A DNA stretch of 41,101 nucleotides from Patescibacteria group bacterium UBA6130. Lineage in GTDB: Bacteria; Patescibacteriota; Microgenomatia; UBA12405; UBA6130. This document shows, piece by piece, positions 1-41,101 of this stretch. A program made the translations under genes and the position numbers. Positions within the stretch are counted from its first letter, which is position 1. Each line of letters opens with the position of its first letter. The stretch lies in contig DIVO01000050.1 of the NCBI GenBank assembly GCA_002428285.1, positions 9,554 through 50,654 on the forward strand, in the 5' to 3' direction. Under the pieces are notes generated by a model. The model saw only the letters and a list, made by a program, of their open reading frames with translations. It was not told where the DNA came from and did not search any database.

Positions 1-89
1 GCTTTAGCGACGGCGGGATTCGTTTTCATCGTATTTCTTGTTAATTGGTCTATTATATAAATTGGGCTTCGGCGGACACGTCCGCCAAG
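1..89 (+). repeat. tRNA-trailer repeat, copy A (left end cut by the window edge)
   Basis: nt 1-40 match nt 926-964 with only 2 substitutions and 1 indel. The 26-mer GGGCTTCGGCGGACACGTCCGCCAAG (64-89) is identical to 998-1023. It carries the GC-rich hairpin GGCGGA-CACG-TCCGCC in an AT-rich background. Confidence 0.8.
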
Positions 90-177
90 ACAGCATAGGC
101 TTAAGCTTACTTGCCAATTGTGTGTCGCTAAATATTGCCAAGCGAAATACATTCAACTCTGTCGCCTCTCTTCCAAT

Positions 178-186
178 TGATATAAT
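178..186 (+). promoter_or_regulatory. Candidate extended -10 promoter element (TGaTATAAT) for tRNA-Arg
   Basis: TGATATAAT ends 8 nt upstream of the tRNA-Arg 5' end. I found no convincing -35 hexamer. Confidence 0.3.
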
Positions 187-194
187 TTGACAAA

Positions 195-266
195 GCGCTT
201 ATAGCTCAATGGATAGAGCGTCGGCCTCCGAAGCCGGAAATGGGGGTTCGAGTCCCTCTAAGCGCA
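195..266 (+). tRNA. tRNA-Arg (anticodon CCG)
   Basis: Hand-folded cloverleaf: acceptor GCGCTTA/TAAGCGC, D arm GCTC..GAGC, anticodon stem TCGGC/GCCGG with loop CT-CCG-AA, T arm GGGGG-TTCGAGT-CCCTC. CCA is not encoded. Confidence 0.9.
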
Positions 267-343
267 CATTTTCAGTGTTTATTCAGTATTATTGTTTAAG
301 ATTAGTGTGGCCTTATTAAATGTATTTGCTAAACTTCTAAGTC

Positions 344-790
344 ATGAAAAAAGAATATTCCGCCGGTGGTGCTGTTTATAAGACAGTCAAAATAAAAAAT
401 AAAATAGAAACTCTTTGGCTTTTAGTCAAGCATAAAAATACCAAGGGCTGGAGATTCCCAAAAGGTCATATAGAACCTGGAGAGAATGCCCGAAGAGCTG
501 CTATTAGAGAGGTAGAAGAAGAAGGAAAAGTTCAGGCAAGGTCTTTAAAAAGAGTCGGCGTTATTGATTATGTGTTTAATATTTACCAAACCACGATTAA
601 AAAATCGGTCACTTTCTTTTTGATGAAGTTTAAAAAAGGAGTCAATGATCCAAAATATAAAGAAAAGACTGTTTCCAAAACCGGCTGGTTTGATTATAAA
701 AGCGCACTTAAAAAGCTAAGGTTTCCCAAAGAAAAAGAAATATTGATAAGAGCTTTTGAATCTCTTAAGGGTAGGAAAAAAGAAAAGTAG
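344..790 (+). CDS. Nudix hydrolase
   Basis: Clear Nudix box GHIEPGENARRAAIREVEEEG (Gx5Ex7REUxEExGU). 148 aa. Confidence 0.9.
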   Translation: MKKEYSAGGAVYKTVKIKNKIETLWLLVKHKNTKGWRFPKGHIEPGENARRAAIREVEEEGKVQARSLKRVGVIDYVFNIYQTTIKKSVTFFLMKFKKGVNDPKYKEKTVSKTGWFDYKSALKKLRFPKEKEILIRAFESLKGRKKEK

Positions 791-825
791 CTTCTCTTGA
801 GATATAATTAAGCACGGTTTTATCT

Positions 826-910
826 GGAGAGGTGCTCCGAATTGGCTAAGGAACCGACCTCGAAAGTCGGCGCCCTCACGGGCTTGCGGGTTCGAGTCCC
901 GCCCTCTCCG
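826..910 (+). tRNA. tRNA-Ser (anticodon CGA), class II with long variable arm
   Basis: Acceptor GGAGAGG/CCTCTCC with discriminator G, anticodon stem CCGAC/GTCGG with loop CT-CGA-AA, long variable arm, T arm GCGGG-TTCGAGT-CCCGC. Confidence 0.9.
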
Positions 911-925
911 CCTTCGCCCGCCATA

Positions 926-1023
926 GCTTTAGCGACGGCGGGATTCGTTTCCATCCTATTTCTGTAAAATATTATTTATACTGATGTATTATGGGTCGGG
1001 CTTCGGCGGACACGTCCGCCAAG
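926..1023 (+). repeat. tRNA-trailer repeat, copy B
   Basis: See copy A. It is preceded by the hairpin CCCGCC(913-920 region)...GGCGGG immediately after tRNA-Ser. Weaker similarity continues downstream: CGCCTCTCTT..GGAATT here versus CGCCTCTCTTCCAATT at 164-179. Confidence 0.8.
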
Positions 1024-1213
1024 TTTCACTTTTTGTGAAATCGTAAGAAACAGCCCCGCCACCTGCTTGAATATTTGGAAGGCAGAACACCGCCTCTCTT
1101 GCTGGAATTAACACTTAAATTAAGTGCGACTTCACAACTGCAAGTGAATTTCATCAAGCAAGGACAAAGTGAGAAAGAGACCATGTATCCTGATATACTG
1201 CGGTAATCATTAC

Positions 1214-1579
1214 ATGTCTAAAAAAATTCTTAACAGACTTGGGCTTGGCTTACAATCAATATCCTTGAGTGTTTTATTGCTATCTATGTATGTTGATGCG
1301 TCTTGGGAATTCAGATTATCATTTGGTTTATCACAATACATTAAAGCATTGCTGCTCAACTTAACTCTACTATTTTTAGCGTATAAAAAACCACGCATTG
1401 GAGGGATTATTCTTATTCTTGTAAGCTTAGGATGTATAATTATATCCACAGCCGAGCGATTTTTACATCCATCACATTTTTATATTTTTGATCCATTAAC
1501 TATGTTTCTTTTAACAACAATTCTATTCACCTTGCCATTAATTTCGTGTATACTGTTAGTATTATCCTCAAAGAAATAG
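1214..1579 (+). CDS. Small integral membrane protein, hypothetical
   Basis: The ORF (track 1169..1579) is hydrophobic with about 4 predicted TM helices. The ATG at 1214 (MSKKILN...) is the more plausible start. No recognised motif. Confidence 0.55.
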   Translation: MSKKILNRLGLGLQSISLSVLLLSMYVDASWEFRLSFGLSQYIKALLLNLTLLFLAYKKPRIGGIILILVSLGCIIISTAERFLHPSHFYIFDPLTMFLLTTILFTLPLISCILLVLSSKK

Positions 1580-1610
1580 TTTAAAATTATATTTATAATA
1601 CATAAACAAT

Positions 1611-2000
1611 ATGGATATTCAACAAAAGCAACTTTCTACAGCTGAAGAGTACATAAACTTTGTAAGAGAGTTTGTAACTTTGCTAGATAAACAACTCGCT
1701 ATATTTGAAGACTTTTCAAAAAATGAGGAAAAACTCCATGAATTGGCTCATGTAATGCCTGCAATAATTTCTCTAGTAAATACTGTTGGGTATTTGCGAG
1801 GCCAGGATGGATTGTTTATAGAGATTAGACCATATACGAAAAACCAAGGGGAGTTCAACAAGTACGAGGCCCTATTTGAAAGCAGACTCAACAAGCTCAT
1901 AGATGTTCTCATGGGTTCAGACGAAAAAGATTACTATATGGAAAGACTTGAAAGCTATCTGGTTAAATTTAGAACTAAGCAAAAACCAACAATATGGTGA
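1611..2000 (+). CDS. Hypothetical protein (129 aa, helical/charged)
   Basis: Clean ORF with protein-like composition. No motif recognised. Confidence 0.55.
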   Translation: MDIQQKQLSTAEEYINFVREFVTLLDKQLAIFEDFSKNEEKLHELAHVMPAIISLVNTVGYLRGQDGLFIEIRPYTKNQGEFNKYEALFESRLNKLIDVLMGSDEKDYYMERLESYLVKFRTKQKPTIW

Positions 2001-2302
2001 TGCTTGCGATTACAGATTAGCCTTCAAAATTTTGTAGTTCGCATATAAAACTGAAAGCTTTGAGCATATCGAAATGCCTGCTTACGAGACATGTATATTC
2101 AGTAAGGATAATTTAATGGAAGTTTGTTTTTCTTTTCTTTCTACTCATACTTTTATAAAAAAGCTAAAAAATTGGATAAGAGAAAAAAATAAGTTGACTT
2201 CCAAAGTGAAAAACACCGAACAAATATCGGGCAAAAGGTGATGATCTAAATTAGGTGATTGTGATATGTATATTACTATTTTGATAAAAAACCAGCTATC
2301 AA

Positions 2303-3097
2303 GTGAGCCAAGGATTTAAAAAATGGCTAAAAATTTGCGGAATATTGTATGGGATATTTTTTGCTGGCGCAACAGTATTAAGAGAATCGTATTTAACATT
2401 ATTCATTTTTGTATTTTTTCTGGGTGCAACAATATTTTTGGTATATGAAACGGCGAAAGAGGTTGTTGTAAAAGCGAAAGAGATAATAATGTCTTGGCGC
2501 ACGCCAAAATTTAAGTCTAAAGTGACAAAATATTGTGATATTGATCCAAAGTTTCCAAGAAATGCTTGGGCGGGGTTTATGTTGATGCGGATCAATGGAA
2601 ATACAGCGCTAATTCCGGCAAAAAGAATTTATCTTACAAAACAGGAAGAAAAATTATATTTGAAAATTGTACATGATGCAGCGAGAAAAGAGCCGGAGGT
2701 TTGGATGCAAGCGCTGGTGAAATTAAAATTTGCTAAACTTATTAAAAATAAAAGAAAGATGTGGACCAAAGTTAAAAAACAGACAGAAATCGATGCATTA
2801 GCAAAGATGCTATATTATGTCGATGTATTTAATTACCCAGCTTTATATCAATTGTTGGCAATAGGGATTGGAAGAGATGATGAAGGAAAATGGGAATGGG
2901 GGTTAATGACGCGGTTTCTGAAAGGTACGGACCAAAAAAAGATTGAACAATTTATGTGCGGTTGCAATGAAAAAGTTGACGAGAGGTGTAAATATAGCGC
3001 TGTTTATGATGTGGAGGAAATAATTTTTGTCCGACCTAATGGCAAAGAAGAAAAACATTATCCTAACGGTTTTGGGGCGGAAGAGGTTTTGAATTAA
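2303..3097 (+). CDS. Hypothetical membrane-anchored protein (264 aa, GTG start)
   Basis: Two N-terminal hydrophobic helices followed by a soluble domain. No motif recognised. The antisense ORF 2299..2595 is regarded as a shadow. Confidence 0.55.
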   Translation: MSQGFKKWLKICGILYGIFFAGATVLRESYLTLFIFVFFLGATIFLVYETAKEVVVKAKEIIMSWRTPKFKSKVTKYCDIDPKFPRNAWAGFMLMRINGNTALIPAKRIYLTKQEEKLYLKIVHDAARKEPEVWMQALVKLKFAKLIKNKRKMWTKVKKQTEIDALAKMLYYVDVFNYPALYQLLAIGIGRDDEGKWEWGLMTRFLKGTDQKKIEQFMCGCNEKVDERCKYSAVYDVEEIIFVRPNGKEEKHYPNGFGAEEVLN

Positions 3098-3198
3098 TTT
3101 ATATACTATATTATTTTATTAATTATTAGCTTATTTAACCCTTACCTTGTTATTATAGACTGCTTATTTGAGTATTATTTAATTATCATCAATTAACC

Positions 3199-3873
3199 AT
3201 GATACCCATCAGAGATCACAATCCTTCAGGGGGAGTTCCTGTTGTAACTTACTTTTTACTTGCTTCTAATATTCTAATTTTTATTTTTATGCAGAGTATG
3301 TCTTTATCTTCTCAAGAAGAGTTTATTTACACTTATTCCTTAATACCCAATGAAATTATTAACGGTATTGGCCTTTTCACTCTTGTTAGCTCAATGTTTT
3401 TACATGGGAGCATTGGCCATATTATTGGCAATATGTTGTTTTTGAATATTTTTGGCGATAATTTGGAGTCAACATTAGGGCATATAAAATACCTACTCTT
3501 TTACCTTGTTGCTGGCTTAGTTGCCTCTTTTGCTCAAATCATGACTGATCCTAGCTCGCAAATTCCCAATCTTGGAGCATCTGGCGCTATTGCCGGACTC
3601 ATGGGAGGGTATTTGCTTTTATATCCAAAACATAAAATCGACATCCTACTTCCGATTGGGTTAGCTTACCGGACCGCCACTGTCCCAGCTTACACCATGC
3701 TTTTTTATTGGATAATAGCCCAAATTTTCAGCGGTGTTGGTCAGTTTGCCATTGAAAGCACGGGAGGTGTGGCTTATTTTGCCCATATTGGGGGATTTTT
3801 GGCTGGATTAATTTTGATTTGGCTTTTGAGAGGTGTTGGTTTGACCAGAAGTAGTTCCGCTGAAATCTTCTGA
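3199..3873 (+). CDS. Rhomboid family intramembrane serine protease
   Basis: Catalytic GASGAIAGLMG (GxSG) and a downstream AHIGGFLAG histidine helix. Multi-TM. HGS..H motif near TM2. Confidence 0.9.
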   Translation: MIPIRDHNPSGGVPVVTYFLLASNILIFIFMQSMSLSSQEEFIYTYSLIPNEIINGIGLFTLVSSMFLHGSIGHIIGNMLFLNIFGDNLESTLGHIKYLLFYLVAGLVASFAQIMTDPSSQIPNLGASGAIAGLMGGYLLLYPKHKIDILLPIGLAYRTATVPAYTMLFYWIIAQIFSGVGQFAIESTGGVAYFAHIGGFLAGLILIWLLRGVGLTRSSSAEIF

Positions 3874-3880
3874 TAATTAA

Positions 3881-4984
3881 GTGTTAAAATTTCTCATGAC
3901 AGCATTTTTTCAGGCGGCTTTTCTTTTATCCGGAACAGTAATCGGCGCAGGCATGTTTTCCTTGCCCTATTCTTTTTTGCTTTCAGGTTTTTGGACAAGT
4001 CTGCTCGGGCTTGTTGTTTTAACTCTATTAACATTATCCTTAAACCTTTTTTATGCGAGATTGATTTTGAAAAATTCAGGAGATCATCAGCTTTGCGGAT
4101 ATATGGGTAAATATTTTGGAAGTAAGGGCAGAAGCCTTGGGTCTTTGGCTATTGTTTTATCAGCAACCGGAGCTACGCTTGCTTATGTGATTCTGGGAGG
4201 TAATTTCTTATCTTTATTTTTTGGGACTGTTCCCAGTCTTTTTTACCGCTTAATTTTTCTTTTAGTTGGAATTATTTTTTTTGTCGGCGGAATAAAGACA
4301 ATTTCTTCTTTTGGCGGCATTTTAAGTTTGGGATTGGTTGTGCTTGCAATTGTGTTTTCGGGTTTGGGAATAAAATATTTCCAGTTTCAAAATTTATTTA
4401 TCCCCGCAACAGATAATTTAGCTTTTTATGGTCCCGTTTTATTTTCTTTATCCGGAGCAATAGTAATTCCGGAAGTAGAGGAAATTTTAAGAGTTAACAA
4501 CAAAAGGAATAAACTTTATAAAGCGATAGTTTTAGGAACCTTACTACCTGCCATTGTGTATGTTGTTTTTTCTTTCGGTGTATTGGCCATATCTGGAGCG
4601 TTTACCACCGCAGACGCACTCTCTGGTCTTATCATCTGGTCGCCTTTGCTGGTTAGGATGGGAGCAGTTGTTGGCTTTTTTTCTTGCCTGACATCTTTCT
4701 ATAGTCTGGCAAATGTTTTGAAGGAACTTTGTTTAAGAGATTTTAAAGTTGGTAAAAAATTATCTATTAATCTACCCATTTTAATTGGTTTAACAGGGGT
4801 GTGGCTAAATGTCGGTTTATTTTTCAAAATAATTTCTCTGACAGGAACCTTTGCCGTTGGTTTGATAGGTATTTTAATTGCCGCAATGTATTTGAAGGCT
4901 GGAGCAAAAAATTGGGGAAAAGCAATTTCATATATGATTATTGCCGCTTTTTCTTTAGGAATGATTTTGCAGTTAACCCATTAA
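3881..4984 (+). CDS. Amino-acid permease (aromatic/hydroxy amino-acid transporter-like)
   Basis: Roughly 11 TM helices. N-terminal GTVIGAGMFSLPY signature typical of amino-acid transporter families. GTG start 7 nt after the rhomboid stop. Confidence 0.75.
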   Translation: MLKFLMTAFFQAAFLLSGTVIGAGMFSLPYSFLLSGFWTSLLGLVVLTLLTLSLNLFYARLILKNSGDHQLCGYMGKYFGSKGRSLGSLAIVLSATGATLAYVILGGNFLSLFFGTVPSLFYRLIFLLVGIIFFVGGIKTISSFGGILSLGLVVLAIVFSGLGIKYFQFQNLFIPATDNLAFYGPVLFSLSGAIVIPEVEEILRVNNKRNKLYKAIVLGTLLPAIVYVVFSFGVLAISGAFTTADALSGLIIWSPLLVRMGAVVGFFSCLTSFYSLANVLKELCLRDFKVGKKLSINLPILIGLTGVWLNVGLFFKIISLTGTFAVGLIGILIAAMYLKAGAKNWGKAISYMIIAAFSLGMILQLTH

Positions 4985-5028
4985 AAGAAACAAAAAATTG
5001 GTTTTGGATAAACCTGTTAAAATAGAGT

Positions 5029-6831
5029 ATGAATCAGATTGAAGAGATCAAAGCTAAAGTAGATATTGTTGAGATAATTTCCCAAAGTGTAAATTTGAAA
5101 CCTGCCGGAAGAAATTTAAAAGGCTTGTGTCCTTTTCATAGTGAAAAAACTCCGTCATTTATGGTTTCTCCCGAATTGCAAATTTTTAAATGTTTTGGCT
5201 GCGGAAAATCGGGTGATGTGATTACTTTTCTTCAGGAATATGAGCGGATGGATTTTGGCGAGGCTTTGGAGCATTTAGCCCAAATTGCCGGAGTAAAACT
5301 TGAAGGTCAGAAATATTCACCAGACGAGTCAATCAAGAGAAAAATATATGAGATTAATGCTGCGGCAAAGTTTTTTTATCATTTTCTTTTAACCAAACAT
5401 GAGTCAGGCAAAAAAGCTTTAGAATACGCCCATTCGAGGGGTTTAGATCAAAAAATTATCGAAAAGTTTGGACTTGGCTTTTCTCCTCTAAAACCAGATG
5501 CTCTAGCCAATTATTTGATCAAAAAAAAGAATTACACCAAAGATGAGCTACTACAAACTGGCATATTTTTTACTTCGCAATATTCTGGCAGACAAGAGCT
5601 TTTGGACAGATTTTACGGAAGGCTTATTTTTCCCCTATTAGATCATAGAGAAAATATTGTTTCTTTTGCAGGCAGACTTATTCCTGGATATTTCAAAGAT
5701 GAGGATAAACGAGGGAAATATATTAATGGTCCTGATACTCCTGCTTATCACAAATCATATAATTTATATGGACTTTGGTTGACTAAAGAAGAGATAAGAA
5801 AAAAAGATAAGGCCGTATTGGTCGAGGGAGAGCTTGATTTGATTTCGAGCTGGAAGGCAGGAGTGAAAAATATTGTAGCCATTAAGGGAACAGCTTTAAC
5901 CCAAGAGCAGATTCAGTTAATAAAAAGATTTGCATCAAATTTAACCTTTTCTCTAGATGCCGATTTTGCTGGTGATCAGGCGGCTTTGAGGTGTGTGACA
6001 ATGGCTGACAAAGAGGGGTTGGATATGACAGCAGTTGTTTTGCCCAAAGGGGTCAAAGATCCTGACGACTTGGCCAGACTAGACCCAAAAAAATTAATAA
6101 AGGTGGTTGAAAAAGCTATACCTATTTGGGATTTTGTAATCAATAATGCTGTTCAGAGAAATGGGACCGATACCCCTCAGGGAAAAAAGAATGTCCTGAG
6201 GACGGTTTTGCCCATACTAACCCAAATTGATAATCAAGTAGTCAAAGAAGATTATTTAAAAAAACTATCTCAAACTCTTAACACAAGTTCTCAGGCAGTA
6301 ATGTCTGAGGCTCAAAAAACGATTGTATCTGCACCAAAAAAAGCCAAGGCAAATATTTTGAGTGAACCTCAAGAACCACAAGACAAACAAGACATATTGG
6401 AGGAGTATGTTTTGTCTTTGATTATGCTTAGCGGGAAACCTCAAAATTATCTTGAAAATCTTGAATTTGATAATTTTTTGGTTGATAGAATATATAAGGA
6501 ACTGAAAAAGTATTTGAAAAAGAACAAAAAATTTTCGTCATCTGCGTTTTTATCTTTTTTGTCTGAGGAGCTTAAGCCCAAGCTGGAGAAGATGTTCTTT
6601 GTTTGGGGAGATGATGAAGGCACAAACCTAGATAGGGAATTGAAAAAAATTATTACAGAACTGGAAAGGGTGAAATTAAAAAAGAAACTCAATTTATTGT
6701 CTGCCCAGATATCAGAGTCAGAAGAATCGGGAAAGGATATTAAAAAAAACAAAAACAACAAATCTTTGGAAAAACTCCAGGCAGAGTTTTCCGATCTTGC
6801 CGATCAGCTTTCAAGATTGGACGATAATTAA
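5029..6831 (+). CDS. dnaG: DNA primase
   Basis: CHC2 zinc finger CPFHSEKTPSFMVSP...FKCFGCGKSGDVITF and TOPRIM EGELDLIS...DAD. Followed by rpoD, the classical dnaG-rpoD arrangement. Confidence 0.97.
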   Translation: MNQIEEIKAKVDIVEIISQSVNLKPAGRNLKGLCPFHSEKTPSFMVSPELQIFKCFGCGKSGDVITFLQEYERMDFGEALEHLAQIAGVKLEGQKYSPDESIKRKIYEINAAAKFFYHFLLTKHESGKKALEYAHSRGLDQKIIEKFGLGFSPLKPDALANYLIKKKNYTKDELLQTGIFFTSQYSGRQELLDRFYGRLIFPLLDHRENIVSFAGRLIPGYFKDEDKRGKYINGPDTPAYHKSYNLYGLWLTKEEIRKKDKAVLVEGELDLISSWKAGVKNIVAIKGTALTQEQIQLIKRFASNLTFSLDADFAGDQAALRCVTMADKEGLDMTAVVLPKGVKDPDDLARLDPKKLIKVVEKAIPIWDFVINNAVQRNGTDTPQGKKNVLRTVLPILTQIDNQVVKEDYLKKLSQTLNTSSQAVMSEAQKTIVSAPKKAKANILSEPQEPQDKQDILEEYVLSLIMLSGKPQNYLENLEFDNFLVDRIYKELKKYLKKNKKFSSSAFLSFLSEELKPKLEKMFFVWGDDEGTNLDRELKKIITELERVKLKKKLNLLSAQISESEESGKDIKKNKNNKSLEKLQAEFSDLADQLSRLDDN

Positions 6832-6909
6832 AAAAAGAAAGCAATTATCCATATAAATTGCCAGAAAGGATGTTGATTTAAGTTCAATTTGGTGATATTA
6901 TATTTAAAT

Positions 6910-8001
6910 ATGCCCACCCCAGCTATGGAATTTGCCAAAAACAGAAAGTCATTGTTAGCCTTGGCCAAAAAGCAGGGCTTCTTGACTCAGGATGTTATAT
7001 TGGAAAAAATTGTTTCTCCTCATAAATATATTGAAGAATTAGATAAGTTTTATAACGATTTGTTTGAAAAGGGTATTGATGTATTCGAAGGCATAGATGT
7101 TGAGGATGTTAGAAGCGAAGAAGCAGTTTTAGCGGGAGGAAAAATTCCTGCGTTGTCATTGCTTGCCACTTCCACCTCCACCGATCCTGTAAGAATGTAT
7201 TTAAGAGAAATTGGAAAAGTTCCTTTGCTTTCGGGAGAGGAAGAAGTTACTCTTGCTCAAGAGATTGAGAAGGGTTCTGAAAGAGCTAGAGCAAAACTAA
7301 TTGAGTCGAATTTGAGATTGGTTGTTTCTATTGCCAAAAAATATATTGGCAGAGGTTTGACCTTTTTGGATTTAATCCAAGAAGGAAATCAGGGTTTGAT
7401 GAGAGCTGTAGAAAAATTTGATTGGCGAAGAGGTTTTAAATTTTCTACTTATGCCACTTGGTGGATCAGACAAGCCATTACAAGAGCCATTGCAGATCAG
7501 GCAAGAACTATCAGAATCCCCGTGCATATGGTGGAAACCATGAATAGAGTGTTTAAGACTGTTAGACAGTTGGCGCAGGAAAAAGGCAAGGAGCCGAGTG
7601 TGGCGGAGCTTGCAAAAGCCACAGATCTGTCTGAAGAAAAGATTAATGAAATTTTCCGGATTTCCCAAGACACTACTTCTTTGGCTGCTCCTGTAGGCGA
7701 AGAGCAGGATTCTTTTTTGGGAGATTTTATTGAAGATGTCACTTCTCCTTCCCCCTATGAGGAAACTTCAAAAGAGCTTCTTAAGGAGTCCATCACTGAT
7801 GTATTGACAAGTTTGGATGAAAGAGAAGCTAAGGTTTTGTCCTTGAGGTTTGGCTTGGATGGCGAGCCTCCAAAAACATTGGAAGATGTTGGCAAGATTT
7901 TCAATGTCACAAGAGAAAGAATTAGACAAATAGAAGCCAAGGCTTTAAGAAAACTTAGACACCCTTCGAGAAGAAAAAAACTCCAGGATTATTTAGAGTA
8001 A
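6910..8001 (+). CDS. rpoD: RNA polymerase primary sigma factor (sigma-70 family)
   Basis: Region 2 [54 protein letters not shown]. Region 4 [30 protein letters not shown]. The track ORF begins at 6889 with an alternative start, but ATG 6910 is preferred. Confidence 0.96.
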
Positions 8002-8120
8002 CCTCTAAGGATCAGTGGTTGTAGTGGTATCTCCTTGTTTAAATGTTTTTATAGTATGGGTCGTTGTTTAAAAATAAATTTAATAGACGATAGTTTATAT
8101 TTTTTTCTTTTGGCTTCTAA

Positions 8121-8201
8121 TTTTTGACGGGTATTACGGGTATTTCCCCAGTAAGAAGAGCTGCCAAGCTTAACCCCCTTGACGCTTTGAGGTATGAGTA
8201 A
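8121..8201 (+). pseudogene. Remnant of the C-terminus of an FtsX/MacB-type ABC permease
   Basis: Translates to FLTGITGISPVRRAAKLNPLDALRYE*, the near-universal FtsX-family C-terminal signature (..P..RAAKL.P..ALRYE). There is an in-frame TAA at 8118-8120 and no upstream body. Confidence 0.7.
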
Positions 8202-8211
8202 AACAATTGTT

Positions 8212-8763
8212 TTACCTTTTTATTCCACTATTTACATCTATCCAGTATTGAACTCTCTCTTCTACTGCTTCTAATGGGGTTTGATCTTCTGGGACTTCTT
8301 TGCCATCAACAATTATTTGTCCATTCTCTCCTAGTTTTGCTGCGATATAGTCGTATTTAGTATGAAAAGAATCAGAGCCAGCATATTCCTCTCTTTCGTT
8401 AAATCTAATTGCTACAGAACTACCGTCTTCAGAAAAATAAGTCTTAGCTGGGGTAAAGCTGCTTACCAATCTTTTTTCAACATTAAAAAACAATCCAAAG
8501 AATGATTCATTCACTTCAGTAACATATACTGGGTCTTTCTTTAACACAAGAAGATCTGTTTTTGCTACCTCTTCTAGAAGTTGAGGTATTTGTGTGGCAT
8601 TTAGAGTAGCAATGTTTTTTTGTCGCTGCCTTTCAAATTCTGCTTTTTTTCTTTCTTCTTCTCTCAATCTCGCGGTCTCATCGAGCTTTTTTTCTTCCTG
8701 ATTGGCTAGTTTTCGACTTTGCAATCGACTTAGTGCTTCATCTATTTGTCTTTCTTTATTCAT
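8212..8763 (-). CDS. Hypothetical protein with N-terminal charged coiled coil (183 aa)
   Basis: Clean ORF with protein-like composition. No motif recognised. Confidence 0.55.
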   Translation of the reverse strand: MNKERQIDEALSRLQSRKLANQEEKKLDETARLREEERKKAEFERQRQKNIATLNATQIPQLLEEVAKTDLLVLKKDPVYVTEVNESFFGLFFNVEKRLVSSFTPAKTYFSEDGSSVAIRFNEREEYAGSDSFHTKYDYIAAKLGENGQIIVDGKEVPEDQTPLEAVEERVQYWIDVNSGIKR

Positions 8764-8991
8764 TTTATTTAAGTATTAATAAATATTTTATATTGTTCCA
8801 ATGTTACTTAACTCTATATTCAGTTACTTAAAGCCTCTTTATATTACTTATTATATCATGCGCTAAAAAAGATTTTGGGTAATAAAAAAAATAAATATTC
8901 ATAAATTTCTAATAAATAACCTAGTTTCTCAGCTTAATCTAAGCTTGGTTTTATGATATAATTTCCTTGTACATTAAAATATTTAATATAT

Positions 8992-9345
8992 TCCTCGGTA
9001 GCTCAGTTGGTAGAGCGCCCGCCTGTCAAGTAGGCAGCCTAAGATAGTAATGTCTTAGTGAATAACTGGGTGAATTCAGGGAAGTCTAAATGGTGATAGT
9101 TTTAACCACATGATAATCCTGAGCCAATCCTTCGCTAAAGCTACGGATTGCAAGCAATCTGTTTGATGTTTGCTAATTCAATGCTTTATTGAAGGCAGGT
9201 GCAGAGACTAGGTGATTACATCTTTAAGCGCCCAGCCCCGTACACTATTTTTTAAATAGTGCGGGGATGATATAGTCCACGCCTTGACGAAAGTCTAGGA
9301 TAAAGTGTAAGCGGTTGGTCCCAGGTTCGAGTCCTGGCCGAGGAG
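8992..9345 (+). tRNA. tRNA-Asn (anticodon GUU) interrupted by a group I intron. Exons are 8992-9026 and 9308-9345.
   Basis: The joined exons give a 73-nt cloverleaf: TCCTCGG-TA-GCTC-AGTTGGTA-GAGC-G-CCCGC-CTGTTAA-GCGGT-TGGTC-CCAGG-TTCGAGT-CCTGG-CCGAGGA-G. The UCCUC.G acceptor plus G73 is close to E. coli tRNA-Asn as I recall it. There is one C27-U43 mismatch. Confidence 0.8.
9027..9307 (+). ncRNA. Group I self-splicing intron (IC3-like, tRNA anticodon-loop type), no internal ORF
   Basis: The core string AAGGCAGGTGCAGAGACTAGGTGATTAC (9192-9219) matches the Azoarcus tRNA intron core GAAGGUGUAGAGACUAGACGGCAC from memory, and CCTGAGCCAATCC matches GCCGAGCCAAGC. P7 candidate is GACTA 9206-9210 / TAGTC 9273-9277. 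P1 pairs exon CUGU 9023-9026 with GCAG 9034-9037, with a U-G wobble at the 5' splice site. G9307 immediately precedes the 3' exon. Peripheral hairpin at 9236-9266. Confidence 0.8.
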
Positions 9346-9465
9346 CAAGTTAGGCGTTACTCGACAATTTGAGTCTAGTAATGCAGCAAAAAGCGGAGTT
9401 GGTTCTGCTTTTACAATGTTCCTACCCTGAATTGGGCACAAAAAAAAGGAGCCCACTAAAATTCA

Positions 9466-9571
9466 ACTGAGTCTTTGACTCCTACAACGAGGTACTTATG
9501 CTTTATTACTTATACTCGACTCCTTTTCAAGGAGTCGTATAAATTCTAGGATTTCCTGAACCTGGAGTCAA
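9466..9571. promoter_or_regulatory. Nested inverted repeats built on GAGTC/GACTC between tRNA-Asn and the HTH gene
   Basis: GAGTC-ttt-GACTC (9469-9481). Perfect 9-bp hairpin CGACTCCTT-ttc-AAGGAGTCG (9517-9537). Outer pair TTGACTCC (9475-9482) / GGAGTCAA (9564-9571). One extra GAGTC at 9371-9375. Confidence 0.5.
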
Positions 9572-9666
9572 CAGTATTATTGGATATCAAACAATATCAA
9601 TCATTTTATTTTTCATAGTGCTTTATAAATATCAGGCAATAAAGTATAATTAAACACAATTGATAT

Positions 9667-9858
9667 ATGGCTAAGATTGAAGAACTTTTGACACTGAAAC
9701 AAGCTGCTCAAATACTCAAAGTTAATGAGCAAACTCTCCGACGTTGGGACATAGAAGGCCGATTAAAGGCTGTTAGAATCGGTTCAAGACGTGGTGTTGG
9801 AGACCGACGTTATAGACCTGAAGATATTAAAGATTATCTAAACAGGCAAAAGAAATAA
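9667..9858 (+). CDS. Small helix-turn-helix DNA-binding protein (excisionase/MerR-superfamily type)
   Basis: LLTLKQAAQILKVNEQTLRRWDIEGRLKAVRIG....RYRPEDI fits the excisionase-family HTH pattern. It lies 17 nt upstream of hsdR. Confidence 0.7.
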   Translation: MAKIEELLTLKQAAQILKVNEQTLRRWDIEGRLKAVRIGSRRGVGDRRYRPEDIKDYLNRQKK

Positions 9859-9875
9859 TAGGAAATAAAATAAAT

Positions 9876-12098
9876 ATGACAGATATAAATAATGCCTCAA
9901 AAGAGGCAGACTCAAGGATTATTGTTGACCGATTGCTTCGAGAAGCAGGTTGGAACATTGAAGATAAAAATCAGGTCACTACAGAAGAAGCAACTCAAGA
10001 CGGCAGGGCCGATTATTTACTTTTAGACAGTCGAAGTCGTCCACTAGCCGTTGTCGAAACAAAAAGGTTCAGCAAAGACCCGTACACCGCCAAAGAACAA
10101 GCGGAAACCTATGCTAAAACGCTCCAAGCCCCGTTTATATTTCTTTCCAATGGTGAGGATACCTATTTTTGGGATTATGAGAAAGCGGACGCAAGGCTGG
10201 TTGATTCATTTTTCTCTCGTTTTGATTTGGAAAGAATTTCTACTTTAAGAAAGTATCAAAAGCCTCTCTCAACAATTCCTATTTCAGAGAAATTCTTTTT
10301 TAAGGGAAAAGAAATTACTGTCAGACCCTATCAAAAAGAGGCTTTGCAAACCATAGATAAAGCGTTAGAGGAAAACAAACGTCGTTTATTGGTTGAGATG
10401 GCAACAGGAACAGGTAAAACACTAGTTGCCGCCATGATGATTAAAAGATTATTTCAGGCAGGATTAGTGGAAAGAGTTTTATTTTTGGTTGACAGGATTG
10501 AACTTGCTAACCAAGCCAAAGAAACCTTTGACGACTATCTTTCTGAATATCCCTCAATTGTTTTATATGGTGGAAAGAGGAGTAAAGAAGGACAAATTGT
10601 TATCGGCACACTTCCTACAATTCAATTCCAGATTGACTCATTTACCAGTGGCTATTTTGATTTGGTAGTGACAGATGAATGTCATCGCTCAATTTATAGT
10701 ATTTATCGTTCCTTGCTTCTCCACTTTGACGCTATTCATATTGGTTTAACTGCCACCCCCAGCAATTTAATTGACAGAAACACATATGAGTTTTTTGGCT
10801 GTTGGAATCCATTAAGTAGAAAGGGAGAGCCAACATATATTTATGGAATAAGGCAAGGCATTAATGATGGGTATCTTGCTCCTTACAAGGTTTACCATGC
10901 TAGGTCAAAGATTTCTTTAGAGGGCATCAATTGGCAGGGAGAAGATTACGAACCGCAGGATTTGGAAAGAACCATTTCTGTTGAAGATAGAAACAAATTG
11001 TTTGTTCAGGAATTTAAGGAAAATGAAGAAAAAAGAGATGGCGACCATCCAAGAAAAACCATTGTTTTTGCCATTACTAAAAGACACGCTTCCCAACTAA
11101 CTAGATTTTTCAATGAAATGTATCCTGAATACAAAGGTAAATATGCCGAGATTATTACCACTGATACTTTTGACCCGCAAAGAGCTATTAAACGCTTTAA
11201 AAAGGAATCTTTGCCAGTTATAGCGGTTTCTGTGGCTATGCTTGATACGGGATTTGACTATCCGGCAGTTGAAAACCTGATGATGTGTCGGCCTACCCGT
11301 TCACCTATCTTTTATCAGCAAATGAGGGGTCGAGGTTCTCGTCTTTGCCCTGAAGTGGGTAAAAATGAATATCTTATTTATGACTTTGTTGGCAATGCAG
11401 AATACTTTAATGATGAAGGCTATAACCCCTTTGAACAGAAGAAAACAGCTATCAGAATGCCAGTAGAAGAAGTCGAAAAAGAGGAGGTTGTTGAGGAACA
11501 AATACCAGAACATATAATTAGGCAGTTTGTCACCATTCCCCTAGGTCAAGCTCACGATGAATGGGTGGAGAGAAAATATATCGAATTTGGACCAGACGGA
11601 GAAAAAGTTGATGCCAGAGAATATAAAGATAAATTTGCCGAAGAAGTAAAGAAGCTAGCTGATACCAACGAAATTATTATTAAACTCAAACAGCTACAAG
11701 ATGTTACTGATGAGGAAGTACAAGAACTGGGCGAACTTCTCAACCACCCCGAATTCTTTTTTAACGAAAACAATTTAAGACAAGCCTATGACCAACCAAC
11801 AGGCAACTTGGTTGATTTTGTTAAATCAGCTCTCGGAATGCACAAGTTCCCGACCAAAGAAGACAGAGTGAGTCAAGCCTTTGACGCCTGGATAATTCAA
11901 AAGAACTTTGCTCCTGAACAAGTCAGAATTTTAAGAATGCTCAAGAATCAATTCTTAGCAGGGAGTAAAGCAGATATTCAAGATTTCAGCCGACCCCCCA
12001 TCTCACAATATGGTGGTTTGCAATATGCCGTAAAAGTATTCGGTGAAGATGGCTTAAAGCAAGTGGTTACCGATTTACAGCAAGGAGTATTTATATGA
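9876..12098 (+). CDS. hsdR: Type I restriction enzyme, R subunit (EcoEI/type IB-like short form)
   Basis: N-terminal PD-(D/E)xK (GRADYLLLD...LAVVETKR). SF2 helicase motifs MATGTGKT, DECHR, GLTATP and QMRGRGSR. A C-terminal helical domain resembles the EcoEI R C-terminal domain. It overlaps the hsdM start by 4 nt. Confidence 0.93.
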   Translation: MTDINNASKEADSRIIVDRLLREAGWNIEDKNQVTTEEATQDGRADYLLLDSRSRPLAVVETKRFSKDPYTAKEQAETYAKTLQAPFIFLSNGEDTYFWDYEKADARLVDSFFSRFDLERISTLRKYQKPLSTIPISEKFFFKGKEITVRPYQKEALQTIDKALEENKRRLLVEMATGTGKTLVAAMMIKRLFQAGLVERVLFLVDRIELANQAKETFDDYLSEYPSIVLYGGKRSKEGQIVIGTLPTIQFQIDSFTSGYFDLVVTDECHRSIYSIYRSLLLHFDAIHIGLTATPSNLIDRNTYEFFGCWNPLSRKGEPTYIYGIRQGINDGYLAPYKVYHARSKISLEGINWQGEDYEPQDLERTISVEDRNKLFVQEFKENEEKRDGDHPRKTIVFAITKRHASQLTRFFNEMYPEYKGKYAEIITTDTFDPQRAIKRFKKESLPVIAVSVAMLDTGFDYPAVENLMMCRPTRSPIFYQQMRGRGSRLCPEVGKNEYLIYDFVGNAEYFNDEGYNPFEQKKTAIRMPVEEVEKEEVVEEQIPEHIIRQFVTIPLGQAHDEWVERKYIEFGPDGEKVDAREYKDKFAEEVKKLADTNEIIIKLKQLQDVTDEEVQELGELLNHPEFFFNENNLRQAYDQPTGNLVDFVKSALGMHKFPTKEDRVSQAFDAWIIQKNFAPEQVRILRMLKNQFLAGSKADIQDFSRPPISQYGGLQYAVKVFGEDGLKQVVTDLQQGVFI

Positions 12099-13609
12099 CC
12101 AAGATTCCAAAACAAGAACTCCAGTCAACCATAGACCAGATTTGCAATAAATTGTGGGCAGCGGGTTTGACTAACCCTATTACTTACATCGAACAAATAT
12201 CTTATTTCTTTTTTCTTAAGATGCTTGAGGAATGGGATAACCAGAAAGCTAAAGAAGCGAAACTTATCGGACACACTAACGGGAATAAGTCCATGTTTGA
12301 GGGAGAAAATGAAAAATATCGCTGGAGCCAATGGACACATATTGCCGACAATACCCAGATGTATAAATTCGTTCGTGATGAAGTGTTTCCTTTTATGGCA
12401 AACCTTCCAGGAACCAATGAGGCAGTTAGGCGGTTCTTTGATGATGCCAGATTTCAAATTCCTGATGGAGTAGTCCTTCGGGATGTTGTCGATAAACTTC
12501 GAGACGTTTCCTTTATCGAGCTCGATGCTGATGTTAAAGGTGATTTATACGAATATCTTCTAAACCAACTCACAACTTCAGGCAAAGCAGGACAATTTAG
12601 AACTCCAAGGCATATTATTCGAACCATTGTTCAACTAACCAATCCTCAAATTGGTGAAACAATATTAGACCCCGCCAGCGGTACAGGTGGTTTTCTCTTA
12701 GGAGCTTACGAATGGATAAAACTTTGCAATTCAGACCCTAAAAATATTGAGGAATTAGTTAATGGTGGTGGACAGATATCCAAAAAAGGCCCAGGAGACA
12801 AGCTCAATCCTTCACAGTGGCAATTCCTACAAAGTGGAACGTTTTACGGCTTTGACGTTGACGCTGCAATGGTCAAGATTGCCACTATGAACCTTATTCT
12901 TCATGGTTTGGATAAATCGCAAGTAATAAGGCGTGATGCAGTGGCTGGTAGTCCTGATGAGTGGGAAGACCGAGAATATGACGTGATTATCTCCAATCCT
13001 CCATTTGCGGGAACTATTAATAAGGAAAGGGTTAGAAAATATTTACCTGTTCAATCAACTGATACTACAACCTTGTTTTTAGGATTGATGATTGATGCCC
13101 TAAGACCAGGCGGAAGAGCAGGGGTAATTGTCAACGAAGGAATCCTTTTTAACCGAAACAAGGCCTCACAGGAAGTAAGACGTTATCTCATGGATAAAAG
13201 AAATCTTGTAGCAGTTGTTTCTTTGCCTGGTGGTATTTTTCAACCTTATTCTGGAGTTAAAACAAGTGTTTTGTTCTTTAACAATGATGGCAAGAAAACA
13301 GAAAAGGTATGGTTTTATGAAGTTCAACAAGATGGGTTTGGACTTGCAACTCAAAGAAAACCAACTCCAGATAAAAATGACCTTCCAGACTTGATTGAGA
13401 AGTGGTCAACCAAACCAGAATCTGCAAACAGTTGGTTTGCAACCAAAGCACAGATAGAAGAGAACAACTTTATTATTTCCTCATCTGCATATAAGCCGTT
13501 AACGAAGGATGACTTTGTCTACCGAGACCCAAAAGAGATTTTCAAAGAAATTCAGGAATTAAATAAACAATCCCAAGAGCAATTAAAGAAAATTGAAAAA
13601 TTTATATGA
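12095..13609 (+). CDS. hsdM: Type I restriction-modification system, N6-adenine DNA methyltransferase subunit
   Basis: Motif I DPASGTGGFL, motif IV ISNPPFAG, and an HsdM N-terminal helical domain. Confidence 0.95.
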   Translation: MTKIPKQELQSTIDQICNKLWAAGLTNPITYIEQISYFFFLKMLEEWDNQKAKEAKLIGHTNGNKSMFEGENEKYRWSQWTHIADNTQMYKFVRDEVFPFMANLPGTNEAVRRFFDDARFQIPDGVVLRDVVDKLRDVSFIELDADVKGDLYEYLLNQLTTSGKAGQFRTPRHIIRTIVQLTNPQIGETILDPASGTGGFLLGAYEWIKLCNSDPKNIEELVNGGGQISKKGPGDKLNPSQWQFLQSGTFYGFDVDAAMVKIATMNLILHGLDKSQVIRRDAVAGSPDEWEDREYDVIISNPPFAGTINKERVRKYLPVQSTDTTTLFLGLMIDALRPGGRAGVIVNEGILFNRNKASQEVRRYLMDKRNLVAVVSLPGGIFQPYSGVKTSVLFFNNDGKKTEKVWFYEVQQDGFGLATQRKPTPDKNDLPDLIEKWSTKPESANSWFATKAQIEENNFIISSSAYKPLTKDDFVYRDPKEIFKEIQELNKQSQEQLKKIEKFI

Positions 13610-14310
13610 ACTATAAATTTATTGCAACCCAGTTTGGAGAGGCAGTTAAATACGATACAACCGTTAACGAAGTAAGCAGAACTTTCAATGCCCTCACCAA
13701 CCTCAAAAGGAAAGATTATGTCAATGATGCAATTACTTCAGCTCGTTCAGGATTGATTTATTCATGGGTGATGACTATTGGCGACTCAAACCTTGAAGAA
13801 TCAGACAAATGTGAACTTGTAAGGCAGGCAATAAATACAATAGTGATAAACGACAAGGTAAAAGAAAAGCTGTTGGGATTACTGGGGACATCGAGATGTT
13901 TACCTAAAACGAATTCGTCTAGTTATGTGAACTCAAGCAGGCTAGATGAAATTAAAGCGTTGAATTGTAAAAATTTTGATTTATCTAGGTTGATAAAACT
14001 TTGTGACGAGTTAAATATGTCTTTCGAAAATAAGTGCTATTTTTCTGTTGCAATACTGGTTCGGTCATTATTAGACCATGTTCCGCCAATCTTTGGAGTA
14101 GGCTCATTTACGGAACTGGCCAATAACTATCAAGGGACAAGGAGTTTCAAGGCACAAATGCAGCATCTTGAATTGTCATCTCGGAAAATAGCCGACTCAT
14201 ATTTACATACACAAATTAGAAATAAGGAATCGTTGCCCAACTCAACGCAAGTGGATTTTTCAAACGACCTAGATGTGTTGTTAGGCGAGGTGTACCGATT
14301 ATTAAAATAA
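13606..14310 (+). CDS. Uncharacterised 234-aa protein inserted between hsdM and hsdS
   Basis: ATGA overlap with the hsdM stop and a 1-nt gap to the hsdS start. No catalytic motif recognised. The C-terminal half is helical (..LVRSLLDHVPPIFG...SSRKIADSYLHTQIR..). Confidence 0.7.
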   Translation: MNYKFIATQFGEAVKYDTTVNEVSRTFNALTNLKRKDYVNDAITSARSGLIYSWVMTIGDSNLEESDKCELVRQAINTIVINDKVKEKLLGLLGTSRCLPKTNSSSYVNSSRLDEIKALNCKNFDLSRLIKLCDELNMSFENKCYFSVAILVRSLLDHVPPIFGVGSFTELANNYQGTRSFKAQMQHLELSSRKIADSYLHTQIRNKESLPNSTQVDFSNDLDVLLGEVYRLLK

Positions 14311-14311
14311 T

Positions 14312-15478
14312 ATGAATAACTGGCAAGCTAAGAAACTTGGAGATATAACAGTAATAAATGGTGGAGGAACACCTCCTACAAGCCATGCTGAATATTTTAA
14401 TGGCGATGTGCCTTGGTTTACTCCTTCCGAGATTACCTCTGGAACAGTTTCCGTTTTAACTAATAGTCAAAGGCAAATTACAGAAGAAGCAACGAAGTTC
14501 TCTAAGGTAGCCGAGCAAGGAACGGTTTTATTGTCTAGTAGGGCAACTATAGGAAATATTGGAATAGTAGCTAATCGTTCAACTTACAATCAAGGAATTA
14601 AAGGAATAACCCCAAAAGAAGATTTAAACTCATGGTTTCTTGCTTACTGGCTATTAGCAAACAAAAAAGGATTAGAAAAATCATCATTTGGAACAACATT
14701 TAAAGAATTAAGCACAACAGCTCTAAAAAAATTTGATATTACAATTCCGCCTATTTCTGTTCAACAAAAAATTGTTGAGCGTTTAGACTCAATCAGAAAA
14801 TTGCAGGAATTAAACCAAAAAGAAATTGAAAAGGCAGAAGAATTATTTGACTCATTATTGAGTGTTAAATTTTACCCCAATAAAGCATATAAAAGGTTAA
14901 ATTTTGAAGATGTCGTTACTTTTAAGAGGGGGCCTTTTGGTGGTTCACTAAAGAAAGAAATATTTGTCTCAGACGGTTTTAGAGTTTATGAGCAAAGAAA
15001 TGCGATATATGATGATTTTACTAACTGTAGGTATTTTATTACTGAAGAGAAATATAAAGAGATGATTGGTTTTGCTGTTAAAACTGGGGATTTAATAGTT
15101 AGTTGCTCGGGGACAATTGGAAAGGTTGCCTTGGTACCGAATAAAGTTTCTCCAGGAATCATAAATCAAGCCTTACTAAAAATTACTCCAAAAATAGATA
15201 TTGTCCTCAGCGAATACCTCAAATATTTAATTCAGAGTAGAGATATGCAGATTAAAATGTTTGGAAATGCCCGTGGTTCTTCTATTAAAAATATCGTTTC
15301 GATTAAAGAGATAAAAAAACTTGTTTTATCTCTACCATCTATTAAAGAACAACAGCAAATTGTTAAGGAGTTAGATTTTGTAGCAAATATACATGAGACT
15401 AAAATTCTATTAAAGAAATCAATATCGCAAATCTATGAAAATAGCCTCATTAAGGCAATGAAAGGAGAAATGGTTTAA
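14312..15478 (+). CDS. hsdS: Type I restriction-modification system, specificity subunit
   Basis: 388 aa with two target-recognition halves. Each begins with a ..G..PP../..GPFGG.. type segment and ends in a conserved helical spacer (PPISVQQKIVERLDSI... and LPSIKEQQQIVKELDF...). Its position follows hsdM. Confidence 0.9.
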   Translation: MNNWQAKKLGDITVINGGGTPPTSHAEYFNGDVPWFTPSEITSGTVSVLTNSQRQITEEATKFSKVAEQGTVLLSSRATIGNIGIVANRSTYNQGIKGITPKEDLNSWFLAYWLLANKKGLEKSSFGTTFKELSTTALKKFDITIPPISVQQKIVERLDSIRKLQELNQKEIEKAEELFDSLLSVKFYPNKAYKRLNFEDVVTFKRGPFGGSLKKEIFVSDGFRVYEQRNAIYDDFTNCRYFITEEKYKEMIGFAVKTGDLIVSCSGTIGKVALVPNKVSPGIINQALLKITPKIDIVLSEYLKYLIQSRDMQIKMFGNARGSSIKNIVSIKEIKKLVLSLPSIKEQQQIVKELDFVANIHETKILLKKSISQIYENSLIKAMKGEMV

Positions 15479-15480
15479 TA

Positions 15481-15807
15481 ATGAAAATTATTTATAAAAC
15501 AAAATTCTATTGCATGTTTTGTAAAAAAGAACTCCCGTTAGATGTATATGGTAGTGATGTTAGTGCGAGTGAAGATAAGGAATTTGATAAAGAGGTAAAA
15601 GAGTGGGGTGAGCATTACCATTGGATAGATGCACACAGGAGATGTGCTATATGTGGCGAATTGGTTACCTCTGATGACTTGGAGTTGTTAGTAAACGATG
15701 GGAAAACTAACATTCACGAAGAATATCTCAACCAAACCTATGAAAAAAGTCATAAAGGACATTTGTTAACCGTTCATGGAAAATGCATTAAAGAAAACAA
15801 CTTATGA
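15481..15807 (+). CDS. Uncharacterised small zinc-ribbon-like protein (108 aa)
   Basis: Two CxxC pairs (CMFC, CAIC) plus His-rich HYHWIDAH and HGKC. It starts 2 nt after the hsdS stop and overlaps the next ORF by 4 nt. Confidence 0.65.
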   Translation: MKIIYKTKFYCMFCKKELPLDVYGSDVSASEDKEFDKEVKEWGEHYHWIDAHRRCAICGELVTSDDLELLVNDGKTNIHEEYLNQTYEKSHKGHLLTVHGKCIKENNL

Positions 15808-17108
15808 AGGTTGAAGATAAACCAAAATATGTTAAGGAAGCAAGGGAGTTGCAAGACTCAATAAATGTCGATTCTCTAATTGATGACCCCAACGAACTTT
15901 CTACATTGAGGAAAATTAGCCGCTTGATAGCTATTTTTACCAATTTTTCTTATAACGATGGCCAAGAACTGAAACGTCTATTATTAGAATTCCAGAAGTG
16001 GTCAAGACGTAGCACGAGTGTAGGTACTATTCGAAACAGAGCTGTTGACATGCTCCAATTCATTAGCCAAAAAATTGAAGAGATGGATATTTATGTAATA
16101 GATGAACCAATAAAAAAGAACCAGGATAGAATTGTCAGTAAACTAAAGAATGAGAAATATTGGGTTCAACAGAATCTGGAAGGAAAAGACTTACATATTA
16201 TCGTTGGAGAAAGAAGTGCTAAACAAGGAGAGCACATACATGTTATTAGCGACTCAGATACGGGTGAAATTAGGTTCGACTCCAAAGACCAGCAACCAAG
16301 TGAACTATTAGAACGAGTGGTTAGTTTAGTAACTAAGAGTGGAACTACTATCGGGGTAACTCAAAAAGGGATTAAAACAACAACTGAATTTATCGAGACA
16401 AATATAGAAGGTAATCCCAATAAAGATATACCGATTCTTTATGCAACAGGAGTGCGTCGAAGTGGTGGGTCAAAAGGCCATTTCGAGTATGTCATGATTA
16501 AAAATATTGGAAAGGAAATTGCCCTAGATATTCATTGGGGAATCAGAGGATTTGCTTATGAATGGAGACCGACGGAAGAACCTTTTGAGTTGGAGGCTAG
16601 CAAGGAGCGAGAGGTTACCTATCCAATTTCGGAAGAAAAGGTATTTAAGGAGGACATTCCTGAGCTAAACGTGATAATGGAGTATAAAGATGTTAACGGC
16701 AATGCTTATTTCACTCGAAGAGAGCTTAAACAAATTAGAGTATCATCTGGGGCATTCTTTAAACTTAAAGCTGATACATTTCATCCTCCGTCCATATTAG
16801 TAGATGATGGCCTTGAAATAGTTTCTGAGCCAATTCGAACTGGGGATAGAGTCGAGGCCACCTTTAAGATTGGAGTTCAAGGTCAGACTAAGCTGGTAAA
16901 AATAGGGTTGAGTGGCAACCTAATAGCTGTTCTAGACCTACAGACAGGTGATTTATTAAGACAGGCAATACTTGAGCTTGCCCACAGGAAAATACGAAAG
17001 ATGGTTAAATTAGATAGCCTTGCGGATTATAGTTTTACCACCCACGACCTACCAGAAGGTCATCCAGTAGGATTTGGTGCTTACGTTCTCCTAAGAGATT
17101 CCATATAG
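15804..17108 (+). CDS. Uncharacterised 434-aa protein, last gene of the hsd transcription unit
   Basis: Long clean ORF with a helical N-terminal third and a beta-rich remainder. No P-loop, nuclease or methylase motif recognised. Confidence 0.7.
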   Translation: MKVEDKPKYVKEARELQDSINVDSLIDDPNELSTLRKISRLIAIFTNFSYNDGQELKRLLLEFQKWSRRSTSVGTIRNRAVDMLQFISQKIEEMDIYVIDEPIKKNQDRIVSKLKNEKYWVQQNLEGKDLHIIVGERSAKQGEHIHVISDSDTGEIRFDSKDQQPSELLERVVSLVTKSGTTIGVTQKGIKTTTEFIETNIEGNPNKDIPILYATGVRRSGGSKGHFEYVMIKNIGKEIALDIHWGIRGFAYEWRPTEEPFELEASKEREVTYPISEEKVFKEDIPELNVIMEYKDVNGNAYFTRRELKQIRVSSGAFFKLKADTFHPPSILVDDGLEIVSEPIRTGDRVEATFKIGVQGQTKLVKIGLSGNLIAVLDLQTGDLLRQAILELAHRKIRKMVKLDSLADYSFTTHDLPEGHPVGFGAYVLLRDSI

Positions 17109-17283
17109 TTGCGTTTGATAGTGCACTTACCAAAGCACCCCAGCATCTTTTTGATGGTTTGGCCTTACCTGTTTCGATATAAGAAATGTATTCCCGAGTA
17201 TACCCACTCAGATTAGCTAGTTGTTGTTGACTAATGTGCTTTTTGCCCCTTGTTCTTAAGGCATACAGTTCGTTTGGTTTCAT
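17035..17283 (-). CDS. XRE-family helix-turn-helix transcriptional regulator
   Basis: ISQQQLANLSGYTREYISYIETGKAKPS is a canonical Cro/C1 HTH. A GGAGGTG RBS lies 7 nt upstream of the ATG. The 3' end overlaps the convergent 434-aa ORF by 74 nt. Confidence 0.85.
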   Translation of the reverse strand: MKPNELYALRTRGKKHISQQQLANLSGYTREYISYIETGKAKPSKRCWGALVSALSNATIWNLLGERKHQILLDDLLVGRGW

Positions 17284-17551
17284 AAGTGACCACCTCCATA
17301 TTTGAATCGTCGCTAAGGACTTTATTCTCTTCTACATCTTTTATCATCTCTAACTGATTCTTTACTTGAGACATTACCTCTTTATCTAGGAGTACAGCAG
17401 GAACATCTGCTGGTCTGGGGAGCTGAATTTGTCTTAATCTACCTAAAATATCAGTGGATTATTTATTAAAACGAATTTATTATATCGATCTGTTTTCTTA
17501 TTAGATAGGAATTTGGACATTATTATTAATTAAGTCTATAGTTAAATTATA

Positions 17552-17809
17552 ATGAGTAAGTTGAAAGATTTTTTACTTGATACAGGTTTTAAAAGAGATA
17601 AACTTAAAACTCCTTATAAACTCCTTTTATCGGGTTGTTTTCTTTTATTTATGATACTTTTATATATCATATTTGGAGATTTAGGAATTATTGGTGCGGG
17701 AATTTATGCGGGAGTTTCATATTATTTTGGTAAAGGTCTCTTTTTGTTAATTATTAAGGCTTTCAAAAAAGATATTTACTACTCTGGAGAATATAGGGCA
17801 GATAAATAA
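17552..17809 (+). CDS. Small membrane protein (85 aa, 2 TM)
   Basis: Two hydrophobic helices. No motif. Confidence 0.45.
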   Translation: MSKLKDFLLDTGFKRDKLKTPYKLLLSGCFLLFMILLYIIFGDLGIIGAGIYAGVSYYFGKGLFLLIIKAFKKDIYYSGEYRADK

Positions 17810-17913
17810 GGAACGCTAAGCCGCAACTTTTATTACATCTGAATCTGTTTCAGTCTTTCTCTTTTATTCTTTTAATTATCATATTTATCTATTTTTGATA
17901 GAATAGTCTTAAT

Positions 17914-18837
17914 ATGCCGATTTATAAACAGACCGATAGCAAGCTCATTCCTATTAAAGAAAAGAAGGTAGGTCTTGAAAAAACCCTACAAAATCTAGTT
18001 GAAGCCAACTTGAGTGATGTTTTTGCTTTGAATTTTATTGCTGCGGAATTTCCTTTAAACAATCTTCGGATTGATACGCTGGCTTTTGATGAAGAAGCTA
18101 AGGCTTTTGTGGTTATTGAATACAAGCGAGATAGAAACTTTACAGTAATAGACCAGGGCTATGCTTATCTTGCCCTGTTGCTAAACAACAAGGCAGATTT
18201 TGTCCTTGAATATAATGAGAAGACTAAAAAAAATTTGAGAAAAGACGATATTGATTGGTCACAGTCTAAGGTGATGTTTGTTGCTCAGTCTTTCACAAAA
18301 TACCAGCAGGAAGCTATCGGATTTCAGGATTTGCCAATTGAACTTTGGGAAGTAAAGAAATATGATGAGCGTTTAGTTTCTTTTAACCAGGTAAGAGCGT
18401 CTGAAAAAAGCGAGAGCATAAAAACTATTACTAAGAATAAAGATATTCAGCAGGTGTCTAGGGAAATTAAACAGTATTCAGTTAAAGACCATATCAAGTC
18501 TAATTGGAGCAAGTCTAGGGAGCTATTTGATGAGTTTTCCCAGCGGGTTTTGGAGCTTGACACTCGTTTTGAGACAAAACCAGTAAAATCCTATATAGGT
18601 TTCCGTATAGGAAATAAAAATGTAATAAATGTTAAACCTAGAAGTTCTAAAGTGGTAATCGAATTTTTAAGAACTCAACCTCAGGATTTGAAAGACCCAG
18701 AAAAGAGAGTAACTTATTTTAAAAATAGCTTCAAGTATTACAACCAGCACGTAAGTTTATTCAGTGTTGAAAATGAAGATGATATTGACTATGGTATATC
18801 TCTTGTAAAACAGGTTTATAGGAAATTTACCGAGTAA
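17914..18837 (+). CDS. PD-(D/E)xK (NucS/DUF91-like) nuclease-fold protein with a DUF5655-like C-terminal domain
   Basis: N-terminal RIDTLAFDEEAKAFVVIEYKRDRN...VIDQGYAYLALL fits the D...ExK restriction-endonuclease-like core. The C-terminal ..SYIGFRIGNKNVINVKPRSSKVVIEF.. resembles DUF5655 (family name from memory). Confidence 0.65.
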   Translation: MPIYKQTDSKLIPIKEKKVGLEKTLQNLVEANLSDVFALNFIAAEFPLNNLRIDTLAFDEEAKAFVVIEYKRDRNFTVIDQGYAYLALLLNNKADFVLEYNEKTKKNLRKDDIDWSQSKVMFVAQSFTKYQQEAIGFQDLPIELWEVKKYDERLVSFNQVRASEKSESIKTITKNKDIQQVSREIKQYSVKDHIKSNWSKSRELFDEFSQRVLELDTRFETKPVKSYIGFRIGNKNVINVKPRSSKVVIEFLRTQPQDLKDPEKRVTYFKNSFKYYNQHVSLFSVENEDDIDYGISLVKQVYRKFTE

Positions 18838-18845
18838 TCATAATT

Positions 18846-19166
18846 ATGTTTAAACACACAAAAGCTTTTTACCGTGCTATAGCCAGAATTAGAGCAATTG
18901 GTAACAAAGATGGTATTGTATATCTTCGCCGTTTGAAATCCAAACTGGGTTTAGGGTATGTAAGAACAGCAAGGCTAAAGGATGAGCTGGTAGAAGCAGG
19001 CGTGTTAAGAGAATGGAGTGAAGAAGATCTTAGGGGGCTACCTATAAGAAAAGGGGTTAAGGGTAACATCAACTGGGAACGGTTGAGCAAATTTAGAGTC
19101 CCGAAAGAAATTACTAAAAAAGAAGAGGCTCTTGTTAGGGAAGATCGAAAGCAGGGTTTATTCTAA
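18846..19166 (+). CDS. Stand-alone FtsK-gamma-like winged-helix protein (106 aa)
   Basis: YLRRLKSKLGLGYVRTARLKDELVEAGVL parallels the FtsK gamma-domain consensus LQR.L.IGYNRAARLIDQME..GIV. It starts 8 nt after the preceding gene. Confidence 0.55.
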   Translation: MFKHTKAFYRAIARIRAIGNKDGIVYLRRLKSKLGLGYVRTARLKDELVEAGVLREWSEEDLRGLPIRKGVKGNINWERLSKFRVPKEITKKEEALVREDRKQGLF

Positions 19167-19290
19167 GGATTTCAAAAGCGGTTTTGATATTTTGTAAGGT
19201 AAGACCAAACTCAAGTTCTTGGTTGATAAATAAGTCCTTTAGGGGGAGCTTAGGTTGGTTTAATCTGACCATGTTGGAAGGCGGTGATTT

Positions 19291-19506
19291 ATGAAAAAAG
19301 ATAGACTTCATATAGCTTTAGTAATAGGTGGAGTTATTATTATTGCTGTTATTTATTTATGGAATTCAATGCAACAACAAAATATTTGTGTAGACTTTTG
19401 TTTAAAGGAAATAACTAGAAGACAGCAAGAAGCATCTGGTGATACAGACACCATTCAAGGTCAAATGAATTACTGCCAAGACGCTTGTTCTAAGAAAACT
19501 TATTAA
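19291..19506 (+). CDS. Small membrane-anchored Cys-containing protein (71 aa)
   Basis: N-terminal TM helix. 4 Cys in the exposed part. GGAAGG-type RBS upstream. Confidence 0.45.
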   Translation: MKKDRLHIALVIGGVIIIAVIYLWNSMQQQNICVDFCLKEITRRQQEASGDTDTIQGQMNYCQDACSKKTY

Positions 19507-19670
19507 GGATATTAAAAAAAGTAGTATGGACGCCACCTTTTCTGCACTAATAAAGGAAATAATACAAAATCTTGAGCCTTTAAGAAATTTAAATAACCCT
19601 TTTTACAAAGACCCCAATTTTCTTGGGGCTTTTTTAACCTCGATAGTTGCGCTAACGATTGCTTTATTCA

Positions 19671-20140
19671 ATGAACCTTAGAAAGCTTTGGAGGAAAACC
19701 AATCTTATTGTAAATAAAGAGATAGTTATAAACAAACAAAACGGCGGAGACTCAATCTACTATAGACTTTTAATTTCCAATGAAGAAAATTACGTGGCAG
19801 AAGATGTAGAGATTTATGTGGTTGAAGTTACCAATAAAAACATTTCCTCCCCGTTCCGTTAATTTGGACCCACGCAAGAGTTTATAAGACAGCGGGTGTG
19901 TATAGAAATATTCATCCAAAACAATCAGTCCTATTAGATTTATGCAAGTTCATTAAGAGTAGAAATTTGTTGAAGTTTGAACTGGTTGCTGGAGAAGAAG
20001 TTTCTGATTATTGTATTCTGGATGGAAATAATAAAGATGTAACCTTGAAAATATATCAGAAGAGTGGGGAAACAATACCTGTTGGGCTAAACCTTGAGTG
20101 GAGAAATGGTAATGAGCCATTATTTACTCTGGTAAACTAG
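19671..20140 (+). pseudogene. Hypothetical gene disrupted by a frameshift in an A5 run
   Basis: Track ORFs 19659..19862 and 19898..20140 are in different frames. The second frame is open from 19838, and the two frames overlap exactly at AATAAAAAC (A-run 19836-19840). One extra A would give a continuous ~156-aa product. Confidence 0.55.
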
Positions 20141-20536
20141 TAATACTTTAATTTGTTTTAATCTTTCCCTTGTTTGTTCCGCCACTATTGGATTTTGAAA
20201 AGCCTTGATAATTGAATTCAAACTGTCGGTCAGTGTAAAATTAGGACTACGGAGCCAGGCATGACGAGAGGCGTAAAAAGCTATCTTGTTAAATGGATTT
20301 AGCCAGTTAAATTGGACTTTTTTGCCCTTTAGCTCCAAGTTCTGAAGTGCCATCTTCAAAAGTAGCCGTTTTTCGTGGACTTCAGAACTTTCAAACAACT
20401 TACCTGCGTTAGAAGCCAGTTTTGGCAGGTATTCTGAGGTCAAATAGTATTCTTCATCGGCATAGTTTAGTTTGCCAATTTTCTTGGTAATTTCTTTCTG
20501 TTTTGCCCGATACTCTTTTCGTTTTTCCTCAATGTC
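20120..20536 (-). pseudogene. Serine (large) recombinase, C-terminal fragment F1 (5'-truncated)
   Basis: The open frame has no ATG: ..IEEKRKEYRAKQKEITKKIGKLNYADEEYYLTSEYLPKLASNAGKLFESSEVHEKRLLLKMALQNLELKGKKVQFNWLNPFNKIA.. This matches the characteristic coiled-coil/C-terminal region of large serine recombinases as I recall it. The catalytic domain is absent. Confidence 0.65.
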
Positions 20537-20582
20537 TTAAATGGATATTTAGGCTGAAATTTCGTAGAATAGCGGAAACAAT

Positions 20583-21128
20583 ATGTATAACCAATTGTTT
20601 TCAGACCAATGGGTTTTTGATAGATGTGTGGAAAGCGAAAGTGTTTTTATTCCCCTAATTGTTATCGTTTCGATATCTATTTTGATCTTTCTTTATCGTT
20701 ACTTGAAAAGGCGGAGGGCGTTTTTCATGGTCGCTTTCTTTTTAACTCCTCTAATTGTATTTATTGGTAGTTTGCTTCTGGGGTTTTCTGTTTGTAGTGC
20801 AGGCTCAATTTGGAAAGGGATAAGACCTGCGCTTGAGCTCGATAACAAAATGAAAAAGGTGTGTGTGAATGACAAGTGCCCCAAATCAGAGGATGAGTTG
20901 TCTAGACTAGACACCAATCCTTATCAGCAAATATCTTCTAATGCATAGATTAGATATAATTATAATCAGTCTACCGGAGAATTTGTTTGCTATGTTCAAT
21001 CAAGCAGGTACTATGTAGGTATTTTTCAGAAGGGCACATTCGGTCTCAATAAGATTTCCCCATTTTTACCGATAAAACACTGGGAAAATGTCCCGACCTA
21101 TAATGACAAGGTAGAGCTGCTTCCTTAG
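20583..21128 (+). pseudogene. Membrane protein gene with an in-frame TAG (20946-20948)
   Basis: The frame of ORF 20583..20948 stays open for 59 more codons after the TAG, with a protein-like sequence (IRYNYNQSTGEFVCYVQSSRYYVGIFQKGTFGL...). TAG is a genuine stop elsewhere in the window, for example in the Nudix gene. Confidence 0.5.
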
Positions 21129-21358
21129 TCTTGGTTGTATTTATTACAACGATAATTGTTCTGATACTGTTTGTGGCTCGTCTTTGGTTTGGTTATTAAA
21201 GCAAACCTTCGCTTTAAGTGACGTCCTTTTATGTCATCCAGAGCGGGGAGCACAGTTGAATTTTTAGGTCGATTTGCGAGTATAAAGTACGGTTTTTTCC
21301 AGTTCCATCGGGCTTTTCCGTCCTTCCACTCCAAGTTCTCACAGAAGATATCGGTCAT
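21125..21358 (-). pseudogene. Serine recombinase C-terminal fragment F2 (diverged)
   Basis: KREMTDIFCENLEWKDGKARWNWKKPYFILAN aligns with F1 KRLLLKMALQNLELKGKKVQFNWLNPFNKIAF (KR-x8-NLE.K..K...NW..P[FY]). The DNA motif CTCCAAGTTCT is shared with F1. Confidence 0.5.
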
Positions 21359-21495
21359 TTCCCTTTTGTTTTCCGGTAAGTCTAATCGTAATTTTTTGGT
21401 TACGTATTTAATGTTATAACTAAGAACCCTTATGGGGATTGAGCTATTTTGACCTTAAAAAGAGGAAGAAGCAAATGTAAGACCTTAATTAATCT

Positions 21496-23034
21496 CTATT
21501 TTGCCTGTCTTAAACTACTACCATCCCATTCAATTACCGGTTTATCACCATATTTTGCATTTATTTCTACAGATTCACTTAACCATGTACCATAATCTAT
21601 TGTCTTGTTCTTTGGACCCTCAAAAGGGGCAATAGCAAAATACACTGTAATCTTGTAACTATTTGGAGGTGTTTCCACTAGTTTACCACTAGCTTTTAGA
21701 TCTGCCGGTCGGAAACCAGACTCAAACCCTTCTCCATTTCCAAATACCTTACCTAAAGTATAGATACCTCCTAGATCTCTATCTTCCGCAGGGTTAGCAT
21801 CTAAATCATCCCAACACTCAGAGGAGTAACACATATCCATCATAAATGAATCGCTACTAACATTGACCACCTTTATAATTTGAATACCAGCATTCTCTGC
21901 TGAATTACTCTCTTCTGCTTTTTCTTCTTTCTCTTCAACCTTTGAAGTATCTTCTTGTTTCTCTACAACACTACCCTTTTGTTCTATCTCTTTAGATATA
22001 TCTTCTACAAACCCTACTACTTCTTCTTGAGTCATTGGTTCATAATCTTTGTTAATACTCTTTATCCACTCCTCTACCTCAGCCACTTCCATTTCTGCAA
22101 CAGTTATATCTCCAGGATATTGAGTATTTTTAATCACTTGAAAAGAAGGATGATATTCAAAATTTTTAAGATCTATTCCAATAACTTTTCCTTCCTGAAC
22201 AGTATCTCTAAATTGCTCTAGTCCGACCATAACTGAATCAAACTTACCATAAGCTGAACCCAGATTATTAGGGATATTAGTTATAGTTAAAACAGAAGCA
22301 ATGGGTTCTGTAACTGTTCTAACATCCTTGACAAAGGAGGATACCTTGTTCCTATCCCCAAGGGCTATTTTCGCACTATCTTCAGTTACCTCTAGAGCCA
22401 AATCTGCGCCTACAACAACTGTAGTCACTTGAGCTACAGTTCCCGCAGCACCACCAGTTGCTACAATACCCCCTACATAAACAGTAACTTTACAAGTGTC
22501 TTTAACAGCAATAGCTTGATTCTCTAAATTCTCAAAAGTATCTCCTGCTTCTCCCCACGCCTCTCTAGTTACCATATCTTGAGATTGATTTAGTATTAAC
22601 TGAGCCCTTTTAGCATCTACTCCTAGATGTTGAGCCAATGTCCTTATCTGTCTTCCTGCAGGAGCCTTCTCTACTACTGCTTGGACTTCGGCATAGGTAT
22701 ATGCATATGCCTTCTGTACAAAGTTAAATGCCGTTGTCTCATTAGACATCTCCTCTGCATTCTCTTCTAGTTTTAATACTTTACTCTCTAATGCTTCCCA
22801 CTCTTGAATAATTGAGGCCATCTGTTCATTCCAATCATCGTAGCTTTCATAATCTTTTGCATTTACTAAAACATTATCCGTTTTGTATCTTAATACTAAA
22901 TACTCTTTAGATATTGTCAATGTATCCCCATATACAATCTGCTCTATCTTTTTATTATTTCCAAAAAGAAGGAAAGCCAGAACTGAGAATATGATAATAA
23001 AAGAGAGAAGGAGAAAAATATTTTTTTTAGACAT
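21496..23034 (-). CDS. Uncharacterised membrane-anchored/secreted protein (512 aa)
   Basis: N-terminal TM/signal anchor (IFLLLSFIIIFSVLAFLLF), a coiled-coil segment, a Gly/Ala/Val-rich stretch and an acidic linker. No catalytic motif recognised. Confidence 0.65.
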   Translation of the reverse strand: MSKKNIFLLLSFIIIFSVLAFLLFGNNKKIEQIVYGDTLTISKEYLVLRYKTDNVLVNAKDYESYDDWNEQMASIIQEWEALESKVLKLEENAEEMSNETTAFNFVQKAYAYTYAEVQAVVEKAPAGRQIRTLAQHLGVDAKRAQLILNQSQDMVTREAWGEAGDTFENLENQAIAVKDTCKVTVYVGGIVATGGAAGTVAQVTTVVVGADLALEVTEDSAKIALGDRNKVSSFVKDVRTVTEPIASVLTITNIPNNLGSAYGKFDSVMVGLEQFRDTVQEGKVIGIDLKNFEYHPSFQVIKNTQYPGDITVAEMEVAEVEEWIKSINKDYEPMTQEEVVGFVEDISKEIEQKGSVVEKQEDTSKVEEKEEKAEESNSAENAGIQIIKVVNVSSDSFMMDMCYSSECWDDLDANPAEDRDLGGIYTLGKVFGNGEGFESGFRPADLKASGKLVETPPNSYKITVYFAIAPFEGPKNKTIDYGTWLSESVEINAKYGDKPVIEWDGSSLRQAK

Positions 23035-23161
23035 GTTATTTTTAAAAAAAGATTTAGATAGTGATTATTATAGTATAAAGAATATATTACTCCAATAGGT
23101 TATTCAGGTTCTAAACGTGTATGTCCCGCCATTATTGAGTTGTTCCAACAAGACCCGTCCA

Positions 23162-23500
23162 CTACCCTGAAATATTTTTAAAAGCTATTGTTAGATACAT
23201 AAAGTATTTATAAATATCTTCATCTGTAGAATTATATTGGTTCTCATATTTAAAATAATCGACCCATATCTCTCTCATTCTAGTAAGTTCTCTATACTGA
23301 GATGGGGTTAATTTAGATCCTTTTGATAAATCAAAAAGCTTTAGTGATCTTATAAATGCAATATCCGCATACTCTTTATTGTTTTTATTTCTCCAATTAA
23401 CAGCCCTGTATACCTCGCTACCAATATTGGCCATCTGTTCTAAATATGGCTTGCTTTGCCAACTACTTTGTGGTTGTTTTTTATGTTGAATATTTCTCAT
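23162..23500 (-). CDS. Hypothetical helical protein (112 aa)
   Basis: Clean ORF. Its start overlaps the stop of the upstream (frameshifted) gene as TAATG. Conserved-looking LEQMANIGSEVYRAVNWRNKNN. The family is not identified. Confidence 0.55.
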   Translation of the reverse strand: MRNIQHKKQPQSSWQSKPYLEQMANIGSEVYRAVNWRNKNNKEYADIAFIRSLKLFDLSKGSKLTPSQYRELTRMREIWVDYFKYENQYNSTDEDIYKYFMYLTIAFKNISG

Positions 23501-23840
23501 TATTCAGTAATTTTAGAATTAACAATATCTAAAATTTTTTTTCGAATATCTTCATTATCTACCCCTCTTGAGTTATTATTTTGAGAAGGTCTTAAATTAA
23601 TCATAGAGTCAAACTCTATTCTCTCTTCTTTGTCTAAATCTGGATATATATTTATACCCCAAAGATTTCTTGTTTAGAACCTAATTGAAGTAGATATGCT
23701 TCCTCATCTGAGTGTAACTCAGCATTAACAACTAAAATTTCCTTCTGCACATCAACAACGGCTTTAACTAAATTATGGAACATTTTGGATGACATGTCCT
23801 TTAGTTCTTTAATACTAATCTTGTCTTCTACAATTTTCAT
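23500..23840 (-). pseudogene. Small conserved protein (DUF5674-like, name from memory) with a frameshift in an A3 run
   Basis: Part 1 is MKIVEDKISIKELKDM...AELHSDEEAYLLQLGSKQE (track 23652..23840). Part 2, in another frame, is NLWGINIYPDLDKEERIEFDSMINLRPSQNNNSRGVDNEDIRKKILDIV... The junction is GAAATC (plus-strand TTT 23666-23668). One extra A would restore ..SKQENLWGIN.. Confidence 0.65.
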
Positions 23841-24492
23841 ATCTTTATCATATCAGGAATTATGTTTTCTTTCCTCTCTTTTTATACTGTATTATTTGTC
23901 TCATTTTGTGAAAAAAGTCAAAAGCGGACTCAATTAAATATCTCTTGATTCAAAGTAGGAATGCTCTTTAAGAATAATCTGCTTGGGTGGTTGTCCAATG
24001 GCTAATGTGTGGCAAAACGGTCTACCGTTGGAAAAATCTGCCCATACATGAGTAATTGAACATGCACTACTACCTGAATTGTTGCTAATGATAGCAGAAA
24101 ATCCTATAATGATGGAGATTGTGATGGAAAACATCATTCTAGACTAAACTGAAAGGATGTGATTCTAGTGAAAAAGACTACTGTGAAGTTGAAGCTGGCA
24201 AATCTTATTTCTCACTCACAAGGAAGATGGGTATATTTTACAACTAAATACTGCGTGTGTTGGTAACCAGGTAGAGGAAGGTTGGGAACAGAAAAATGTC
24301 TATCTTGGAAAAATGTGGCTGTTGAATTCGAACCAGAAGTGGGGGGCCGTTTGTTCTTGGGGTAAAAGATAGTGTCTAAGTTACTGTAAATTTAGGTAGA
24401 GTTGAAAGAAGGTTCGAATATAGTTAAGGAAAGAGATCTGAAGATAGATGGCACGTTGAAGGAGCCACTATAACTGGACCTTTGGACACTGA

Positions 24493-24801
24493 CTAGCGAG
24501 ACGAAACTAAATTTATGCCACCTTCGATTTTTGTTTCTATGCATCCAAAGAGTGAGAATAAGTACAACAGATTACCTGCTGTAGATTCAAAAATGAAGGC
24601 GACTATGAATGGTCTAGCTAGTGAAATAGCTACGGCTTTCAAGTAAGGCGAGAATGATAGCAGACTATAGATTGCGGGGATAAGGGAAGGTTTTACTTTC
24701 TCTATTTCCTCTTTGATTTGGGCTACCAGCCTAAAGTTAGAGAAAACCTTGATAATACTGGACAATTGCGTGGTTATATTAACGTTACGATCCTCGAGCA
24801 A
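24493..24801 (-). pseudogene. Serine recombinase extreme 3'-end fragment F4
   Basis: LEDRNVNITTQLSSIIKVFSNFRLVAQIKEEIEKVK parallels F1 AWLRSPNFTLTDSLNSIIKAFQNPIVAEQTRERLKQIK. The 27-nt DNA match GTTATATTAACGTTACGATCCTCGAGC (24773-24799) corresponds to 26821-26848. Homology ends abruptly at 24801. Confidence 0.5.
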
Positions 24802-24850
24802 AAAATATATATAAAAACTAAAGCAAATTTGTTTATGATATTATGTTTGT

Positions 24851-26047
24851 ATGAGTGAAACTGTTCCTTCAATTGGTGTTCCGCGCTCGGTTGTCGAATC
24901 TCCAGAATCCATAATAAAAAGTGAATCAGCTCCATTTGTTGGCTACCTCTTAGTTGAAAATCTAATTAAAGAAAGAATTATAGACGGGTCAATTTTATTT
25001 GAGCCATCGGAAGAAAATAAAGAAAGAACAGCTGTTGTAGTTGAGAAAGTAATGTCAGAGTCTAATAAATCTTTAATTGAGCCGATTGAAATTACCGAAG
25101 ACTTCGAAGTCATAGAACAAAAAGGTAAAAAAATTCTTGCCGACTACATTACAGATTTATCCGTTAGGGAGATTATTTCGGATAACATTATTACTTTAAC
25201 CAGTCGAATAACAAGAGCAGAAGATATCAGGGTCTTACAAGGCGAGGGGGGCATAAATTATGATTCCAGAGCAGATAGTGGTAGGTTTGCAGATGAAGAC
25301 GGAAACAATTTTATTGAAATCTCATTTGGAAAAGATATCTTAGGTAATAGGATGACTTACTATAGTAAAATATTAAATAGCCTTGGAGTTAAAACTGACC
25401 AGGGTGCTCTTCTCGAGATGGCTTTAGCTTCAATTATTGGTCACGAATGGTCACACTCTGTTCAAAGAGCTGTTAAGACTGATTTGGCACTCAAGCTCGA
25501 AGCGGATGGAAGATATAGCGAATCCCTTGACGACGATTTAAGTGTTAGCCAAATATCAAGAACTTTACTTTTTAGAGTCGCTACTAGGGTTGTATCTGAA
25601 ACGGGGGTAATAACCGATTTAAAGCCGGCAGATCAAGAAGAGGTAGATAGCGAGAGATTTGCTACTGGATTTGAGTGGGATGCGGCCACTAGCGTTTTAA
25701 GAAGAAGAGGATTTTCTGAAGAAATTACAAATGGTTTCAGACAAAAAATAATTAAAGACGCTGAGAAAAGACTTGATGGTATGAAAAGCTTCTTTACTTG
25801 CCTACAGAATCTGGGCATTGATTTAGACGATATTCCCACTGTTTGTATGAACGCAAGACTAGCCCTAAGGTCCTACAATATTTCCATTCCAGATATAATT
25901 CCTCGACTTTGGTCGGATGTGGGTTACGAAGCCGGCTACACAACTAATGAATTAAAAGAAATTCTTACTTTAAGTGAGCAAGAAGCCAGCCGTGCTGACC
26001 TTTTTAATCAAATAATCGAGATGAGAGAAAAAGAAACCGAATATTAA
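24851..26047 (+). CDS. Uncharacterised protein with an HExxH motif (398 aa)
   Basis: ALASIIGHEWSHSVQRAV contains HEWSH (HExxH zinc-peptidase signature). There is no signal peptide. The rest is unrecognised. Confidence 0.55.
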   Translation: MSETVPSIGVPRSVVESPESIIKSESAPFVGYLLVENLIKERIIDGSILFEPSEENKERTAVVVEKVMSESNKSLIEPIEITEDFEVIEQKGKKILADYITDLSVREIISDNIITLTSRITRAEDIRVLQGEGGINYDSRADSGRFADEDGNNFIEISFGKDILGNRMTYYSKILNSLGVKTDQGALLEMALASIIGHEWSHSVQRAVKTDLALKLEADGRYSESLDDDLSVSQISRTLLFRVATRVVSETGVITDLKPADQEEVDSERFATGFEWDAATSVLRRRGFSEEITNGFRQKIIKDAEKRLDGMKSFFTCLQNLGIDLDDIPTVCMNARLALRSYNISIPDIIPRLWSDVGYEAGYTTNELKEILTLSEQEASRADLFNQIIEMREKETEY

Positions 26048-26292
26048 TTATAAATTCTATATTTCTTCATCAAATACATTTAAAACCGGCTCCAAAATCG
26101 TTCTATCCGAACAGAGGTACGAAAATTCAGAACTCTTACAACAGGACAGTAAGCAGGAATAATCATTTTAAGAGAAGGTGTAAACTTATTACACATTCCA
26201 AGTGTTTGTCTTATCTATATTGGTAAATTTTACTACAACTCGACAATGATCGGCTTAGATAGTACAATTATAAGATTGAAAGGAGGCAAAAT

Positions 26293-26490
26293 ATGAAAGG
26301 AACAATTAAAACAAAAACAGATAAAGGATTCGGATTTATTTCTCGTGAAGGAGAGGAAAAGGATCTTTTTTTCCACTCTAATGATTTGAGTGGTGTTACG
26401 TTTGACGAGCTTCAAGTAGGAGCAGTCGTTGAGTTTGATGTTGTAGAAGGTGACAAGGGTTCAGCTGCAAAAAATGTAAAACTCGCCTAA
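26293..26490 (+). CDS. csp: Cold-shock domain protein (CspA family)
   Basis: KGFGFI (RNP1) and DLFFH (RNP2-like), 65 aa. RBS AAAGGAGG 7 nt upstream. Confidence 0.95.
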   Translation: MKGTIKTKTDKGFGFISREGEEKDLFFHSNDLSGVTFDELQVGAVVEFDVVEGDKGSAAKNVKLA

Positions 26491-26515
26491 TAACGTTAAT
26501 TGAACGATACAAAAA

Positions 26516-26539
26516 GCCTCGCTTTATGCGGGGCTTTTT
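26516..26539 (+). terminator. Rho-independent terminator of csp
   Basis: GCCTCGC-tttat-GCGGGGC stem-loop followed by TTTTT. Confidence 0.8.
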
Positions 26540-26787
26540 AAGTTTTGGCAGAATAGAGACATGAATAGGTAAATCTGTAGGTAGGGTAAGTTATAAAACA
26601 ACTTCCAGGTGCGGTTGGTTTACACCTGCCCATGGATGAACTTAAATCGTTCAAGATCTTGTGCCAAATGTTTTATTTCTTCCAGCCTCTTTGTTGAAGT
26701 TGGCTAATAAACCTAAAATCCTCAAAAACCTTGAAAATAAGTACAAATTGACTGGTTATCTTTACCCTTACTAGAAACAAGTTTTGC

Positions 26788-27018
26788 TTAATTATTAACA
26801 AGCAAATTTCTATTAGGATTGTTTATATTAACCTTACGATCCCCGAGCTTAGGTTGACGAGAGGGTAAAGCTATTTTATTAAAGGGCTCTTTATCCACTC
26901 AAGTTGGACTTTTTTGTCCTTTAACTCTAAGTTAATTAATCTGAATATCTTTGAGAGATAACCCTTCTTTTTCCTGTTTAAGCGTTGATACTCTGGCTAA
27001 AATTACAGCTTTGGTTAT
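26788..27018 (-). pseudogene. Serine recombinase remnant F3, with the N-terminal catalytic-Ser segment joined to the C-terminal tail (internal deletion plus frameshifts)
   Basis: I-TKAVILARVSTLKQEKEGLSLKDIQ fits the resolvase/invertase N-terminal motif (.YARVST..Q...G.SL..Q). It is followed within 10 codons by LINLELKDKKVQLEWIKSP and, in another frame, PFNKIALPSRQPKLGDRKVNIN. About 75% nucleotide identity to F1 over ~110 nt by eye. Confidence 0.6.
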
Positions 27019-27697
27019 ACTGAAAAAGCGTTTCCTTTACCTAAATTGCATTTTTGGCATTTAGTTTCTAGGTTTTCAAGTATTGTTTCGCCTCCTTTTG
27101 ACCAAGGTATTATATGGTCAACGTGTAGCTCAACACCTTTTTCCTTCATAGGGCTTCTTCCGCATTTTGAACAAGTAAAACCATCACGCATTAAGATACG
27201 AAATCTAAGCCTGTCTGAAATATCTCTGGTTGTTTTATGCTTTATTTCTTTTTTAATATTTTGTTTTTCTTTTTTATTAGGCTTAGGCAATTCAGTGTTT
27301 GGCCCATCTTTATTGATATATTTAACAAACTCTTTTAGTGCTTTTGTCCAACTCCCAAAATGATATTCGTATGCACCAGCAACAAATTTTGAGAGTGGTT
27401 TTTTCATTTCTCTATATTTTGGTTGTCTTCCAAGCTTCATCCAAACTTCCTCAAGGTTTCTAAAATATTCTTCCAATGAAATACCTAGGTTTCGGCTTTT
27501 CTTTAGCCCAGCCTTTTTTAATGTTTTCAGCCAACCTCCAAACCTTCTTGAGAGAGTAGATGAGTGAAATTTGCCATTAGAATTGTATTCTTCCGCAGTT
27601 ACGTATCTTTATCCAGAAGTTTTGAAACTCTGATTAAATCGTTAATAAGTTCATTATTTGTCACATTTCTATGATAATCAGTAAGCTCAAATTTCAT
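27015..27697 (-). pseudogene. HNH endonuclease with two homing-endonuclease-associated repeats, disrupted by a frameshift
   Basis: C-terminal HNH CSKCGRS...HVDHIIPWSKGGETILENLETKCQKCNLGKGN. Repeats FHSSTLSRRFGGWLKTLKKAG and YEYHFGSWTKALKEF. The N-terminal 31 codons (from ATG 27697) stop at a TAA. The downstream frame opens 2 codons earlier, so the shift window is ~27602-27608. Confidence 0.75.
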
Positions 27698-28119
27698 TTT
27701 TTATTTTTTTCGTCTATCCAAGACCAAATTGAAAACAAAACAATAAGAATGATGCCTGAAACGATAGGTAAACTTAAAATTGAGGGGGCAGTAAAAAGAA
27801 TAAGAATGACAGTGACATGATTATCGCCTTTAACATTTGAGTTTTTGTCTATTCCCATCAATTTCCCAAACAACTTGGGGATTAAGTAAAGGCAGATTAA
27901 TACTACTGGGAATGCAAAGATAAAGTATTGCTGGTGAGTGATGCCAAAAGTAGTTGAGAAAAAATTAGATAAGTAGTAGTCCCACGGCTGAGTGGTGCGA
28001 AAAGCCTCAAAATTCTTTTGAAAAAGAATGACTCTGATCCAATTAAACGAGGTAAAACCTGCAAGTATCAAGTAGAGGATGATAAATGGGATTTTGGCAA
28101 TTCTGGCATTTATACCCAT
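27694..28119 (-). CDS. Integral membrane protein (141 aa), hypothetical
   Basis: About 4 TM helices. Its stop overlaps the HNH gene start (ATGA). Confidence 0.55.
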   Translation of the reverse strand: MGINARIAKIPFIILYLILAGFTSFNWIRVILFQKNFEAFRTTQPWDYYLSNFFSTTFGITHQQYFIFAFPVVLICLYLIPKLFGKLMGIDKNSNVKGDNHVTVILILFTAPSILSLPIVSGIILIVLFSIWSWIDEKNKK

Positions 28120-28318
28120 ACTTTATTTATACAACTTTTGGGGATAAAAAGCTGGGAGAGGAGGGTTAAAAGTTTAGGAATCGGTTGATTTCCTTGTTCG
28201 TAAATTCAGGGTATTCCAGGTAGTTTGCCCAGTCTGTTCGTCGAAAAACATACCATCGTTCGAGCATGAGTAGATTTATACTTGAAGTTGAAAAAGCCAA
28301 TTAGTATCCAATATAACC

Positions 28319-28534
28319 TTAAGAGTTTTTGTCACTTCTATATTCTATAATATCCCCAGGTTGGCAATCTAAGGCTTTGCATATAGCTCCAAGTGTTGAA
28401 AAGCGGATAGCTTTTGCTTTTCCATTTTTCAAGATGGATAAATTAGCCATCGTTATTCCGACTTTTTCAGTCAATTCAGTGACACTCATTTTCCGTTTAG
28501 CCAGCATTACATCAATATTTATGATTATTGCCAT
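28319..28534 (-). CDS. XRE-family HTH regulator (YozG-like short form)
   Basis: MLAKRKMSVTELTEKVGITMANLSILKNGKAKAIRFSTLGAICKALDCQPGDIIEY. This is the classic partner of a DUF2975 membrane protein located upstream. Confidence 0.9.
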   Translation of the reverse strand: MAIIINIDVMLAKRKMSVTELTEKVGITMANLSILKNGKAKAIRFSTLGAICKALDCQPGDIIEYRSDKNS

Positions 28535-28543
28535 GGTGGTTCC

Positions 28544-29020
28544 TTATACTGTTAAATCGTTTTCTAATTTGATATCCACAGCATTTTGTAAAAGTTTTTC
28601 AAAGATTGCAGTAGCAGTAGCAATTACTATGGAAATGAGAATAGCCACTAATCCCATCATTGTTGGACCGGCAGTATCATCTCCTTGAGCCACAACTCGA
28701 ATATAAATAATAGCAACTATCAGAAAACCAGTAGTAACTAGTACACAATATTTTATATTCCTGACCGTATTGATAACTGTTTGGGAAAAAATTTTATTTT
28801 TATCAACATAATCTAGTAACTTAATGGCTTGATAGAGTGCCACGAAAAAGGGAATAGTTGCTATATAAGCATAGATAATAAATGGATCTGTATAAACACC
28901 TATAAGATCCAAGTTAGCGGCTCTTCCTTCTGTCTGAGGGAATCGAATCATAATGCCCAGTGTGACCACGGCAATAAATAAAATGACAATTTTTAGAAAT
29001 AAAGTTGAACTTCGTTTCAT
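28544..29020 (-). CDS. DUF2975-like membrane protein
   Basis: 4 TM helices and 158 aa, sitting 9 nt upstream of the YozG-like HTH gene. The pairing is recalled from many genomes. Confidence 0.7.
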   Translation of the reverse strand: MKRSSTLFLKIVILFIAVVTLGIMIRFPQTEGRAANLDLIGVYTDPFIIYAYIATIPFFVALYQAIKLLDYVDKNKIFSQTVINTVRNIKYCVLVTTGFLIVAIIYIRVVAQGDDTAGPTMMGLVAILISIVIATATAIFEKLLQNAVDIKLENDLTV

Positions 29021-29161
29021 ATAAAAGTATTCTACTTAAATATTTATTGATTGTCAATATATTATTATTGTTATTCGTTATATGGAGGATGAAAGCTAGT
29101 TACGAAGTTTAAAAAGATGTTTAAAAACTAAAATTGGAATAAAAATACTTGATCTTACACC

Positions 29162-29449
29162 TTGATAATTAACAATCTCCTATCTTCGCAGGTTGGATCA
29201 ATTAGCATTTCTAAAACTTTAATTTCAGAGAGCCTACCTCTTAAAAACAAGCTTAAAGTTTTTCGGGCAATGCATAATTTAACTCAAGAACAATTAGCTG
29301 AAAAAATCGGCGTTAGTAGGCAAACGGTAATTGCCATTGAGAGTGATAAGTATCTGCCATCTTTAGGCTTAGCTTTTAAGATTGCTCATCTTTTTGAAGT
29401 TAAAATTGAGGAAATTTTTATTTATAAAGGAGGCAAAGATGAAGATTAA
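29162..29449 (+). CDS. XRE-family HTH regulator. The start codon is uncertain.
   Basis: LKNKLKVFRAMHNLTQEQLAEKIGVSRQTVIAIESDKYLPSLGLAFKIAHLFEVKIEEIF. The family normally starts at the position of the L in LKNK, which is CTT here. The only in-frame starts are TTG 29162 or the late ATG at 29270. Confidence 0.8.
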   Translation: MIINNLLSSQVGSISISKTLISESLPLKNKLKVFRAMHNLTQEQLAEKIGVSRQTVIAIESDKYLPSLGLAFKIAHLFEVKIEEIFIYKGGKDED

Positions 29450-29837
29450 AGGTACAAAGCAAAAGCTTGCTTATCTTTTTGCTATTGGTATCAGTGTTTT
29501 TCTTTTATTCTTTTTTGTGACTTGTGTTTGGATTGGATATGATGCCAAAAAAATATGTCAGGAAGCGAAGTGGGAGTATAAAAAGACAGATTGCGTTGAG
29601 GCGCTTATTGACACGCTTGATGATGAGAACCAGGGTTATAGAACGAGAAACCATGCAATTTGGGCATTAGGTCAGTTTGGTGATAGCAGAGCCTTGCCTG
29701 TGCTTGAAAAGTATTATACTGGTGATATTCCCGATAGAGAGCCTTTAGATGATGTGATTAGTCAGTATGAATTGAAAAAAGCCATAAATCTTGCCAATGG
29801 CGGATTAAATATTTCTTCTTGGGTATGGAGATACTGA
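29439..29837 (+). CDS. Membrane-anchored HEAT-repeat protein
   Basis: AAAGGAGG RBS then ATG 29439, an N-terminal TM helix, and RNHAIWALGQFGDSRALPVLEKYY (a PBS-lyase/HEAT-like repeat). It overlaps the HTH gene stop. Confidence 0.65.
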   Translation: MKIKGTKQKLAYLFAIGISVFLLFFFVTCVWIGYDAKKICQEAKWEYKKTDCVEALIDTLDDENQGYRTRNHAIWALGQFGDSRALPVLEKYYTGDIPDREPLDDVISQYELKKAINLANGGLNISSWVWRY

Positions 29838-29960
29838 AAGAAAATACTCTATGTTAATTGTATTTTATAGTTTAGGTAGTAAGCAAAACCGGTAGTTTGG
29901 TGCTAGAATTATTTTTATGATGGTAATTGATGTTTATATTGTCAGCCAGGTGAGCGAATC

Positions 29961-30896
29961 ATGAAATCATTAGTTACCGGCGCATTTGGGCAAATCGGCA
30001 CTGAGCTTGTTCCGGCACTTCAATCGCGGTGGGGAAAGAAGAATGTCATTGCTTTAGGCAATGTACACATACCAAAAGACTTTGATGGGATTGTTGAGAT
30101 CGGCAGGTTGCCAGACAAAAAACTTCTTGAGTCGATCATAAAAAAACACAAGATTGATACTATTTTTCATCTTGTTTCACTGTTATCAGCAAAGGGTGAG
30201 GTCGATCCAAGCCTAACTTGGGATGTTAATGTAGGAAGTTTAAAAGACGTTCTTGATCTTGCCAAAGATTTTCGCCTTAAGGTGTTTTGGCCAAGTTCTA
30301 TTGCCGCTTTTGGACCAACTACTCCCAGACAGAATACTCCTCAGCATACAATACTTGAGCCAACCACCATGTATGGAGTTACGAAGGTTGCTGGTGAACT
30401 ATTGTGTCAATATTATTTTCTTAAAAATAAGGTTGATGTTCGAAGTGTCCGCTATCCCGGTCTAATTAGCTGGAAAGCTGAACCCGGAGGCGGAACGACT
30501 GATTTTGCGGTTGCAGTTTTTTATGAAGCGATTAAAAATGGCACCTATGACTGTTTTGTCCAAGAAGATACAGTTTTACCAATGATGTATATGGATGACG
30601 CTATCCGTGGCACCTTGGAGCTTATGGACGCACCAAAGGAAAAAATAACTATTCATACGAGTTATAATTTTGCGGCAATGAGCTTTAGTGCCGGTGATCT
30701 GGTGAAGGAAATCCAAAAGCATTTAAAGTTAAAAGTAAAATATCTTCCGGATCATCGTCAATTAATTGCTAATTCATGGCCTCAATCAATTGATGATAAG
30801 CAGGCTCGGCATGATTGGGGTTGGCGGCCGCAGTTTGATCTTGAGAGAATGGTTAAGGTGATGATAAATGAATTGGAAAATAAATTAAAAGTCTGA
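29961..30896 (+). CDS. NAD-dependent epimerase/dehydratase family (extended SDR), L-threonine 3-dehydrogenase-like
   Basis: TGAFGQIG Rossmann motif and YGVTK (YxxxK). Length and overall pattern resemble GalE-like threonine dehydrogenases. The subfamily call is tentative. Confidence 0.8.
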   Translation: MKSLVTGAFGQIGTELVPALQSRWGKKNVIALGNVHIPKDFDGIVEIGRLPDKKLLESIIKKHKIDTIFHLVSLLSAKGEVDPSLTWDVNVGSLKDVLDLAKDFRLKVFWPSSIAAFGPTTPRQNTPQHTILEPTTMYGVTKVAGELLCQYYFLKNKVDVRSVRYPGLISWKAEPGGGTTDFAVAVFYEAIKNGTYDCFVQEDTVLPMMYMDDAIRGTLELMDAPKEKITIHTSYNFAAMSFSAGDLVKEIQKHLKLKVKYLPDHRQLIANSWPQSIDDKQARHDWGWRPQFDLERMVKVMINELENKLKV

Positions 30897-31034
30897 ATTT
30901 AAACGATCAAACTCCCTCAGAATCATGATTAATTAACTATGATTAAAGAAATCAGAAATATTAACTGCCTTTTATGCTAACCAAAAATCCTTATATTAAA
31001 TTTAAAATTTAAAGTTTTAACAAATTGGTTTGTA

Positions 31035-31583
31035 TTATTCTTCAGACATACTTTCCAGTTGTTGTATTTGCTCTTCTGATAAATTACCCGACATTGCATC
31101 GTCAACGTCTATAAAATTAATGTTGGGTGGTGGTGAAAAAGTAGATGGTGAAACTAATGTTGGTGAGCAATTAACATTTTCTGCCAATTGGCTTGGATCC
31201 ATTCCCGGAAACAAACCCTCATCTGTTGTCTCAAAGCACATTTTAAAACCAGAAGTATCACCCTCTTGCCAAGACCACATACAGCTTTCTTTAATTAATA
31301 CATTGGACATTTTCCGATCCATTTTTATCTGTCCGATATATTGGTTTCCCTGAATTATTCCAGCCACTGTTCCTTGTTCTTCATCGCTCTCAACTATGCT
31401 TCTACATTTCAAAGGAGTATTTTTTAAGATTGCATCTTTGAAGCTTATGGCTGAAGTCAATGGGTTTTCATCTGTTCCTGTGTTTTCTATTGGGTTTAAA
31501 TTTTTATTTTTTGTAATTAAAAAAACACCAGCTAGCAGAAATATGGGAATTATGATTATTAAATATTTTTTCAATTCGATCAC
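31035..31583 (-). CDS. Secreted/membrane-anchored hypothetical protein (182 aa)
   Basis: N-terminal hydrophobic anchor (IIIIPIFLLAGVFLI) and a Cys-containing soluble domain. The plus-strand ORF 31030..31353 is regarded as a shadow. Confidence 0.55.
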   Translation of the reverse strand: MIELKKYLIIIIPIFLLAGVFLITKNKNLNPIENTGTDENPLTSAISFKDAILKNTPLKCRSIVESDEEQGTVAGIIQGNQYIGQIKMDRKMSNVLIKESCMWSWQEGDTSGFKMCFETTDEGLFPGMDPSQLAENVNCSPTLVSPSTFSPPPNINFIDVDDAMSGNLSEEQIQQLESMSEE

Positions 31584-31748
31584 CTCATTTCAAATAAAAA
31601 TATAATACTAATTTTAAATTATCGTAACGGAGTATCTAAAATCATCTTTTGTTTGAAATTAACCATTCTTCTTTCAGCTAATTTTCAAGTTTCTTAGTTA
31701 TCATTTTTATATTAAACAAAAATATTTAAGAAAGGGGGTGAAAAAAAT

Positions 31749-32129
31749 ATGAATAAAAAATCAACATTACTCGGAACAACAGCTTTAGTTTTAGGCGCTT
31801 TGATAATGAGTCCTACAATAATTGGTGCTTATCAAGGTGATCCTAATGTCCAGGGTCCAAATTGTACGCCTGAAAGACATGAGGCAATGGAACAAGCTTT
31901 TGATAATAATGATTATAACTCTTGGAAAGAGCTGATGTCAGGAAAGGGTAGGGTTTCTCAGGTAATTACCGAAGAAAACTTTGCCAGATTTTCTGAAGCG
32001 CATAAATTAGCTCAAGAAGGCAAGATCGAAGAAGCAAAACAAATCAGACAAGAGCTTGGTCTCGGATTAGGTAGTCGCAATGGTTCAGGTGATGGACAAG
32101 GGAATAAGGGACAAGGATGGAATAGATAA
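31749..32129 (+). CDS. Secreted hypothetical protein (126 aa)
   Basis: Signal peptide (TALVLGALIMSPTIIGA), AAGGGGGTG RBS and a Gly-rich C-terminus. Confidence 0.6.
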   Translation: MNKKSTLLGTTALVLGALIMSPTIIGAYQGDPNVQGPNCTPERHEAMEQAFDNNDYNSWKELMSGKGRVSQVITEENFARFSEAHKLAQEGKIEEAKQIRQELGLGLGSRNGSGDGQGNKGQGWNR

Positions 32130-32142
32130 AAGATCGGAAAGA

Positions 32143-32180
32143 CGCCAATCCTCATAGCTATAGATATGAGGATTTTGGCG
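32143..32180 (+). terminator. Strong hairpin terminator
   Basis: CGCCAATCCTCATA-gctataga-TATGAGGATTTTGGCG (14-bp stem with a 2-nt bulge), followed by a T-rich tail. Confidence 0.7.
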
Positions 32181-32266
32181 TGTATTTAATAAATTATAAT
32201 AATTGCCATAGAAAGTTTAATGCGTTATATTTAAAAAAAGTATTTTAAAAAAGGAGGTGAAAAAAT

Positions 32267-32953
32267 ATGAAGAAAATAACATCAATTTTAGCGTTAACTT
32301 TTTCTTTACTGCTAATCCCAACCATGGTTTTGGCTCAGCAAGGACAACAGGGTCAGGGTATTCAGGATCAAGACAGGATTCAAGACCCGGCTACTCATGA
32401 AGGTGCCACTGTTGACCCACAAGGTAATCAGGTTCAGAATCAGGTCAAAACTCAAAACGCAGGTGAAGATAGCCAGTTAAACGTTAACACCCAGGAAAGT
32501 CTTCAGGTAAATGAGGATAGCCAAGGCAGAAGCGATACCGCCAGACAACACATGAGCAATGTTGCTCAAAAGGTAGAAGAATTGCTTAATAATGAGGAAG
32601 CTCAAGGAGGTATTGGTCAACAGGTAAAAATTATTGCTCAACAGCAAAAACAAGCTCAAGGTGAAATAACTGGTCAATTGAACAAGCTTGAATCTCGACA
32701 GGGCTTGATGAAAAAACTTTTTGGTGCAGACCAGAAAGTAATCAAAAATCTAGAACAGCAGATGGAAAAAAATCAACTCAGAATTCAAGAGTTGCAGGAA
32801 CTGCAAAACCAAGTTACTAACCAGGCCGAGGAAACTCAGATTCAAGAGTTGGTCCAAGCTTTAGTAGAGCAAAATACAGCTCTGGAAGATCAGATTCAAA
32901 CAGAAGAGCAAGTAGGCAGTGTTTTTGGCTGGTTACTAAAATTATTTGACTAA
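32267..32953 (+). CDS. Secreted Gln-rich coiled-coil protein (228 aa)
   Basis: Signal peptide (ILALTFSLLLIPTMVLA), a Q/E-rich heptad-like sequence and an AAAGGAGGTG RBS. Confidence 0.6.
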   Translation: MKKITSILALTFSLLLIPTMVLAQQGQQGQGIQDQDRIQDPATHEGATVDPQGNQVQNQVKTQNAGEDSQLNVNTQESLQVNEDSQGRSDTARQHMSNVAQKVEELLNNEEAQGGIGQQVKIIAQQQKQAQGEITGQLNKLESRQGLMKKLFGADQKVIKNLEQQMEKNQLRIQELQELQNQVTNQAEETQIQELVQALVEQNTALEDQIQTEEQVGSVFGWLLKLFD

Positions 32954-32982
32954 ACATTCTTTGTTAAAAAGAGGTGGGAAAG

Positions 32983-33153
32983 ATGAAAAGGTTACTAGTG
33001 TTATTGTTTTTTGTTATTTTTTTTGCGGTTGTAACACAATCGGTTTTAGCTGGAGGAGATAAAGTAAGGAGAGATATGGGTGATGGTTCAGGTCGGCATC
33101 AAAATGTTGTTTATGGCGACCCTGTATTCGACGGTGATGGATGTGGTGAGTAA
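32983..33153 (+). CDS. Small secreted peptide (56 aa), not in the supplied ORF track
   Basis: AAAGAGGTGG RBS then ATG 32983. Signal peptide MKRLLVLLFFVIFFAVVTQSVLA followed by a Gly/Asp-rich tail. The stop is at 33151-33153. Confidence 0.45.
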   Translation: MKRLLVLLFFVIFFAVVTQSVLAGGDKVRRDMGDGSGRHQNVVYGDPVFDGDGCGE

Positions 33154-33280
33154 TGAAAAAGAAAAATGAGTAATCGGATTTAATTCTTTAATTACTTTTT
33201 TCACCTTCCCTCCTGTCCATTGACAAAAAATTTGTATTGAATATAATGAATAAATATTCAATATATTTTGATTAGTAATT

Positions 33281-34663
33281 ATGTCAAATTTTCAAAAAGA
33301 TTCGAATTCAACGCGAACCAAAAATAACAATTTGTCTGATGGCAAAGGCGTCAGAATAAACTTTAAGCTTGCGGTTTTAGCCATATTTTTAATTGCATTA
33401 GTAATTAGCTTGGCTAGCATTTATTCATCAAAAACTAAAGAATTAAAAGAGCTTGATTTTGAAATCGAACAGAAAGAAATCAAACCTCAAGCAATAATGA
33501 TTCTTATTGAATATAAAGATACGGTTGGCTTGGTAAATTTTGTTAATGAGCTTAATAAGAGAAATATTTCAGGACTTCTGCACGTTTCTCCGGAATTCGT
33601 TGAGGCCAATTGTGAAACTATTAATGAACTTTTGAGGTATGATATGGAAATTATGGCTTCTCTTGGGGATGAGCCTTTTTGGGATATTCCCTACGATGAA
33701 CAAAAGAGGATAGTTTCTGAGATGAAAAATAAAATCGAAACCTGTACTGGAGATCCTATAAAGATAATATCTTCACCTTATATGGCTTCAGATATGACGA
33801 CAGTCAAAGTCGCTGAAGAATTGGGAATACCATATGTAACTGCAAGAGGTACAACCGATACCAAGGCTACGGTATATCAAATAGAAGGCTATAAAACAAA
33901 AATACTATCAGTTTCTAATATCCCAAAGGTTCAATATAAATATGGATCTCTTTGCGATTATTCTTATTATGAAAGGTCAGGAACACCAAATGATATGTTG
34001 GCAGAATTAATGAGGGCAATTGAGCCGCTTTCTGATAAGGAAAAAGAAAGATATGGTCCAAATCATAAAGTCACTCCAGTGACCCATACCAACATTGGTG
34101 GATATTTGAAGCCATGGACGGATATGTGGATTAATTTTTGGGACTCAACAGAAAACAAGATCGAATGGGTGGACCTAGACACATTTATGGCAAGTTCCGA
34201 TTGGACATTGCCAGACTGGCAAATACCGATCAATAAAAATGCTCCTTATACTCCTGAGAAAATTAGACCCTTAATCCCCTATGAGGAGGTAGAAAAAGTA
34301 CAAAATCCCTGCAAGGTTGAAAACATTGGTGAAAACGGCTTAGGTGAATTCGAGAAAAATGAACAAACCAATACTGAAAGCAAAATAATAATGTTTCATA
34401 ATGGAAGAGGTTCAATGTGTTTGGAAGCAATTGAATTTTTGAAAACGATTGATTATCCAGTAGAACAATTTTTAGATACCGATGAAGGTTTTAACAATCG
34501 ATTAGACGAATTAAGGACGAAGTTTGGCGAGAGCGAGGGGGTTTCCCAATCATTTGGTTACTATCCGATTATATTTATTAATGACAGAGCATTTTCGGGA
34601 TTTAATGAGGAAGTAAAAAGTCAGATAATAAAGGAAATTACAGAATATAATATGCAGGGGTAA
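33281..34663 (+). CDS. Membrane-anchored hypothetical protein (460 aa) with a thioredoxin-fold-like C-terminal ~90 aa
   Basis: One TM helix (LAVLAIFLIALVISLASIY). C-terminal IIMFHNGRGSMCLEAIEFLK...YYPIIFINDRAFSGF has glutaredoxin/DUF411-like topology but only one Cys. This call is tentative. Confidence 0.55.
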   Translation: MSNFQKDSNSTRTKNNNLSDGKGVRINFKLAVLAIFLIALVISLASIYSSKTKELKELDFEIEQKEIKPQAIMILIEYKDTVGLVNFVNELNKRNISGLLHVSPEFVEANCETINELLRYDMEIMASLGDEPFWDIPYDEQKRIVSEMKNKIETCTGDPIKIISSPYMASDMTTVKVAEELGIPYVTARGTTDTKATVYQIEGYKTKILSVSNIPKVQYKYGSLCDYSYYERSGTPNDMLAELMRAIEPLSDKEKERYGPNHKVTPVTHTNIGGYLKPWTDMWINFWDSTENKIEWVDLDTFMASSDWTLPDWQIPINKNAPYTPEKIRPLIPYEEVEKVQNPCKVENIGENGLGEFEKNEQTNTESKIIMFHNGRGSMCLEAIEFLKTIDYPVEQFLDTDEGFNNRLDELRTKFGESEGVSQSFGYYPIIFINDRAFSGFNEEVKSQIIKEITEYNMQG

Positions 34664-34692
34664 GAAATTTTCATTTTTATCTTATTTTTAAA

Positions 34693-35025
34693 TCAACTAC
34701 CCCAATTTGTAAAAACACCAACTGCCAACTCTGCCCATAACCACATAAACGCCAATGCAAGAGCAATTCCAATGATGAGTCGGTGTTTACTCACCCTTCT
34801 TGCTACTAATACATATAAAGAACCCGAACCAAAGAGAAGAATTCCCATAATTATGAAATCAGATTGAGTCCAAACCACCTTATCAGAAACTGAATTTCCT
34901 GGGTCAGGAAACCGCCAGTCAAACTTCATTGCCAGGAAAGGTAATAGCAATAAAAAAGCTGTTGTCAGCGCAATCCAGAAGAAAATTTTGTTTTGCATTA
35001 TGATGCCGCAATTTTTAGTTTTCAT
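34693..35025 (-). CDS. Small membrane protein (3 TM)
   Basis: Hydrophobic ORF. The start may be the internal ATG at 34998 (MQNKIFFW..). Confidence 0.5.
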   Translation of the reverse strand: MKTKNCGIIMQNKIFFWIALTTAFLLLLPFLAMKFDWRFPDPGNSVSDKVVWTQSDFIIMGILLFGSGSLYVLVARRVSKHRLIIGIALALAFMWLWAELAVGVFTNWGS

Positions 35026-35116
35026 GTTATATTTGCTTCCAATTTTATTGTACCAAACAATTTAAGAGATATTTTATAGTTTGGAAAAATAAATATTTCA
35101 TCTGTTACAATATGCT

Positions 35117-35371
35117 ATGAATAATTTAACTTCCTTTTTAAATCAGCCTCAGTTTTTTATTCCTTTCCTCATCTGGAGCTTTTTCTGGAAAGGATTGGCA
35201 CTCTGGAAATCAGCCAGCAAAAAACAACTCATTTGGTTTATTGGATTGCTTGTCATTAATACCTCAGGTTTATTAGAAATTGCTTACATTTTCTTTCTCA
35301 ATCGTTGGGATATTGATAATGGCAAAACACTAAAATTTATTGAAGAGAAGATAAAACAGATTAAAAAATAG
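35117..35371 (+). CDS. DUF5652-like small membrane protein
   Basis: FWKGLALWKSASKKQLIWFIGLLVINTSGLLEIAYIFF is a pattern I recall as a CPR-enriched DUF5652 family. Confidence 0.6.
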   Translation: MNNLTSFLNQPQFFIPFLIWSFFWKGLALWKSASKKQLIWFIGLLVINTSGLLEIAYIFFLNRWDIDNGKTLKFIEEKIKQIKK

Positions 35372-35410
35372 CCTTCTTAATATAAAGTTTTTTTCAAATA
35401 TTAAGAATTT

Positions 35411-35722
35411 ATGAAGAACGTAATATACTGGTTTCCTCGTATTGTTGCAATCTTATTCATTTGTTTTATTGGACTATTCGCTCTAGATGTTTTTGAAGAA
35501 CCTCAGTGGTTTTTAACCTTATTAATACATCTAATTCCTAATTATATTTTGATTATCCTAACCGTGATTGCCTGGAAAAATGAAATACTTGGAGGTCTCT
35601 TATTTATTTTGGCTGGTTTAATCGTGTTGGGAGTTTATCAATCGGGAATGTTAATTTTAGCCATTCCTCCAATTTTAATTGGGACTCTTTTTTTAGTTAG
35701 CAGATATTCTTCAAAGAAATAA
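35411..35722 (+). CDS. Small membrane protein (3-4 TM)
   Basis: Hydrophobic ORF. No motif. Confidence 0.5.
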   Translation: MKNVIYWFPRIVAILFICFIGLFALDVFEEPQWFLTLLIHLIPNYILIILTVIAWKNEILGGLLFILAGLIVLGVYQSGMLILAIPPILIGTLFLVSRYSSKK

Positions 35723-36078
35723 AGACTAGAGATTGCTCAATAATTTCACCAGAAGTTTAAAAATGTTACTTAAACTTGAAAAAACAGCTAGAGCAAAAAC
35801 CAGCGATGAGAGATTTAAAACAGCAAGAGGTATGAAATTATTTAAACAACCTTCAATTATTAAAAATACTACCTACTTCTAAACAATTGGTTAAAATGAA
35901 GCCGGTTTTGATAGTTTGAACAATTGAACGACCCAACTTAGGGTGATTAAAATATGACCTAAATAGGATATGGTTATTTTTCATTTGAAATTTGCCAAAC
36001 AAGCCCAAAGGGCAGTAGCAATAGTTATAAAAAAGAGTAAGTAAAGTCTTGCTGTAAAAAATATGGTATAAATTTAAT

Positions 36079-36450
36079 ATGGTTGAAAGGTTGATGGCTC
36101 AAGAGACGATTGGGGCGGTTGATAGGTATAGAATGTCGGGAGGCATTCTTGATAAAAGAAGTATTGATAAGGCCCAGGGAGTTTTATTAGCACTAGTCAG
36201 AGGAGAAGAGTTGGAACCAGTGAAAAAAACTTGTTTGTTGCAAGCGGATCATTGGTCTAAGGTCTGCCAAATTCCTATCACGCCAGAACAAAAATATCTT
36301 TATGCAACTTTAAGAGATGATATGCCAGTTGAAAGTGATGAAAATGTTAATTTATCATCTGGAGATATAGGAACATTGCCAGCATGGAAATTGGGAGATA
36401 GAGAACTTTTTATACAGGTAAATATTTTAACGGATGTTATAGGTTTTTAA
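36079..36450 (+). CDS. Hypothetical protein (123 aa)
   Basis: Clean ORF. No motif. Confidence 0.45.
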   Translation: MVERLMAQETIGAVDRYRMSGGILDKRSIDKAQGVLLALVRGEELEPVKKTCLLQADHWSKVCQIPITPEQKYLYATLRDDMPVESDENVNLSSGDIGTLPAWKLGDRELFIQVNILTDVIGF

Positions 36451-36669
36451 TACCTCCAAATCCTCAATTCAGTATGAAAAATACTTTTTAAAGAGAAGTA
36501 TGCTATAATTAAACATTCTCGCGCAGATTGAAGAAATTCATCTGCTTAAAATTAAGTTTTTTGAGTTAGCCAAGATAAAGATACTCTAAATTTTCACTTC
36601 GTATCTTCTCAGCCTATTCATTAGTTTACGTCTTAAGCAGTTTTGTTTCTTCAAGCGTGGGAAATTATT

Positions 36670-37860
36670 ATGAATAACCACTATCAAAGAAGAAATCAGT
36701 ACTATCGTAAACCAAATAATCAAAATGGTTGGCAGTCACGTAATCAGCCAGCTACACCTTCTTATAATCCTATGATGTTTGTCAGAAAGATGCCAGTTCA
36801 GGAAATTCAATTAAACACATATGAGCCAAAGAATAATTTTTCTGATTTTAACGTTAATCCGTTATTGAAAGAGAATATATCTAAAAAGGGGTATTTAAAA
36901 CCAACAGAAATTCAAGATCAAGCTATTCAACCCTTACTTGACGGCAGAGATGTTGTTGGAATTGCTTCAACGGGTACGGGAAAAACTGCGGCTTTTTTAA
37001 TACCATTGATCAATAAAGTATTATCTGATCGTAGTCAAAGAGTACTTATCATTACGCCAACAAGAGAACTTGCGATGCAAGTTGAACAAGAAGCGAGAAT
37101 GCTTGCGAAAGGAACTTCTATTCAATCTATAATCTGTATTGGCGGAGAAAGTATCGGAAAGCAAATAAGAGGTCTTAATAGTAATCCCAACTTCATTGTT
37201 GGCACACCCGGAAGACTACTTGATCTGGGAATGAGAAATAAAATAAATTTTTATTCTTTCAAAAATATTGTCTTGGATGAAGTAGACAGAATGCTAGATA
37301 TGGGTTTTATCAAGGATATTTCTTTTATAATTTCAAAGTTATCAGACAATAGACAATCTTTATTTTTCTCAGCAACTCTTCCTAAAAAAGCAGAAGATAT
37401 TGCCAGGAGATTCTTAAAAAATCCGGTAGTAATTACCCTAAAGACTCAAACTGCTTCTGAAAACATAGATCAGGATATAGTTAAAATCAAAGGGAGAAAC
37501 AAGCCTGAGGTTTTATTGGAGCTGTTAAATCAGCAAGAGTTAAAAAAAGTTTTGGTGTTCGGAAGGACAAAAAGAGGAATTGAAAAACTTGGCAAAGAAC
37601 TTAATAATCATGGAGTGAAAGCCGCAGTTATTCATGGAAATAAATCTCAAGGACAAAGAAAAAGAGCGCTTGAAGAGTTTAGAAGTAACAAGGTAAGCAT
37701 TTTATTGGCCACAGATTTAGCCTCACGAGGTTTGGATATTGACAACATTACCCATGTTATTAACTATGACCTTCCTCAATCTTATGAGGATTATATTCAT
37801 AGGATTGGAAGAACAGGCAGAGCTAGCCGAACAGGATTTGCACTTACTTTTATCGACTAA
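36670..37860 (+). CDS. DEAD-box ATP-dependent RNA helicase (motif II reads DEVD)
   Basis: Q-motif region PTEIQDQAI, motif I ASTGTGKTAAF, Ia PTRELA, II LDEVDRML, III SAT, VI HRIGRTGRA. ATG 36670 is preferred over the track start at 36643. Confidence 0.93.
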   Translation: MNNHYQRRNQYYRKPNNQNGWQSRNQPATPSYNPMMFVRKMPVQEIQLNTYEPKNNFSDFNVNPLLKENISKKGYLKPTEIQDQAIQPLLDGRDVVGIASTGTGKTAAFLIPLINKVLSDRSQRVLIITPTRELAMQVEQEARMLAKGTSIQSIICIGGESIGKQIRGLNSNPNFIVGTPGRLLDLGMRNKINFYSFKNIVLDEVDRMLDMGFIKDISFIISKLSDNRQSLFFSATLPKKAEDIARRFLKNPVVITLKTQTASENIDQDIVKIKGRNKPEVLLELLNQQELKKVLVFGRTKRGIEKLGKELNNHGVKAAVIHGNKSQGQRKRALEEFRSNKVSILLATDLASRGLDIDNITHVINYDLPQSYEDYIHRIGRTGRASRTGFALTFID

Positions 37861-37945
37861 TAATAGTAGTGACAGTGTTTGTTTTGCTATTTAAATTTAC
37901 TAAGCATATAATATTATAAGTTAGAAAATTTTTATAAGGTAAATT

Positions 37946-38401
37946 ATGAACAATTTTGATTTTGGTGATAGATCAAGGGGCGGTAGAGATTCGTTTAAAA
38001 GAGGTTACGGAGATTCCGGCAGACCATCAATGCATGATGCGGTGTGTGATGAATGTGGCAGAAATTGTCAGGTTCCTTTCAGACCAACTGGAGATAAGCC
38101 AATATATTGCAGTGAATGTTTTGAAAAAAGAGGCGGCGGAGGAGACAAAAATAGATCTGACCGCAGAGGTTCTTTCAGACAAGATTCCGGAGATAGAAAT
38201 CCTAGCAGATCACAAAACAATATGAGTGAACGTGCTATTCAGGACTTAACTGGGAAAATCAACGTTTTAAATAGTAAACTTGACAAAATTATCAGCCTTT
38301 TAGCAGAAGTTGAACAAAAGAAATCAGCTTCGACTGATAGTGTGCCTGAAAAGAAAAGTAAATCAAAACCGAAGAAAGCAAAAGCTAAAAAAGCTTCTTA
38401 A
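37946..38401 (+). CDS. CxxC-x17-CxxC domain protein with a basic/low-complexity tail
   Basis: CDECGRNCQVPFRPTGDKPIYCSECF matches the CxxC-x17-CxxC domain that is commonly encoded next to DEAD-box helicases (recalled). Confidence 0.8.
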   Translation: MNNFDFGDRSRGGRDSFKRGYGDSGRPSMHDAVCDECGRNCQVPFRPTGDKPIYCSECFEKRGGGGDKNRSDRRGSFRQDSGDRNPSRSQNNMSERAIQDLTGKINVLNSKLDKIISLLAEVEQKKSASTDSVPEKKSKSKPKKAKAKKAS

Positions 38402-38558
38402 TTGGCGATTAAGCTAAGAAAATAATTGACTCACGCTAATAAACTCGATTTTTGTTTCTTCATAACACGATCTTGTGGAAGAATTCTTCTATTTCAAGCA
38501 TTTGTGAGAAAAACCAGTGCGGATTTTTGGTCTGCAATAATTTTTCAGATAGATTCAT

Positions 38559-39668
38559 ATGAATAAGTTAACCCGTTTTGACGTTTTAGTAGTTTACAAT
38601 GGAGCTCTTGCTGCCAGCGCTTCAGGAGTTTCCAATGATAAGACTAAGCCGTTTCTAGAAGGTTCTCGCAAAGAATCATATAATGATGTTTACGGATACT
38701 TCCTTGAAATTTGTCAAAAGTTTAATTTGGAGGCAGCTTTTACCACCTCGGCTGATATTACCGGAGCAGGTTATTGCAAAAGTTTTTGGCAATACAAAAA
38801 AAAGAGATGGATAAAGAGAAATTCCCCTTGTTATTCTAAATTAATATTTGACAAGTTTTCTCCCACCAGAGAAAGTATTAGACTTCAGCGAAATTTAATG
38901 TTTTCGTTAGTTGAGATTAAACCATTTAACAATCCAGAAGTTTATAAATTGTTTTTTGATAAACAAAAAACTTACGATGAATTTTCTGATCGTTCTATCC
39001 CCACTGTTCCTTTGATTGGAGATATTAAAAATGCCTGTAATGCTTTAAAAAAACTAGTTTGCGAGCATCCCAACCAGATTGATTTTAGCTCAGATATAAT
39101 TATGAAAGATAGATTTGGCGCAGGAGGGCGGAATGTATTTAAATTCAAATCTGGTCAATTAGAAGATATGCTGACAATTCTCAATAGAAACACAAAAATT
39201 TCATATATTATTCAGCCATTTGTTAAGTTTGATAAGGGGTTTGTCTACGATAATAATTCTACTTCCACTGACATTCGCCTCATTTATCTAAAAGGAAAAA
39301 TCGTTCAATCTTATATCAGGACGGCAAAATCTGGAGAATTTTTGTGCAATGAACATAAGGGGGGATTATTAACCTATTTACCGCTTCGAGAAATCCCTTC
39401 TAAGCTTGTAGAGATGTCAGAATCAATCGCTAAAGAATTGAGTAAAGATCAATCTCTTTACGCTCTTGATTTTATTATTAGCAATAGCGGCAAAGTGTAT
39501 TTACTTGAAGGAAATTCTCAACCTGGTCTTGACTGGAATACTTCTCTTAAAACGAATGAAATAGAAGCCAAAAAACTAATCAATTTAATTATTGCAGATA
39601 TAGTTGATAAGACCAAGACTCAAGGAATATCCCGTTCGATTTCTCGTGTTTCAAATTATATCAACTGA
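38559..39668 (+). CDS. ATP-grasp domain protein
   Basis: MKDRFGAGGRNVF (Gly-rich ATP loop) and ..ALDFIISNSGKVYLLEGNSQPG (the Mg/ATP-binding E-x-N of ATP-grasp). Confidence 0.75.
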   Translation: MNKLTRFDVLVVYNGALAASASGVSNDKTKPFLEGSRKESYNDVYGYFLEICQKFNLEAAFTTSADITGAGYCKSFWQYKKKRWIKRNSPCYSKLIFDKFSPTRESIRLQRNLMFSLVEIKPFNNPEVYKLFFDKQKTYDEFSDRSIPTVPLIGDIKNACNALKKLVCEHPNQIDFSSDIIMKDRFGAGGRNVFKFKSGQLEDMLTILNRNTKISYIIQPFVKFDKGFVYDNNSTSTDIRLIYLKGKIVQSYIRTAKSGEFLCNEHKGGLLTYLPLREIPSKLVEMSESIAKELSKDQSLYALDFIISNSGKVYLLEGNSQPGLDWNTSLKTNEIEAKKLINLIIADIVDKTKTQGISRSISRVSNYIN

Positions 39669-39677
39669 TATAGTTCT

Positions 39678-40250
39678 TTATCTAATTAAATTAAGAATGC
39701 CGATCAACTTGTCCTGGTTTAAGTAGATAATGACGATAGTAAATGTCCAAACGAGAGGAAAGACAATGAGGTTTTCAAAAAATTTTCCCGTCCTAATCCG
39801 GAGTCTTTTTACCGGTGGGATACCTATTGTCATTTTTAATGGAAATAACAGTGGAAGACCCTCTTTTGTAAAAGCATCTGCGGCAAGATGGGAGATGTAG
39901 CCGATCATCAAAGCGGTTAAAATTATTTGTGGATTGATAAAGCTGGGATTAAGTAATTTTTCTAAAACGACTTGTAATAACTTGTAGATTACAAGGGTGC
40001 CCAGAATTGAATGTGAAAGAGTTCTGTGTTTGTAGAAAACTCCTCTAAATATTCTTCCCGCAAAATTTCCTGCCGGTAGAAAATCCCATAGCTTATTTCC
40101 TGCTTGGTCCATATCCGGGATAATTGAGCCAATATCGGCGGCAATTATGGAGAAAATAAAAGTCAGGAGATTTAATGAGACAGGGGGGGATAGAATAGCT
40201 GCACTTGTAAGACTGGCAAAAGCAATGGCATCATGTGTTCGATTGGTCAT
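39678..40250 (-). CDS. Membrane-bound metal-dependent hydrolase (YdjM/DUF457-like)
   Basis: N-terminal THD.., HRTLSHS and ..HLAADAFT motifs on a multi-TM scaffold. Confidence 0.7.
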   Translation of the reverse strand: MTNRTHDAIAFASLTSAAILSPPVSLNLLTFIFSIIAADIGSIIPDMDQAGNKLWDFLPAGNFAGRIFRGVFYKHRTLSHSILGTLVIYKLLQVVLEKLLNPSFINPQIILTALMIGYISHLAADAFTKEGLPLLFPLKMTIGIPPVKRLRIRTGKFFENLIVFPLVWTFTIVIIYLNQDKLIGILNLIR

Positions 40251-40478
40251 AAGTTATTATATGACTTTTCAAGAATTCATCGTAACCTGGTTGATAAGAT
40301 TTTAAGAATATTGAATGTAATAGAGAAATTTAATTGGAATTTTAGTCAGAGATATTATTGGATTCATGTAGAGTTACTTAATAATAGTTGACTTTTGACT
40401 TTATATTCTTAACAATAACTTAAGCAATTTATAATATAGAAACAGAAACCTTTATTTATTATTTTATTAAGGAGAAAA

Positions 40479-40775
40479 ATGACCAATTCTAATTCGTCTA
40501 ATACGTCGGCGGTAGTTGCTTATTTGTTGGGTCCTATTTATTTGCTTTTAGAGAAAAAGGATAAAAATTTAAGGTTTTATGCTCTTCAAGCAACCTTTTT
40601 ATGGTTGGTAGTTGTAGCTGCGAATGTAATTTTAAATCTAGTTAACTTTTGGGCTTTAACCAACATTGTTGGCATGGTTGCGTTTATTGTTTGGTTATAT
40701 TTAACCTTCAAGGCATATCAAGGCGAAAAAATAGTTCTGCCAGTAATAGGTGAGTATGCTCAAAAGTATGCTTAA
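40479..40775 (+). CDS. DUF4870-like small membrane protein
   Basis: ..RFYALQATFLW.. and 2-3 TM helices. AAGGAG RBS. Confidence 0.6.
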   Translation: MTNSNSSNTSAVVAYLLGPIYLLLEKKDKNLRFYALQATFLWLVVVAANVILNLVNFWALTNIVGMVAFIVWLYLTFKAYQGEKIVLPVIGEYAQKYA

Positions 40776-40821
40776 CTAAAGAATTTACTTAAGGTTTATT
40801 CTTGCATCGGACAATTAATAG

Positions 40822-40851
40822 GCTGAAAGCTCTTCTGTTTCAGCTGTTTTT
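40822..40851 (+). terminator. Rho-independent terminator
   Basis: GCTGAAA-gctcttctg-TTTCAGC followed by TGTTTTT. Confidence 0.65.
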
Positions 40852-40877
40852 CAGCTTACGTCGTATAATATACAACA

Positions 40878-41101
40878 ATGAGAATATTAGTTGTTGAAGA
40901 TGAACATCGTATTGCCAACACAATTAAAGAAGGACTTGAACAAGAAAGATATGCTGTGGATGTTGCTTATGATGGAGAGGCGGGATATGACCTGGCATCC
41001 ACTGAAGACTACGATGTGATAGTCTTAGATTTGATGCTGCCAAAAATGGATGGTTTGGAAATTTGCAGAAAACTTCGTCAAGAACATATCCACATTCCCA
41101 T
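40878..41101 (+). CDS. Response regulator receiver domain (OmpR-family type), 3'-truncated by the window end
   Basis: MRILVVEDEHRIANTIKEGLEQERYAVDVAYDGEAGYDL...DVIVLDLMLPKMDGLEICRKLR contains the acidic pocket (DD/E) and the phospho-acceptor D in VLDLMLP. Confidence 0.9.
   Translation, partial: MRILVVEDEHRIANTIKEGLEQERYAVDVAYDGEAGYDLASTEDYDVIVLDLMLPKMDGLEICRKLRQEHIHIP

Follow-up and report, generated by a model that had tools for sequence, protein, structure and literature searches.

A tRNA-Asn(GUU) gene split within its anticodon by a predicted group I intron of class Asn.4Ug

Very probably, the asparagine tRNA gene described here is a tRNA-Asn(GUU) in which a group I intron of 281 nt, of the type found in bacterial tRNAs, stands between U35 and U36; the intron belongs to the class Asn.4Ug and is predicted to be removed at the boundaries set out below. 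What is new, as judged from comparative sequence analysis, is the comparative proof of the junction and the covariation support for the whole predicted fold, together with the wide spread of the class among uncultivated phyla, an intron-less allele at the rpoD-tRNA locus and a homologue that bears an HNH endonuclease frame.

The interrupted gene and its boundaries

The gene lies at positions 8992-9345 of the plus strand of the window, by which we mean the whole 41,101-nt stretch of DNA analysed (G+C content 35.6%), and reads TCCTCGGTAGCTCAGTTGGTAGAGCGCCCGCCTGT, then 281 nt, then TAAGCGGTTGGTCCCAGGTTCGAGTCCTGGCCGAGGAG. A sequence-only reading had divided it into exons of 35 and 38 nt, with 281 nt between anticodon positions 35 and 36, and these coordinates proved exact when ARAGORN was run on the joined exons. 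The features are as follows.

8954-8962, plus strand: candidate extended -10 element TGATATAAT, some 30 nt ahead of the first tRNA nucleotide, read from the sequence
8992-9026, plus strand: 5' exon, with the acceptor 5' strand, the D arm, the anticodon-stem 5' strand and C32 U33 G34 U35; ends CCUGU; placed by ARAGORN on the joined exons
9027-9307, plus strand: group I intron, 281 nt; placed by RF00028 and by covariation on 75 homologues
9307, plus strand: terminal intron guanosine (omega G), directly before the 3' splice site
9308-9345, plus strand: 3' exon, starting UAAGCGG, with U36 A37 A38, the anticodon-stem 3' strand, the variable loop, the T arm, the acceptor 3' strand and the discriminator G9345

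Both identities proposed for the locus from the sequence stand. The asparagine host rests on the ARAGORN call, on the closest E. coli gene and on an intron-less relative, and the group I assignment on the Rfam match, on covariation and on the homologues. ARAGORN was given 8992-9026 joined to 9308-9345, 73 nt in all, together with one further base; it returned tRNA-Asn(GUU), in a regular cloverleaf whose acceptor stem has all seven pairs intact and whose discriminator is G. The predicted 73-nt ligated product would read CCUGUUAAGCGG. Among 5,426 E. coli genomes, the best match to the joined exons is an annotated tRNA-Asn, with 79.5% identity over 73/73 nt. Pairing is perfect in the acceptor, D and T stems of the exons, and the anticodon stem has one C27×U43 mismatch. 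CCA is not encoded by the 3' exon, and CAAG comes after the gene.

The Rfam model Intron_gpI (RF00028) matches 9017-9299 on the plus strand with 71.6 bits and an E-value of 2.2e-16, over the whole model (1-253 of 253) and above the curated gathering score of 50 bits. The folding energy of the pre-tRNA is -123.2 kcal/mol (z = -5.1 against shuffled controls), and in its minimum-energy structure the tRNA stems (acceptor, D and T) and the intron helices P1, P2, P4, P5, P6, P8 and P9 all appear. The 281 nt hold no ORF, the longest stop-free stretch being 33 codons, and the window intron thus lacks the homing endonuclease that marks a mobile group I intron. ARAGORN finds no second tRNA-Asn within the window, as had been noted from the sequence. 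Over the region of TGATATAAT, a consensus promoter scan gives only a weak, overlapping promoter-like match.

Predicted fold of the intron

The helices can be assigned element by element, all on the plus strand:

9023-9027 with 9033-9037: P1, with C9023-G9037, U9024-A9036, G9025-C9035, U9026·G9034 and the extension pair C9027-G9033; loop AAGUA
9039-9046 with 9051-9058: P2, 8 bp, with a GUAA tetraloop at 9047-9050; 6 pairs changed on both sides; the minimum-energy fold agrees
9066-9072 (CUGGGUG) with 9229-9235 (CGCCCAG): P3; 92% of alignment cells paired, 4 compensatory pairs
9076-9081 with 9117-9122: P4, enclosing P5; from the alignment helices
9084-9086 with 9112-9114: P5, plus a P5 extension; from the alignment helices
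9123-9124 with 9199-9200, and 9129-9133 with 9191-9195: P6; from the alignment helices
9134-9190: P6 extension, 57 nt, lineage-specific, a 59-nt insert in the Rfam alignment
9206-9210 (GACUA) with 9273-9277 (UAGUC): P7, the guanosine-binding helix; 100% paired, nearly invariant
9211-9222: hairpin GGUGAUUACAUC in the joiner from P7 to P3; an insert in the Rfam alignment, with longer inserts in many homologues
9236-9240 with 9262-9266: P8, with an extension of 9243-9250 with 9254-9261; 4 compensatory pairs; seen in the minimum-energy fold
9282-9288 with 9293-9299: P9, with a GAAA tetraloop at 9289-9292; 6 compensatory pairs, one U×U mismatch

When P1 to P9 and the tRNA stems are drawn on the window sequence, all positions pair save C27×U43 and the one U×U in P9. 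The core helices P3 to P9, including the P3/P7 pseudoknot, are 82-100% paired in the alignment described below, with compensatory changes in every helix. The 3' strand of P7 lies inside the conserved GAUAUAGUCC, and the P5 region holds UCUAAA...CAUGA, a variant of the CCUAAG...UAUGG motif carried by most homologues, which we read from the sequence as a putative tetraloop-receptor motif. The P10 pairing of the 3' exon with the guide is weak.

The wobble at the 5' splice site is U9026·G9034, in which G9034 belongs to the GCAG guide (9034-9037). A wobble here had also been proposed from the sequence, and that part of the proposal holds; the register then chosen, GUAGGC with U9026·G9030, can form in the window sequence and leaves the splice site after U9026, but the conserved register is that of GCAG. 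All four CUGU/GCAG pairs of P1 are invariant in 75/75 aligned sequences, and the extension pair, formed by intron position +1 and the base before GCAG, covaries (CG 25, AU 23, GC 16, GU 2).

Inside the P6 extension, positions 9143-9172 hold a hairpin with a T-rich run after it, an arrangement like that of a terminator. Termination there would shorten the pre-tRNA; more likely, the hairpin is simply a peripheral helix.

Homologues and covariation

A pattern scan of 185,579 species-representative genomes, in which a tRNA D arm had to be followed by CTGT, by a base other than T and by a GYAG guide, gave at least 119 loci. About 20 of the matches listed are tRNA-His genes or archaeal tRNAs with protein-spliced introns, and all remaining matches listed have the UCC… acceptor of tRNA-Asn. 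Complete intron-split tRNA-Asn genes occur in at least 78 species, with introns of 184-563 nt. Among the matches listed, in 78/78 homologues the 5' exon ends CTGT, the intron closes with a G (the counterpart of G9307, whose place directly before the 3' exon had been noted beforehand) and the 3' exon starts TAA and runs on into the anticodon stem, T arm, acceptor and G discriminator. At the Asn site, the gathering score of RF00028 is reached in 15/19 sampled loci, the other 4/19 falling below it, and the window intron is 64-68% identical to other members of the family.

The hosts, among the matches listed, include within the Patescibacteria the Saccharibacteria, Paceibacterota and others, and beyond them Nitrospira/Nitrospirota, Binatia, Rokubacteria/Methylomirabilota, Planctomycetes/Planctomycetota, Omnitrophota, Elusimicrobia, the cyanobacterium Floridaenema, a Bdellovibrio relative and bins labelled gamma- or deltaproteobacteria. 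Searches of plasmid and phage collections with the pre-tRNA gave no match.

Covariation was counted on a MAFFT alignment of 75 genes, with the pairs drawn from the window sequence. Standard pairs form in 93.5% of alignment cells, a share that falls to 37-46% once each partner is slid by 1-3 columns and to 74.6% in shuffled alignments, none of which (0/500) reaches 93.5%; 51 of the 74 pairs have changed on both sides. All 5 pairs of the anticodon stem, whose strands stand on opposite sides of the intron, covary, which argues that the joined product is under selection as a tRNA. Drawn as it is from sequence comparison, this covariation gives the strongest indirect indication of accurate removal of the intron.

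Several loci met in the scan deserve a record of their own. In Candidatus Vecturithrix (L116:4749-5425, minus strand), two tandem tRNA-Asn genes about 350 nt apart are both interrupted by nearly identical group I introns (83.1 and 80.8 bits). A Saccharibacteria contig (L092:2257-2560) holds a tRNA-Asn 5' exon and a complete-looking intron core, with no recognisable tRNA 3' half after the intron, and could be a pseudogene, a rearrangement or a misassembly. At L010:4652-4940 (plus strand), a second group I intron (RF00028, 56.4 bits) lies about 1.5 kb from the intron-split tRNA-Asn; its host is an initiator-like tRNA, CGCGGGA…/…TCCCGCAA, with a C1×A72 mismatch, and it is spliced after U33 (GGCT/CAAAATGG…AGATCG/CATAATCTC, slashes marking the junctions), which is the classical fMet.2Ug type.

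Alternative readings of the locus

The sequence GU stands at both ends of the intron (…CCU GU/C… and …AAAG UG/UAAG…), so a cut two bases upstream (9024/9306) removes the same 281 nt and yields the loop CUUGUAA, that is, a tRNA-Thr(UGU). This outcome, which had been flagged beforehand as one that would overturn the asparagine assignment, is what the ARAGORN intron search reports on the raw window (tRNA-Thr(tgt) with a 281-nt intron); further points for it are that U9024 precedes the cut and that G9305 could act as terminal G. The geometry of P1 speaks against it. Group I 5' splice sites follow a U paired with G in P1, whereas U9024 faces A9036, or A9032 in the other register, and the threonine junction would therefore lack a splice-site wobble in either. 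The homologues point the same way: the slide needs GTG before TAA, which only 35 of the 78 have (ATG 12, CTG 11, TTG 9 and others, the last base always being G), whereas the asparagine junction is possible in 78/78, all counts being among the matches listed. Nor does a threonine identity sit well with a tRNA body that has U1-A72, a G discriminator and tRNA-Asn as its best E. coli match, or with the intron-less relative L123, which reads CTGTTAAGCGG across the junction. On P1 geometry, homologues and relative together we reject the tRNA-Thr(UGU) junction, which we consider very improbable.

Somewhat less remote, and still unlikely, is that the intron is a decaying relic which splices poorly or not at all, asparagine codons being read by another, intron-less tRNA-Asn elsewhere. 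The mismatches of the window copy, in the anticodon stem (C27×U43) and in P9, would fit such decay, as would the homologue L092 with its 5' exon and intron and no 3' exon. Yet the Rfam model is matched over its full length by the catalytic core, no mispair occurs in the acceptor, D or T stem, and neither U-1 nor the GCAG guide nor the terminal G has been lost; the exons are one base away from those of an intron-less relative whose RpoD is only 69% identical, and no intron-less tRNA-Asn lies near any intron-containing copy in the loci examined. That the group I match could be a chance or compositional artefact, and the tRNA halves unrelated fragments, has nothing in its favour except the low G+C of the window (35.6%); the RF00028 E-value of 2e-16 and the folding z-score of -5.1 oppose it, and the Rfam match, the at least 78 homologues with the same exon-intron architecture and their strong covariation refute it, leaving it the least credible of the three. 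We therefore keep to a tRNA-Asn(GUU) with an intron between U35 and U36.

Relation to described tRNA introns

In the preprint by Williams (2020; bioRxiv 10.1101/2020.01.27.920355), 80,413 bacterial genomes are scanned and four classical classes of tRNA intron, Leu.3Ug, Arg.5Ug, fMet.2Ug and Ile2.5Ug, all IC3, are expanded to 21; the classical sites given there are 34/35 in Leu(UAA), 33/34 in fMet(CAU) and 36/37 in Ile2(CAU) and Arg(CCU). The seed alignment of the preprint contains Pam37.Asn.4Ug, a tRNA-Asn whose splice site follows nucleotide four of the anticodon loop, with U at position -1 and G as the last intron base. The suggestion that the window gene would extend the list of bacterial tRNA intron hosts therefore falls, this class being already in that alignment. 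On every defining feature examined (CUGU/...G/UAA, U at -1, terminal G, joined exons that give a tRNA-Asn GUU), the predicted gene is a member of the described class Asn.4Ug.

The Pam37 seed shares with the window the host (Asn, GUU), the site 35/36, U at -1, the terminal G and the core strings GCAGAGACUA, GAUAGUCC and AGCGCCC. It is 93% identical to the Floridaenema loci L011 and L095, both of which can be aligned to the window along their whole length. Its identity to the window itself is 65%, within the range that other family members show. The cyanobacterial seed has an extra hairpin in the P1 loop/P2 region, which the window lacks, whereas the window intron has the 57-nt P6 extension and a low-G+C uncultured host. 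Core strings of the group I type had been recognised from the sequence: GCAGAGACUAG at 9201-9211 and UGAGCCAA at 9120-9127 are indeed present in the intron, and close forms stand in the seed alignment (GCAGAGACUA, and CCUGA-GCC-AAG in a Leu.3Ug seed). Tyr.4Ug, Asp.4Ug and Lys.4Ug, also in the preprint, share the loop position, after the fourth nucleotide, and in Tyr.4Ug and Asp.4Ug the 5' exon likewise ends CUGU and is paired to a GCAG guide; these classes differ in their tRNA bodies and in nucleotide 36.

For the classical bacterial tRNA introns, the tRNA-Ile intron of Azoarcus serves as structural model (PMC13168695). Like them, the window intron is compact, has no ORF and lies in the anticodon loop, uses anticodon-loop nucleotides in P1, has P2 and P9 capped by GNRA tetraloops, bears in P5 a receptor motif of the CCUAAG/UAUGG type, resembles them in the sequences of P4/P6 and P7, and has exons presumably held by the anticodon stem. 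It differs in its host, tRNA-Asn, in the phosphodiester 35/36 and in the insert in the P7-to-P3 joiner. The GNRA loops and the receptor-like motif fit subgroup IC3, as a resemblance only; the joiner insert is atypical, and in the Azoarcus intron this joiner is short.

Elsewhere in the literature, Lui et al. (2021) remark only that some tRNAs of CPR (Patescibacteria) genomes had group I introns (PMC8172020), and the tRNAscan-SE 2.0 paper mentions the fMet and Ile2 cases only (PMC8450103). Full-text searches for asparagine or for the taxa concerned brought up no paper that describes a group I intron in tRNA-Asn. So far as the literature searched shows, the class is known only computationally, and from that one preprint.

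A model for splicing

Most likely, the predicted mechanism is that of an ordinary group I intron. Transcription would probably start from TGATATAAT, about 30 nt upstream of the tRNA, if this element acts as a promoter, and the intron would fold into its P1-P9 core. The GCAG guide (9034-9037) would pair with C32-U35 of the anticodon loop, with U9026·G9034 marking the 5' splice site, and a free (exogenous) guanosine bound in P7 would attack after U9026. G9307 would then occupy the same P7 site and the 3'-OH of U35 attack after G9307, which would join ...CUGU to UAAGCGG..., restore the loop CUGUUAA and the anticodon GUU, and release the intron. The anticodon stem, to which both exons contribute, presumably holds the exons together, P10 being weak; in the Anabaena tRNA-Leu intron, according to a citing paper, the exons are likewise held by the anticodon stem (Zaug et al. 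1993, cited in PMC3984707). To complete the tRNA, processing by RNase P, trimming of the 3' end and addition of CCA would be needed as well, because the gene is followed by CAAG and not by CCA. That the intron is catalytic, and splices without protein, we infer from its sequence.

An intron-less allele and mobility

Intron-less tRNA-Asn genes identical in 72/73 positions to the joined exons of the window occur at L123:3250-3323 (minus strand) and L124:9-81 (plus strand). The former, on a metagenome contig, reads CCTGTTAAGCGG, with CTGTTAAGCGG at the junction, and stands directly downstream of rpoD, as in the window; TGATATAAT recurs about 30 nt upstream of it. Over 210 aa the two RpoD proteins are 69% identical, and exons that differ by a single base between such relatives imply strong constraint; the intron-less allele at the same rpoD-tRNA locus implies that the intron was gained or lost between related lineages.

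A Parcubacteria bin (L071:1591-2153) carries a tRNA-Asn intron of 563 nt with a 118-aa HNH endonuclease ORF in the P1 loop (PF01844, 25.2 bits against a cut-off of 21.4), the end of which runs into the guide sequence and P2. This frame suggests, at the level of sequence, that the class can move by homing. In L124, a direct repeat of about 30 nt, GAGCCAGTTGG[A/C]ACTTA[A/T]TATACCCAA (71-105 and 829-858), has its first copy starting within the 3' end of the intron-less tRNA-Asn and its second about 750 nt further downstream; the two copies resemble attachment sites left by a small element that has integrated there.

Consequences for annotation and translation

By default, ARAGORN and the Rfam tRNA model list only tRNA-Arg(CCG) at 195-267 and tRNA-Ser(CGA) at 826-912 in the window; the tRNA-Asn (8992-9346) is missed by both and labelled tRNA-Thr(tgt) by ARAGORN -i. 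Such missing or mislabelling of intron-split tRNA-Asn genes probably affects many genomes. Since standard tRNA finders miss the gene, the genomes that carry it look as if they had no tRNA-Asn, an apparent absence that distorts completeness checks and codon-reading inferences for many uncultured phyla.

Were the gene the sole tRNA-Asn copy, an RNA enzyme would be essential for translation in the organisms that carry it. A wider reading, which we hold tentatively and rate a little short of probable, is that the interrupted gene is the only tRNA-Asn of a small-genome, probably Patescibacteria-like lineage, in which all AAU/AAC codons would depend on ribozyme self-splicing, and that Asn.4Ug has been gained or lost between relatives and spread by endonuclease homing. 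If this is true, few essential ribozyme insertions of uncultivated bacteria would match Asn.4Ug in phylogenetic breadth, and the class would be a systematic cause of the 'missing tRNA-Asn' in their genome annotations. As a large, covarying and sometimes endonuclease-bearing family, it offers good material for the study of how tRNA introns spread.

Surroundings of the gene

No repeat of the tRNA 3' end, of the kind that bounds a genomic island, occurs elsewhere in the window. The region directly 3' of the tRNA (9600-15478), which holds a small ORF of the HTH_17 (excisionase-like) kind and a complete type I restriction-modification system, resembles an island beside a tRNA gene. The restriction-modification genes are:

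9876-12098: hsdR
12095-13609: hsdM
14312-15478: hsdS

The window also holds a DUF5667 neighbour, which, together with the G+C of 35.6% and the metagenomic origin, suggests a Patescibacteria-like host; neither 16S nor ribosomal markers are present in the window. Upstream of the tRNA-Asn is a dnaG-rpoD pair (5029-8001), with a 183-aa ORF on the opposite strand between rpoD and the tRNA; in E. coli a tRNA gene likewise stands just after rpoD.

What the first reader, a model, noticed from the sequence alone, without database searches (positions are those of the whole stretch)
9667..17283. Type I R-M operon with three uncharacterised, translationally coupled passenger genes (candidate undescribed defence module)
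hsdR, hsdM and hsdS are unambiguous by motif. The same head-to-tail unit also carries three ORFs I cannot assign to any family.
- A 234-aa ORF sits between hsdM and hsdS. It has an ATGA overlap with the hsdM stop and a 1-nt gap to hsdS.
- A 108-aa double-CxxC protein follows hsdS with a 2-nt gap.
- A 434-aa protein follows that with an ATGA overlap.

Junctions from hsdR through the 434-aa gene range from a 4-nt overlap to a 2-nt gap, and the HTH gene ends 17 nt before hsdR. That spacing implies co-transcription and coupled translation with the R-M subunits. Known cargo of hsd operons (PrrC, RloC, Abi-type genes) acts as a second-line defence. None of their hallmarks, such as an ABC/P-loop Walker A, is visible here. 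The locus sits directly downstream of a tRNA gene in an island and ends with a convergent XRE regulator.
Basis: partly seen in the sequence, partly recalled or inferred. Interest (0 to 1): 0.85.

Follow-up and report, generated by a model that had tools for sequence, protein, structure and literature searches.

The report
Restriction operon with swappable passenger genes
A bacterial DNA-restriction operon carries three unannotated extra genes that are independent, swappable cassettes of likely anti-virus function, not one new system, and one of them belongs to a family that follows many kinds of restriction systems.

Summary
The gene layout is real. HTH-hsdR-hsdM-orf234-hsdS-orf108-orf434 lie head to tail, with junctions from a 4-nt overlap to a 2-nt gap. 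None of the three passengers matches Pfam, NCBIfam, PADLOC or PHROGs.

They are not one module. Related Patescibacteria-like loci share the hsd backbone (75-79% nt) but swap the cargo exactly at gene boundaries.

- **orf234:** it has a variable N-terminal domain and a highly conserved 130-aa all-helical C-terminal domain. That domain defines at least 1,834 unannotated 50%-identity clusters across many phyla. Full-length relatives lie inside type I R-M operons, after type III R-M, or beside SIR2 or ApeA genes. The only named hit is a marginal one to a HEPN domain.
- **orf434:** it has an N-terminal helical domain and C-terminal beta-sandwiches. Paralogues keep both and insert TIR, Mrr or CBASS-type nuclease domains between them, or carry the N-terminal domain with a PLD-like domain. 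In 11 of 16 informative loci the gene directly follows an R-M system of one of several types.
- **orf108:** it is a rare protein with invariant Cys and His residues, also found beside Shedu-type nucleases and DUF3800.

Embedding of defence genes in type I R-M operons is already published, so this is a new variant of a known kind. Function is inferred, not shown.

The parts
8992..9347 (+). tRNA gene interrupted in the anticodon loop by a group I intron (about 9027-9307). It lies 320 nt upstream of the HTH gene.
   Evidence: Rfam RF00028 at 9017-9299, 71.6 bits against a gathering score of 50. ARAGORN finds a 74-nt tRNA-Asn(GUU) or tRNA-Thr(UGU) after the intron is removed in silico. The intact gene is missed.
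9622..9650 (+). Promoter-like site (TTTATA-17-TATAAT), 17 nt before the HTH start codon.
   Evidence: Consensus scan, 10 of 12 matches. This is a pattern match only; the region has fewer such sites than shuffled sequence.
9667..9858 (+). Small HTH_17/MerR-type DNA-binding protein (63 aa), the likely operon regulator.
   Evidence: Pfam HTH_17 6e-12 and PADLOC mad1 1.5e-9, but NCBIfam MAD1 is far below its cut-off. Homologous small HTH genes head the R-M operons in L001, L004, L009, L014, L126 and L133.
9876..12098 (+). hsdR, the type I restriction subunit (740 aa), EcoAI/EcoEI-like.
   Evidence: ResIII 3e-39, EcoEI_R_C 5e-30, HSDR_N 3e-9, PADLOC REase_I 4e-90. NCBIfam EcoAI scores 322 bits, below its cut-off of 550. 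It is in one 90%-identity cluster with the HsdR encoded on the contigs of L001 and L004.
12095..13609 (+). hsdM, the type I methyltransferase subunit (504 aa).
   Evidence: N6_Mtase 5e-55, HsdM_N 7.5e-19, PADLOC MTase_I 9e-148. ATGA overlap with hsdR.
13606..14310 (+). orf234, the passenger in the hsdM-hsdS slot. It is all-helical with two domains. The C-terminal domain (aa 104-234, nt 13915-14307) defines a large unannotated family.
   Evidence: No curated family. 643 homologues. The C-terminal domain profile finds 1,834 50%-identity clusters at E<=1e-3. Invariant residues include R153, H158, D197, H201 and R205. AlphaFold2 mean pLDDT 86. Foldseek finds nothing at E<0.9 in PDB or BFVD. The best PDB profile hit is the HEPN domain of 'Dandelion' at E=0.018.
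14312..15478 (+). hsdS, the type I specificity subunit (388 aa).
   Evidence: Methylase_S 2e-45 with two matched stretches, PADLOC Specificity_I 3e-59. Only parts of the gene (its 5' third, and in L001 its 3' end) align with related loci at DNA level; the rest does not.
15481..15807 (+). orf108, a small probable zinc-binding protein. It lies 2 nt after hsdS and has an ATGA overlap with orf434.
   Evidence: Only 7 homologues. Invariant C11, C14, H45, H47, H52, C55, C58, H79, H99 and C102. Homologues lie next to SduA_C genes (L001, L135, L137) and DUF3800 genes (L007, twice). PDB profile search gives only non-significant Spt4/RpoE'' zinc-ribbon hits.
15804..17108 (+). orf434, a modular passenger. 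It has an N-terminal helical domain (aa 1-105), a poorly modelled middle (aa 106-205) and two beta-sandwiches plus helices (aa 208-434).
   Evidence: No curated family. AlphaFold2 mean pLDDT 82, with pLDDT below 50 at 104-112 and 163-205. Paralogues keep the N- and C-terminal domains and carry TIR, Mrr or CBASS-type endonuclease domains in the middle, or carry the N-terminal domain plus a PLD-like domain, or AAA_14/DUF4143 plus the C-terminal domain. 11 of 16 informative loci lie directly downstream of an R-M system.
17035..17283 (-). Convergent XRE-type HTH gene (82 aa) that overlaps the end of orf434 by 74 nt.
   Evidence: Pfam HTH_3 3e-8. A homologous convergent XRE gene (E=1.8e-11) follows the orf434 orthologue in L097, which sits in a different type I operon.

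Best explanation
**What it is**

The locus is an intact type I restriction-modification operon (HTH regulator, hsdR, hsdM, hsdS; EcoAI/EcoEI-like) from a Patescibacteria-like genome. It serves as a landing pad and shared expression unit for independently mobile cargo cassettes. Cargo occupies two slots: between hsdM and hsdS, and after hsdS. Related genomes exchange the cargo at exact gene boundaries.

**orf234** (inferred): a stand-alone abortive-infection-type effector. It has a variable N-terminal sensing domain and a very conserved C-terminal catalytic domain. That domain carries invariant Arg and His residues and may be an RNase of HEPN-like chemistry.

**orf434** (inferred): one member of a modular family. 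A constant N-terminal helical domain and constant C-terminal beta-sandwich domains frame a replaceable effector cassette. In paralogues the cassette is TIR, Mrr or a CBASS-type endonuclease. In orf434 it is a small unknown domain with conserved His, Asp and Glu residues. The family acts as a second line of defence placed behind R-M systems of several types.

**orf108** (inferred): a small zinc-binding partner or regulator that travels with different downstream effectors (orf434, Shedu-type nuclease, DUF3800).

**Shown:** the gene layout, the homologies, the domain swaps, the neighbourhood linkage and the cassette exchange.

**Inferred:** co-transcription, anti-phage function, catalytic activities and any interaction between proteins.
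For: **Layout and R-M identity**
-.

**Cassette exchange**
- The window and L004 align from the 3' end of the HTH gene to the hsdM stop codon (9829-13618). They align again from the hsdS start (14311) and again from the orf434 start (15794).
- The window and L001 align through orf234 and orf108 and stop at 15800. L001 then has an SduA_C gene and a GmrSD gene instead of orf434.
- L014 has two genes in the hsdM-hsdS slot and an SMC/AAA_15 gene plus GmrSD after hsdS.
- HsdR is in one 90%-identity cluster across contigs that carry different cargo.

**orf434 modularity**
- BLAST coordinates show shared N- and C-terminal domains with a replaced middle.
- The middles are TIR_2 (2.7e-11), Mrr_cat (6.7e-6; PADLOC LmuA 4.8e-7) and the PADLOC CBASS 'Effector Endonuclease' (1.5e-24). 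A shorter paralogue has the N-terminal domain plus PDC-S05/PLD (8.5e-21).

**orf434 linkage to R-M**
- The upstream systems include two type I families, type III-like Mod/Res systems, and a PLD-helicase with an Eco57I/MmeI-like methyltransferase. All are upstream on the same strand.

**orf234 contexts**
- Type I hsdM-hsdS slot (window, L001, L014), after a type III R-M (L141), beside SIR2_2 (L146), beside ApeA-HEPN (L145), and near MADS genes.

**orf108 partners**
-.

**Other**
- All three families are essentially absent from phage collections.
- The concept has precedent: bioRxiv 10.1101/2024.01.29.577857 and PMC12255303.
Against: - No passenger has a demonstrated activity.
- orf234 and orf434 have no significant structural neighbour.
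- The HEPN lead for orf234 rests on one marginal profile hit (E=0.018, N-terminal half only). In that alignment the invariant R153-x4-H158 of orf234 does not face Arg or His in the HEPN protein. hhalign against DUF3644 and ApeA HEPN proteins gives nothing.
- Most members of the orf234 C-terminal domain family are not near detectable hsd genes (78 of 80 loci). Some sit beside housekeeping genes such as the alanyl-tRNA synthetase gene in Tolypothrix. Their upstream neighbours are heterogeneous.
- orf434 itself lacks any recognisable effector, and its middle region is modelled poorly.
- R-M detection in the loci used single-sequence phmmer and a crude gene caller. The 11 of 16 figure is therefore approximate and has no formal background rate.
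Confidence: 0.6

Rival explanations
1. One integrated defence module. The three passengers work together and with the Hsd subunits, for example as guards that sense inhibition of the R-M complex and then kill the cell, as PrrC does with EcoprrI.
For: - Junctions are very tight, with ATGA overlaps.
- The orf434 family is strongly linked to R-M operons.
- orf234 sits in the hsdM-hsdS slot in three related operons (window, L001, L014).
- The PrrC precedent is established knowledge.
Against: - The three genes assort independently. L001 has orf234 and orf108 but no orf434. L004 has orf434 but neither orf234 nor orf108.
- orf434 relatives follow R-M systems of unrelated architectures, so a specific contact with Hsd proteins is unlikely. 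In L110 an orf434 orthologue lies directly behind an HTH gene with no detectable R-M system.
- The orf234 C-terminal domain family is mostly unlinked to hsd genes.
- orf108 occurs with Shedu-type genes and no detectable hsd genes on a 7.3-kb contig (L135).
Confidence: 0.15
2. Selfish or addiction cargo, not immunity. The passengers are toxin-antitoxin-like or otherwise selfish cassettes that insert at gene boundaries of a widely transferred operon and persist by hitch-hiking.
For: - Replacement is exact at gene boundaries.
- The orf234 C-terminal domain family is scattered across phyla, beside IS elements, integrases and plasmid genes.
- A tightly coupled, variable upstream partner gene is frequent: 31 of 80 loci have a gap under 30 nt.
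- The orf108/orf434 pair has an ATGA overlap, which resembles a two-gene toxin-antitoxin layout.
Against: - orf434 paralogues carry TIR and nuclease cassettes typical of immune effectors.
- Neighbours are mainly R-M, GmrSD, Shedu-type, SIR2 and ApeA genes.
- No Pfam or NCBIfam toxin or antitoxin family matches any of the three passengers.
- Toxin-antitoxin and abortive-infection roles overlap, so this rival is only partly distinct from the best explanation.
Confidence: 0.15
3. R-M accessory or regulatory proteins. The passengers modulate the Hsd enzyme itself, for example through restriction alleviation, assembly, control of specificity switching, or regulation by the zinc protein.
For: - The genes lie inside or immediately after the hsd genes and are probably co-translated with them.
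- orf108 gives weak, non-significant hits to zinc-ribbon proteins of the Spt4/RpoE'' kind.
Against: - Operons with the same backbone (HsdR in one 90%-identity cluster) replace these genes with unrelated ones. A 231-aa gene replaces orf234 in the hsdM-hsdS slot, and a 221-aa gene precedes orf434.
- All three families also occur away from type I systems.
Confidence: 0.07

Closest known systems
Defence genes embedded in type I R-M operons ('guilt-by-embedding', Payne et al., bioRxiv 10.1101/2024.01.29.577857; DarTG2 inside an E. coli type I R-M system headed by the RptR repressor, PMC12255303)
   Same: - Extra genes in the same orientation lie inside or at the end of an hsd operon.
- A small regulator gene heads the operon.
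- The cargo differs between otherwise similar operons.
- GmrSD-like genes are frequent co-cargo, as in L001, L004, L014 and L097.
   Different: - None of the three passengers matches any PADLOC-DB v2 model, including the PDC candidate families.
- The host lineage appears to be Patescibacteria-like rather than Proteobacteria.
- The regulator is HTH_17/MerR-like. The RptR paper describes RptR as a novel small helical repressor with no close structural homologues; its sequence was not compared here.
PrrC / RloC anticodon nucleases in hsd operons
   Same: A passenger gene lies between or beside hsd genes and may act as a second line of defence. orf234 has invariant Arg and His residues, as metal-independent RNases do.
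   Different: - The passengers have no ABC-ATPase or Walker A motif.
- They have no PADLOC, Pfam or NCBIfam match.
- The orf234 C-terminal domain family is mostly not embedded in hsd operons. The Payne et al. preprint describes PrrC as almost exclusively embedded in type I R-M systems.
Modular defence proteins with swappable effector domains (for example Lamassu LmuA, CBASS effectors, Thoeris ThsB-type TIR proteins)
   Same: The orf434 family keeps constant domains and swaps TIR, Mrr and CBASS-type endonuclease domains. The effector parts of its paralogues hit ThsB, PDC-S66, LmuA and CBASS 'Effector Endonuclease' models.
   Different: - The constant N-terminal and C-terminal domains hit no known model.
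- The effector lies in the middle of the protein.
- No LmuB/LmuC, cyclase or ThsA partner gene is present in the window.
- orf434 itself has no recognisable effector.
Shedu (SduA, DUF4263 nuclease)
   Same: orf108 homologues lie directly upstream of SduA_C genes in L001 and L135, and two genes downstream of one in L137.
   Different: The window has no SduA gene. From my own knowledge, Shedu is described as a single-gene system without a small zinc-protein partner. The orf108 family has only 7 known members.
HEPN-domain RNases (for example the DUF3644 protein HEC-08 and the 'Dandelion' HEPN domain, PDB 9wx2)
   Same: The orf234 C-terminal domain is all-helical, has an invariant R-x4-H, and gives a marginal profile hit to the Dandelion HEPN domain (E=0.018).
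   Different: - No Pfam or NCBIfam HEPN model matches.
- Foldseek finds no match, and hhalign against DUF3644 and ApeA gives nothing.
- The R-x4-H lies at the end of the second long helix of the domain (H145-162). From my own knowledge, canonical HEPN domains carry it at the start of the last core helix.

Membership tests
Type I restriction-modification system | HsdR with an N-terminal nuclease region and an SF2 helicase/translocase | tested here: met
   HSDR_N 2.7e-9, ResIII 3.3e-39, Helicase_C 1.6e-9, PADLOC REase_I 4e-90. A DECH box is visible in the translation.
Type I restriction-modification system | HsdM N6-adenine methyltransferase with an HsdM_N domain, and an HsdS with two target-recognition domains | tested here: met
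   N6_Mtase 5e-55, HsdM_N 7.5e-19, Methylase_S 2e-45 in two stretches. The NPPF and DPASGTGGF motifs are visible in the translation.
EcoAI/EcoEI (type IB) family of HsdR | EcoEI_R_C C-terminal domain and a score above the NCBIfam EcoAI equivalog cut-off | tested here: inconclusive
   EcoEI_R_C is met at 5e-30. NF046051 scores 322 bits against a cut-off of 550. The protein is related to the family but is not an equivalog.
MADS (methylation-associated defence system) | mad1-mad8 gene set with scores above the NCBIfam cut-offs | tested here: not met
   PADLOC mad1, mad2 and mad5 models hit the HTH protein, HsdM and HsdS. The NCBIfam MAD1, MAD2 and MAD5 scores are 15, 121 and 56 bits against cut-offs of 80, 720 and 400. 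No mad3, mad4, mad6, mad7 or mad8 match is found in the locus.
PrrC / RloC anticodon nucleases | ABC-type ATPase (Walker A) N-terminal domain plus a C-terminal nuclease domain | tested here: not met
   No Walker A motif in orf234, orf108 or orf434. No PADLOC, Pfam or NCBIfam hit.
HEPN superfamily (orf234 C-terminal domain) | Conserved R-x4-6-H motif | tested here: met
   R153-S-L-L-D-H158 is invariant in 55 sequences. The motif alone is short and not specific.
HEPN superfamily (orf234 C-terminal domain) | Significant sequence-profile or fold similarity to a known HEPN domain | tested here: inconclusive
   The best PDB profile hit is the 'Dandelion' HEPN domain at E=0.018, over the N-terminal half only. 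No Pfam or NCBIfam HEPN model matches. Foldseek's best PDB hit is E=0.93, to AbiA. BFVD gives nothing. hhalign against DUF3644 and ApeA gives probabilities below 1%.
TIR-domain defence proteins (Thoeris ThsB-like) | Presence of a TIR domain | tested here: not met
   orf434 has no TIR hit. Only paralogues such as P0184 have one (TIR_2 2.7e-11, residues 119-233).
Lamassu | LmuA effector together with an LmuB SMC-like ATPase (with or without LmuC) | tested here: not met
   orf434 has no LmuA hit. Only the Mrr part of paralogues P0205 and P0204 hits LmuA (4.8e-7 and 1.4e-5). No SMC-like gene lies in the window locus.
PADLOC phage-defence candidates (PDC/HEC families from guilt-by-embedding) | Match to a PADLOC-DB v2.0.0 model | tested here: not met
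   Zero families for orf234, orf108 and orf434 at E<=1.
'Embedded' defence cargo as defined by Payne et al. 2024 | Gene located between the genes of a known multi-gene system, on the same strand | tested here: met
   orf234 lies between hsdM and hsdS on the same strand. orf108 and orf434 are appended after hsdS rather than embedded, so the definition is met for orf234 only.

The most novel reading that the evidence does not exclude
The orf434 family would be a new class of effector tethered to restriction-modification systems in Patescibacteria. Its constant N-terminal helical and C-terminal beta-sandwich domains would sense failure, inhibition or products of whichever R-M system lies upstream. 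They would then switch on a replaceable killing domain: TIR, Mrr, a CBASS-type nuclease, PLD, or the unknown small domain of orf434. orf108 would act as a zinc-binding co-factor shared with Shedu-type nucleases. In the same reading, the orf234 C-terminal domain would be a new RNase-like fold that defines a very large, entirely unannotated single-gene abortive-infection family.
Probability: 0.2. Interest if true: 0.8.

Novelty: new variant of a known kind. Interest (0 to 1): 0.55.

Why it matters
Patescibacteria largely lack CRISPR-Cas (my own knowledge of the literature) and have tiny genomes, so how they resist viruses is poorly known. If the inferences hold, three things follow.

- Their restriction operons act as exchange platforms for second-line defences.
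- A family that follows restriction systems of several unrelated types could show how a cell backs up restriction when it fails.
- The orf234 C-terminal domain labels at least 1,834 protein clusters in many phyla that today have no annotation at all.

All three proteins are short and easy to clone, so the ideas are directly testable.

Tried and rejected
**Family scans**
- Pfam, NCBIfam, PADLOC and PHROGs scans of the three passengers gave nothing usable.

**Structure and profile searches**
- PDB profile searches gave only marginal hits: the 'Dandelion' HEPN domain at E=0.018 for the orf234 C-terminal domain, a de novo helical bundle for orf434, and Spt4 zinc ribbons for orf108.
- Foldseek of both AlphaFold2 models against PDB, and of orf234 against BFVD, gave no hit at E<=0.001. 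For orf434 the hits were generic beta-sandwiches.
- hhalign of the orf234 C-terminal domain against DUF3644 and ApeA HEPN proteins gave no signal.
- hhalign of the orf434 family against the alternative slot genes of L004 and L097 gave probabilities below 7%, so a shared beta-sandwich is not established.

**The one deep profile search**
- It returned only close relatives among the 150 listed hits, so it gave the family size but no bridge to a known family.
- A Pfam scan of 57 long family members showed almost no known N-terminal domains.

**Other tests**
- An adaptor-pair idea was tested: that the orf434 N-terminal domain also occurs in a neighbouring protein. An HMM of the N-terminal domain hit only orf434-family proteins in all loci.
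- A classical tRNA-flanked integrative island was tested. There is no repeat of the tRNA 3' end in the window and no GC shift.
- Phage origin was tested. There is no tblastn match in GenBank phages. IMG/VR has none for orf434 or orf108 and 6 contigs for the orf234 C-terminal domain.
- MADS membership was rejected on the NCBIfam cut-offs.
- Literature searches for 'Dandelion' as a defence system found nothing relevant.

Full report
**1.

The junction sequences were read directly.
- hsdR/hsdM, hsdM/orf234 and orf108/orf434 are ATGA overlaps.
- orf234/hsdS has a 1-nt gap and hsdS/orf108 a 2-nt gap.
- The HTH gene ends 17 nt before hsdR.
- A promoter-like site lies 17 nt before the HTH start. The + strand of the operon has only two weak terminator-like hairpins, one inside hsdR and one inside hsdM.

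One transcription unit is therefore plausible, but it is inferred and not shown.

**2. The restriction system is ordinary and looks intact**

- HsdR has the HSDR_N, ResIII, Helicase_C and EcoEI_R_C domains.
- HsdM has HsdM_N and N6_Mtase.
- HsdS has two Methylase_S stretches.
- PADLOC calls all three type I components.
- NCBIfam places HsdR nearest the EcoAI family but below the equivalog cut-off, at 322 against 550 bits.
- PADLOC MADS models also hit the HTH protein, HsdM and HsdS. The NCBIfam MADS scores are far below their cut-offs and the other mad genes are absent, so this is not MADS.

**3. The passengers are real genes without a family**

None of orf234, orf108 and orf434 has a usable hit in Pfam, NCBIfam, PADLOC or PHROGs. 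None has a Walker A motif. They have 643, 7 and 110 homologues respectively in the 5.8-billion-protein collection. AlphaFold2 models of orf234 and orf434 are confident, with mean pLDDT of 86 and 82.

**4. They are not one module: cargo is swapped at gene boundaries**

Related metagenomic loci share the backbone HTH-hsdR-hsdM-[slot]-hsdS-[cargo].
- **L001:** has orf234 and an orf108 homologue, but an SduA_C (Shedu-type) gene and a GmrSD gene where the window has orf434.
- **L004:** has an unrelated 231-aa gene in the hsdM-hsdS slot. After hsdS it has an unrelated 221-aa gene, then an orf434 orthologue, a PDDEXK_1 gene and GmrSD.
- **L014:** has two genes in the hsdM-hsdS slot, one of them an orf234 homologue. 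After hsdS it has an SMC/AAA_15 gene and GmrSD.

DNA alignment shows 75-79% identity in the backbone, with breakpoints at gene boundaries.
- Window against L004: homology ends at 13618 (the hsdM stop), resumes at 14311 (the hsdS start) and resumes again at 15794 (the orf434 start).
- Window against L001: homology runs through orf234 and orf108 and ends at 15800.

HsdR proteins of contigs with different cargo fall in one 90%-identity cluster. The operon thus has two slots in which cassettes are exchanged.

**5. orf234**

The model is all-helical with two domains joined by a disordered linker at residues 96-103.

The C-terminal 130 residues are strikingly conserved, at 50-65% identity across Cyanobacteria, Chloroflexota, Bacteroidota, Proteobacteria, Patescibacteria and others. 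The N-terminal parts differ. A profile of the C-terminal domain finds 1,834 clusters at 50% identity with E<=1e-3, and 1,141 with E<=1e-30. In all 150 listed proteins the domain is at the C-terminus, behind N-terminal regions of 45-355 residues. Those N-terminal regions almost never match Pfam.

Invariant residues include R112, D125, E135, R153, H158, P160, S180, F181, S191, D197, H201, R205, E208 and Q215. R153-x4-H158 fits the HEPN motif pattern.

The only link to a named fold is a marginal profile hit to the HEPN domain of a PDB protein called Dandelion. It has E=0.018 and covers only the N-terminal half, and the Arg and His of orf234 do not face Arg or His in that alignment. Foldseek finds nothing below E=0.9 in PDB (top hit AbiA) or in BFVD. 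hhalign against two HEPN proteins found in the loci gives no signal. HEPN is therefore a lead, not a classification.

Full-length relatives (45-82% identity) have these contexts:
- inside type I operons (window, L001, L014);
- directly after a type III-like Mod/Res pair next to an integrase (L141);
- beside a SIR2_2 gene (L146);
- at the same dnaG-rpoD-linked position as the window, but with an ApeA-HEPN gene and no hsd genes (L145).

For the wider C-terminal domain family, 78 of 80 GTDB loci show no hsd gene detectable by phmmer. Upstream neighbours are heterogeneous, and some are housekeeping genes. A minority of neighbours are MADS, MkoA or AriA-type defence genes. Plasmid copies lie among IS elements, a zeta toxin gene, or a DUF3644 gene and an AAA ATPase-helicase gene pair.

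The family behaves like a widely transferred single-gene cassette. About half of the time it has a tightly coupled but variable upstream gene.

**6. orf434**

The model has three parts:
- a helical N-terminal domain (1-100), modelled with high confidence;
- a poorly modelled middle (104-205);
- two beta-sandwiches and a helical tail (212-434), modelled with very high confidence.

Foldseek returns only generic beta-sandwich hits (ApaG-like, TRAP-beta, adaptin appendage) with E>=0.02.

The informative evidence is domain architecture.

| Paralogue | Shares with orf434 | Domain elsewhere in the protein |
|---|---|---|
| P0184 (501 aa) | residues 1-105 (63% identity) and 161-434 (44%) | TIR at 119-233 |
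| P0205, P0204 | residues 1-102/107 and 173/183-434 | Mrr_cat / LmuA-type nuclease (P0205: 124-227) |
| P0192 | whole length, collinear | CBASS-effector-type endonuclease at 118-237 |
| P0225 (343 aa) | residues 1-129 only | PLD-like domain (PADLOC PDC-S05) |
| P0215 | residues 198-434 only | AAA_14/DUF4143 ATPase (PADLOC PDC-S01) |

Within the 434-aa orthologues the middle carries a conserved pattern, GKDLH...GER...GEHxHxIsDs.TGEIR. Its activity is unknown.

Family members sit on the same strand directly behind R-M systems of several kinds:
- the EcoEI-like type I system (window, L004);
- a second type I family with a T1RH-like HsdR plus GmrSD (L097);
- a type III-like Mod/Res pair plus an ABC ATPase (L101), and a methyltransferase with a Res-type helicase (L133);
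- a PLD-helicase plus an Eco57I/MmeI-like methyltransferase, with a 4-nt overlap (L121, L126);
- other Eco57I-like enzymes (L131, L105, L106).

Counting distinct loci with at least 3 kb of upstream sequence, 11 of 16 are R-M-linked by my sequence-based labelling. That labelling has limited sensitivity and no formal background rate.

Other points:
- The gene immediately upstream of orf434 is variable: 108, 221, 246 or 183 aa.
- The N-terminal domain occurs in no other protein of these loci.
- A homologous convergent XRE gene follows the orthologue in L097.

**7. orf108**

Only seven homologues exist. Ten residues are invariant: C11, C14, H45, H47, H52, C55, C58, H79, H99 and C102. That is enough for two zinc sites, which is an inference. 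The public gene call starts at M12 and would remove the invariant F9 and C11, so the longer ORF is the better call.

Its neighbours are:
- orf434 in the window;
- SduA_C genes in L001 and L135, and nearby in L137;
- DUF3800 genes in a duplicated cassette in L007.

It therefore travels with different putative effectors. Whether it regulates them, partners with them or is merely adjacent cannot be told from sequence.

**8. Mechanism, with steps marked**

*Shown:*
- an intact type I operon;
- two cargo slots with exchange at exact gene boundaries;
- the domain modularity of the orf434 family, with immune-type effector domains;
- the linkage of that family to R-M systems;
- the size and conservation of the orf234 C-terminal domain family;
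- the variable partners of orf108;
- near-absence of all three families from phage collections.

*Inferred:*
- The HTH_17 protein controls one transcript.
- The passengers give a second layer of defence that is expressed together with restriction.
- orf234 is a sensor plus nuclease-type effector.
- orf434 is a sensor or scaffold carrying a small unknown effector.
- orf108 is a zinc-binding partner.

I put 0.6 on this independent-cargo reading, 0.15 on an integrated guard-type module, 0.15 on selfish or addiction cargo, and 0.07 on an R-M accessory role.

**9. Comparison with what is known**

Embedding of defence genes inside Hma, BREX, DISARM and type I R-M systems is described, and was used to predict 145 candidate systems (bioRxiv 10.1101/2024.01.29.577857). 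A type I system with embedded DarTG2 and an upstream small repressor has been characterised (PMC12255303). PrrC is the classic hsd-embedded guard (established knowledge).

The present locus follows that pattern. However, its three cargo families match none of the PADLOC v2 models, including the PDC candidates, and no Pfam or NCBIfam family. It is therefore a new variant of a known kind.

The most notable leads are the R-M-following modular orf434 family and the very large unannotated orf234 C-terminal domain family.

Noticed in passing
window 8992-9347 (+): A tRNA gene is interrupted in its anticodon loop by a group I intron (Rfam 9017-9299, 71.6 bits). ARAGORN does not see the gene. Removing 9027-9307 gives tRNA-Asn(GUU), and removing 9025-9305 gives tRNA-Thr(UGU). 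A P1-like pairing that puts a U.G pair at 9026 favours the Asn reading.
   Followed up: partly
window 15481-15513: The public gene call for orf108 (P0231, 97 aa) starts at M12. That start removes F9 and C11, which are invariant in all eight aligned sequences, so the 108-aa ORF is the better call.
   Followed up: yes
window 17035-17283 (-); L097 8325-8540 (-): The XRE-type gene overlaps the 3' end of orf434 by 74 nt in convergent orientation. A homologous convergent XRE gene (E=1.8e-11) follows the orf434 orthologue in L097, a different type I operon. This hints at an orf434+XRE unit.
   Followed up: partly
window 5029-8001; L145 2658-5566: L145 shows the same dnaG-rpoD synteny as the window, but different cargo follows it: a 193-aa gene, an orf234 homologue, a 428-aa gene and an ApeA-HEPN gene, with no hsd genes. 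The region downstream of rpoD seems to be a variable hotspot in these genomes.
   Followed up: partly
L007 7600-9065 and 11866-13308: A three-gene cassette is tandemly duplicated: a 115-117-aa protein, a 110-aa orf108 homologue and a DUF3800 protein. It lies next to two N6_N4 methyltransferase genes and a PLDc_2 gene.
   Followed up: no
L001 85-294, L004 1488-1694, L009 519-713, L014 3339-3533, L126 242-436, L133 122-304, L110 6792-6998: A small HTH_17/MerR-like gene heads R-M operons of several different types in these loci. In L110 it sits directly in front of an orf434 orthologue with no detectable R-M system. It may be a general regulator next to R-M systems in this lineage.
   Followed up: partly
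L014 7281-8705: The hsdM-hsdS slot of this related operon holds two genes: an unrelated 236-aa gene and the orf234 homologue. The slot can therefore accumulate cargo.
   Followed up: no
window 17914-18837 (+): A 307-aa protein with a C-terminal DUF5655 domain (3.9e-8) lies just downstream of the locus. Most other genes from 17.5 to 26 kb have no Pfam match.
   Followed up: no
L017-L078 subset (neighbours of orf234 C-terminal domain genes in GTDB genomes): Among 149 neighbouring proteins, several match the MADS components mad2, mad3, mad6 and mad8 (best 1.5e-56), MkoA and AriA. Some members of the family therefore sit beside other modification-based or abortive-infection systems.
   Followed up: no
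L009 15943-17148 (-): The locus that holds the TIR-carrying orf434 paralogue also encodes a 401-aa protein with the orf234-type C-terminal domain. It also has a serine recombinase gene and a SocA_Panacea gene.
   Followed up: no

Follow-up and report, generated by a model that had tools for sequence, protein, structure and literature searches.

A gene between hsdM and hsdS of a Type I restriction-modification operon encodes a candidate DUF4145-like HEPN effector

We analyzed a 41,101-nucleotide stretch of DNA (the window) from the Patescibacteria group bacterium UBA6130, in which a Type I restriction-modification (R-M) operon carries an additional gene, gene X, at the hsdM-hsdS junction. Our main reading, to which we give a probability of about one half, is that X is a self-contained antiviral effector that sits as a passenger in the operon and consists of a divergent DUF4145-type HEPN RNase joined to an N-terminal module. 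The conserved tail of the protein looks like a DUF4145-type HEPN RNase and most likely belongs to a new, unmodelled family of DUF4145-like effectors.

Results

The operon opens with a gene for an HTH_17/MerR-like regulator (63 aa; 9667..9858, + strand; Pfam HTH_17, E=6e-12), with promoter-like sites at 9622-9716. Four genes follow on the + strand. The hsdR gene (9876..12098) encodes a 740-aa EcoEI-type Type I restriction subunit (Pfam ResIII, 3e-39; EcoEI_R_C, 5e-30; HSDR_N; PADLOC REase_I, 4e-90), and hsdM (12095..13609) encodes a 504-aa Type I methyltransferase (Pfam N6_Mtase, 5e-55; HsdM_N, 7.5e-19; PADLOC MTase_I, 9e-148). Gene X (13606..14310) has an ATG start and, as read from the ORF listing and the sequence, encodes a two-domain all-alpha protein of 234 aa. 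The hsdS gene (14312..15478) encodes a 388-aa specificity subunit, in which Pfam Methylase_S (2e-45) matches two stretches, the two target-recognition halves. The gene order is HTH-hsdR-hsdM-X-hsdS, and an HTH_17/MerR-like gene also lies 5' of hsdR in the orthologous locus L087.

Since hsdM ends at 13609, X starts at 13606 and hsdS starts at 14312, the stop of hsdM and the start of X overlap by 4 nt (ATGA), and a single nucleotide lies between X and hsdS. This agrees with the sequence-only reading, which had described an ORF wedged at the junction with overlapping stop and start. The operon scan found no terminator-like site on the + strand between hsdM and hsdS. X is most likely co-transcribed with hsdM and hsdS and is probably also translationally coupled to them, and it would therefore be produced each time the R-M system is expressed.

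In the related EcoEI-type operons L100 and L101, hsdS lies directly 3' of hsdM with no gene between them. Judged by these two operons, X is an insertion in an EcoEI-type operon. A search of 400 genomes of the phylum for relatives of HsdM returned only sequences of about 40% identity, and no true empty site of this operon was found. Pfam and PADLOC showed no homology of X to HsdR, HsdM or HsdS. Because X has no R-M domain and is absent from L100 and L101, we do not count it as a Type I R-M core subunit. The junction insertion had been called unusual: its position stands, but its rarity does not, as gene insertion inside R-M operons was already known (PMC3710099).

Gene X is real. A word-indexed search returned 643 homologues, and the C-terminal domain was found in at least 1,802 representative protein clusters from many phyla (E<=1e-3). 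Between X and its 82%-identical L087 orthologue, pN was 0.10 and pS 0.86 (saturated), which gives a pN/pS of about 0.12; the corresponding values for hsdM were 0.11 and 0.78. Purifying selection on X is strong and about equal to that on hsdM. The possibilities that the ORF is an orphan lacking homologues, that it evolves at a dN/dS near 1, or that it clearly matches a non-defence family had all been raised earlier, and none of them agrees with these results: homologues are numerous, selection is purifying and no non-defence family was matched. Scans of X itself with the NCBIfam, PADLOC, PHROGs and Pfam models, the last also at E<=10, gave nothing meaningful, and no match came from the phage collection. 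The gene is present as a single copy in the 805-kb genome and is absent from 60 relatives. Such a patchy, horizontally moved distribution is typical of defence genes.

The N-terminal domain of X (residues 1-100; 13606..13905, + strand) comprises five helices and is variable and subfamily-specific; we regard it as a putative sensor or adaptor. It is present in about 43 close relatives only, and a search for its fusion to other effectors returned the close subfamily only. The C-terminal domain (residues 105-234; 13918..14307, + strand) is the conserved part of the protein and, by its conservation and by hhalign, a DUF4145-like HEPN candidate. In the wider family this domain is always C-terminal and stands behind N termini of 43-392 aa that are unrelated to each other; the N termini of 129 family representatives formed 84 unrelated clusters. 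Members of the family occur in CPR bacteria, Cyanobacteria, Bacteroidota, Chloroflexota and Proteobacteria and on plasmids of Streptomyces. No model for the domain was found in Pfam, NCBIfam, PADLOC or PHROGs, and on sequence evidence it is a family of very large size that has so far been neither modelled nor annotated. HEPN Abi proteins, those of DUF4145 included, have been described as combining a conserved effector with a swappable N terminus in this way (PMC3710099). The identity of the C-terminal domain across phyla is 50-65%, a conservation that is atypically high for HEPN toxins.

Two R/H motifs were invariant or nearly so across alignments of 40-88 relatives. One of them, R193-KIADSYL-H201 (14182..14208, + strand), contains the predicted catalytic pair and lies within the SSRKIADSYLH string to which the sequence-only reading had drawn attention, with R193 at 14182-14184 and H201 at 14206-14208. 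R193, D197 and H201 showed no variation among the 40 most diverse domains. The R-x7-H spacing had been regarded as one residue wider than the canonical HEPN spacing. This objection falls away, as the spacing equals that of R146/H154 in the DUF4145 RNase RAZR; both residues are essential there, and their alanine mutants lose defence (PMC13017515).

The other motif, R153-SLLD-H158 (14062..14079, + strand), is a canonical R-x4-H followed by P160 and P161 (RxxLDHVPPIFG). R153 and H158 were invariant or nearly so in alignments A2, A3 and A5, in which both prolines were invariant, and the motif was kept in divergent plasmid members from Streptomyces and Sphingobium. The domain therefore holds both the conserved R-x4-6-H of HEPN proteins, as R153-x4-H158, and a family variant with the DUF4145/RAZR spacing, as R193-x7-H201. 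The invariant polar residues of the domain are E135, R153, D157, H158, R193, D197, H201, E208, Q215, D223 and E228, a pattern typical of an enzyme. This second motif (LVRSLLDHVPP) had been overlooked in the earlier reading.

Using hhalign, we found that the X domain matched a broad DUF4145 profile with a score of 31.8-33.6, a probability of 57-75% and a P value of 1e-4 to 2.4e-5, over 96 columns that included the R..H motif. Reversed controls scored 15.7-17.7, and a block-shuffled null (n=150) had a mean of 13.6, a standard deviation of 2.8 and a maximum of 26, so that the real score lies about 7 standard deviations over the shuffled null. The alignment placed R193/H201 on the R-x2-G-N-x3-H motif of DUF4145 and R153 on its conserved alpha-2 arginine ('R..lE'). 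Six invariant polar positions were co-linear: R153/D157, about 40 residues and R193-x2-A-D-x3-H201 in X correspond to R-x3-E, about 42 residues and R-x2-G-N-x3-H in DUF4145. The same register was recovered independently by hmmsearch in both directions. The profile comparison supports the HEPN/Abi-like RNase that had been suggested, as a hypothesis only, from the R-x7-H motif. The usable signal came from the broadened profile only: against the narrow DUF4145 (zinc-ribbon) subfamily profile, the match was weak (P 0.01-0.05) and covered the first half of the domain only, and the half with R-x7-H alone gave noise (P 0.7). We consider the statistical support for a relationship of the domain to an accepted HEPN family moderate and not decisive.

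The curated models did not recognize X. Pfam DUF4145 (PF13643; gathering score 23.1 bits) had no match at E<=10 in X, 88 relatives or 4 divergent plasmid members, while true DUF4145 proteins of the same phylum scored 26-64 bits. The curated HEPN models likewise had no match at E<=10 in X or any of the 88 relatives, and in the Pfam scan of these relatives DUF5677 matched 4 members weakly. Sequence-profile searches of the PDB gave only matches with E values of 0.1-0.7. Among them was 'Dandelion-hepn' 9wx2_A (E 0.32 and 0.14), in a register that agreed with the DUF4145 alignment. We discounted 9wx2_A as evidence by itself, as it was the sole match with profile A3 and one of six noise-level matches with the trimmed A5; the literature on 'Dandelion HEPN' yielded no relevant paper.

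AlphaFold2 predicted full-length X with a pLDDT of 89 and a pTM of 0.60, and the C-terminal domain as all-alpha with a pLDDT of 87 and a pTM of 0.81. In the model, both histidines lie at the C termini of helices. The best match of the full-length model in the PDB had an E value of 1.8, which is noise. A Foldseek search of the PDB and BFVD with the domain model returned no match below E=0.39. Generic helical bundles were on top, and the weak matches among them included HepT (7bxo_F, 6m6w), TT1696 (1ufb) and Csx1 (8y7g), with TM scores of 0.3-0.48. Since the Pfam DUF4145 and HEPN models missed X and the fold searches were not significant, the RNase activity of X is a matter of prediction.

It could be argued from these results that X is not a HEPN RNase at all, but has a new fold or function, and that its likeness to DUF4145 is that of a convergent helical bundle. 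X might then be a different enzyme that targets nucleic acids or nucleotides, or it might regulate modification enzymes or help to assemble them without being a catalyst itself. The misses of the curated models, the lack of a significant structural neighbour in the PDB or BFVD, the modest hhalign probability, the unusually high conservation for a HEPN toxin, and the motifs DHVPPIFG, NNY-G-KSFK and QVDFSNDLD, which are invariant in the X family and missing from DUF4145, would all fit this explanation. However, the co-linearity of the six polar positions at near-identical spacing, the distance of the real score from the shuffled null, the recurrence of weak HEPN matches in independent searches and genomic neighbours typical of HEPN Abi genes speak against it, and we consider it quite unlikely.

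We surveyed 13 independent places that encode proteins with the N-terminal domain of X itself. In 7 of the 13 contexts, the gene lies in or next to a Type I, II or III R-M system. Copies occupy the Type I hsdM-hsdS junction in the window, L087, L001 and L095, follow Type III mod-res directly on the 3' side in L081-86 and L091-92, and follow a Type II cluster directly in L090. A survey of hsdM-hsdS junctions in related genomes for homologues had been suggested earlier, and L087, L001 and L095 provided them. Three further contexts adjoin genes of SIR2_2 (L093), ApeA-HEPN (L089) and Shedu type (SduA_C; L126). In the wider family, R-M genes detected by tblastn with the HsdR, HsdM and HsdS of the window were near X relatives at only 2 of 80 genome loci. 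We therefore rejected a link of the whole family to R-M, and the difference between 7/13 and 2/80 indicates that this particular N-terminal domain tracks R-M.

This association, together with the ATGA overlap with hsdM and the closeness of hsdS, could also point to a PrrC-like guard, in which a HEPN-like RNase X is kept inactive by the HsdM/HsdS complex and freed when a phage anti-restriction factor disables the complex. PrrC/EcoprrI and other R-M-embedded HEPN genes provide a precedent (PMC3710099). Between the window and L087, moreover, HsdR (91% identity), HsdM (81%) and X (82%) form one conserved block, whereas hsdS has been swapped (only 26%). Yet this N-terminal domain accompanies R-M systems of all three types (I, II and III), which have no common subunit, and is also present in contexts without any R-M (L089, L093, L125-L128), so that masking by one specific R-M complex is unlikely. 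X also lacks an ATPase or nucleotide-sensing domain of the PrrC kind. Between the window and L001, X diverged faster than HsdM (60% versus 81% identity), which argues against a tightly co-evolving interface. We therefore regard the guard explanation as unlikely.

The contexts without R-M have a small wHTH-like gene upstream, which in L089 and L125-L128 encodes 185-221 aa and lies at a gap of -4 to +1 nt. This tight coupling would suit a toxin-antitoxin or addiction module, in which X is a growth-arresting RNase that serves to stabilize an R-M cassette or mobile island and not to sense phage, and is held in check either by a small protein encoded next to it or by repression of its transcription. 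The upstream genes in the wider family are mostly co-oriented and close, members of the family occur on 14 plasmids and beside integrases or transposases, and an HTH_17 regulator opens the operon of the window. On the other hand, no candidate antitoxin lies beside the R-M-embedded copies (window, L087, L081 and L090). Upstream partners differed between loci, with only small clusters found by blastp and none conserved across loci, and neighbour clustering of the 80 loci found no universal partner gene. The hypervariable N termini are more in keeping with sensing than with a fixed toxin-antitoxin interface. We consider this explanation decidedly improbable.

Discussion

For the self-contained effector that we favour, RAZR and other abortive-infection proteins of the HEPN type are the analogues from which we infer RNase activity, latency, trigger and an abortive-infection outcome. 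The all-alpha C-terminal domain of about 130 aa would be the divergent relative of DUF4145-type HEPN RNases, with R193/H201 as the predicted active pair and the invariant R153, D157 and H158 assisting it. The helical N-terminal domain of about 100 aa would serve as an exchangeable sensor or adaptor. X would stay latent until this domain recognizes an infection cue, perhaps a phage protein or something that follows from failure of the R-M system. The HEPN domains would then pair or oligomerize, and the composite active site formed in this way would cleave RNA; translation would stop and the infection would be aborted, as a second line behind restriction.

The closest likeness in domain type is to DUF4145 (PF13643; the DUF4145-like clade of Anantharaman et al. 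2013, PMC3710099), which is all-alpha and similar in length to the X domain. The two share a Y-x-x-R-I linker, an alpha-1 Glu, the alpha-2 'R..l[ED]' and R-x2-[GA]-[ND]-x3-H with the R-x7-H spacing, as well as a C-terminal place behind diverse N-terminal domains, including zinc ribbons, and a frequent location in R-M operons. Unlike DUF4145, the X domain has an extra invariant H158-x-PP-x-FG in addition to the other two family motifs, a longer loop after the His and a far higher conservation across phyla.

In predicted layout, X resembles RAZR (PD-T7-4; ring-activated zinc-finger RNase; Nature 2026, PMC13017515), a single protein in which a specificity domain at the N terminus precedes a DUF4145-like RNase at the C terminus. 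In both, variability is highest in the N-terminal part, and the phage specificity of RAZR is set by its N-terminal zinc-finger domain (PMC13017515). In contrast, the N-terminal domain of X is helical and Cys-free, with no CxxC pair in residues 1-100. The PADLOC PD-T7-4 models did not match X, which also lacks a Cys4 zinc ribbon. Two or more CxxC were found in 8 of 246 family N termini, and only some relatives, such as P0015 and P0101 with an N-terminal DUF2321 zinc ribbon, have a RAZR-like architecture. RAZR is not described as R-M embedded, unlike X. In its position, X is like PrrC/RloC and the R-M-embedded Abi2/AbiD/AbiF, ApeA and EC042_2821, all HEPN-type effector genes inside R-M operons, in a two-tier defence where restriction comes first and RNA cleavage follows (PMC3710099). 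However, PrrC and RloC join an ABC/Rad50-like ATPase to a C-terminal HEPN domain, while X is only 234 aa long and had no ATPase domain in Pfam or NCBIfam. Pfam Abi_2 and HEPN_Apea and the PADLOC Abi models did not match X.

A broader proposal, which we find unlikely, is that the X domain may define a very broad and so far unrecognized class of RAZR-like single-protein immune sensors, with one near-invariant RNase module on many dozens of unrelated N-terminal sensors. The N terminus in the window might then be specialized to monitor R-M in general (Types I, II and III), for example via a shared cofactor, substrate state or anti-restriction strategy rather than one R-M protein.

If the effector reading is true, at least 1,800 protein clusters now annotated only as 'hypothetical protein' would become recognizable as a defence effector, and PADLOC, DefenseFinder and Pfam would gain a model for the annotation of defence islands. 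With over 80 mutually unrelated N-terminal sensor domains attached to a single conserved RNase, the family would form a natural library well suited to the study of how single-protein immune sensors gain new triggers. The R-M-linked subfamily would offer a simple system in which to distinguish a mechanistic coupling of second-line RNases to restriction from mere co-inheritance. A second-line effector in an R-M operon is a known theme; the family itself would be new. In this R-M lineage, the M-S junction holds one, two or five passenger genes.

A selected gene between hsdM and hsdS

The Type I restriction-modification (R-M) operon lies on the forward strand and begins with a 63-aa HTH_17 regulator gene (9667-9858, Pfam), followed by hsdR (Pfam ResIII and EcoEI_R_C; PADLOC), hsdM (12095-13609; Pfam HsdM_N and N6_Mtase; PADLOC), the 234-aa ORF X, which has an ATG start (13606-14310), and hsdS (14312-15478; two Pfam Methylase_S halves; PADLOC). 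Pfam and PADLOC together made the identities of HsdR, HsdM and HsdS unambiguous. The ORF listing placed X between hsdM and hsdS exactly where the sequence-only reading had put it, and the overlapping stop and start described there were seen in the sequence: the hsdM stop and the X start share ATGA, and a single base separates the X stop (TAA) from the hsdS ATG. No terminator-like site on the forward strand separates the three genes. The HTH_17/MerR-like gene immediately 5' of hsdR is kept in the orthologous operon, L087. Repressors controlling R-M systems have been described, e.g., RptR (PMC12255303), and this gene may be an operon regulator of that kind.

A word-indexed search returned 643 homologues of X, and an exhaustive search of 1.84 billion representatives returned 1,802 clusters at E<=1e-3, of which 745 reached E<=1e-30. 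Compared with its 82%-identical L087 orthologue, X had a nonsynonymous divergence of 0.10 and a synonymous divergence of 0.86 (saturated), the same pattern as hsdM (0.11 and 0.78). The large family and the low nonsynonymous divergence thus disposed of the idea that X might be an orphan with dN/dS near 1; X is a real gene under selection. It is present in one copy in the 805-kb genome (95% complete) and was not found in 60 relatives drawn from its family and order, a patchy distribution which indicates that X was acquired horizontally. Family members also occur on 14 plasmids, where they are always annotated as "hypothetical protein," and were not found in phage records.

Alignments showed that residues ~105 to 234 of X are 50 to 65% identical across Patescibacteria, Omnitrophota, Chloroflexota, Cyanobacteria, Bacteroidota, Proteobacteria and others. 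This domain is C-terminal in every case and sharply bounded from variable N-terminal parts of 43 to 392 aa, which are mostly unrelated (84 BLAST-unrelated clusters among 129 representatives); the N-terminal domain of X itself is limited to ~43 close relatives. Invariant or near-invariant residues are E135, R153, D157, H158, P160, P161, S180, S191, R193, D197, H201, R205, E208, Q215, D221, D223 and E228.

Proposed relationship of the conserved domain to DUF4145

None of the curated libraries (Pfam, NCBIfam, PADLOC and PHROGs) recognized the domain in X, nor did Pfam recognize it in 88 relatives or in 4 divergent plasmid members. AlphaFold2 models of full-length X (pLDDT 89) and of the C-terminal domain alone (pLDDT 87, pTM 0.81) were confident and all-alpha. 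Foldseek found no significant neighbor in PDB or BFVD, and the HEPN proteins HepT, TT1696 and Csx1 were listed only amid generic helical bundles.

The motif SSRKIADSYLH, with R193 at 14182-14184 and H201 at 14206-14208 on the forward strand, is present in X as reported earlier. Its R-x7-H spacing is identical to that of R146 and H154, the essential residues of the DUF4145 (HEPN-type) domain of RAZR (ring-activated zinc-finger RNase, PD-T7-4), a proven RNase (PMC13017515). DUF4145 proteins typically have R-x2-G-N-x3-H; the X counterpart is R-K-I-A-D-S-Y-L-H. The outcome of the profile comparison depended on the DUF4145 profile used. With a narrow profile (zinc-ribbon subfamily), hhalign gave P values of 0.01 to 0.05 and an alignment restricted to the first half, but a broadened profile (17 diverse ORFs with DUF4145 found in the same phylum, plus 9 subfamily members) gave a score of 31.8, a probability of 57% and a P value of 1e-4 over 96 columns, in which R193, D197 and H201 fell opposite the R, N and H of the DUF4145 motif. 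After gap trimming, the score was 33.6, the probability 75% and the P value 2.4e-5. Reversed profiles scored 15.7 to 17.7, and 150 block-shuffled profiles had a mean of 13.6 (standard deviation, 2.8; maximum, 26). In both directions, hmmsearch returned the same register with scores at noise level. Four divergent plasmid members (26 to 37% identity) keep RAILDHVPPxFG and [R/K]-x2-[G/A]-D-D-x2-H.

A second invariant patch, by spacing a canonical R-x4-H, had been overlooked in the sequence-only reading. It consists of R153, which falls on the alpha-2 arginine conserved in DUF4145, and the family-specific H158-x-PP. These comparisons lead us, with moderate confidence, to regard the domain as a divergent and as yet unmodelled relative of the DUF4145-type HEPN domains, with R193 and H201 as its likely, predicted catalytic pair. 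A non-HEPN function for X appears improbable.

Genomic company of X and its proposed role

We surveyed 13 independent places encoding proteins with the N-terminal domain of X. The hsdM-hsdS junction is occupied in the window and in three further Type I operons: L087, with an identical gene arrangement; L001, with an additional 236-aa membrane-type gene; and L095, where one of five inserted genes is an X homologue fused to a DUF2321 zinc ribbon. Homologues lie directly 3' of Type III mod-res (L081-86 and L091-92) or of a Type II methylase/endonuclease cluster (L090), adjoin a SIR2_2 gene (L093) or a Shedu-type SduA_C gene (L126), or, at L089, stand two genes away from one for ApeA-HEPN. At L125, L127 and L128, no known defense gene is nearby, and a tightly coupled 185- to 221-aa wHTH-like gene lies upstream. 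Between the window and L087, identity is 91% for HsdR, 81% for HsdM and 82% for X but falls to 26% for HsdS. X is thus part of the block that has been conserved, and it is hsdS that has been exchanged. In the related EcoEI-type operons L100 and L101, hsdS directly follows hsdM, and X is therefore an insertion. The L001 operon, hsdR-hsdM-(236 aa)-X-hsdS, lies on a contig (DATKWK010000017.1) binned as "Candidatus Bathyarchaeia archaeon," and its HsdM is 81% identical to that of the window, indicating either recent interdomain transfer or misbinning.

That this subfamily is so strongly biased toward R-M systems would fit a PrrC-like guard masked physically by the R-M complex, but its occurrence with three R-M types and also without R-M weakens this reading, which is unlikely, if less so than a non-HEPN function. 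The best-supported reading, to which we give about an even chance, is that X is an autonomous effector, a passenger in the R-M operon that would act as a second-line RNase behind restriction. X would be expressed together with the R-M genes and would remain latent until its N-terminal domain sensed an infection cue; its HEPN-like domains would then assemble into an active RNase and so halt translation. The proposed mechanism mirrors RAZR, in which a variable N-terminal domain sets the specificity of the RNase (PMC13017515), and shares its logic with the HEPN genes embedded in R-M operons catalogued in 2013 (PMC3710099). Since such genes are an established theme, the earlier description of the position of X as unusual was only partly right. 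The novelty is the family itself, which is very large, unusually conserved, extremely diverse in its N termini and without a Pfam, NCBIfam or PADLOC model. In the literature on DUF4145 and on hsdM/hsdS in connection with embedded genes and abortive infection, we found neither a description of the family nor a characterized member.

The wider family

The R-M link of the subfamily vanishes in the wider family: across 80 loci in species-representative genomes, neighbors are very diverse, and a Type I system is near only 2. At L007, a RAZR-like zinc ribbon-DUF4145 gene (944-1606; Pfam DUF4145, E=2e-17) ends 3 nt 5' of a family gene (1610-2281), thus placing two HEPN-type genes in tandem. Canonical HEPN-like motifs also occur in a 173-aa gene downstream of the X homologue at L090 (3083-3604, RLIRNAFAH) and in a 193-aa gene overlapping the homologue upstream at L089 (5430-6011, RVIRNRFH), neither with a Pfam match. 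Family genes may often be paired with a second HEPN-like gene.

Outside R-M systems, small proteins encoded 5' of family genes (L127:1297-1962, L128:269-931 and L005:3138-3812; two genes upstream in L044, L047 and L056) have in common a winged-helix-like C-terminal domain of ~80 aa (blastp E values of 1e-5 to 1e-9), and a conserved 163-aa gene lies directly 5' in six loci. Both may be partners or regulators of the family; the window has neither. A toxin-antitoxin or addiction role for X is the least probable of the alternatives considered here.

The surrounding defense island

Two co-oriented, overlapping ORFs 3' of hsdS, one of 108 aa with two CxxC pairs (15481-15807) and one of 434 aa (15804-17108), had no Pfam, NCBIfam, PADLOC or PHROG match. 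The same position in L087 is occupied by genes for SMC_N/AAA_23-PHP, PDDEXK and GmrSD proteins; the operon tail is therefore a swappable cargo slot. A 307-aa protein (17914-18837) carrying DUF5655 matches the PADLOC candidate defense family PDC-S18 over its full length (E=3e-102), so the island reaches beyond the R-M operon. The island lies just 3' of dnaG-rpoD (5029-8001). The 57%-identical X homologue of L089 is likewise just 3' of dnaG-rpoD (L089:1658-4566), without an R-M system and in a different organism (RpoD 67% and DnaG 39% identical), which suggests that the site downstream of dnaG-rpoD is a shared integration hotspot for defense cargo.

Follow-up and report, generated by a model that had tools for sequence, protein, structure and literature searches.

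A probable cargo slot at the 3' end of a patescibacterial Type I restriction-modification operon and its two likely independent cassettes, zn108 and p434

Apart from restriction-modification (R-M), little attention has been paid to phage defence in the Patescibacteria (CPR), ultra-small bacteria with tiny genomes. In a 41,101-nt stretch of DNA from the Patescibacteria group bacterium UBA6130 (hereafter the window), two orphan genes follow directly on the hsdS gene of a Type I R-M operon: zn108, which encodes a 108-aa Cys/His protein (15481..15807, + strand), and p434, which encodes a 434-aa protein (15804..17108, + strand). The ORF coordinates bear out exactly the arrangement from which an earlier note on this DNA had started, a 2-nt gap after hsdS and a 4-nt overlap (ATGA) of the two genes on the same strand; the sequence AAAGGAG lies about 13 nt 5' of the zn108 ATG. 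The note had taken the two products for the small Zn-binding partner and the large effector of one anti-phage system. Do two such tightly packed orphan genes constitute one system, or have two separate genes come to lie side by side? We favour the latter and give a probability of about 60% to the whole reading, namely that the 3' end of the operon is a cargo slot with two recombined cassettes, in which zn108 is a leader gene and p434 belongs to a family of R-M-linked defence proteins.

The operon opens with a gene for a 63-aa HTH_17/MerR-like leader (9667..9858, +; Pfam HTH_17 E=6e-12, with a resemblance to PADLOC mad1 at E=1.5e-9). Homologues of this leader stand first in the sister operons L002, L022 and L049 (L numbers denote loci retrieved for comparison) and immediately 5' of p434 homologues in L004 and L006. 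It is followed by hsdR, which encodes a restriction subunit of the EcoEI_R_C type (9876..12098, +; Pfam ResIII, EcoEI_R_C and HSDR_N; PADLOC REase_I E=4e-90), the methyltransferase gene hsdM (12095..13609, +; Pfam N6_Mtase and HsdM_N; PADLOC MTase_I E=9e-148), orf234 (13606..14310, +) and the specificity gene hsdS (14312..15478, +; Pfam Methylase_S E=2e-45), which shows TRD mosaicism relative to L002 and L022. The 234-aa orphan cargo orf234, which has no match in Pfam, PADLOC, NCBIfam, PHROGs or PDB sequences, occupies a variable slot between hsdM and hsdS: a homologue is found there in L022 and L024, whereas L023 has a 247-aa membrane protein and L002 a 231-aa protein, neither of which is related to orf234. 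Downstream, a convergent XRE-type HTH gene (17035..17283, -; Pfam HTH_3 E=3e-8) shares 74 nt with the 3' end of p434 and is not kept beside other p434 homologues. The PDC-S18 candidate defence gene further on (DUF5655; 17914..18837, +; PADLOC PDC-S18 E=3e-102) identifies the region as a defence island, and the 3' end of the HTH_17-led operon is best explained as a cargo slot within it.

Both orphan genes are real, since relatives at 52-73% (zn108) and 44-72% (p434) protein identity occur in other metagenomes; they are also, as the earlier note supposed, uncharacterised and set in defence-type neighbourhoods, and neither protein has a match in Pfam, PADLOC, NCBIfam, PHROGs or, by sequence, the PDB. 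Both families are found almost exclusively in Patescibacteria MAGs and metagenomes. No relatives of either were found in IMG/VR viral contigs, and a phage origin was rejected on this ground. Zn108 is acidic (pI 5.8) and, on inspection of its sequence, soluble-looking, with no hydrophobic segment. The two CxxC pairs and the histidines that had drawn attention to it are invariant in 7/7 family members: C11, C14, H45, H47, H52, C55, C58, H79, H99 and C102, in total five Cys and five His, with C11-x2-C14 and C55-x2-C58 as the CxxC knuckles. The source record annotates a 97-aa product starting at M12, but this start loses the invariant F9 and C11 and the 108-aa start is therefore correct. The conserved residues suggest that zn108 is probably a metal-binding protein with two predicted metal sites. 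Searches of Pfam and the PDB returned no known DNA-binding antitoxin fold, no HTH, RHH or AbrB domain and no WYL match (Pfam). Against PDB profiles the four best matches were all Spt4/RpoE'' zinc ribbons, at sub-threshold E values of 0.06-0.3.

The relatives of p434, its AlphaFold2 model (pLDDT 79) and an architecture census delimit three modules, N, M and C. The model agrees with the helical N-terminus and beta-rich remainder read from the sequence earlier. The N module (residues 1-104; 15804..16115, +) is helical and four-helix-bundle-like (pLDDT ~90), is 50-73% identical even in relatives with TIR or Mrr domains and has only generic four-helix-bundle matches in the PDB (E of at least 0.02). 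The M module (residues 108-198; 16125..16397, +), defined by a local HMM, is an all-beta unit of 90 aa (domain-model pLDDT 86.6) with conserved positions H131, H146, T153-G-E-x-R157, P165 and G180. The C module (residues 205-434; 16416..17105, +) comprises beta-sandwiches and a helical tail (pLDDT >90), for which Foldseek found only generic Ig-like sandwich matches in the PDB. The structure search that the earlier note had proposed thus yielded models of p434 and of the M domain but no neighbour for M, and for the whole model (PDB, BFVD) it gave generic Ig-like sandwiches or low-TM, partial beta-sandwich matches. Together with the lack of a PHROG match and the absence from IMG/VR, the BFVD result indicates that p434 is not a known phage structural protein. 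Its lack of an enzymatic motif likewise holds in the family libraries and PDB sequences, and Pfam and PADLOC detect no TIR, no Mrr_cat and no SduA (PF14082) match. Inspection of the sequence showed neither a signal peptide nor a membrane segment.

M is a new beta domain. It is present in 126 retrieved proteins (local HMM), has no PDB fold neighbour and no PDB profile match, and 43 carriers have no Pfam assignment; a profile search with the M alignment against a set of 5.8 billion proteins returned 15 short unannotated proteins and nothing else. Standalone M proteins sit among housekeeping genes (dnaX, surE, serS, mur ligase), hence M is not defence-specific. The proposal that M is a new toxic enzyme in the effector slot was downgraded in view of these contexts and the empty fold and profile searches.

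p434 is a member of an undescribed modular family built from N, a variable middle slot and C. A total of 110 relatives were found and 130 representatives obtained, and the census counts 60 N-M-C, 36 N-X-C, 24 N-X, 23 X-C and 23 X-M proteins. The middle slot, filled by M in p434, holds TIR_2 (precomputed Pfam) or Mrr_cat in paralogous N-X-C relatives. The C module is fused to Mrr_cat, TIR_2, AbiEii, NTP_transf_8, HNH_2 and AAA_14, the last four in proteins without N, and the N module is additionally joined to CAP12-PCTIR_TIR and PLDc_2. A comparison of orf234 with the 343-aa N-X proteins led us to reject the idea that it corresponds to their X part.

The family is also linked to R-M by its position. 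In 7 of the 15 loci with upstream sequence the N-module protein is encoded by the last gene of an R-M-type operon, a rough frequency given that the locus samples are small and were obtained by pattern-based retrieval. The gene is terminal or near-terminal and on the same strand after Type I genes (the window and L002), after Type III genes with AAA_15/21 (L049) and after SNF2/PLD genes with an Eco57I-type methylase (L051, L010, L019 and L008). The neighbourhoods are rich in methylases, ResIII, AbiEi, PD-(D/E)XK, PLD and resolvases. p434 homologues also occur alone or behind unrelated genes, and in L005 a full-length homologue lies amid metabolic genes. From its place as the last gene of three kinds of R-M operon we infer that the p434 family may act as a second-line, R-M-linked defence with a logic similar to that of PrrC and Ronin; the same three differing R-M types make a single physical docking partner less obvious.

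The surroundings of zn108 follow another pattern. Its relatives, found in about 20 loci, nearly always have a large gene close 3' (spacing -59 to +126 nt), and the identity of this partner varies. The commonest are Shedu nucleases: SduA, preceded in at least four lineages, lies directly 3' in L022-24, L027, L035 and L038, and the zn-linked proteins of L022, L035 and L038 do match SduA (PF14082/PADLOC). In L028/31/32 and L040 SduA lies 5', the order in L028/31/32 being SduA, a 70-aa gene and the zn gene. DUF3800/PDC-M04A genes follow in L025/33/36, and the remaining partners are unassigned proteins of 211, 345 and 811 aa and bPH_2 proteins. BLAST and module HMMs found no segment common to the partners beyond the Shedu nuclease domain, and a shared N-terminal docking segment was rejected accordingly. 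A role as an hsdS or R-M accessory was also rejected because relatives occur in loci without any R-M (L027, L025, L034, L035 and L038). A PDC-S18 copy with 38% identity to that of the window lies near the zn108 relative of L037. Zn108 is thus a promiscuous leader gene for differing effectors, most often Shedu nucleases, and by analogy with KELA, the small partner of a Shedu nuclease, it is most likely a generic regulator or co-factor of whichever effector comes next.

Are the two genes nevertheless a dedicated anti-phage pair, with zn108 as Zn-ribbon sensor or adaptor and p434 as effector? The ATGA overlap implies translational coupling, the setting is a defence island and the zn108 family has its habitual large gene tightly 3', all of which fit such a pair. 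Co-occurrence argues against it. No zn108 relative was detected in the other p434-family loci (0/23; tblastn, and HMM at E<=10) and no p434 relative in the zn108 loci (0/~20; tblastn), where the module HMMs gave one weak N-module-like match (E ~1e-4), in a protein encoded 5' of the zn gene of L039. Among 24 p434-family loci and ~20 zn108 loci the two genes adjoin in the window only, that is, in one organism, and p434 homologues stand alone or after other genes elsewhere. The DNA itself is a mosaic: the window resembles L022 and L023 through hsdS and zn108 (15432-15800), similarity to L002, L003 and L004 begins only at 15794/15804, and the breakpoints fall on gene borders, so that similarity to the sister operons stops exactly at the zn108/p434 junction. 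Co-occurrence therefore largely refutes the dedicated pair, which we consider very unlikely; what stands of the earlier proposal is that a small, putative Zn-binding protein precedes varied large effectors, not that it has a fixed partner in p434. The best explanation is that zn108 and p434 are independently shuffled cassettes set side by side by recombination. Given their overlap the two are co-expressed in this genome and may cooperate, in an association that is recent rather than conserved.

Two further readings have to be weighed against that of independent cassettes. Zn108 could be a promiscuous antitoxin or neutraliser that silences Shedu, DUF3800 and p434 proteins in the manner of hyper-promiscuous antitoxin domains. 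In keeping with this, zn108 is a small 5' gene that overlaps large partners of diverse kinds or is set off from them by short gaps only, bona fide nucleases (SduA) are among these partners, and p434 relatives bear toxin-type domains. However, most p434-family and most Shedu genes occur without zn108, which is thus not needed for their tolerance; the gene order is reversed in the three loci with the intervening 70-aa gene, and zn108 lacks a known DNA-binding antitoxin fold, which makes the reading unlikely. Quite unlikely, too, is that defence is not involved and that p434 is a structural, adhesion or housekeeping protein of CPR and zn108 an unrelated metalloprotein, both gathered in a variable island as lineage-specific genes tend to be. 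The Ig-like beta-sandwich of the C module, the want of an enzymatic domain in p434, the housekeeping contexts of M-only proteins and the metabolic context of L005 would all agree with this. Against it, TIR, Mrr, HNH, AbiEii, PLD and CAP12-TIR domains occur in fusion with the same modules N and C, the family recurs at the same-strand terminus of three kinds of R-M operon, p434 shows no signal peptide or membrane segment, and zn108 repeatedly adjoins Shedu nucleases. The putative defence role of both families is read from guilt by association and domain fusions. Counting against our preferred reading, p434 has no recognisable effector and M no structural or sequence neighbour.

If p434 is an R-M-linked defence protein encoded in a cargo slot, sensing of the trigger would fall to the C module, docking or auto-inhibition to the N module and execution to the middle domain (M, TIR or Mrr). 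Judging from known domain functions, the output of the TIR and Mrr relatives would be NAD+ breakdown or DNA cleavage; that of p434 itself is probably non-enzymatic binding through M. Zn108 would regulate or assist the effector that follows it, as KELA does with the Shedu nuclease. A bolder version, which we consider distinctly less likely, sees in N-[M/TIR/Mrr]-C a new class of CPR guardians of restriction operons, in which the well-conserved N module couples exchangeable effectors to several types of R-M machinery and M is a new executor or binding domain; zn108 would then be a new promiscuous metal-binding co-factor in control of Shedu nucleases and other effectors.

Two uncharacterised families without Pfam, PADLOC or PDB counterpart are thus brought to light, in one of which, located at the ends of three R-M operon types, three new modules are joined with known suicide effectors. 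If this family, that of p434, does monitor restriction, the guardian concept known from PrrC, Ronin and PARIS would gain a new phylum and new folds, and the M, TIR and Mrr variants would provide a natural series in which to study the coupling of sensing and output. The locus also illustrates that a tight overlap of two orphan genes does not make one system, as it took the co-occurrence test to split zn108 from p434.

Ronin, PARIS and PrrC, the last an anticodon nuclease embedded in the Type IC R-M locus EcoprrI, have been described as R-M guardians (PMC12707154; bioRxiv 10.1101/2023.04.06.535777). Like them, the p434 family constitutes an extra gene within or at the end of an R-M operon, for which a second-line response once restriction is disabled can be proposed, and its relatives bear suicide-type effectors (TIR, Mrr). 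Unlike them, it follows three R-M types and not one, and p434 shares no sequence or domain similarity with them, the ABC-ATPase, HEPN, transmembrane and OLD/Toprim domains being absent (Pfam, PADLOC), as is the PrrC hallmark of an ABC-ATPase-like N-domain with a HEPN C-domain (Pfam, NCBIfam, PADLOC). In Ronin (RonA with an HsdMS decoy) the effector is a small transmembrane protein and the locus lacks hsdR, whereas hsdR is present here and zn108 looks soluble.

With single-polypeptide defence proteins such as Avs/STAND proteins, and Shedu with its variable N-domains, the p434 family shares constant modules with swappable effectors (TIR, Mrr, HNH, PLD), but it has no NTPase module, places the effector between two constant modules, and its N, M and C lack Pfam, PADLOC or PDB counterparts. 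Type II toxin-antitoxin pairs differ in that the zn108-p434 pairing is not conserved and zn108 carries none of the HTH, RHH or AbrB domains. Archaeal Spt4/RpoE'' resembles zn108 in its small size and CxxC-containing knuckle, but zn108 has five additional invariant His/Cys residues and another ligand order; the resemblance is below significance and implies no link to transcription elongation. Shedu has been described as a single-protein system (10.1101/2023.08.10.552793), and p434 differs from it and from KELShedu in lacking the SduA_C/DUF4263 PD-(D/E)XK nuclease domain. In the bicistronic KELShedu, KELA, of ~110 aa and with a reported CapW/BrxR-like beta-sheet fold, is encoded directly 5' of the Shedu nuclease KELB and binds the N-domain of the nuclease (PMC12577705). 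Relatives of zn108 precede SduA genes just as KELA precedes KELB, and zn108 would, if our reading is true, represent a second kind of small Shedu partner besides KELA.

All seven genes of the window's operon lie on one strand, from an HTH_17 leader (9667-9858, +; HTH_17 in Pfam, mad1-like in PADLOC) through hsdR (9876-12098, +; Pfam ResIII, EcoEI_R_C), hsdM (12095-13609, +; Pfam N6_Mtase), the orphan orf234 (13606-14310, +) and hsdS (14312-15478, +; Pfam Methylase_S) to two further orphans, zn108 (15481-15807, +; 108 aa) and p434 (15804-17108, +; 434 aa). The restriction-modification (R-M) genes are also recognised by PADLOC. zn108, p434 and orf234 match no family in Pfam, PADLOC, NCBIfam or PHROGs, and a PDB sequence search with zn108 and p434 was likewise without a match. 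Both have relatives elsewhere (110 for p434, with 130 representatives at 50% clustering; six for zn108, plus 13 additional metagenome loci) and are therefore real genes. The public annotation shortens the small gene to 97 aa (15514-15807) by starting at M12. Since this start loses F9 and C11, the first cysteine of the first CxxC, both invariant in relatives, the 108-aa start is correct; a GGAG box lies 5' of its ATG. A simple scan of window positions 9000-19500 returned 14 terminator-like sites against 6.7 +/- 2.6 expected, most on the minus strand and within genes, and none between hsdS, zn108 and p434. Downstream, a convergent XRE-type HTH gene (17035-17283, -) overlaps the 3' end of p434 by 74 nt, an arrangement that other homologs do not conserve, and a PDC-S18 candidate defence gene (DUF5655; 17914-18837, +; PADLOC, E=3e-102) follows at 0.8 kb; a 38% identical PDC-S18 copy lies near the zn108 relative in locus L037.

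The earlier note had proposed that zn108, as a Zn-ribbon protein, and p434, as a large effector, form an anti-phage pair, a claim that holds only in part. The gene spacing it described is accurate, with a 2-nt gap between hsdS and zn108 and a 4-nt ATGA overlap between zn108 and p434, but the two genes do not co-occur in the 23 other p434-family loci or in about 20 zn108 loci. The p434 sample comprised 20 fetched genome loci, three from exact look-ups and the window, 24 altogether; tblastn with zn108 found no match on the 20, and the zn108 HMM (E<=10) found only the window's own zn108 across the 24. Reciprocally, p434 tblastn over the zn108 loci detected no p434 relative, and the p434 module HMMs gave a single weak N-module-like match, in L039. 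DNA comparison reveals a mosaic. L022 and L023 align with the window between the leader and hsdM, both included, and once more at the 3' end of hsdS together with zn108 (15432-15800, 75%), after which the alignment breaks off, while L002, L003 and L004 align only from 15794/15804 onward, that is, over p434. The Type I operon of the window recurs in L002 (91% protein identity for hsdR), but where the window has zn108 it encodes an unrelated ORF of 221 aa; in L022-24 the gene after the zn108 relative zn109 is one for a Shedu nuclease, not p434. It follows that zn108 and p434 are independent cassettes brought together at a gene border, and not a conserved pair. Because of the ATGA overlap, co-expression in the window genome is likely; any functional dependence between the two would not be conserved.

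zn108 is an acidic protein of 12.7 kDa (pI 5.8). Its family keeps C11, C14, H45, H47, H52, C55, C58, H79, H99 and C102 invariant, enough for two predicted metal sites; a PDB profile search found similarity only to the zinc ribbons of Spt4/RpoE'', at a sub-threshold level (E 0.06-0.3). Its most informative property is genomic context. A large same-strand gene lies close 3' of zn108 genes (spacing -59 to +126 nt, mostly <=25 nt), and the neighbour differs between loci: SduA/Shedu nucleases of several subfamilies downstream (L022-24, L027, L035, L038) or upstream in the order SduA, 70-aa gene, zn (L028/31/32), an SduA-like fragment upstream (L040), DUF3800, a PADLOC candidate (PDC-M04A), within a cassette duplicated in tandem (L025/33/36), proteins of 211, 345 and 811 aa of no named family (L030, L034 and L037), a bPH_2 membrane protein (L041) and, in the window only, p434. 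Comparison of these partners found no common segment. The L025 copies (5600-7065 and 9866-11308) each encode a 115-117-aa protein, the zn108 relative zn110 and DUF3800; between the copies DUF3800 is 100% identical but zn110 only ~75%. In L034 (4709-6342) and L038 (2679-4319) a conserved series of genes, for a LexA-like S24 peptidase repressor, a 67-aa protein and a 103-aa protein in this order, precedes the zn108 relative, which suggests SOS-type regulation of the cassette; a LexA-like gene is also near in L035.

BLAST and HMM mapping divides p434 into modules N, M and C. In the predicted model N (residues 1-104; pLDDT ~90) is helical, with generic four-helix-bundle matches only, and C (205-434; pLDDT >90) consists of beta-sandwiches and a helical tail, with matches only to generic Ig-like sandwiches. 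M (108-198) was modelled poorly at full length; a deeper domain alignment (A6) gave a confident fold of eight beta strands (pLDDT 86.6). It has a sharp signature, H131, H146, T153-G-E-x-R157, P165 and G180, no Foldseek neighbour (best E 0.069) and no match in a PDB profile search. With X for any other segment, the retrieved proteins comprise 60 N-M-C, 36 N-X-C, 24 N-X, 23 X-C, 23 X-M, 14 X-M-X, seven X-M-C and seven M-C architectures. The X of N-X-C proteins is TIR_2 (precomputed Pfam) or Mrr_cat; C without N is fused to AbiEii, NTP_transf_8, HNH_2 or AAA_14/DUF4143, and N alone to CAP12/Pycsar-type TIR and to PLDc_2. N is the best conserved module (in the relative P0083, 73% identity against 39% in C). 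Such fusions are the hallmark of conflict systems. M is not confined to such fusions, and is not claimed as a toxin, because standalone M proteins adjoin dnaX, surE, serS and mur ligase genes.

At seven of the 15 loci with enough upstream sequence, an R-M-type operon has a gene for an N-module protein at or near its same-strand end. Such genes end the Type I operons of the window and L002, and in L049 follow HTH_17, Type III Mod and Res and an AAA_15/21 ATPase. Elsewhere an N-module protein is the third gene after an SNF2-PLD fusion helicase and an Eco57I/MmeI-type methylase: N-M-C with an 11-nt overlap in L051-53, N-Mrr-C in L008 and L010, and a 343-aa N-X protein in L019. This recurrent, compact two-gene operon (L051 2-6011, L008 630-6372, L010 2427-8008, L019 2293-7995) has the appearance of a minimal restriction system of the DISARM or Type ISP kind; the methylases of L051, L008, L010 and L019 are 1100-1235 aa long, with TaqI_C. 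In L004 and L006 the HTH_17 leader stands directly upstream of the p434 homolog with no R-M between, L050 has an AAA_15/21 ATPase and S51 peptidase, and L005 is the one metabolic neighbourhood. Small HTH_17/MerR-like first genes of defence operons, mad1-like in PADLOC, recur in CPR loci (the window, L002, L004, L006, L022, L049). Conspicuous among 140 neighbouring ORFs are methylases (Eco57I/N6_Mtase 5, N6_N4 4), ResIII (4), AbiEi (3-4), PD-(D/E)XK (3), resolvases (3), PLD (2) and Type ISP (2); apart from these, the directly flanking genes vary. The named hosts of p434-family loci are nearly all Patescibacteria MAGs; neither family has a member among IMG/VR viral contigs, and BFVD gave no credible fold match.

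The place between hsdM and hsdS is a second variable slot in sister operons: L022/L024 have a 234-aa homolog of orf234 there, whereas L023 encodes a 247-aa membrane protein and L002 a 231-aa protein, both unrelated. orf234 overlaps hsdM by 4 nt and lies 1 nt from hsdS, a PrrC-like position. hsdS (14311-15478) is also a mosaic: L002 DNA matches it over the first target-recognition domain and the central region (79% identity, 14311-14848) but not over the second half, and L022/L023 match a short central block only. In L039 a 384-aa protein (365-1519, +) directly upstream of a zn108 relative at 1529 is hit by the p434 N-module HMM in its N-terminal part (E ~1e-4, small database) and is 34% identical to orf234 in its middle region, which tentatively hints that orf234, zn108 and p434 may belong to one shuffling network.

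Overall we favour, with a probability of roughly 0.6, a joint reading in which zn108 and p434 are separate defence cargo and p434 is an R-M-linked second-line protein. The C module would act as sensor, the N module might serve docking or auto-inhibition, and the middle domain of the family would be the executor. Backup genes embedded in or appended to R-M systems are an established category: PrrC resides inside EcoprrI, RonA works with HsdMS, and PARIS detects anti-restriction proteins (PMC12707154; 10.1101/2023.04.06.535777). The p434 family is homologous to none of PrrC, RonA and PARIS and does not qualify as one of them by its domains, but its position and its TIR and Mrr variants fit the backup logic. 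Defence-island cargo, swappable effectors and R-M-linked accessory genes are of an already known kind. The p434 domains and the zn108 leader are new, and they are confined to a phylum that has been little studied.

Follow-up and report, generated by a model that had tools for sequence, protein, structure and literature searches.

The closest described case is that of the Dehalococcoides ssrA islands with DsiB (McMurdie et al. 2011, PMC3146451). Each of these islands is opened by a serine recombinase of ~540 aa, located on the reverse strand beside attL, and the authors suggested that a complete recombinase gene exists only in the circular form or where another island adjoins (PMC3146451). The locus described here shares with them the tandem islands downstream of one stable-RNA gene and a recombinase 3' end overlapping the att site or the RNA gene. 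Accretion and cis-mobilisable elements (CIMEs) at ICESt1/ICESt3-type sites (mentioned in PMC3146451) likewise give tandem arrays, in which integrase-less units with att sites lie beside newer elements.

The large serine recombinases (LSRs) of the present family resemble those of the phages phiC31, Bxb1 and A118/LI Int in the order of resolvase, recombinase domain and zinc ribbon with inserted coiled coil, in the short crossover core and in sites without long identity. In these phages, the integrase ORF does not contain attP, and attL is a substrate only together with a directionality factor. The 3' ends of tRNA genes are classic targets of tyrosine integrases, not of serine integrases. Tyrosine integrases are used by ICESt1/ICESt3-type systems, and the SSV1 integrase, likewise a tyrosine recombinase, is divided close to its middle into two large pieces. 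As in SSV1-type integrases of archaeal viruses, the ORF spans its own attP, and integration alters the encoded protein, with pieces of the gene remaining at tRNA genes. Unlike in SSV1, the last 35-60 codons alone are exchanged here and the catalytic and DNA-binding domains are all retained.

The window analyzed, a stretch of 41,101 nucleotides, very probably contains, from ~9346 to at least 28267, an accretion array of at least six small integrative elements with LSRs of one family, all decayed after serial insertion at a tRNA-Asn 3' end. The four recombinase fragments F1-F4 noted earlier are, with the same high probability, junction scars between elements stacked behind tRNA-Asn, joined by two extra junctions, F0 and F5. 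Such pile-ups are known from other bacteria; the host of this one is a tiny uncultured CPR-type bacterium. Synteny past rpoD/tRNA-Asn is not conserved and does not fix the right border of the island, and the assembly is a draft; both points count against the accretion model.

Junctions behind the tRNA-Asn gene

The features of the array are as follows.

8992..9345, plus strand: tRNA-Asn(GUU) with a group I intron in the anticodon; anchor (attB side) of the array
9667..19166, plus strand: cargo of the tRNA-proximal unit (Pfam matches); no recombinase left in the unit
9667-9858, plus strand: HTH_17 gene (Pfam) of this unit
9876-17108, plus strand: intact type I R-M operon with passenger genes (Pfam) of this unit
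17914-18837, plus strand: DUF5655 gene (Pfam) of this unit
18846-19166, plus strand: wHTH gene of this unit
19156..19257, minus strand: junction F0, new; tail D (..LPLKDLFINQELEFGLTLQNIKTAFEIL), then upstream the GCTC core 19246-19249, then a recombinase 3'-end vestige
20120..20542, minus strand: junction F1; recombinase C-part 20258-20542, core GCTC 20252-20255, in-frame tail A 20120-20251
21125..21406, minus strand: junction F2; diverged recombinase C-terminal piece ~21255-21406 (NLEWKDGKARWNWKKPYF), core GCTC 21248-21251, 40-codon orphan extension
24685..24830, minus strand: junction F4; tail B 24685-24795, core GCTC 24796-24799, upstream flank 24800-24830
26690..27019, minus strand: junction F3; internally deleted recombinase pseudogene (translation and DNA alignments to G036, F1 and F4)
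27015..27476, minus strand: HNH endonuclease with homing-endonuclease-associated repeat (Pfam HNH 1e-13, HNH_repeat 1.6e-9)
28166..28267, minus strand: junction F5, new; tail E (LERWYVFRRTDWANYLEYPEFTNKEINRFLNF), core GCTC 28262-28265

The tRNA-Asn gene ends in ...CCGAGGAGC, followed directly by AAG, and CCA is not encoded. Its exons match the tRNA-Asn of relatives, and Rfam Intron_gpI is matched at 9017-9299 with 71.6 bits; the intron hides the gene from ARAGORN. The original prediction had overlooked this gene and taken a recombinase gene as the resident target, which is not supported, the resident target being tRNA-Asn itself. The suggested multiple DNA alignment for a common core did return one: GCTC is common to all six junctions and to the tRNA-Asn 3' end (8992-9345), and in the seven aligned sites homology changes partner exactly at this core. 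The shared stretch at the junctions is GCTC, up to TGGCTCC, past which tail and not tRNA follows. The GCTC core lies 2-3 codons before the stop and is the antisense of the tRNA-Asn 3' end, which upholds the alternative offered earlier, an att site within the recombinase 3' end. Every recombinase piece and tail on the contig is on the minus strand, with tRNA-Asn upstream on the plus strand, in agreement with the proposal of several related serine-recombinase elements arriving serially in one orientation. The homologies and the common core are direct observations.

In the tRNA-proximal unit, positions 17868-19243 align over 1380 nt, at 74.7% identity, with the distal end of the complete element in G081, and the small HTH_17 gene recurs as an element gene in L029, L021, L023 and L019. 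The absence of a recombinase from this tRNA-adjacent unit and the direction of its HTH_17/R-M operon, away from the tRNA, count against the accretion model; since this orientation is opposite to the canonical element layout, a rearrangement must be assumed. At F0, tail D matches the tails of full-length relatives (phmmer, E 5e-12) and is also C-terminal to the full-length LSR of the circular contig L029; the recombinase vestige of ~6-12 nt (CAACCTAA) is the same as in F3.

F1 comprises the last ~97 codons (~392-489) of an LSR of ~490 aa and an in-frame tail of 43 codons. It matches positions 392-486 of 490 in the profile of full-length relatives (E 3e-38), its recombinase part is 91% identical in nucleotides to the G081 recombinase, and with the tail it shows 58% identity over 144 aa to an LSR of 549 aa. 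Tail A occurs alone in G022 and G027, and joined to recombinase C-termini in metagenomes. The homology starts at 20542, at the ATT of GT/ATTACT, with small indels in the first codons. The DNA likeness of F1 and F3 described earlier was confirmed (80.5% over 82 nt, 20262-20341 versus 26855-26933, E 6e-14 in the window). F2 is more diverged, with 73% identity to F1 over 49 nt (E about 0.01), a tblastn match to recombinase of 33% over 66 aa (E 0.005), a phmmer match to P0042 (E 2e-4) and a weak match to LSR profile positions 442-488 (E 0.15). The first ~16 nt of its extension resemble the tRNA acceptor/T-stem, a likeness not significant past 16 nt; the downstream sequence fits no known tail and has no significant fit to tRNA, which was counted against the accretion model.

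In F3, the start codon is changed from ATG to ATA (27015-27017), and codons 1-27, reaching to ~26935 and including the catalytic-site motif ARVST, are joined to about codon 458. These codons match profile positions 2-25 (E 2e-4) and the G036 N-terminus (84% identity over 31 aa), and they are all that the window holds of the resolvase catalytic domain, the remainder being gone. The C-terminal remnant runs with frameshifts down to 26849, and past the core (26845-26848) follow the first 35 nt of tail B and then a second decayed flank with a tail B copy (26690-26809). The HNH endonuclease gene, either cargo of the oldest unit still recognisable or its neighbour, has its stop directly at the dead start of F3. 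At F4, tail B matches the tails of P0073, P0011 and P0056 (phmmer, E 3e-9), and the near-identical block reported between F3 and F4 was recovered (89.7% over 29 nt, 24771-24799 versus 26820-26848, E 2e-5). The F4 upstream flank is homologous to 26792-26809 in F3 and may be a heavily decayed recombinase end. Tail E of F5 matches the tail of the 523-aa LSR P0153 (phmmer, E 2e-13); no recombinase sequence lies upstream of F5, where an HTH_26 gene ends at 28319.

The claim of four serine-recombinase remnants, all of them 3' ends, thus holds in part: F1, F2 and F3 are such remnants, while F4 is a tail beyond the crossover without demonstrable recombinase sequence; F1 and F2 are 3' ends, while F3 has N-terminal codons 1-27 fused to about codon 458; and the count of four missed the two same-strand junctions with tail D (19156-19257) and tail E (28166-28267). 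An age gradient is visible, with intact operons in the tRNA-proximal unit and F1 91% identical to a live gene, and with stops, frameshifts and duplications in F3/F4.

Intact relatives and integration at tRNA-Asn

The intact relatives are genes of 485-491 aa with Resolvase, Recombinase and Zn_ribbon_recom domains; those matching F1 and F3 at 76-84% identity carry PF00239 (1.3e-18), PF07508 and PF13408. In an AlphaFold model of the LSR, helices 340-388 and 393-436 form a hairpin (coiled coil). The relatives' domains, the model and the F1 profile match together give the LSR architecture, a Recombinase domain, a zinc beta-ribbon with inserted coiled coil and a C-terminal region. The Pfam check proposed for the four pieces themselves returned no domain, since the Pfam domains do not extend into this region. 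The proposed search for an intact copy gave none in the 805-kb assembly, a draft of 78 contigs (profile search among others), and gave intact relatives in other genomes, with the att site at tRNA-Asn; the genome probably lacks any active recombinase of the family.

In G036, G021, G005 and G064, the last codons of the intact LSR overlap the tRNA-Asn 3' end on the opposite strand. A reverse-strand LSR that adjoins attL and whose 3' end extends over the att site was seen in G036, G081, G021 and L028; in the window only remnants are so placed. The tails are real C-terminal extensions of LSRs: a tail of type C, D or E is present in about 15 full-length LSRs (518-549 aa), and about 95 LSRs end in tRNA-antisense peptides. 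L029 is a circular contig of 9.6 kb (its ends overlap by 8 nt, and an ORF runs through them), whose LSR, tail D included, is 527 aa long and whose attP reads ...CGTCAAGAG/TGGCTCCCCTTAAAGGAC. G081 holds a complete integrated element, running from the tRNA-Asn 3' exon and LSR to DUF5655, wHTH and tail D. The same tandem layout is present in other genomes, in L028 and G021, and in L028 a full-length LSR gene has the neighbour's tail attached. The tRNA-adjacent intact genes, the circular LSR with its tail and the integrated relative with its far-end tail were, again, observed directly. In the relatives, the backbone consists of HTH_17, R-M methylase and SpoVG-like genes and of genes for unknown proteins of 390 and 470 aa; a second resolvase is absent among them.

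The LSR end lies antisense in tRNA-Asn and LSR plus tail lie on a circle; therefore, attP is placed within the final codons of the recombinase, and every further insertion at the tRNA leaves a junction of tail, core and recombinase 3' end. On the free circle, the LSR ORF would cross attP, with the recombinase C-terminus and WL followed by the tail. Integration would be a crossover at the GCTC core, antisense of the tRNA end GGAGC(CA), after which the LSR gene would stop a few codons into the antisense tRNA and the tail (~35-60 codons) would stay behind at the distal end of the element. An element arriving later would take the same tRNA end and displace the older one, giving new tail, GCTC and old recombinase 3' end, and the recombinase bodies would be lost later through independent deletions. 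We infer both an order of insertion events and a probable re-targeting of attL (tRNA/recombinase end) by later elements; attP x attL recombination is not normal for phage LSRs, which counts against such re-targeting.

Repeated att cores in one orientation at one stable-RNA gene, as in the ssrA islands, were found here as tRNA-Asn and six GCTC junctions, and some homologues of the LSR family are annotated from Dehalococcoidia and Chloroflexota. Unlike in the ssrA islands, the target is tRNA-Asn, often intron-split, and not tmRNA; the core is ~4-8 nt (GCTC), with no direct repeat of about 20 bp from the 3' end of the RNA gene at the island borders; a DsiA-like small partner recombinase and a six-gene integration module were not seen; the host bacteria are of CPR type and have genomes of ~0.8 Mb; and the tails are conserved, typed peptides. 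Unlike for CIMEs, trans mobilisation is for these islands only a possibility.

Rival readings and the F1 boundary

The main reading of the original prediction, elements inserting into the body or 3' part of a resident recombinase gene and truncating it, draws on the single orientation of the fragments, the unrelated cargo between them and the survival of only 3' parts in F1 and F2. It is very improbable, because homology switches at the GCTC core, which precedes the stop by 2-3 codons, and not within the gene, F3 retains both gene ends around an internal deletion, the 5' edge of F1 adjoins unrelated non-element sequence, neither element end nor tail, and full-length genes with a neighbour's tail exist (L028). 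Truncation of the previous copy by each event is not supported, as a crossover at the very end of the ORF swaps the C-terminal tail only. The 5' losses are separate deletions: internal in F3 (codon 27 to ~458), a cut at the GTATTACT site in F1, and an almost whole loss of the F0, F4 and F5 copies. A local segmental duplication of one remnant in this genome, true paralogy in place of separate elements, would account for the two partial tail B copies within F3 and the F4 flank homologous to part of F3. It is very improbable for the array, in which four unrelated tail types (A, B, D and E) each match different full-length recombinases elsewhere, F1 and F2 have just about 33% of residues in common, and F1 is nearer to another genome's gene (91% in nucleotides) than to any window copy; duplication is contradicted for most copies and may apply to the F3b/F4 pair only.

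Supplementing the accretion model and not replacing it, the F1-type stub, from GT/ATTACT to the core, may, with rather low probability, be a selected unit or the product of a specific reaction, not mere debris. It could be a cis-acting att arm making recombinase-less islands mobilisable in trans, a small protein of half the coiled coil and the C-terminal subdomain, or the product of site-specific recombination between the internal site and pseudo-sites. F1 starts exactly at this boundary, at the ATT of the 8-mer GTATTACT, and dozens of unrelated stubs begin at the same place. The 8-mer is the sole invariant run of at least 7 nt in seven full-length genes, in which one codon is kept in just 10/84 invariant-residue columns. 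Recombinase homology begins at profile positions 380-387, behind unrelated leaders, in about 52/150 cluster representatives, and elsewhere in positions 300-379 in about 4/150. In nine stubs with DNA, the left flank before ATTACT is G-N-G-R (G at -2 in 9/9, at -4 in 8/9); in G064, AGGAGG is followed after 8 nt by an ATG 13 codons upstream of the boundary. No N-terminal-only counterpart was present among the best 120 matches of the N-part search, and the boundary falls, in the AlphaFold model, on the turn that links the two long helices of the coiled coil. On the other side, the first codons of F1 contain a stop and frameshifts, with no start codon before TTG at 20443, and F1 is therefore not an expressed full stub; dN/dS comparisons do not separate the models, no nuclease, Rep or second recombinase is assignable among the element backbone genes, and metagenome ORF sets are biased towards open frames.

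That the tail swap and the internal cis-acting site, both seen at F1, are functional is possible but rather doubtful. The conserved LSR tail of 35-60 residues, which the enzyme has only in the circular form or next to a newer neighbour and loses on tRNA-Asn integration, might act as an isoform switch setting directionality or copy-state sensing. The invariant 8-mer, codons of the coiled-coil tip, might be a cis-acting site, whose recombination or cleavage with G-N-G-R pseudo-sites would cause repeated one-sided deletion of the element. The ~290-bp stub left over might keep the island mobilisable or serve as a landing/eviction pad.

Probable cargo accretion in reduced genomes

On the accretion reading, repeated insertions at one tRNA built a defence- and cargo-rich island, and therefore the disrupted genes of the window cluster in about 19 kb. 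The chief cargo vehicle in these reduced genomes would be an element whose serine recombinase has the attachment site within its own final codons. Metagenomes are very rich in members of the family: hundreds of homologues of the recombinase were found, and 1968 of one of the backbone genes. A functional tail swap or a functional internal 8-mer site would be a new mode of control for a serine integrase, relevant to genome-engineering enzymes.

Recombinase sequence in the four fragments

The original prediction had described four minus-strand fragments (F1, F2, F4 and F3) as 3'-end remnants of a serine recombinase gene. The DNA similarity noted there by eye was borne out by blastn for F1 and F3 (80.5% over 82 nt, E 6e-14) and for F3 and F4 (89.7% over 29 nt, E 2e-5); F1 and F2 were marginally similar as DNA (73% over 49 nt). 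F1 was 76-84% identical over the last approximately 95 residues to intact 485-491-aa recombinases of related genomes, which contain Resolvase, Recombinase and Zn_ribbon_recom domains, and matched positions 392-486 (E 3e-38) in a profile of full-length relatives. F2 matched this profile weakly at positions 442-488 (E 0.15; tblastn E 0.005), and F3 matched it at positions 2-25 (E 2e-4). In the DNA alignment, F3 retained the 5' end of the gene, with the start codon ATG mutated to ATA, and codons 1-27, including ARVST, were fused directly to approximately codon 458 (AACTTAGAG, NLE...). A frameshifted C-terminal remnant, the crossover core and 35 nt of tail B followed (tails, types A to E, are 35-60-codon extensions past the core), and F3 also held a second decayed copy of the flank and tail B. 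F3, which keeps both gene ends, is thus more than a 3' remnant. Recombinase sequence was not demonstrable in F4.

A Pfam comparison and a genome search for an intact copy had also been proposed. Pfam gave no matches in the four fragments because the region falls outside the domain models, and no intact family member was present in the source assembly (805 kb, 78 contigs, 95% complete). The genome size and the names carried by homologs (Patescibacteria, Pacebacteria, Beckwithbacteria) indicate a CPR-type bacterium. An HNH endonuclease gene with a homing-endonuclease-associated repeat (27015-27476) adjoins the F3 recombinase at its dead start; another repeat-like ORF of 32 aa upstream of the endonuclease gene (27599-27697) suggests that the HNH gene itself is broken N-terminally. 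Elsewhere in the genome, a second relic (C28:3597-3872 in G000; L001 1468-2034) was located in a tRNA-Gly/Phe/Val cluster, where a serine recombinase frame passes, after its N-terminal approximately 105 residues, directly into antisense tRNA-Gly sequence.

The tRNA-Asn anchor and the nature of the tail

To the left of the array, core genes are followed by tRNA-Asn, whose anticodon is interrupted by a 281-nt group I intron (Rfam match at 9017-9299, 71.6 bits). ARAGORN makes no tRNA-Asn call because the intron splits the gene. The same anticodon split was seen in the tRNA-Asn genes of G081, G072 and L028. Searching 73 tails against the whole contig gave five matches, all on the minus strand, including two added junctions, F0 and F5.

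Features of the array and its left flank
5029-6831, core gene dnaG
6889-8001, core gene rpoD
8992-9345, tRNA-Asn(GUU), after rpoD
19156-19248, minus strand, F0: tail D (E 5e-12), GCTC core 19246-19249, approximately 12 nt of recombinase
20120-20536, minus strand, F1: tail A match, core 20252-20255, 290 nt of recombinase
21125-21358, minus strand, F2: match resting on its recombinase part, core 21248-21251, approximately 150 nt of recombinase
24493-24801, minus strand, F4: tail B (E 3e-9), core 24796-24799, at most 35 decayed nt of recombinase
26788-27018, minus strand, F3: core 26845-26848, 80 + 85 nt of recombinase
28172-28264, minus strand, F5: tail E (E 2e-13), core 28262-28265, no surviving recombinase

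In relatives, the recombinase ORF terminates in ...FYASRQxWLP after extending by a few codons across the antisense strand of the tRNA-Asn 3' end (TGGCTCC being GGAGCCA reverse-complemented). F1 matches this ending as far as WL and continues with 43 in-frame codons (RSPNFTLTDSLNSIIKAFQNPIVAEQTRERLKQIK...). Many metagenome ORFs have this sequence, tail A, joined to a recombinase C-terminus, and in G022 and G027 it occurs by itself between genes. Among 118 near-full-length relatives, approximately 95 ended in tRNA-antisense peptides and approximately 15 (518-549 aa) in tails of several types. In the 9.6-kb relative L029, whose circularity is shown by an 8-nt overlap of the ends and a methylase ORF in frame across the joint, tail D follows the 527-aa recombinase gene and attP reads ...CGTCAAGAG/TGGCTCCCCTTAAAGGACTTATTC. 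The integrated element of G081 is complete: tRNA-Asn 3' exon, recombinase, methylase-S, HTH_17, 390-aa protein, SpoVG-like, 471-aa protein, DUF5655, wHTH and tail D, and its last 1.4 kb is 74.7% identical to 17868-19243 of the window. The tRNA-antisense endings, the L029 circle and the G081 element therefore identify the tail as the portion of the recombinase ORF beyond attP, which integration moves to the far end of the element.

A protein search at distances up to 40 kb from the intact G036 and G081 genes found no tails; DNA alignment then recovered tail D of G081, and no tail was found in G036. Codon-position differences in tail A (10/9/14) do not separate coding from DNA-level constraint, and the AlphaFold model of a tail-bearing large serine recombinase (LSR) gives no structural argument because the tail is modeled at pLDDT 38-64. 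The lone tail A copies (G022:C65, L010 1510-1620; G027:C3, L011 1504-1614) lie between housekeeping-type genes, are preceded by TGGCTCC or TGGTCC, and probably represent orphan attR scars left by elements since lost.

The 390-aa backbone protein (L029:6784-7956; L021 6255-7427) has 1968 homologs with 63-78% identity, many on 8-10-kb contigs. It had no sequence match in Pfam, PHROG or PDB, and its AlphaFold model (pLDDT 73), with a confident N-terminal beta domain, had no Foldseek match at E ≤ 0.001; a rolling-circle Rep was considered and found no support from Pfam, PDB sequence or Foldseek. The PHROGs search of cargo and backbone genes returned nothing, and no nuclease or Rep was assignable among the backbone genes.

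The recurrent boundary of the C-terminal stub

The homology of F1 to the G081 gene begins at 20542, at the ATT of GT/ATTACT. When the whole library was searched with F1 by phmmer, most of the best 150 cluster representatives were short ORFs; approximately 52 had an unrelated leader or gene piece followed by recombinase homology that started at profile positions 380-387 ([R/W/G/S]-I-T-x-D/E-x-Y), and in only approximately 4 did the homology start elsewhere within positions 300-379. Such stubs extend from GT/ATTACT to the core. Nearly all of the top 120 length-filtered matches to the N-terminal part were full-length proteins, and none consisted of the N-terminal part alone with its end near residue 390. 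The AlphaFold model (mean pLDDT 81) places the boundary at the turn that connects the two long coiled-coil helices (340-388 and 393-436).

In seven full-length genes (36-78% protein identity), the boundary 8-mer GTATTACT was the sole invariant run of at least 7 nt in the whole gene, and only 10 of 84 invariant-residue columns kept one codon. The codon before ATT differs in meaning (AGT, CGT, TGT) with GT constant. ATTACT was kept in 8 of the 9 stubs with DNA, and their left flank is non-random, with G at base -2 (9/9) and at base -4 (8/9); base -1 is a purine in 8 of 9 and T in all full-length genes. CACCGG(C/T)GG/ATTACT is common to two divergent stubs. The dN/dS of stubs against full-length genes (0.12-0.43) is uninformative because the divergence predates truncation. 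Extra copies of the 8-mer occur in the L028 tRNA intron (12509) and at 20132-20139. The latter is the only full copy in the window and lies at the very end of the F1 tail; the truncated copy with which F1 begins is approximately 400 nt upstream. Both extra copies are treated as coincidental because the 8-mer is overall no more frequent than expected by chance. The boundary facts are consistent both with a cis-acting site that would recombine with pseudo-sites and with old stub lineages whose C-terminal part would have been refreshed by recombination with incoming elements.

Proposed accretion of elements at tRNA-Asn

GCTC was present at the switch point in 7 of 7 aligned sites (the tRNA end and the six junctions), and every junction, in plus-strand reading, has the order tail, core, recombinase 3' end, as expected from recurrent insertion next to the tRNA. 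The alternative offered in the original prediction, an attachment site within the recombinase 3' end, proved right, given this core and the relatives' ORF end in antisense tRNA-Asn. The tRNA-proximal unit has intact operons (HTH_17, type I R-M operon, DUF5655 and wHTH), and the distal units are more decayed.

The tandem layout of the window was also found in L028 (549-aa gene with tail, cargo, second recombinase, intron-split tRNA-Asn) and in G021. Synteny with 15 relatives, used to seek the right border of the island, revealed nothing conserved past rpoD/tRNA-Asn. The sequence downstream of F2 was considered as a decayed tRNA and rejected, the likeness covering only approximately 16 nt and 63 of 2000 shuffles being equally good. 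The F2-F4 unit includes a DUF5674-like 62-aa ORF (23652-23840). In L061, from another metagenome, the entire island is one 254-aa ORF (6001-6765), an EcoRI-methylase fragment fused to a recombinase stub, with an aminoacyl-tRNA synthetase gene on one side and tRNA-Asn/rpoD/dnaG on the other. In G002, the closest-family relative, a 540-aa LSR that is more distantly related (36% identity; G002:C5, L046 823-2253) is convergent with the rpoD-adjacent tRNA-Asn; therefore several LSR lineages use the same site.

The architecture is the same as that already described for tandem islands at the Dehalococcoides tmRNA gene (McMurdie et al. 2011, PMC3146451). There, the 540-aa serine recombinase DsiB is encoded on the reverse strand next to attL, and the 3' end of its gene overlaps the att site; the authors propose that this gene might be intact only in the circular form or when another island adjoins it (PMC3146451). 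The window family differs from the Dehalococcoides islands in its target (tRNA-Asn versus the tmRNA gene), its core (4-8 nt versus a 20-bp repeat), the absence of a DsiA-type partner and its host group (CPR-type bacteria). Literature searches on CPR/Patescibacteria serine integrases at tRNA-Asn turned up nothing specific.

In the proposed accretion, elements would insert repeatedly at the tRNA-Asn end, with attL, we infer, reused as the target, and the newest unit would adjoin the tRNA. The original view that each event truncates the previous copy does not hold, in that insertion exchanges only the last recombinase codons and the 5' losses stem from separate deletions. Each older recombinase would thereby end up carrying the tail of the newcomer.
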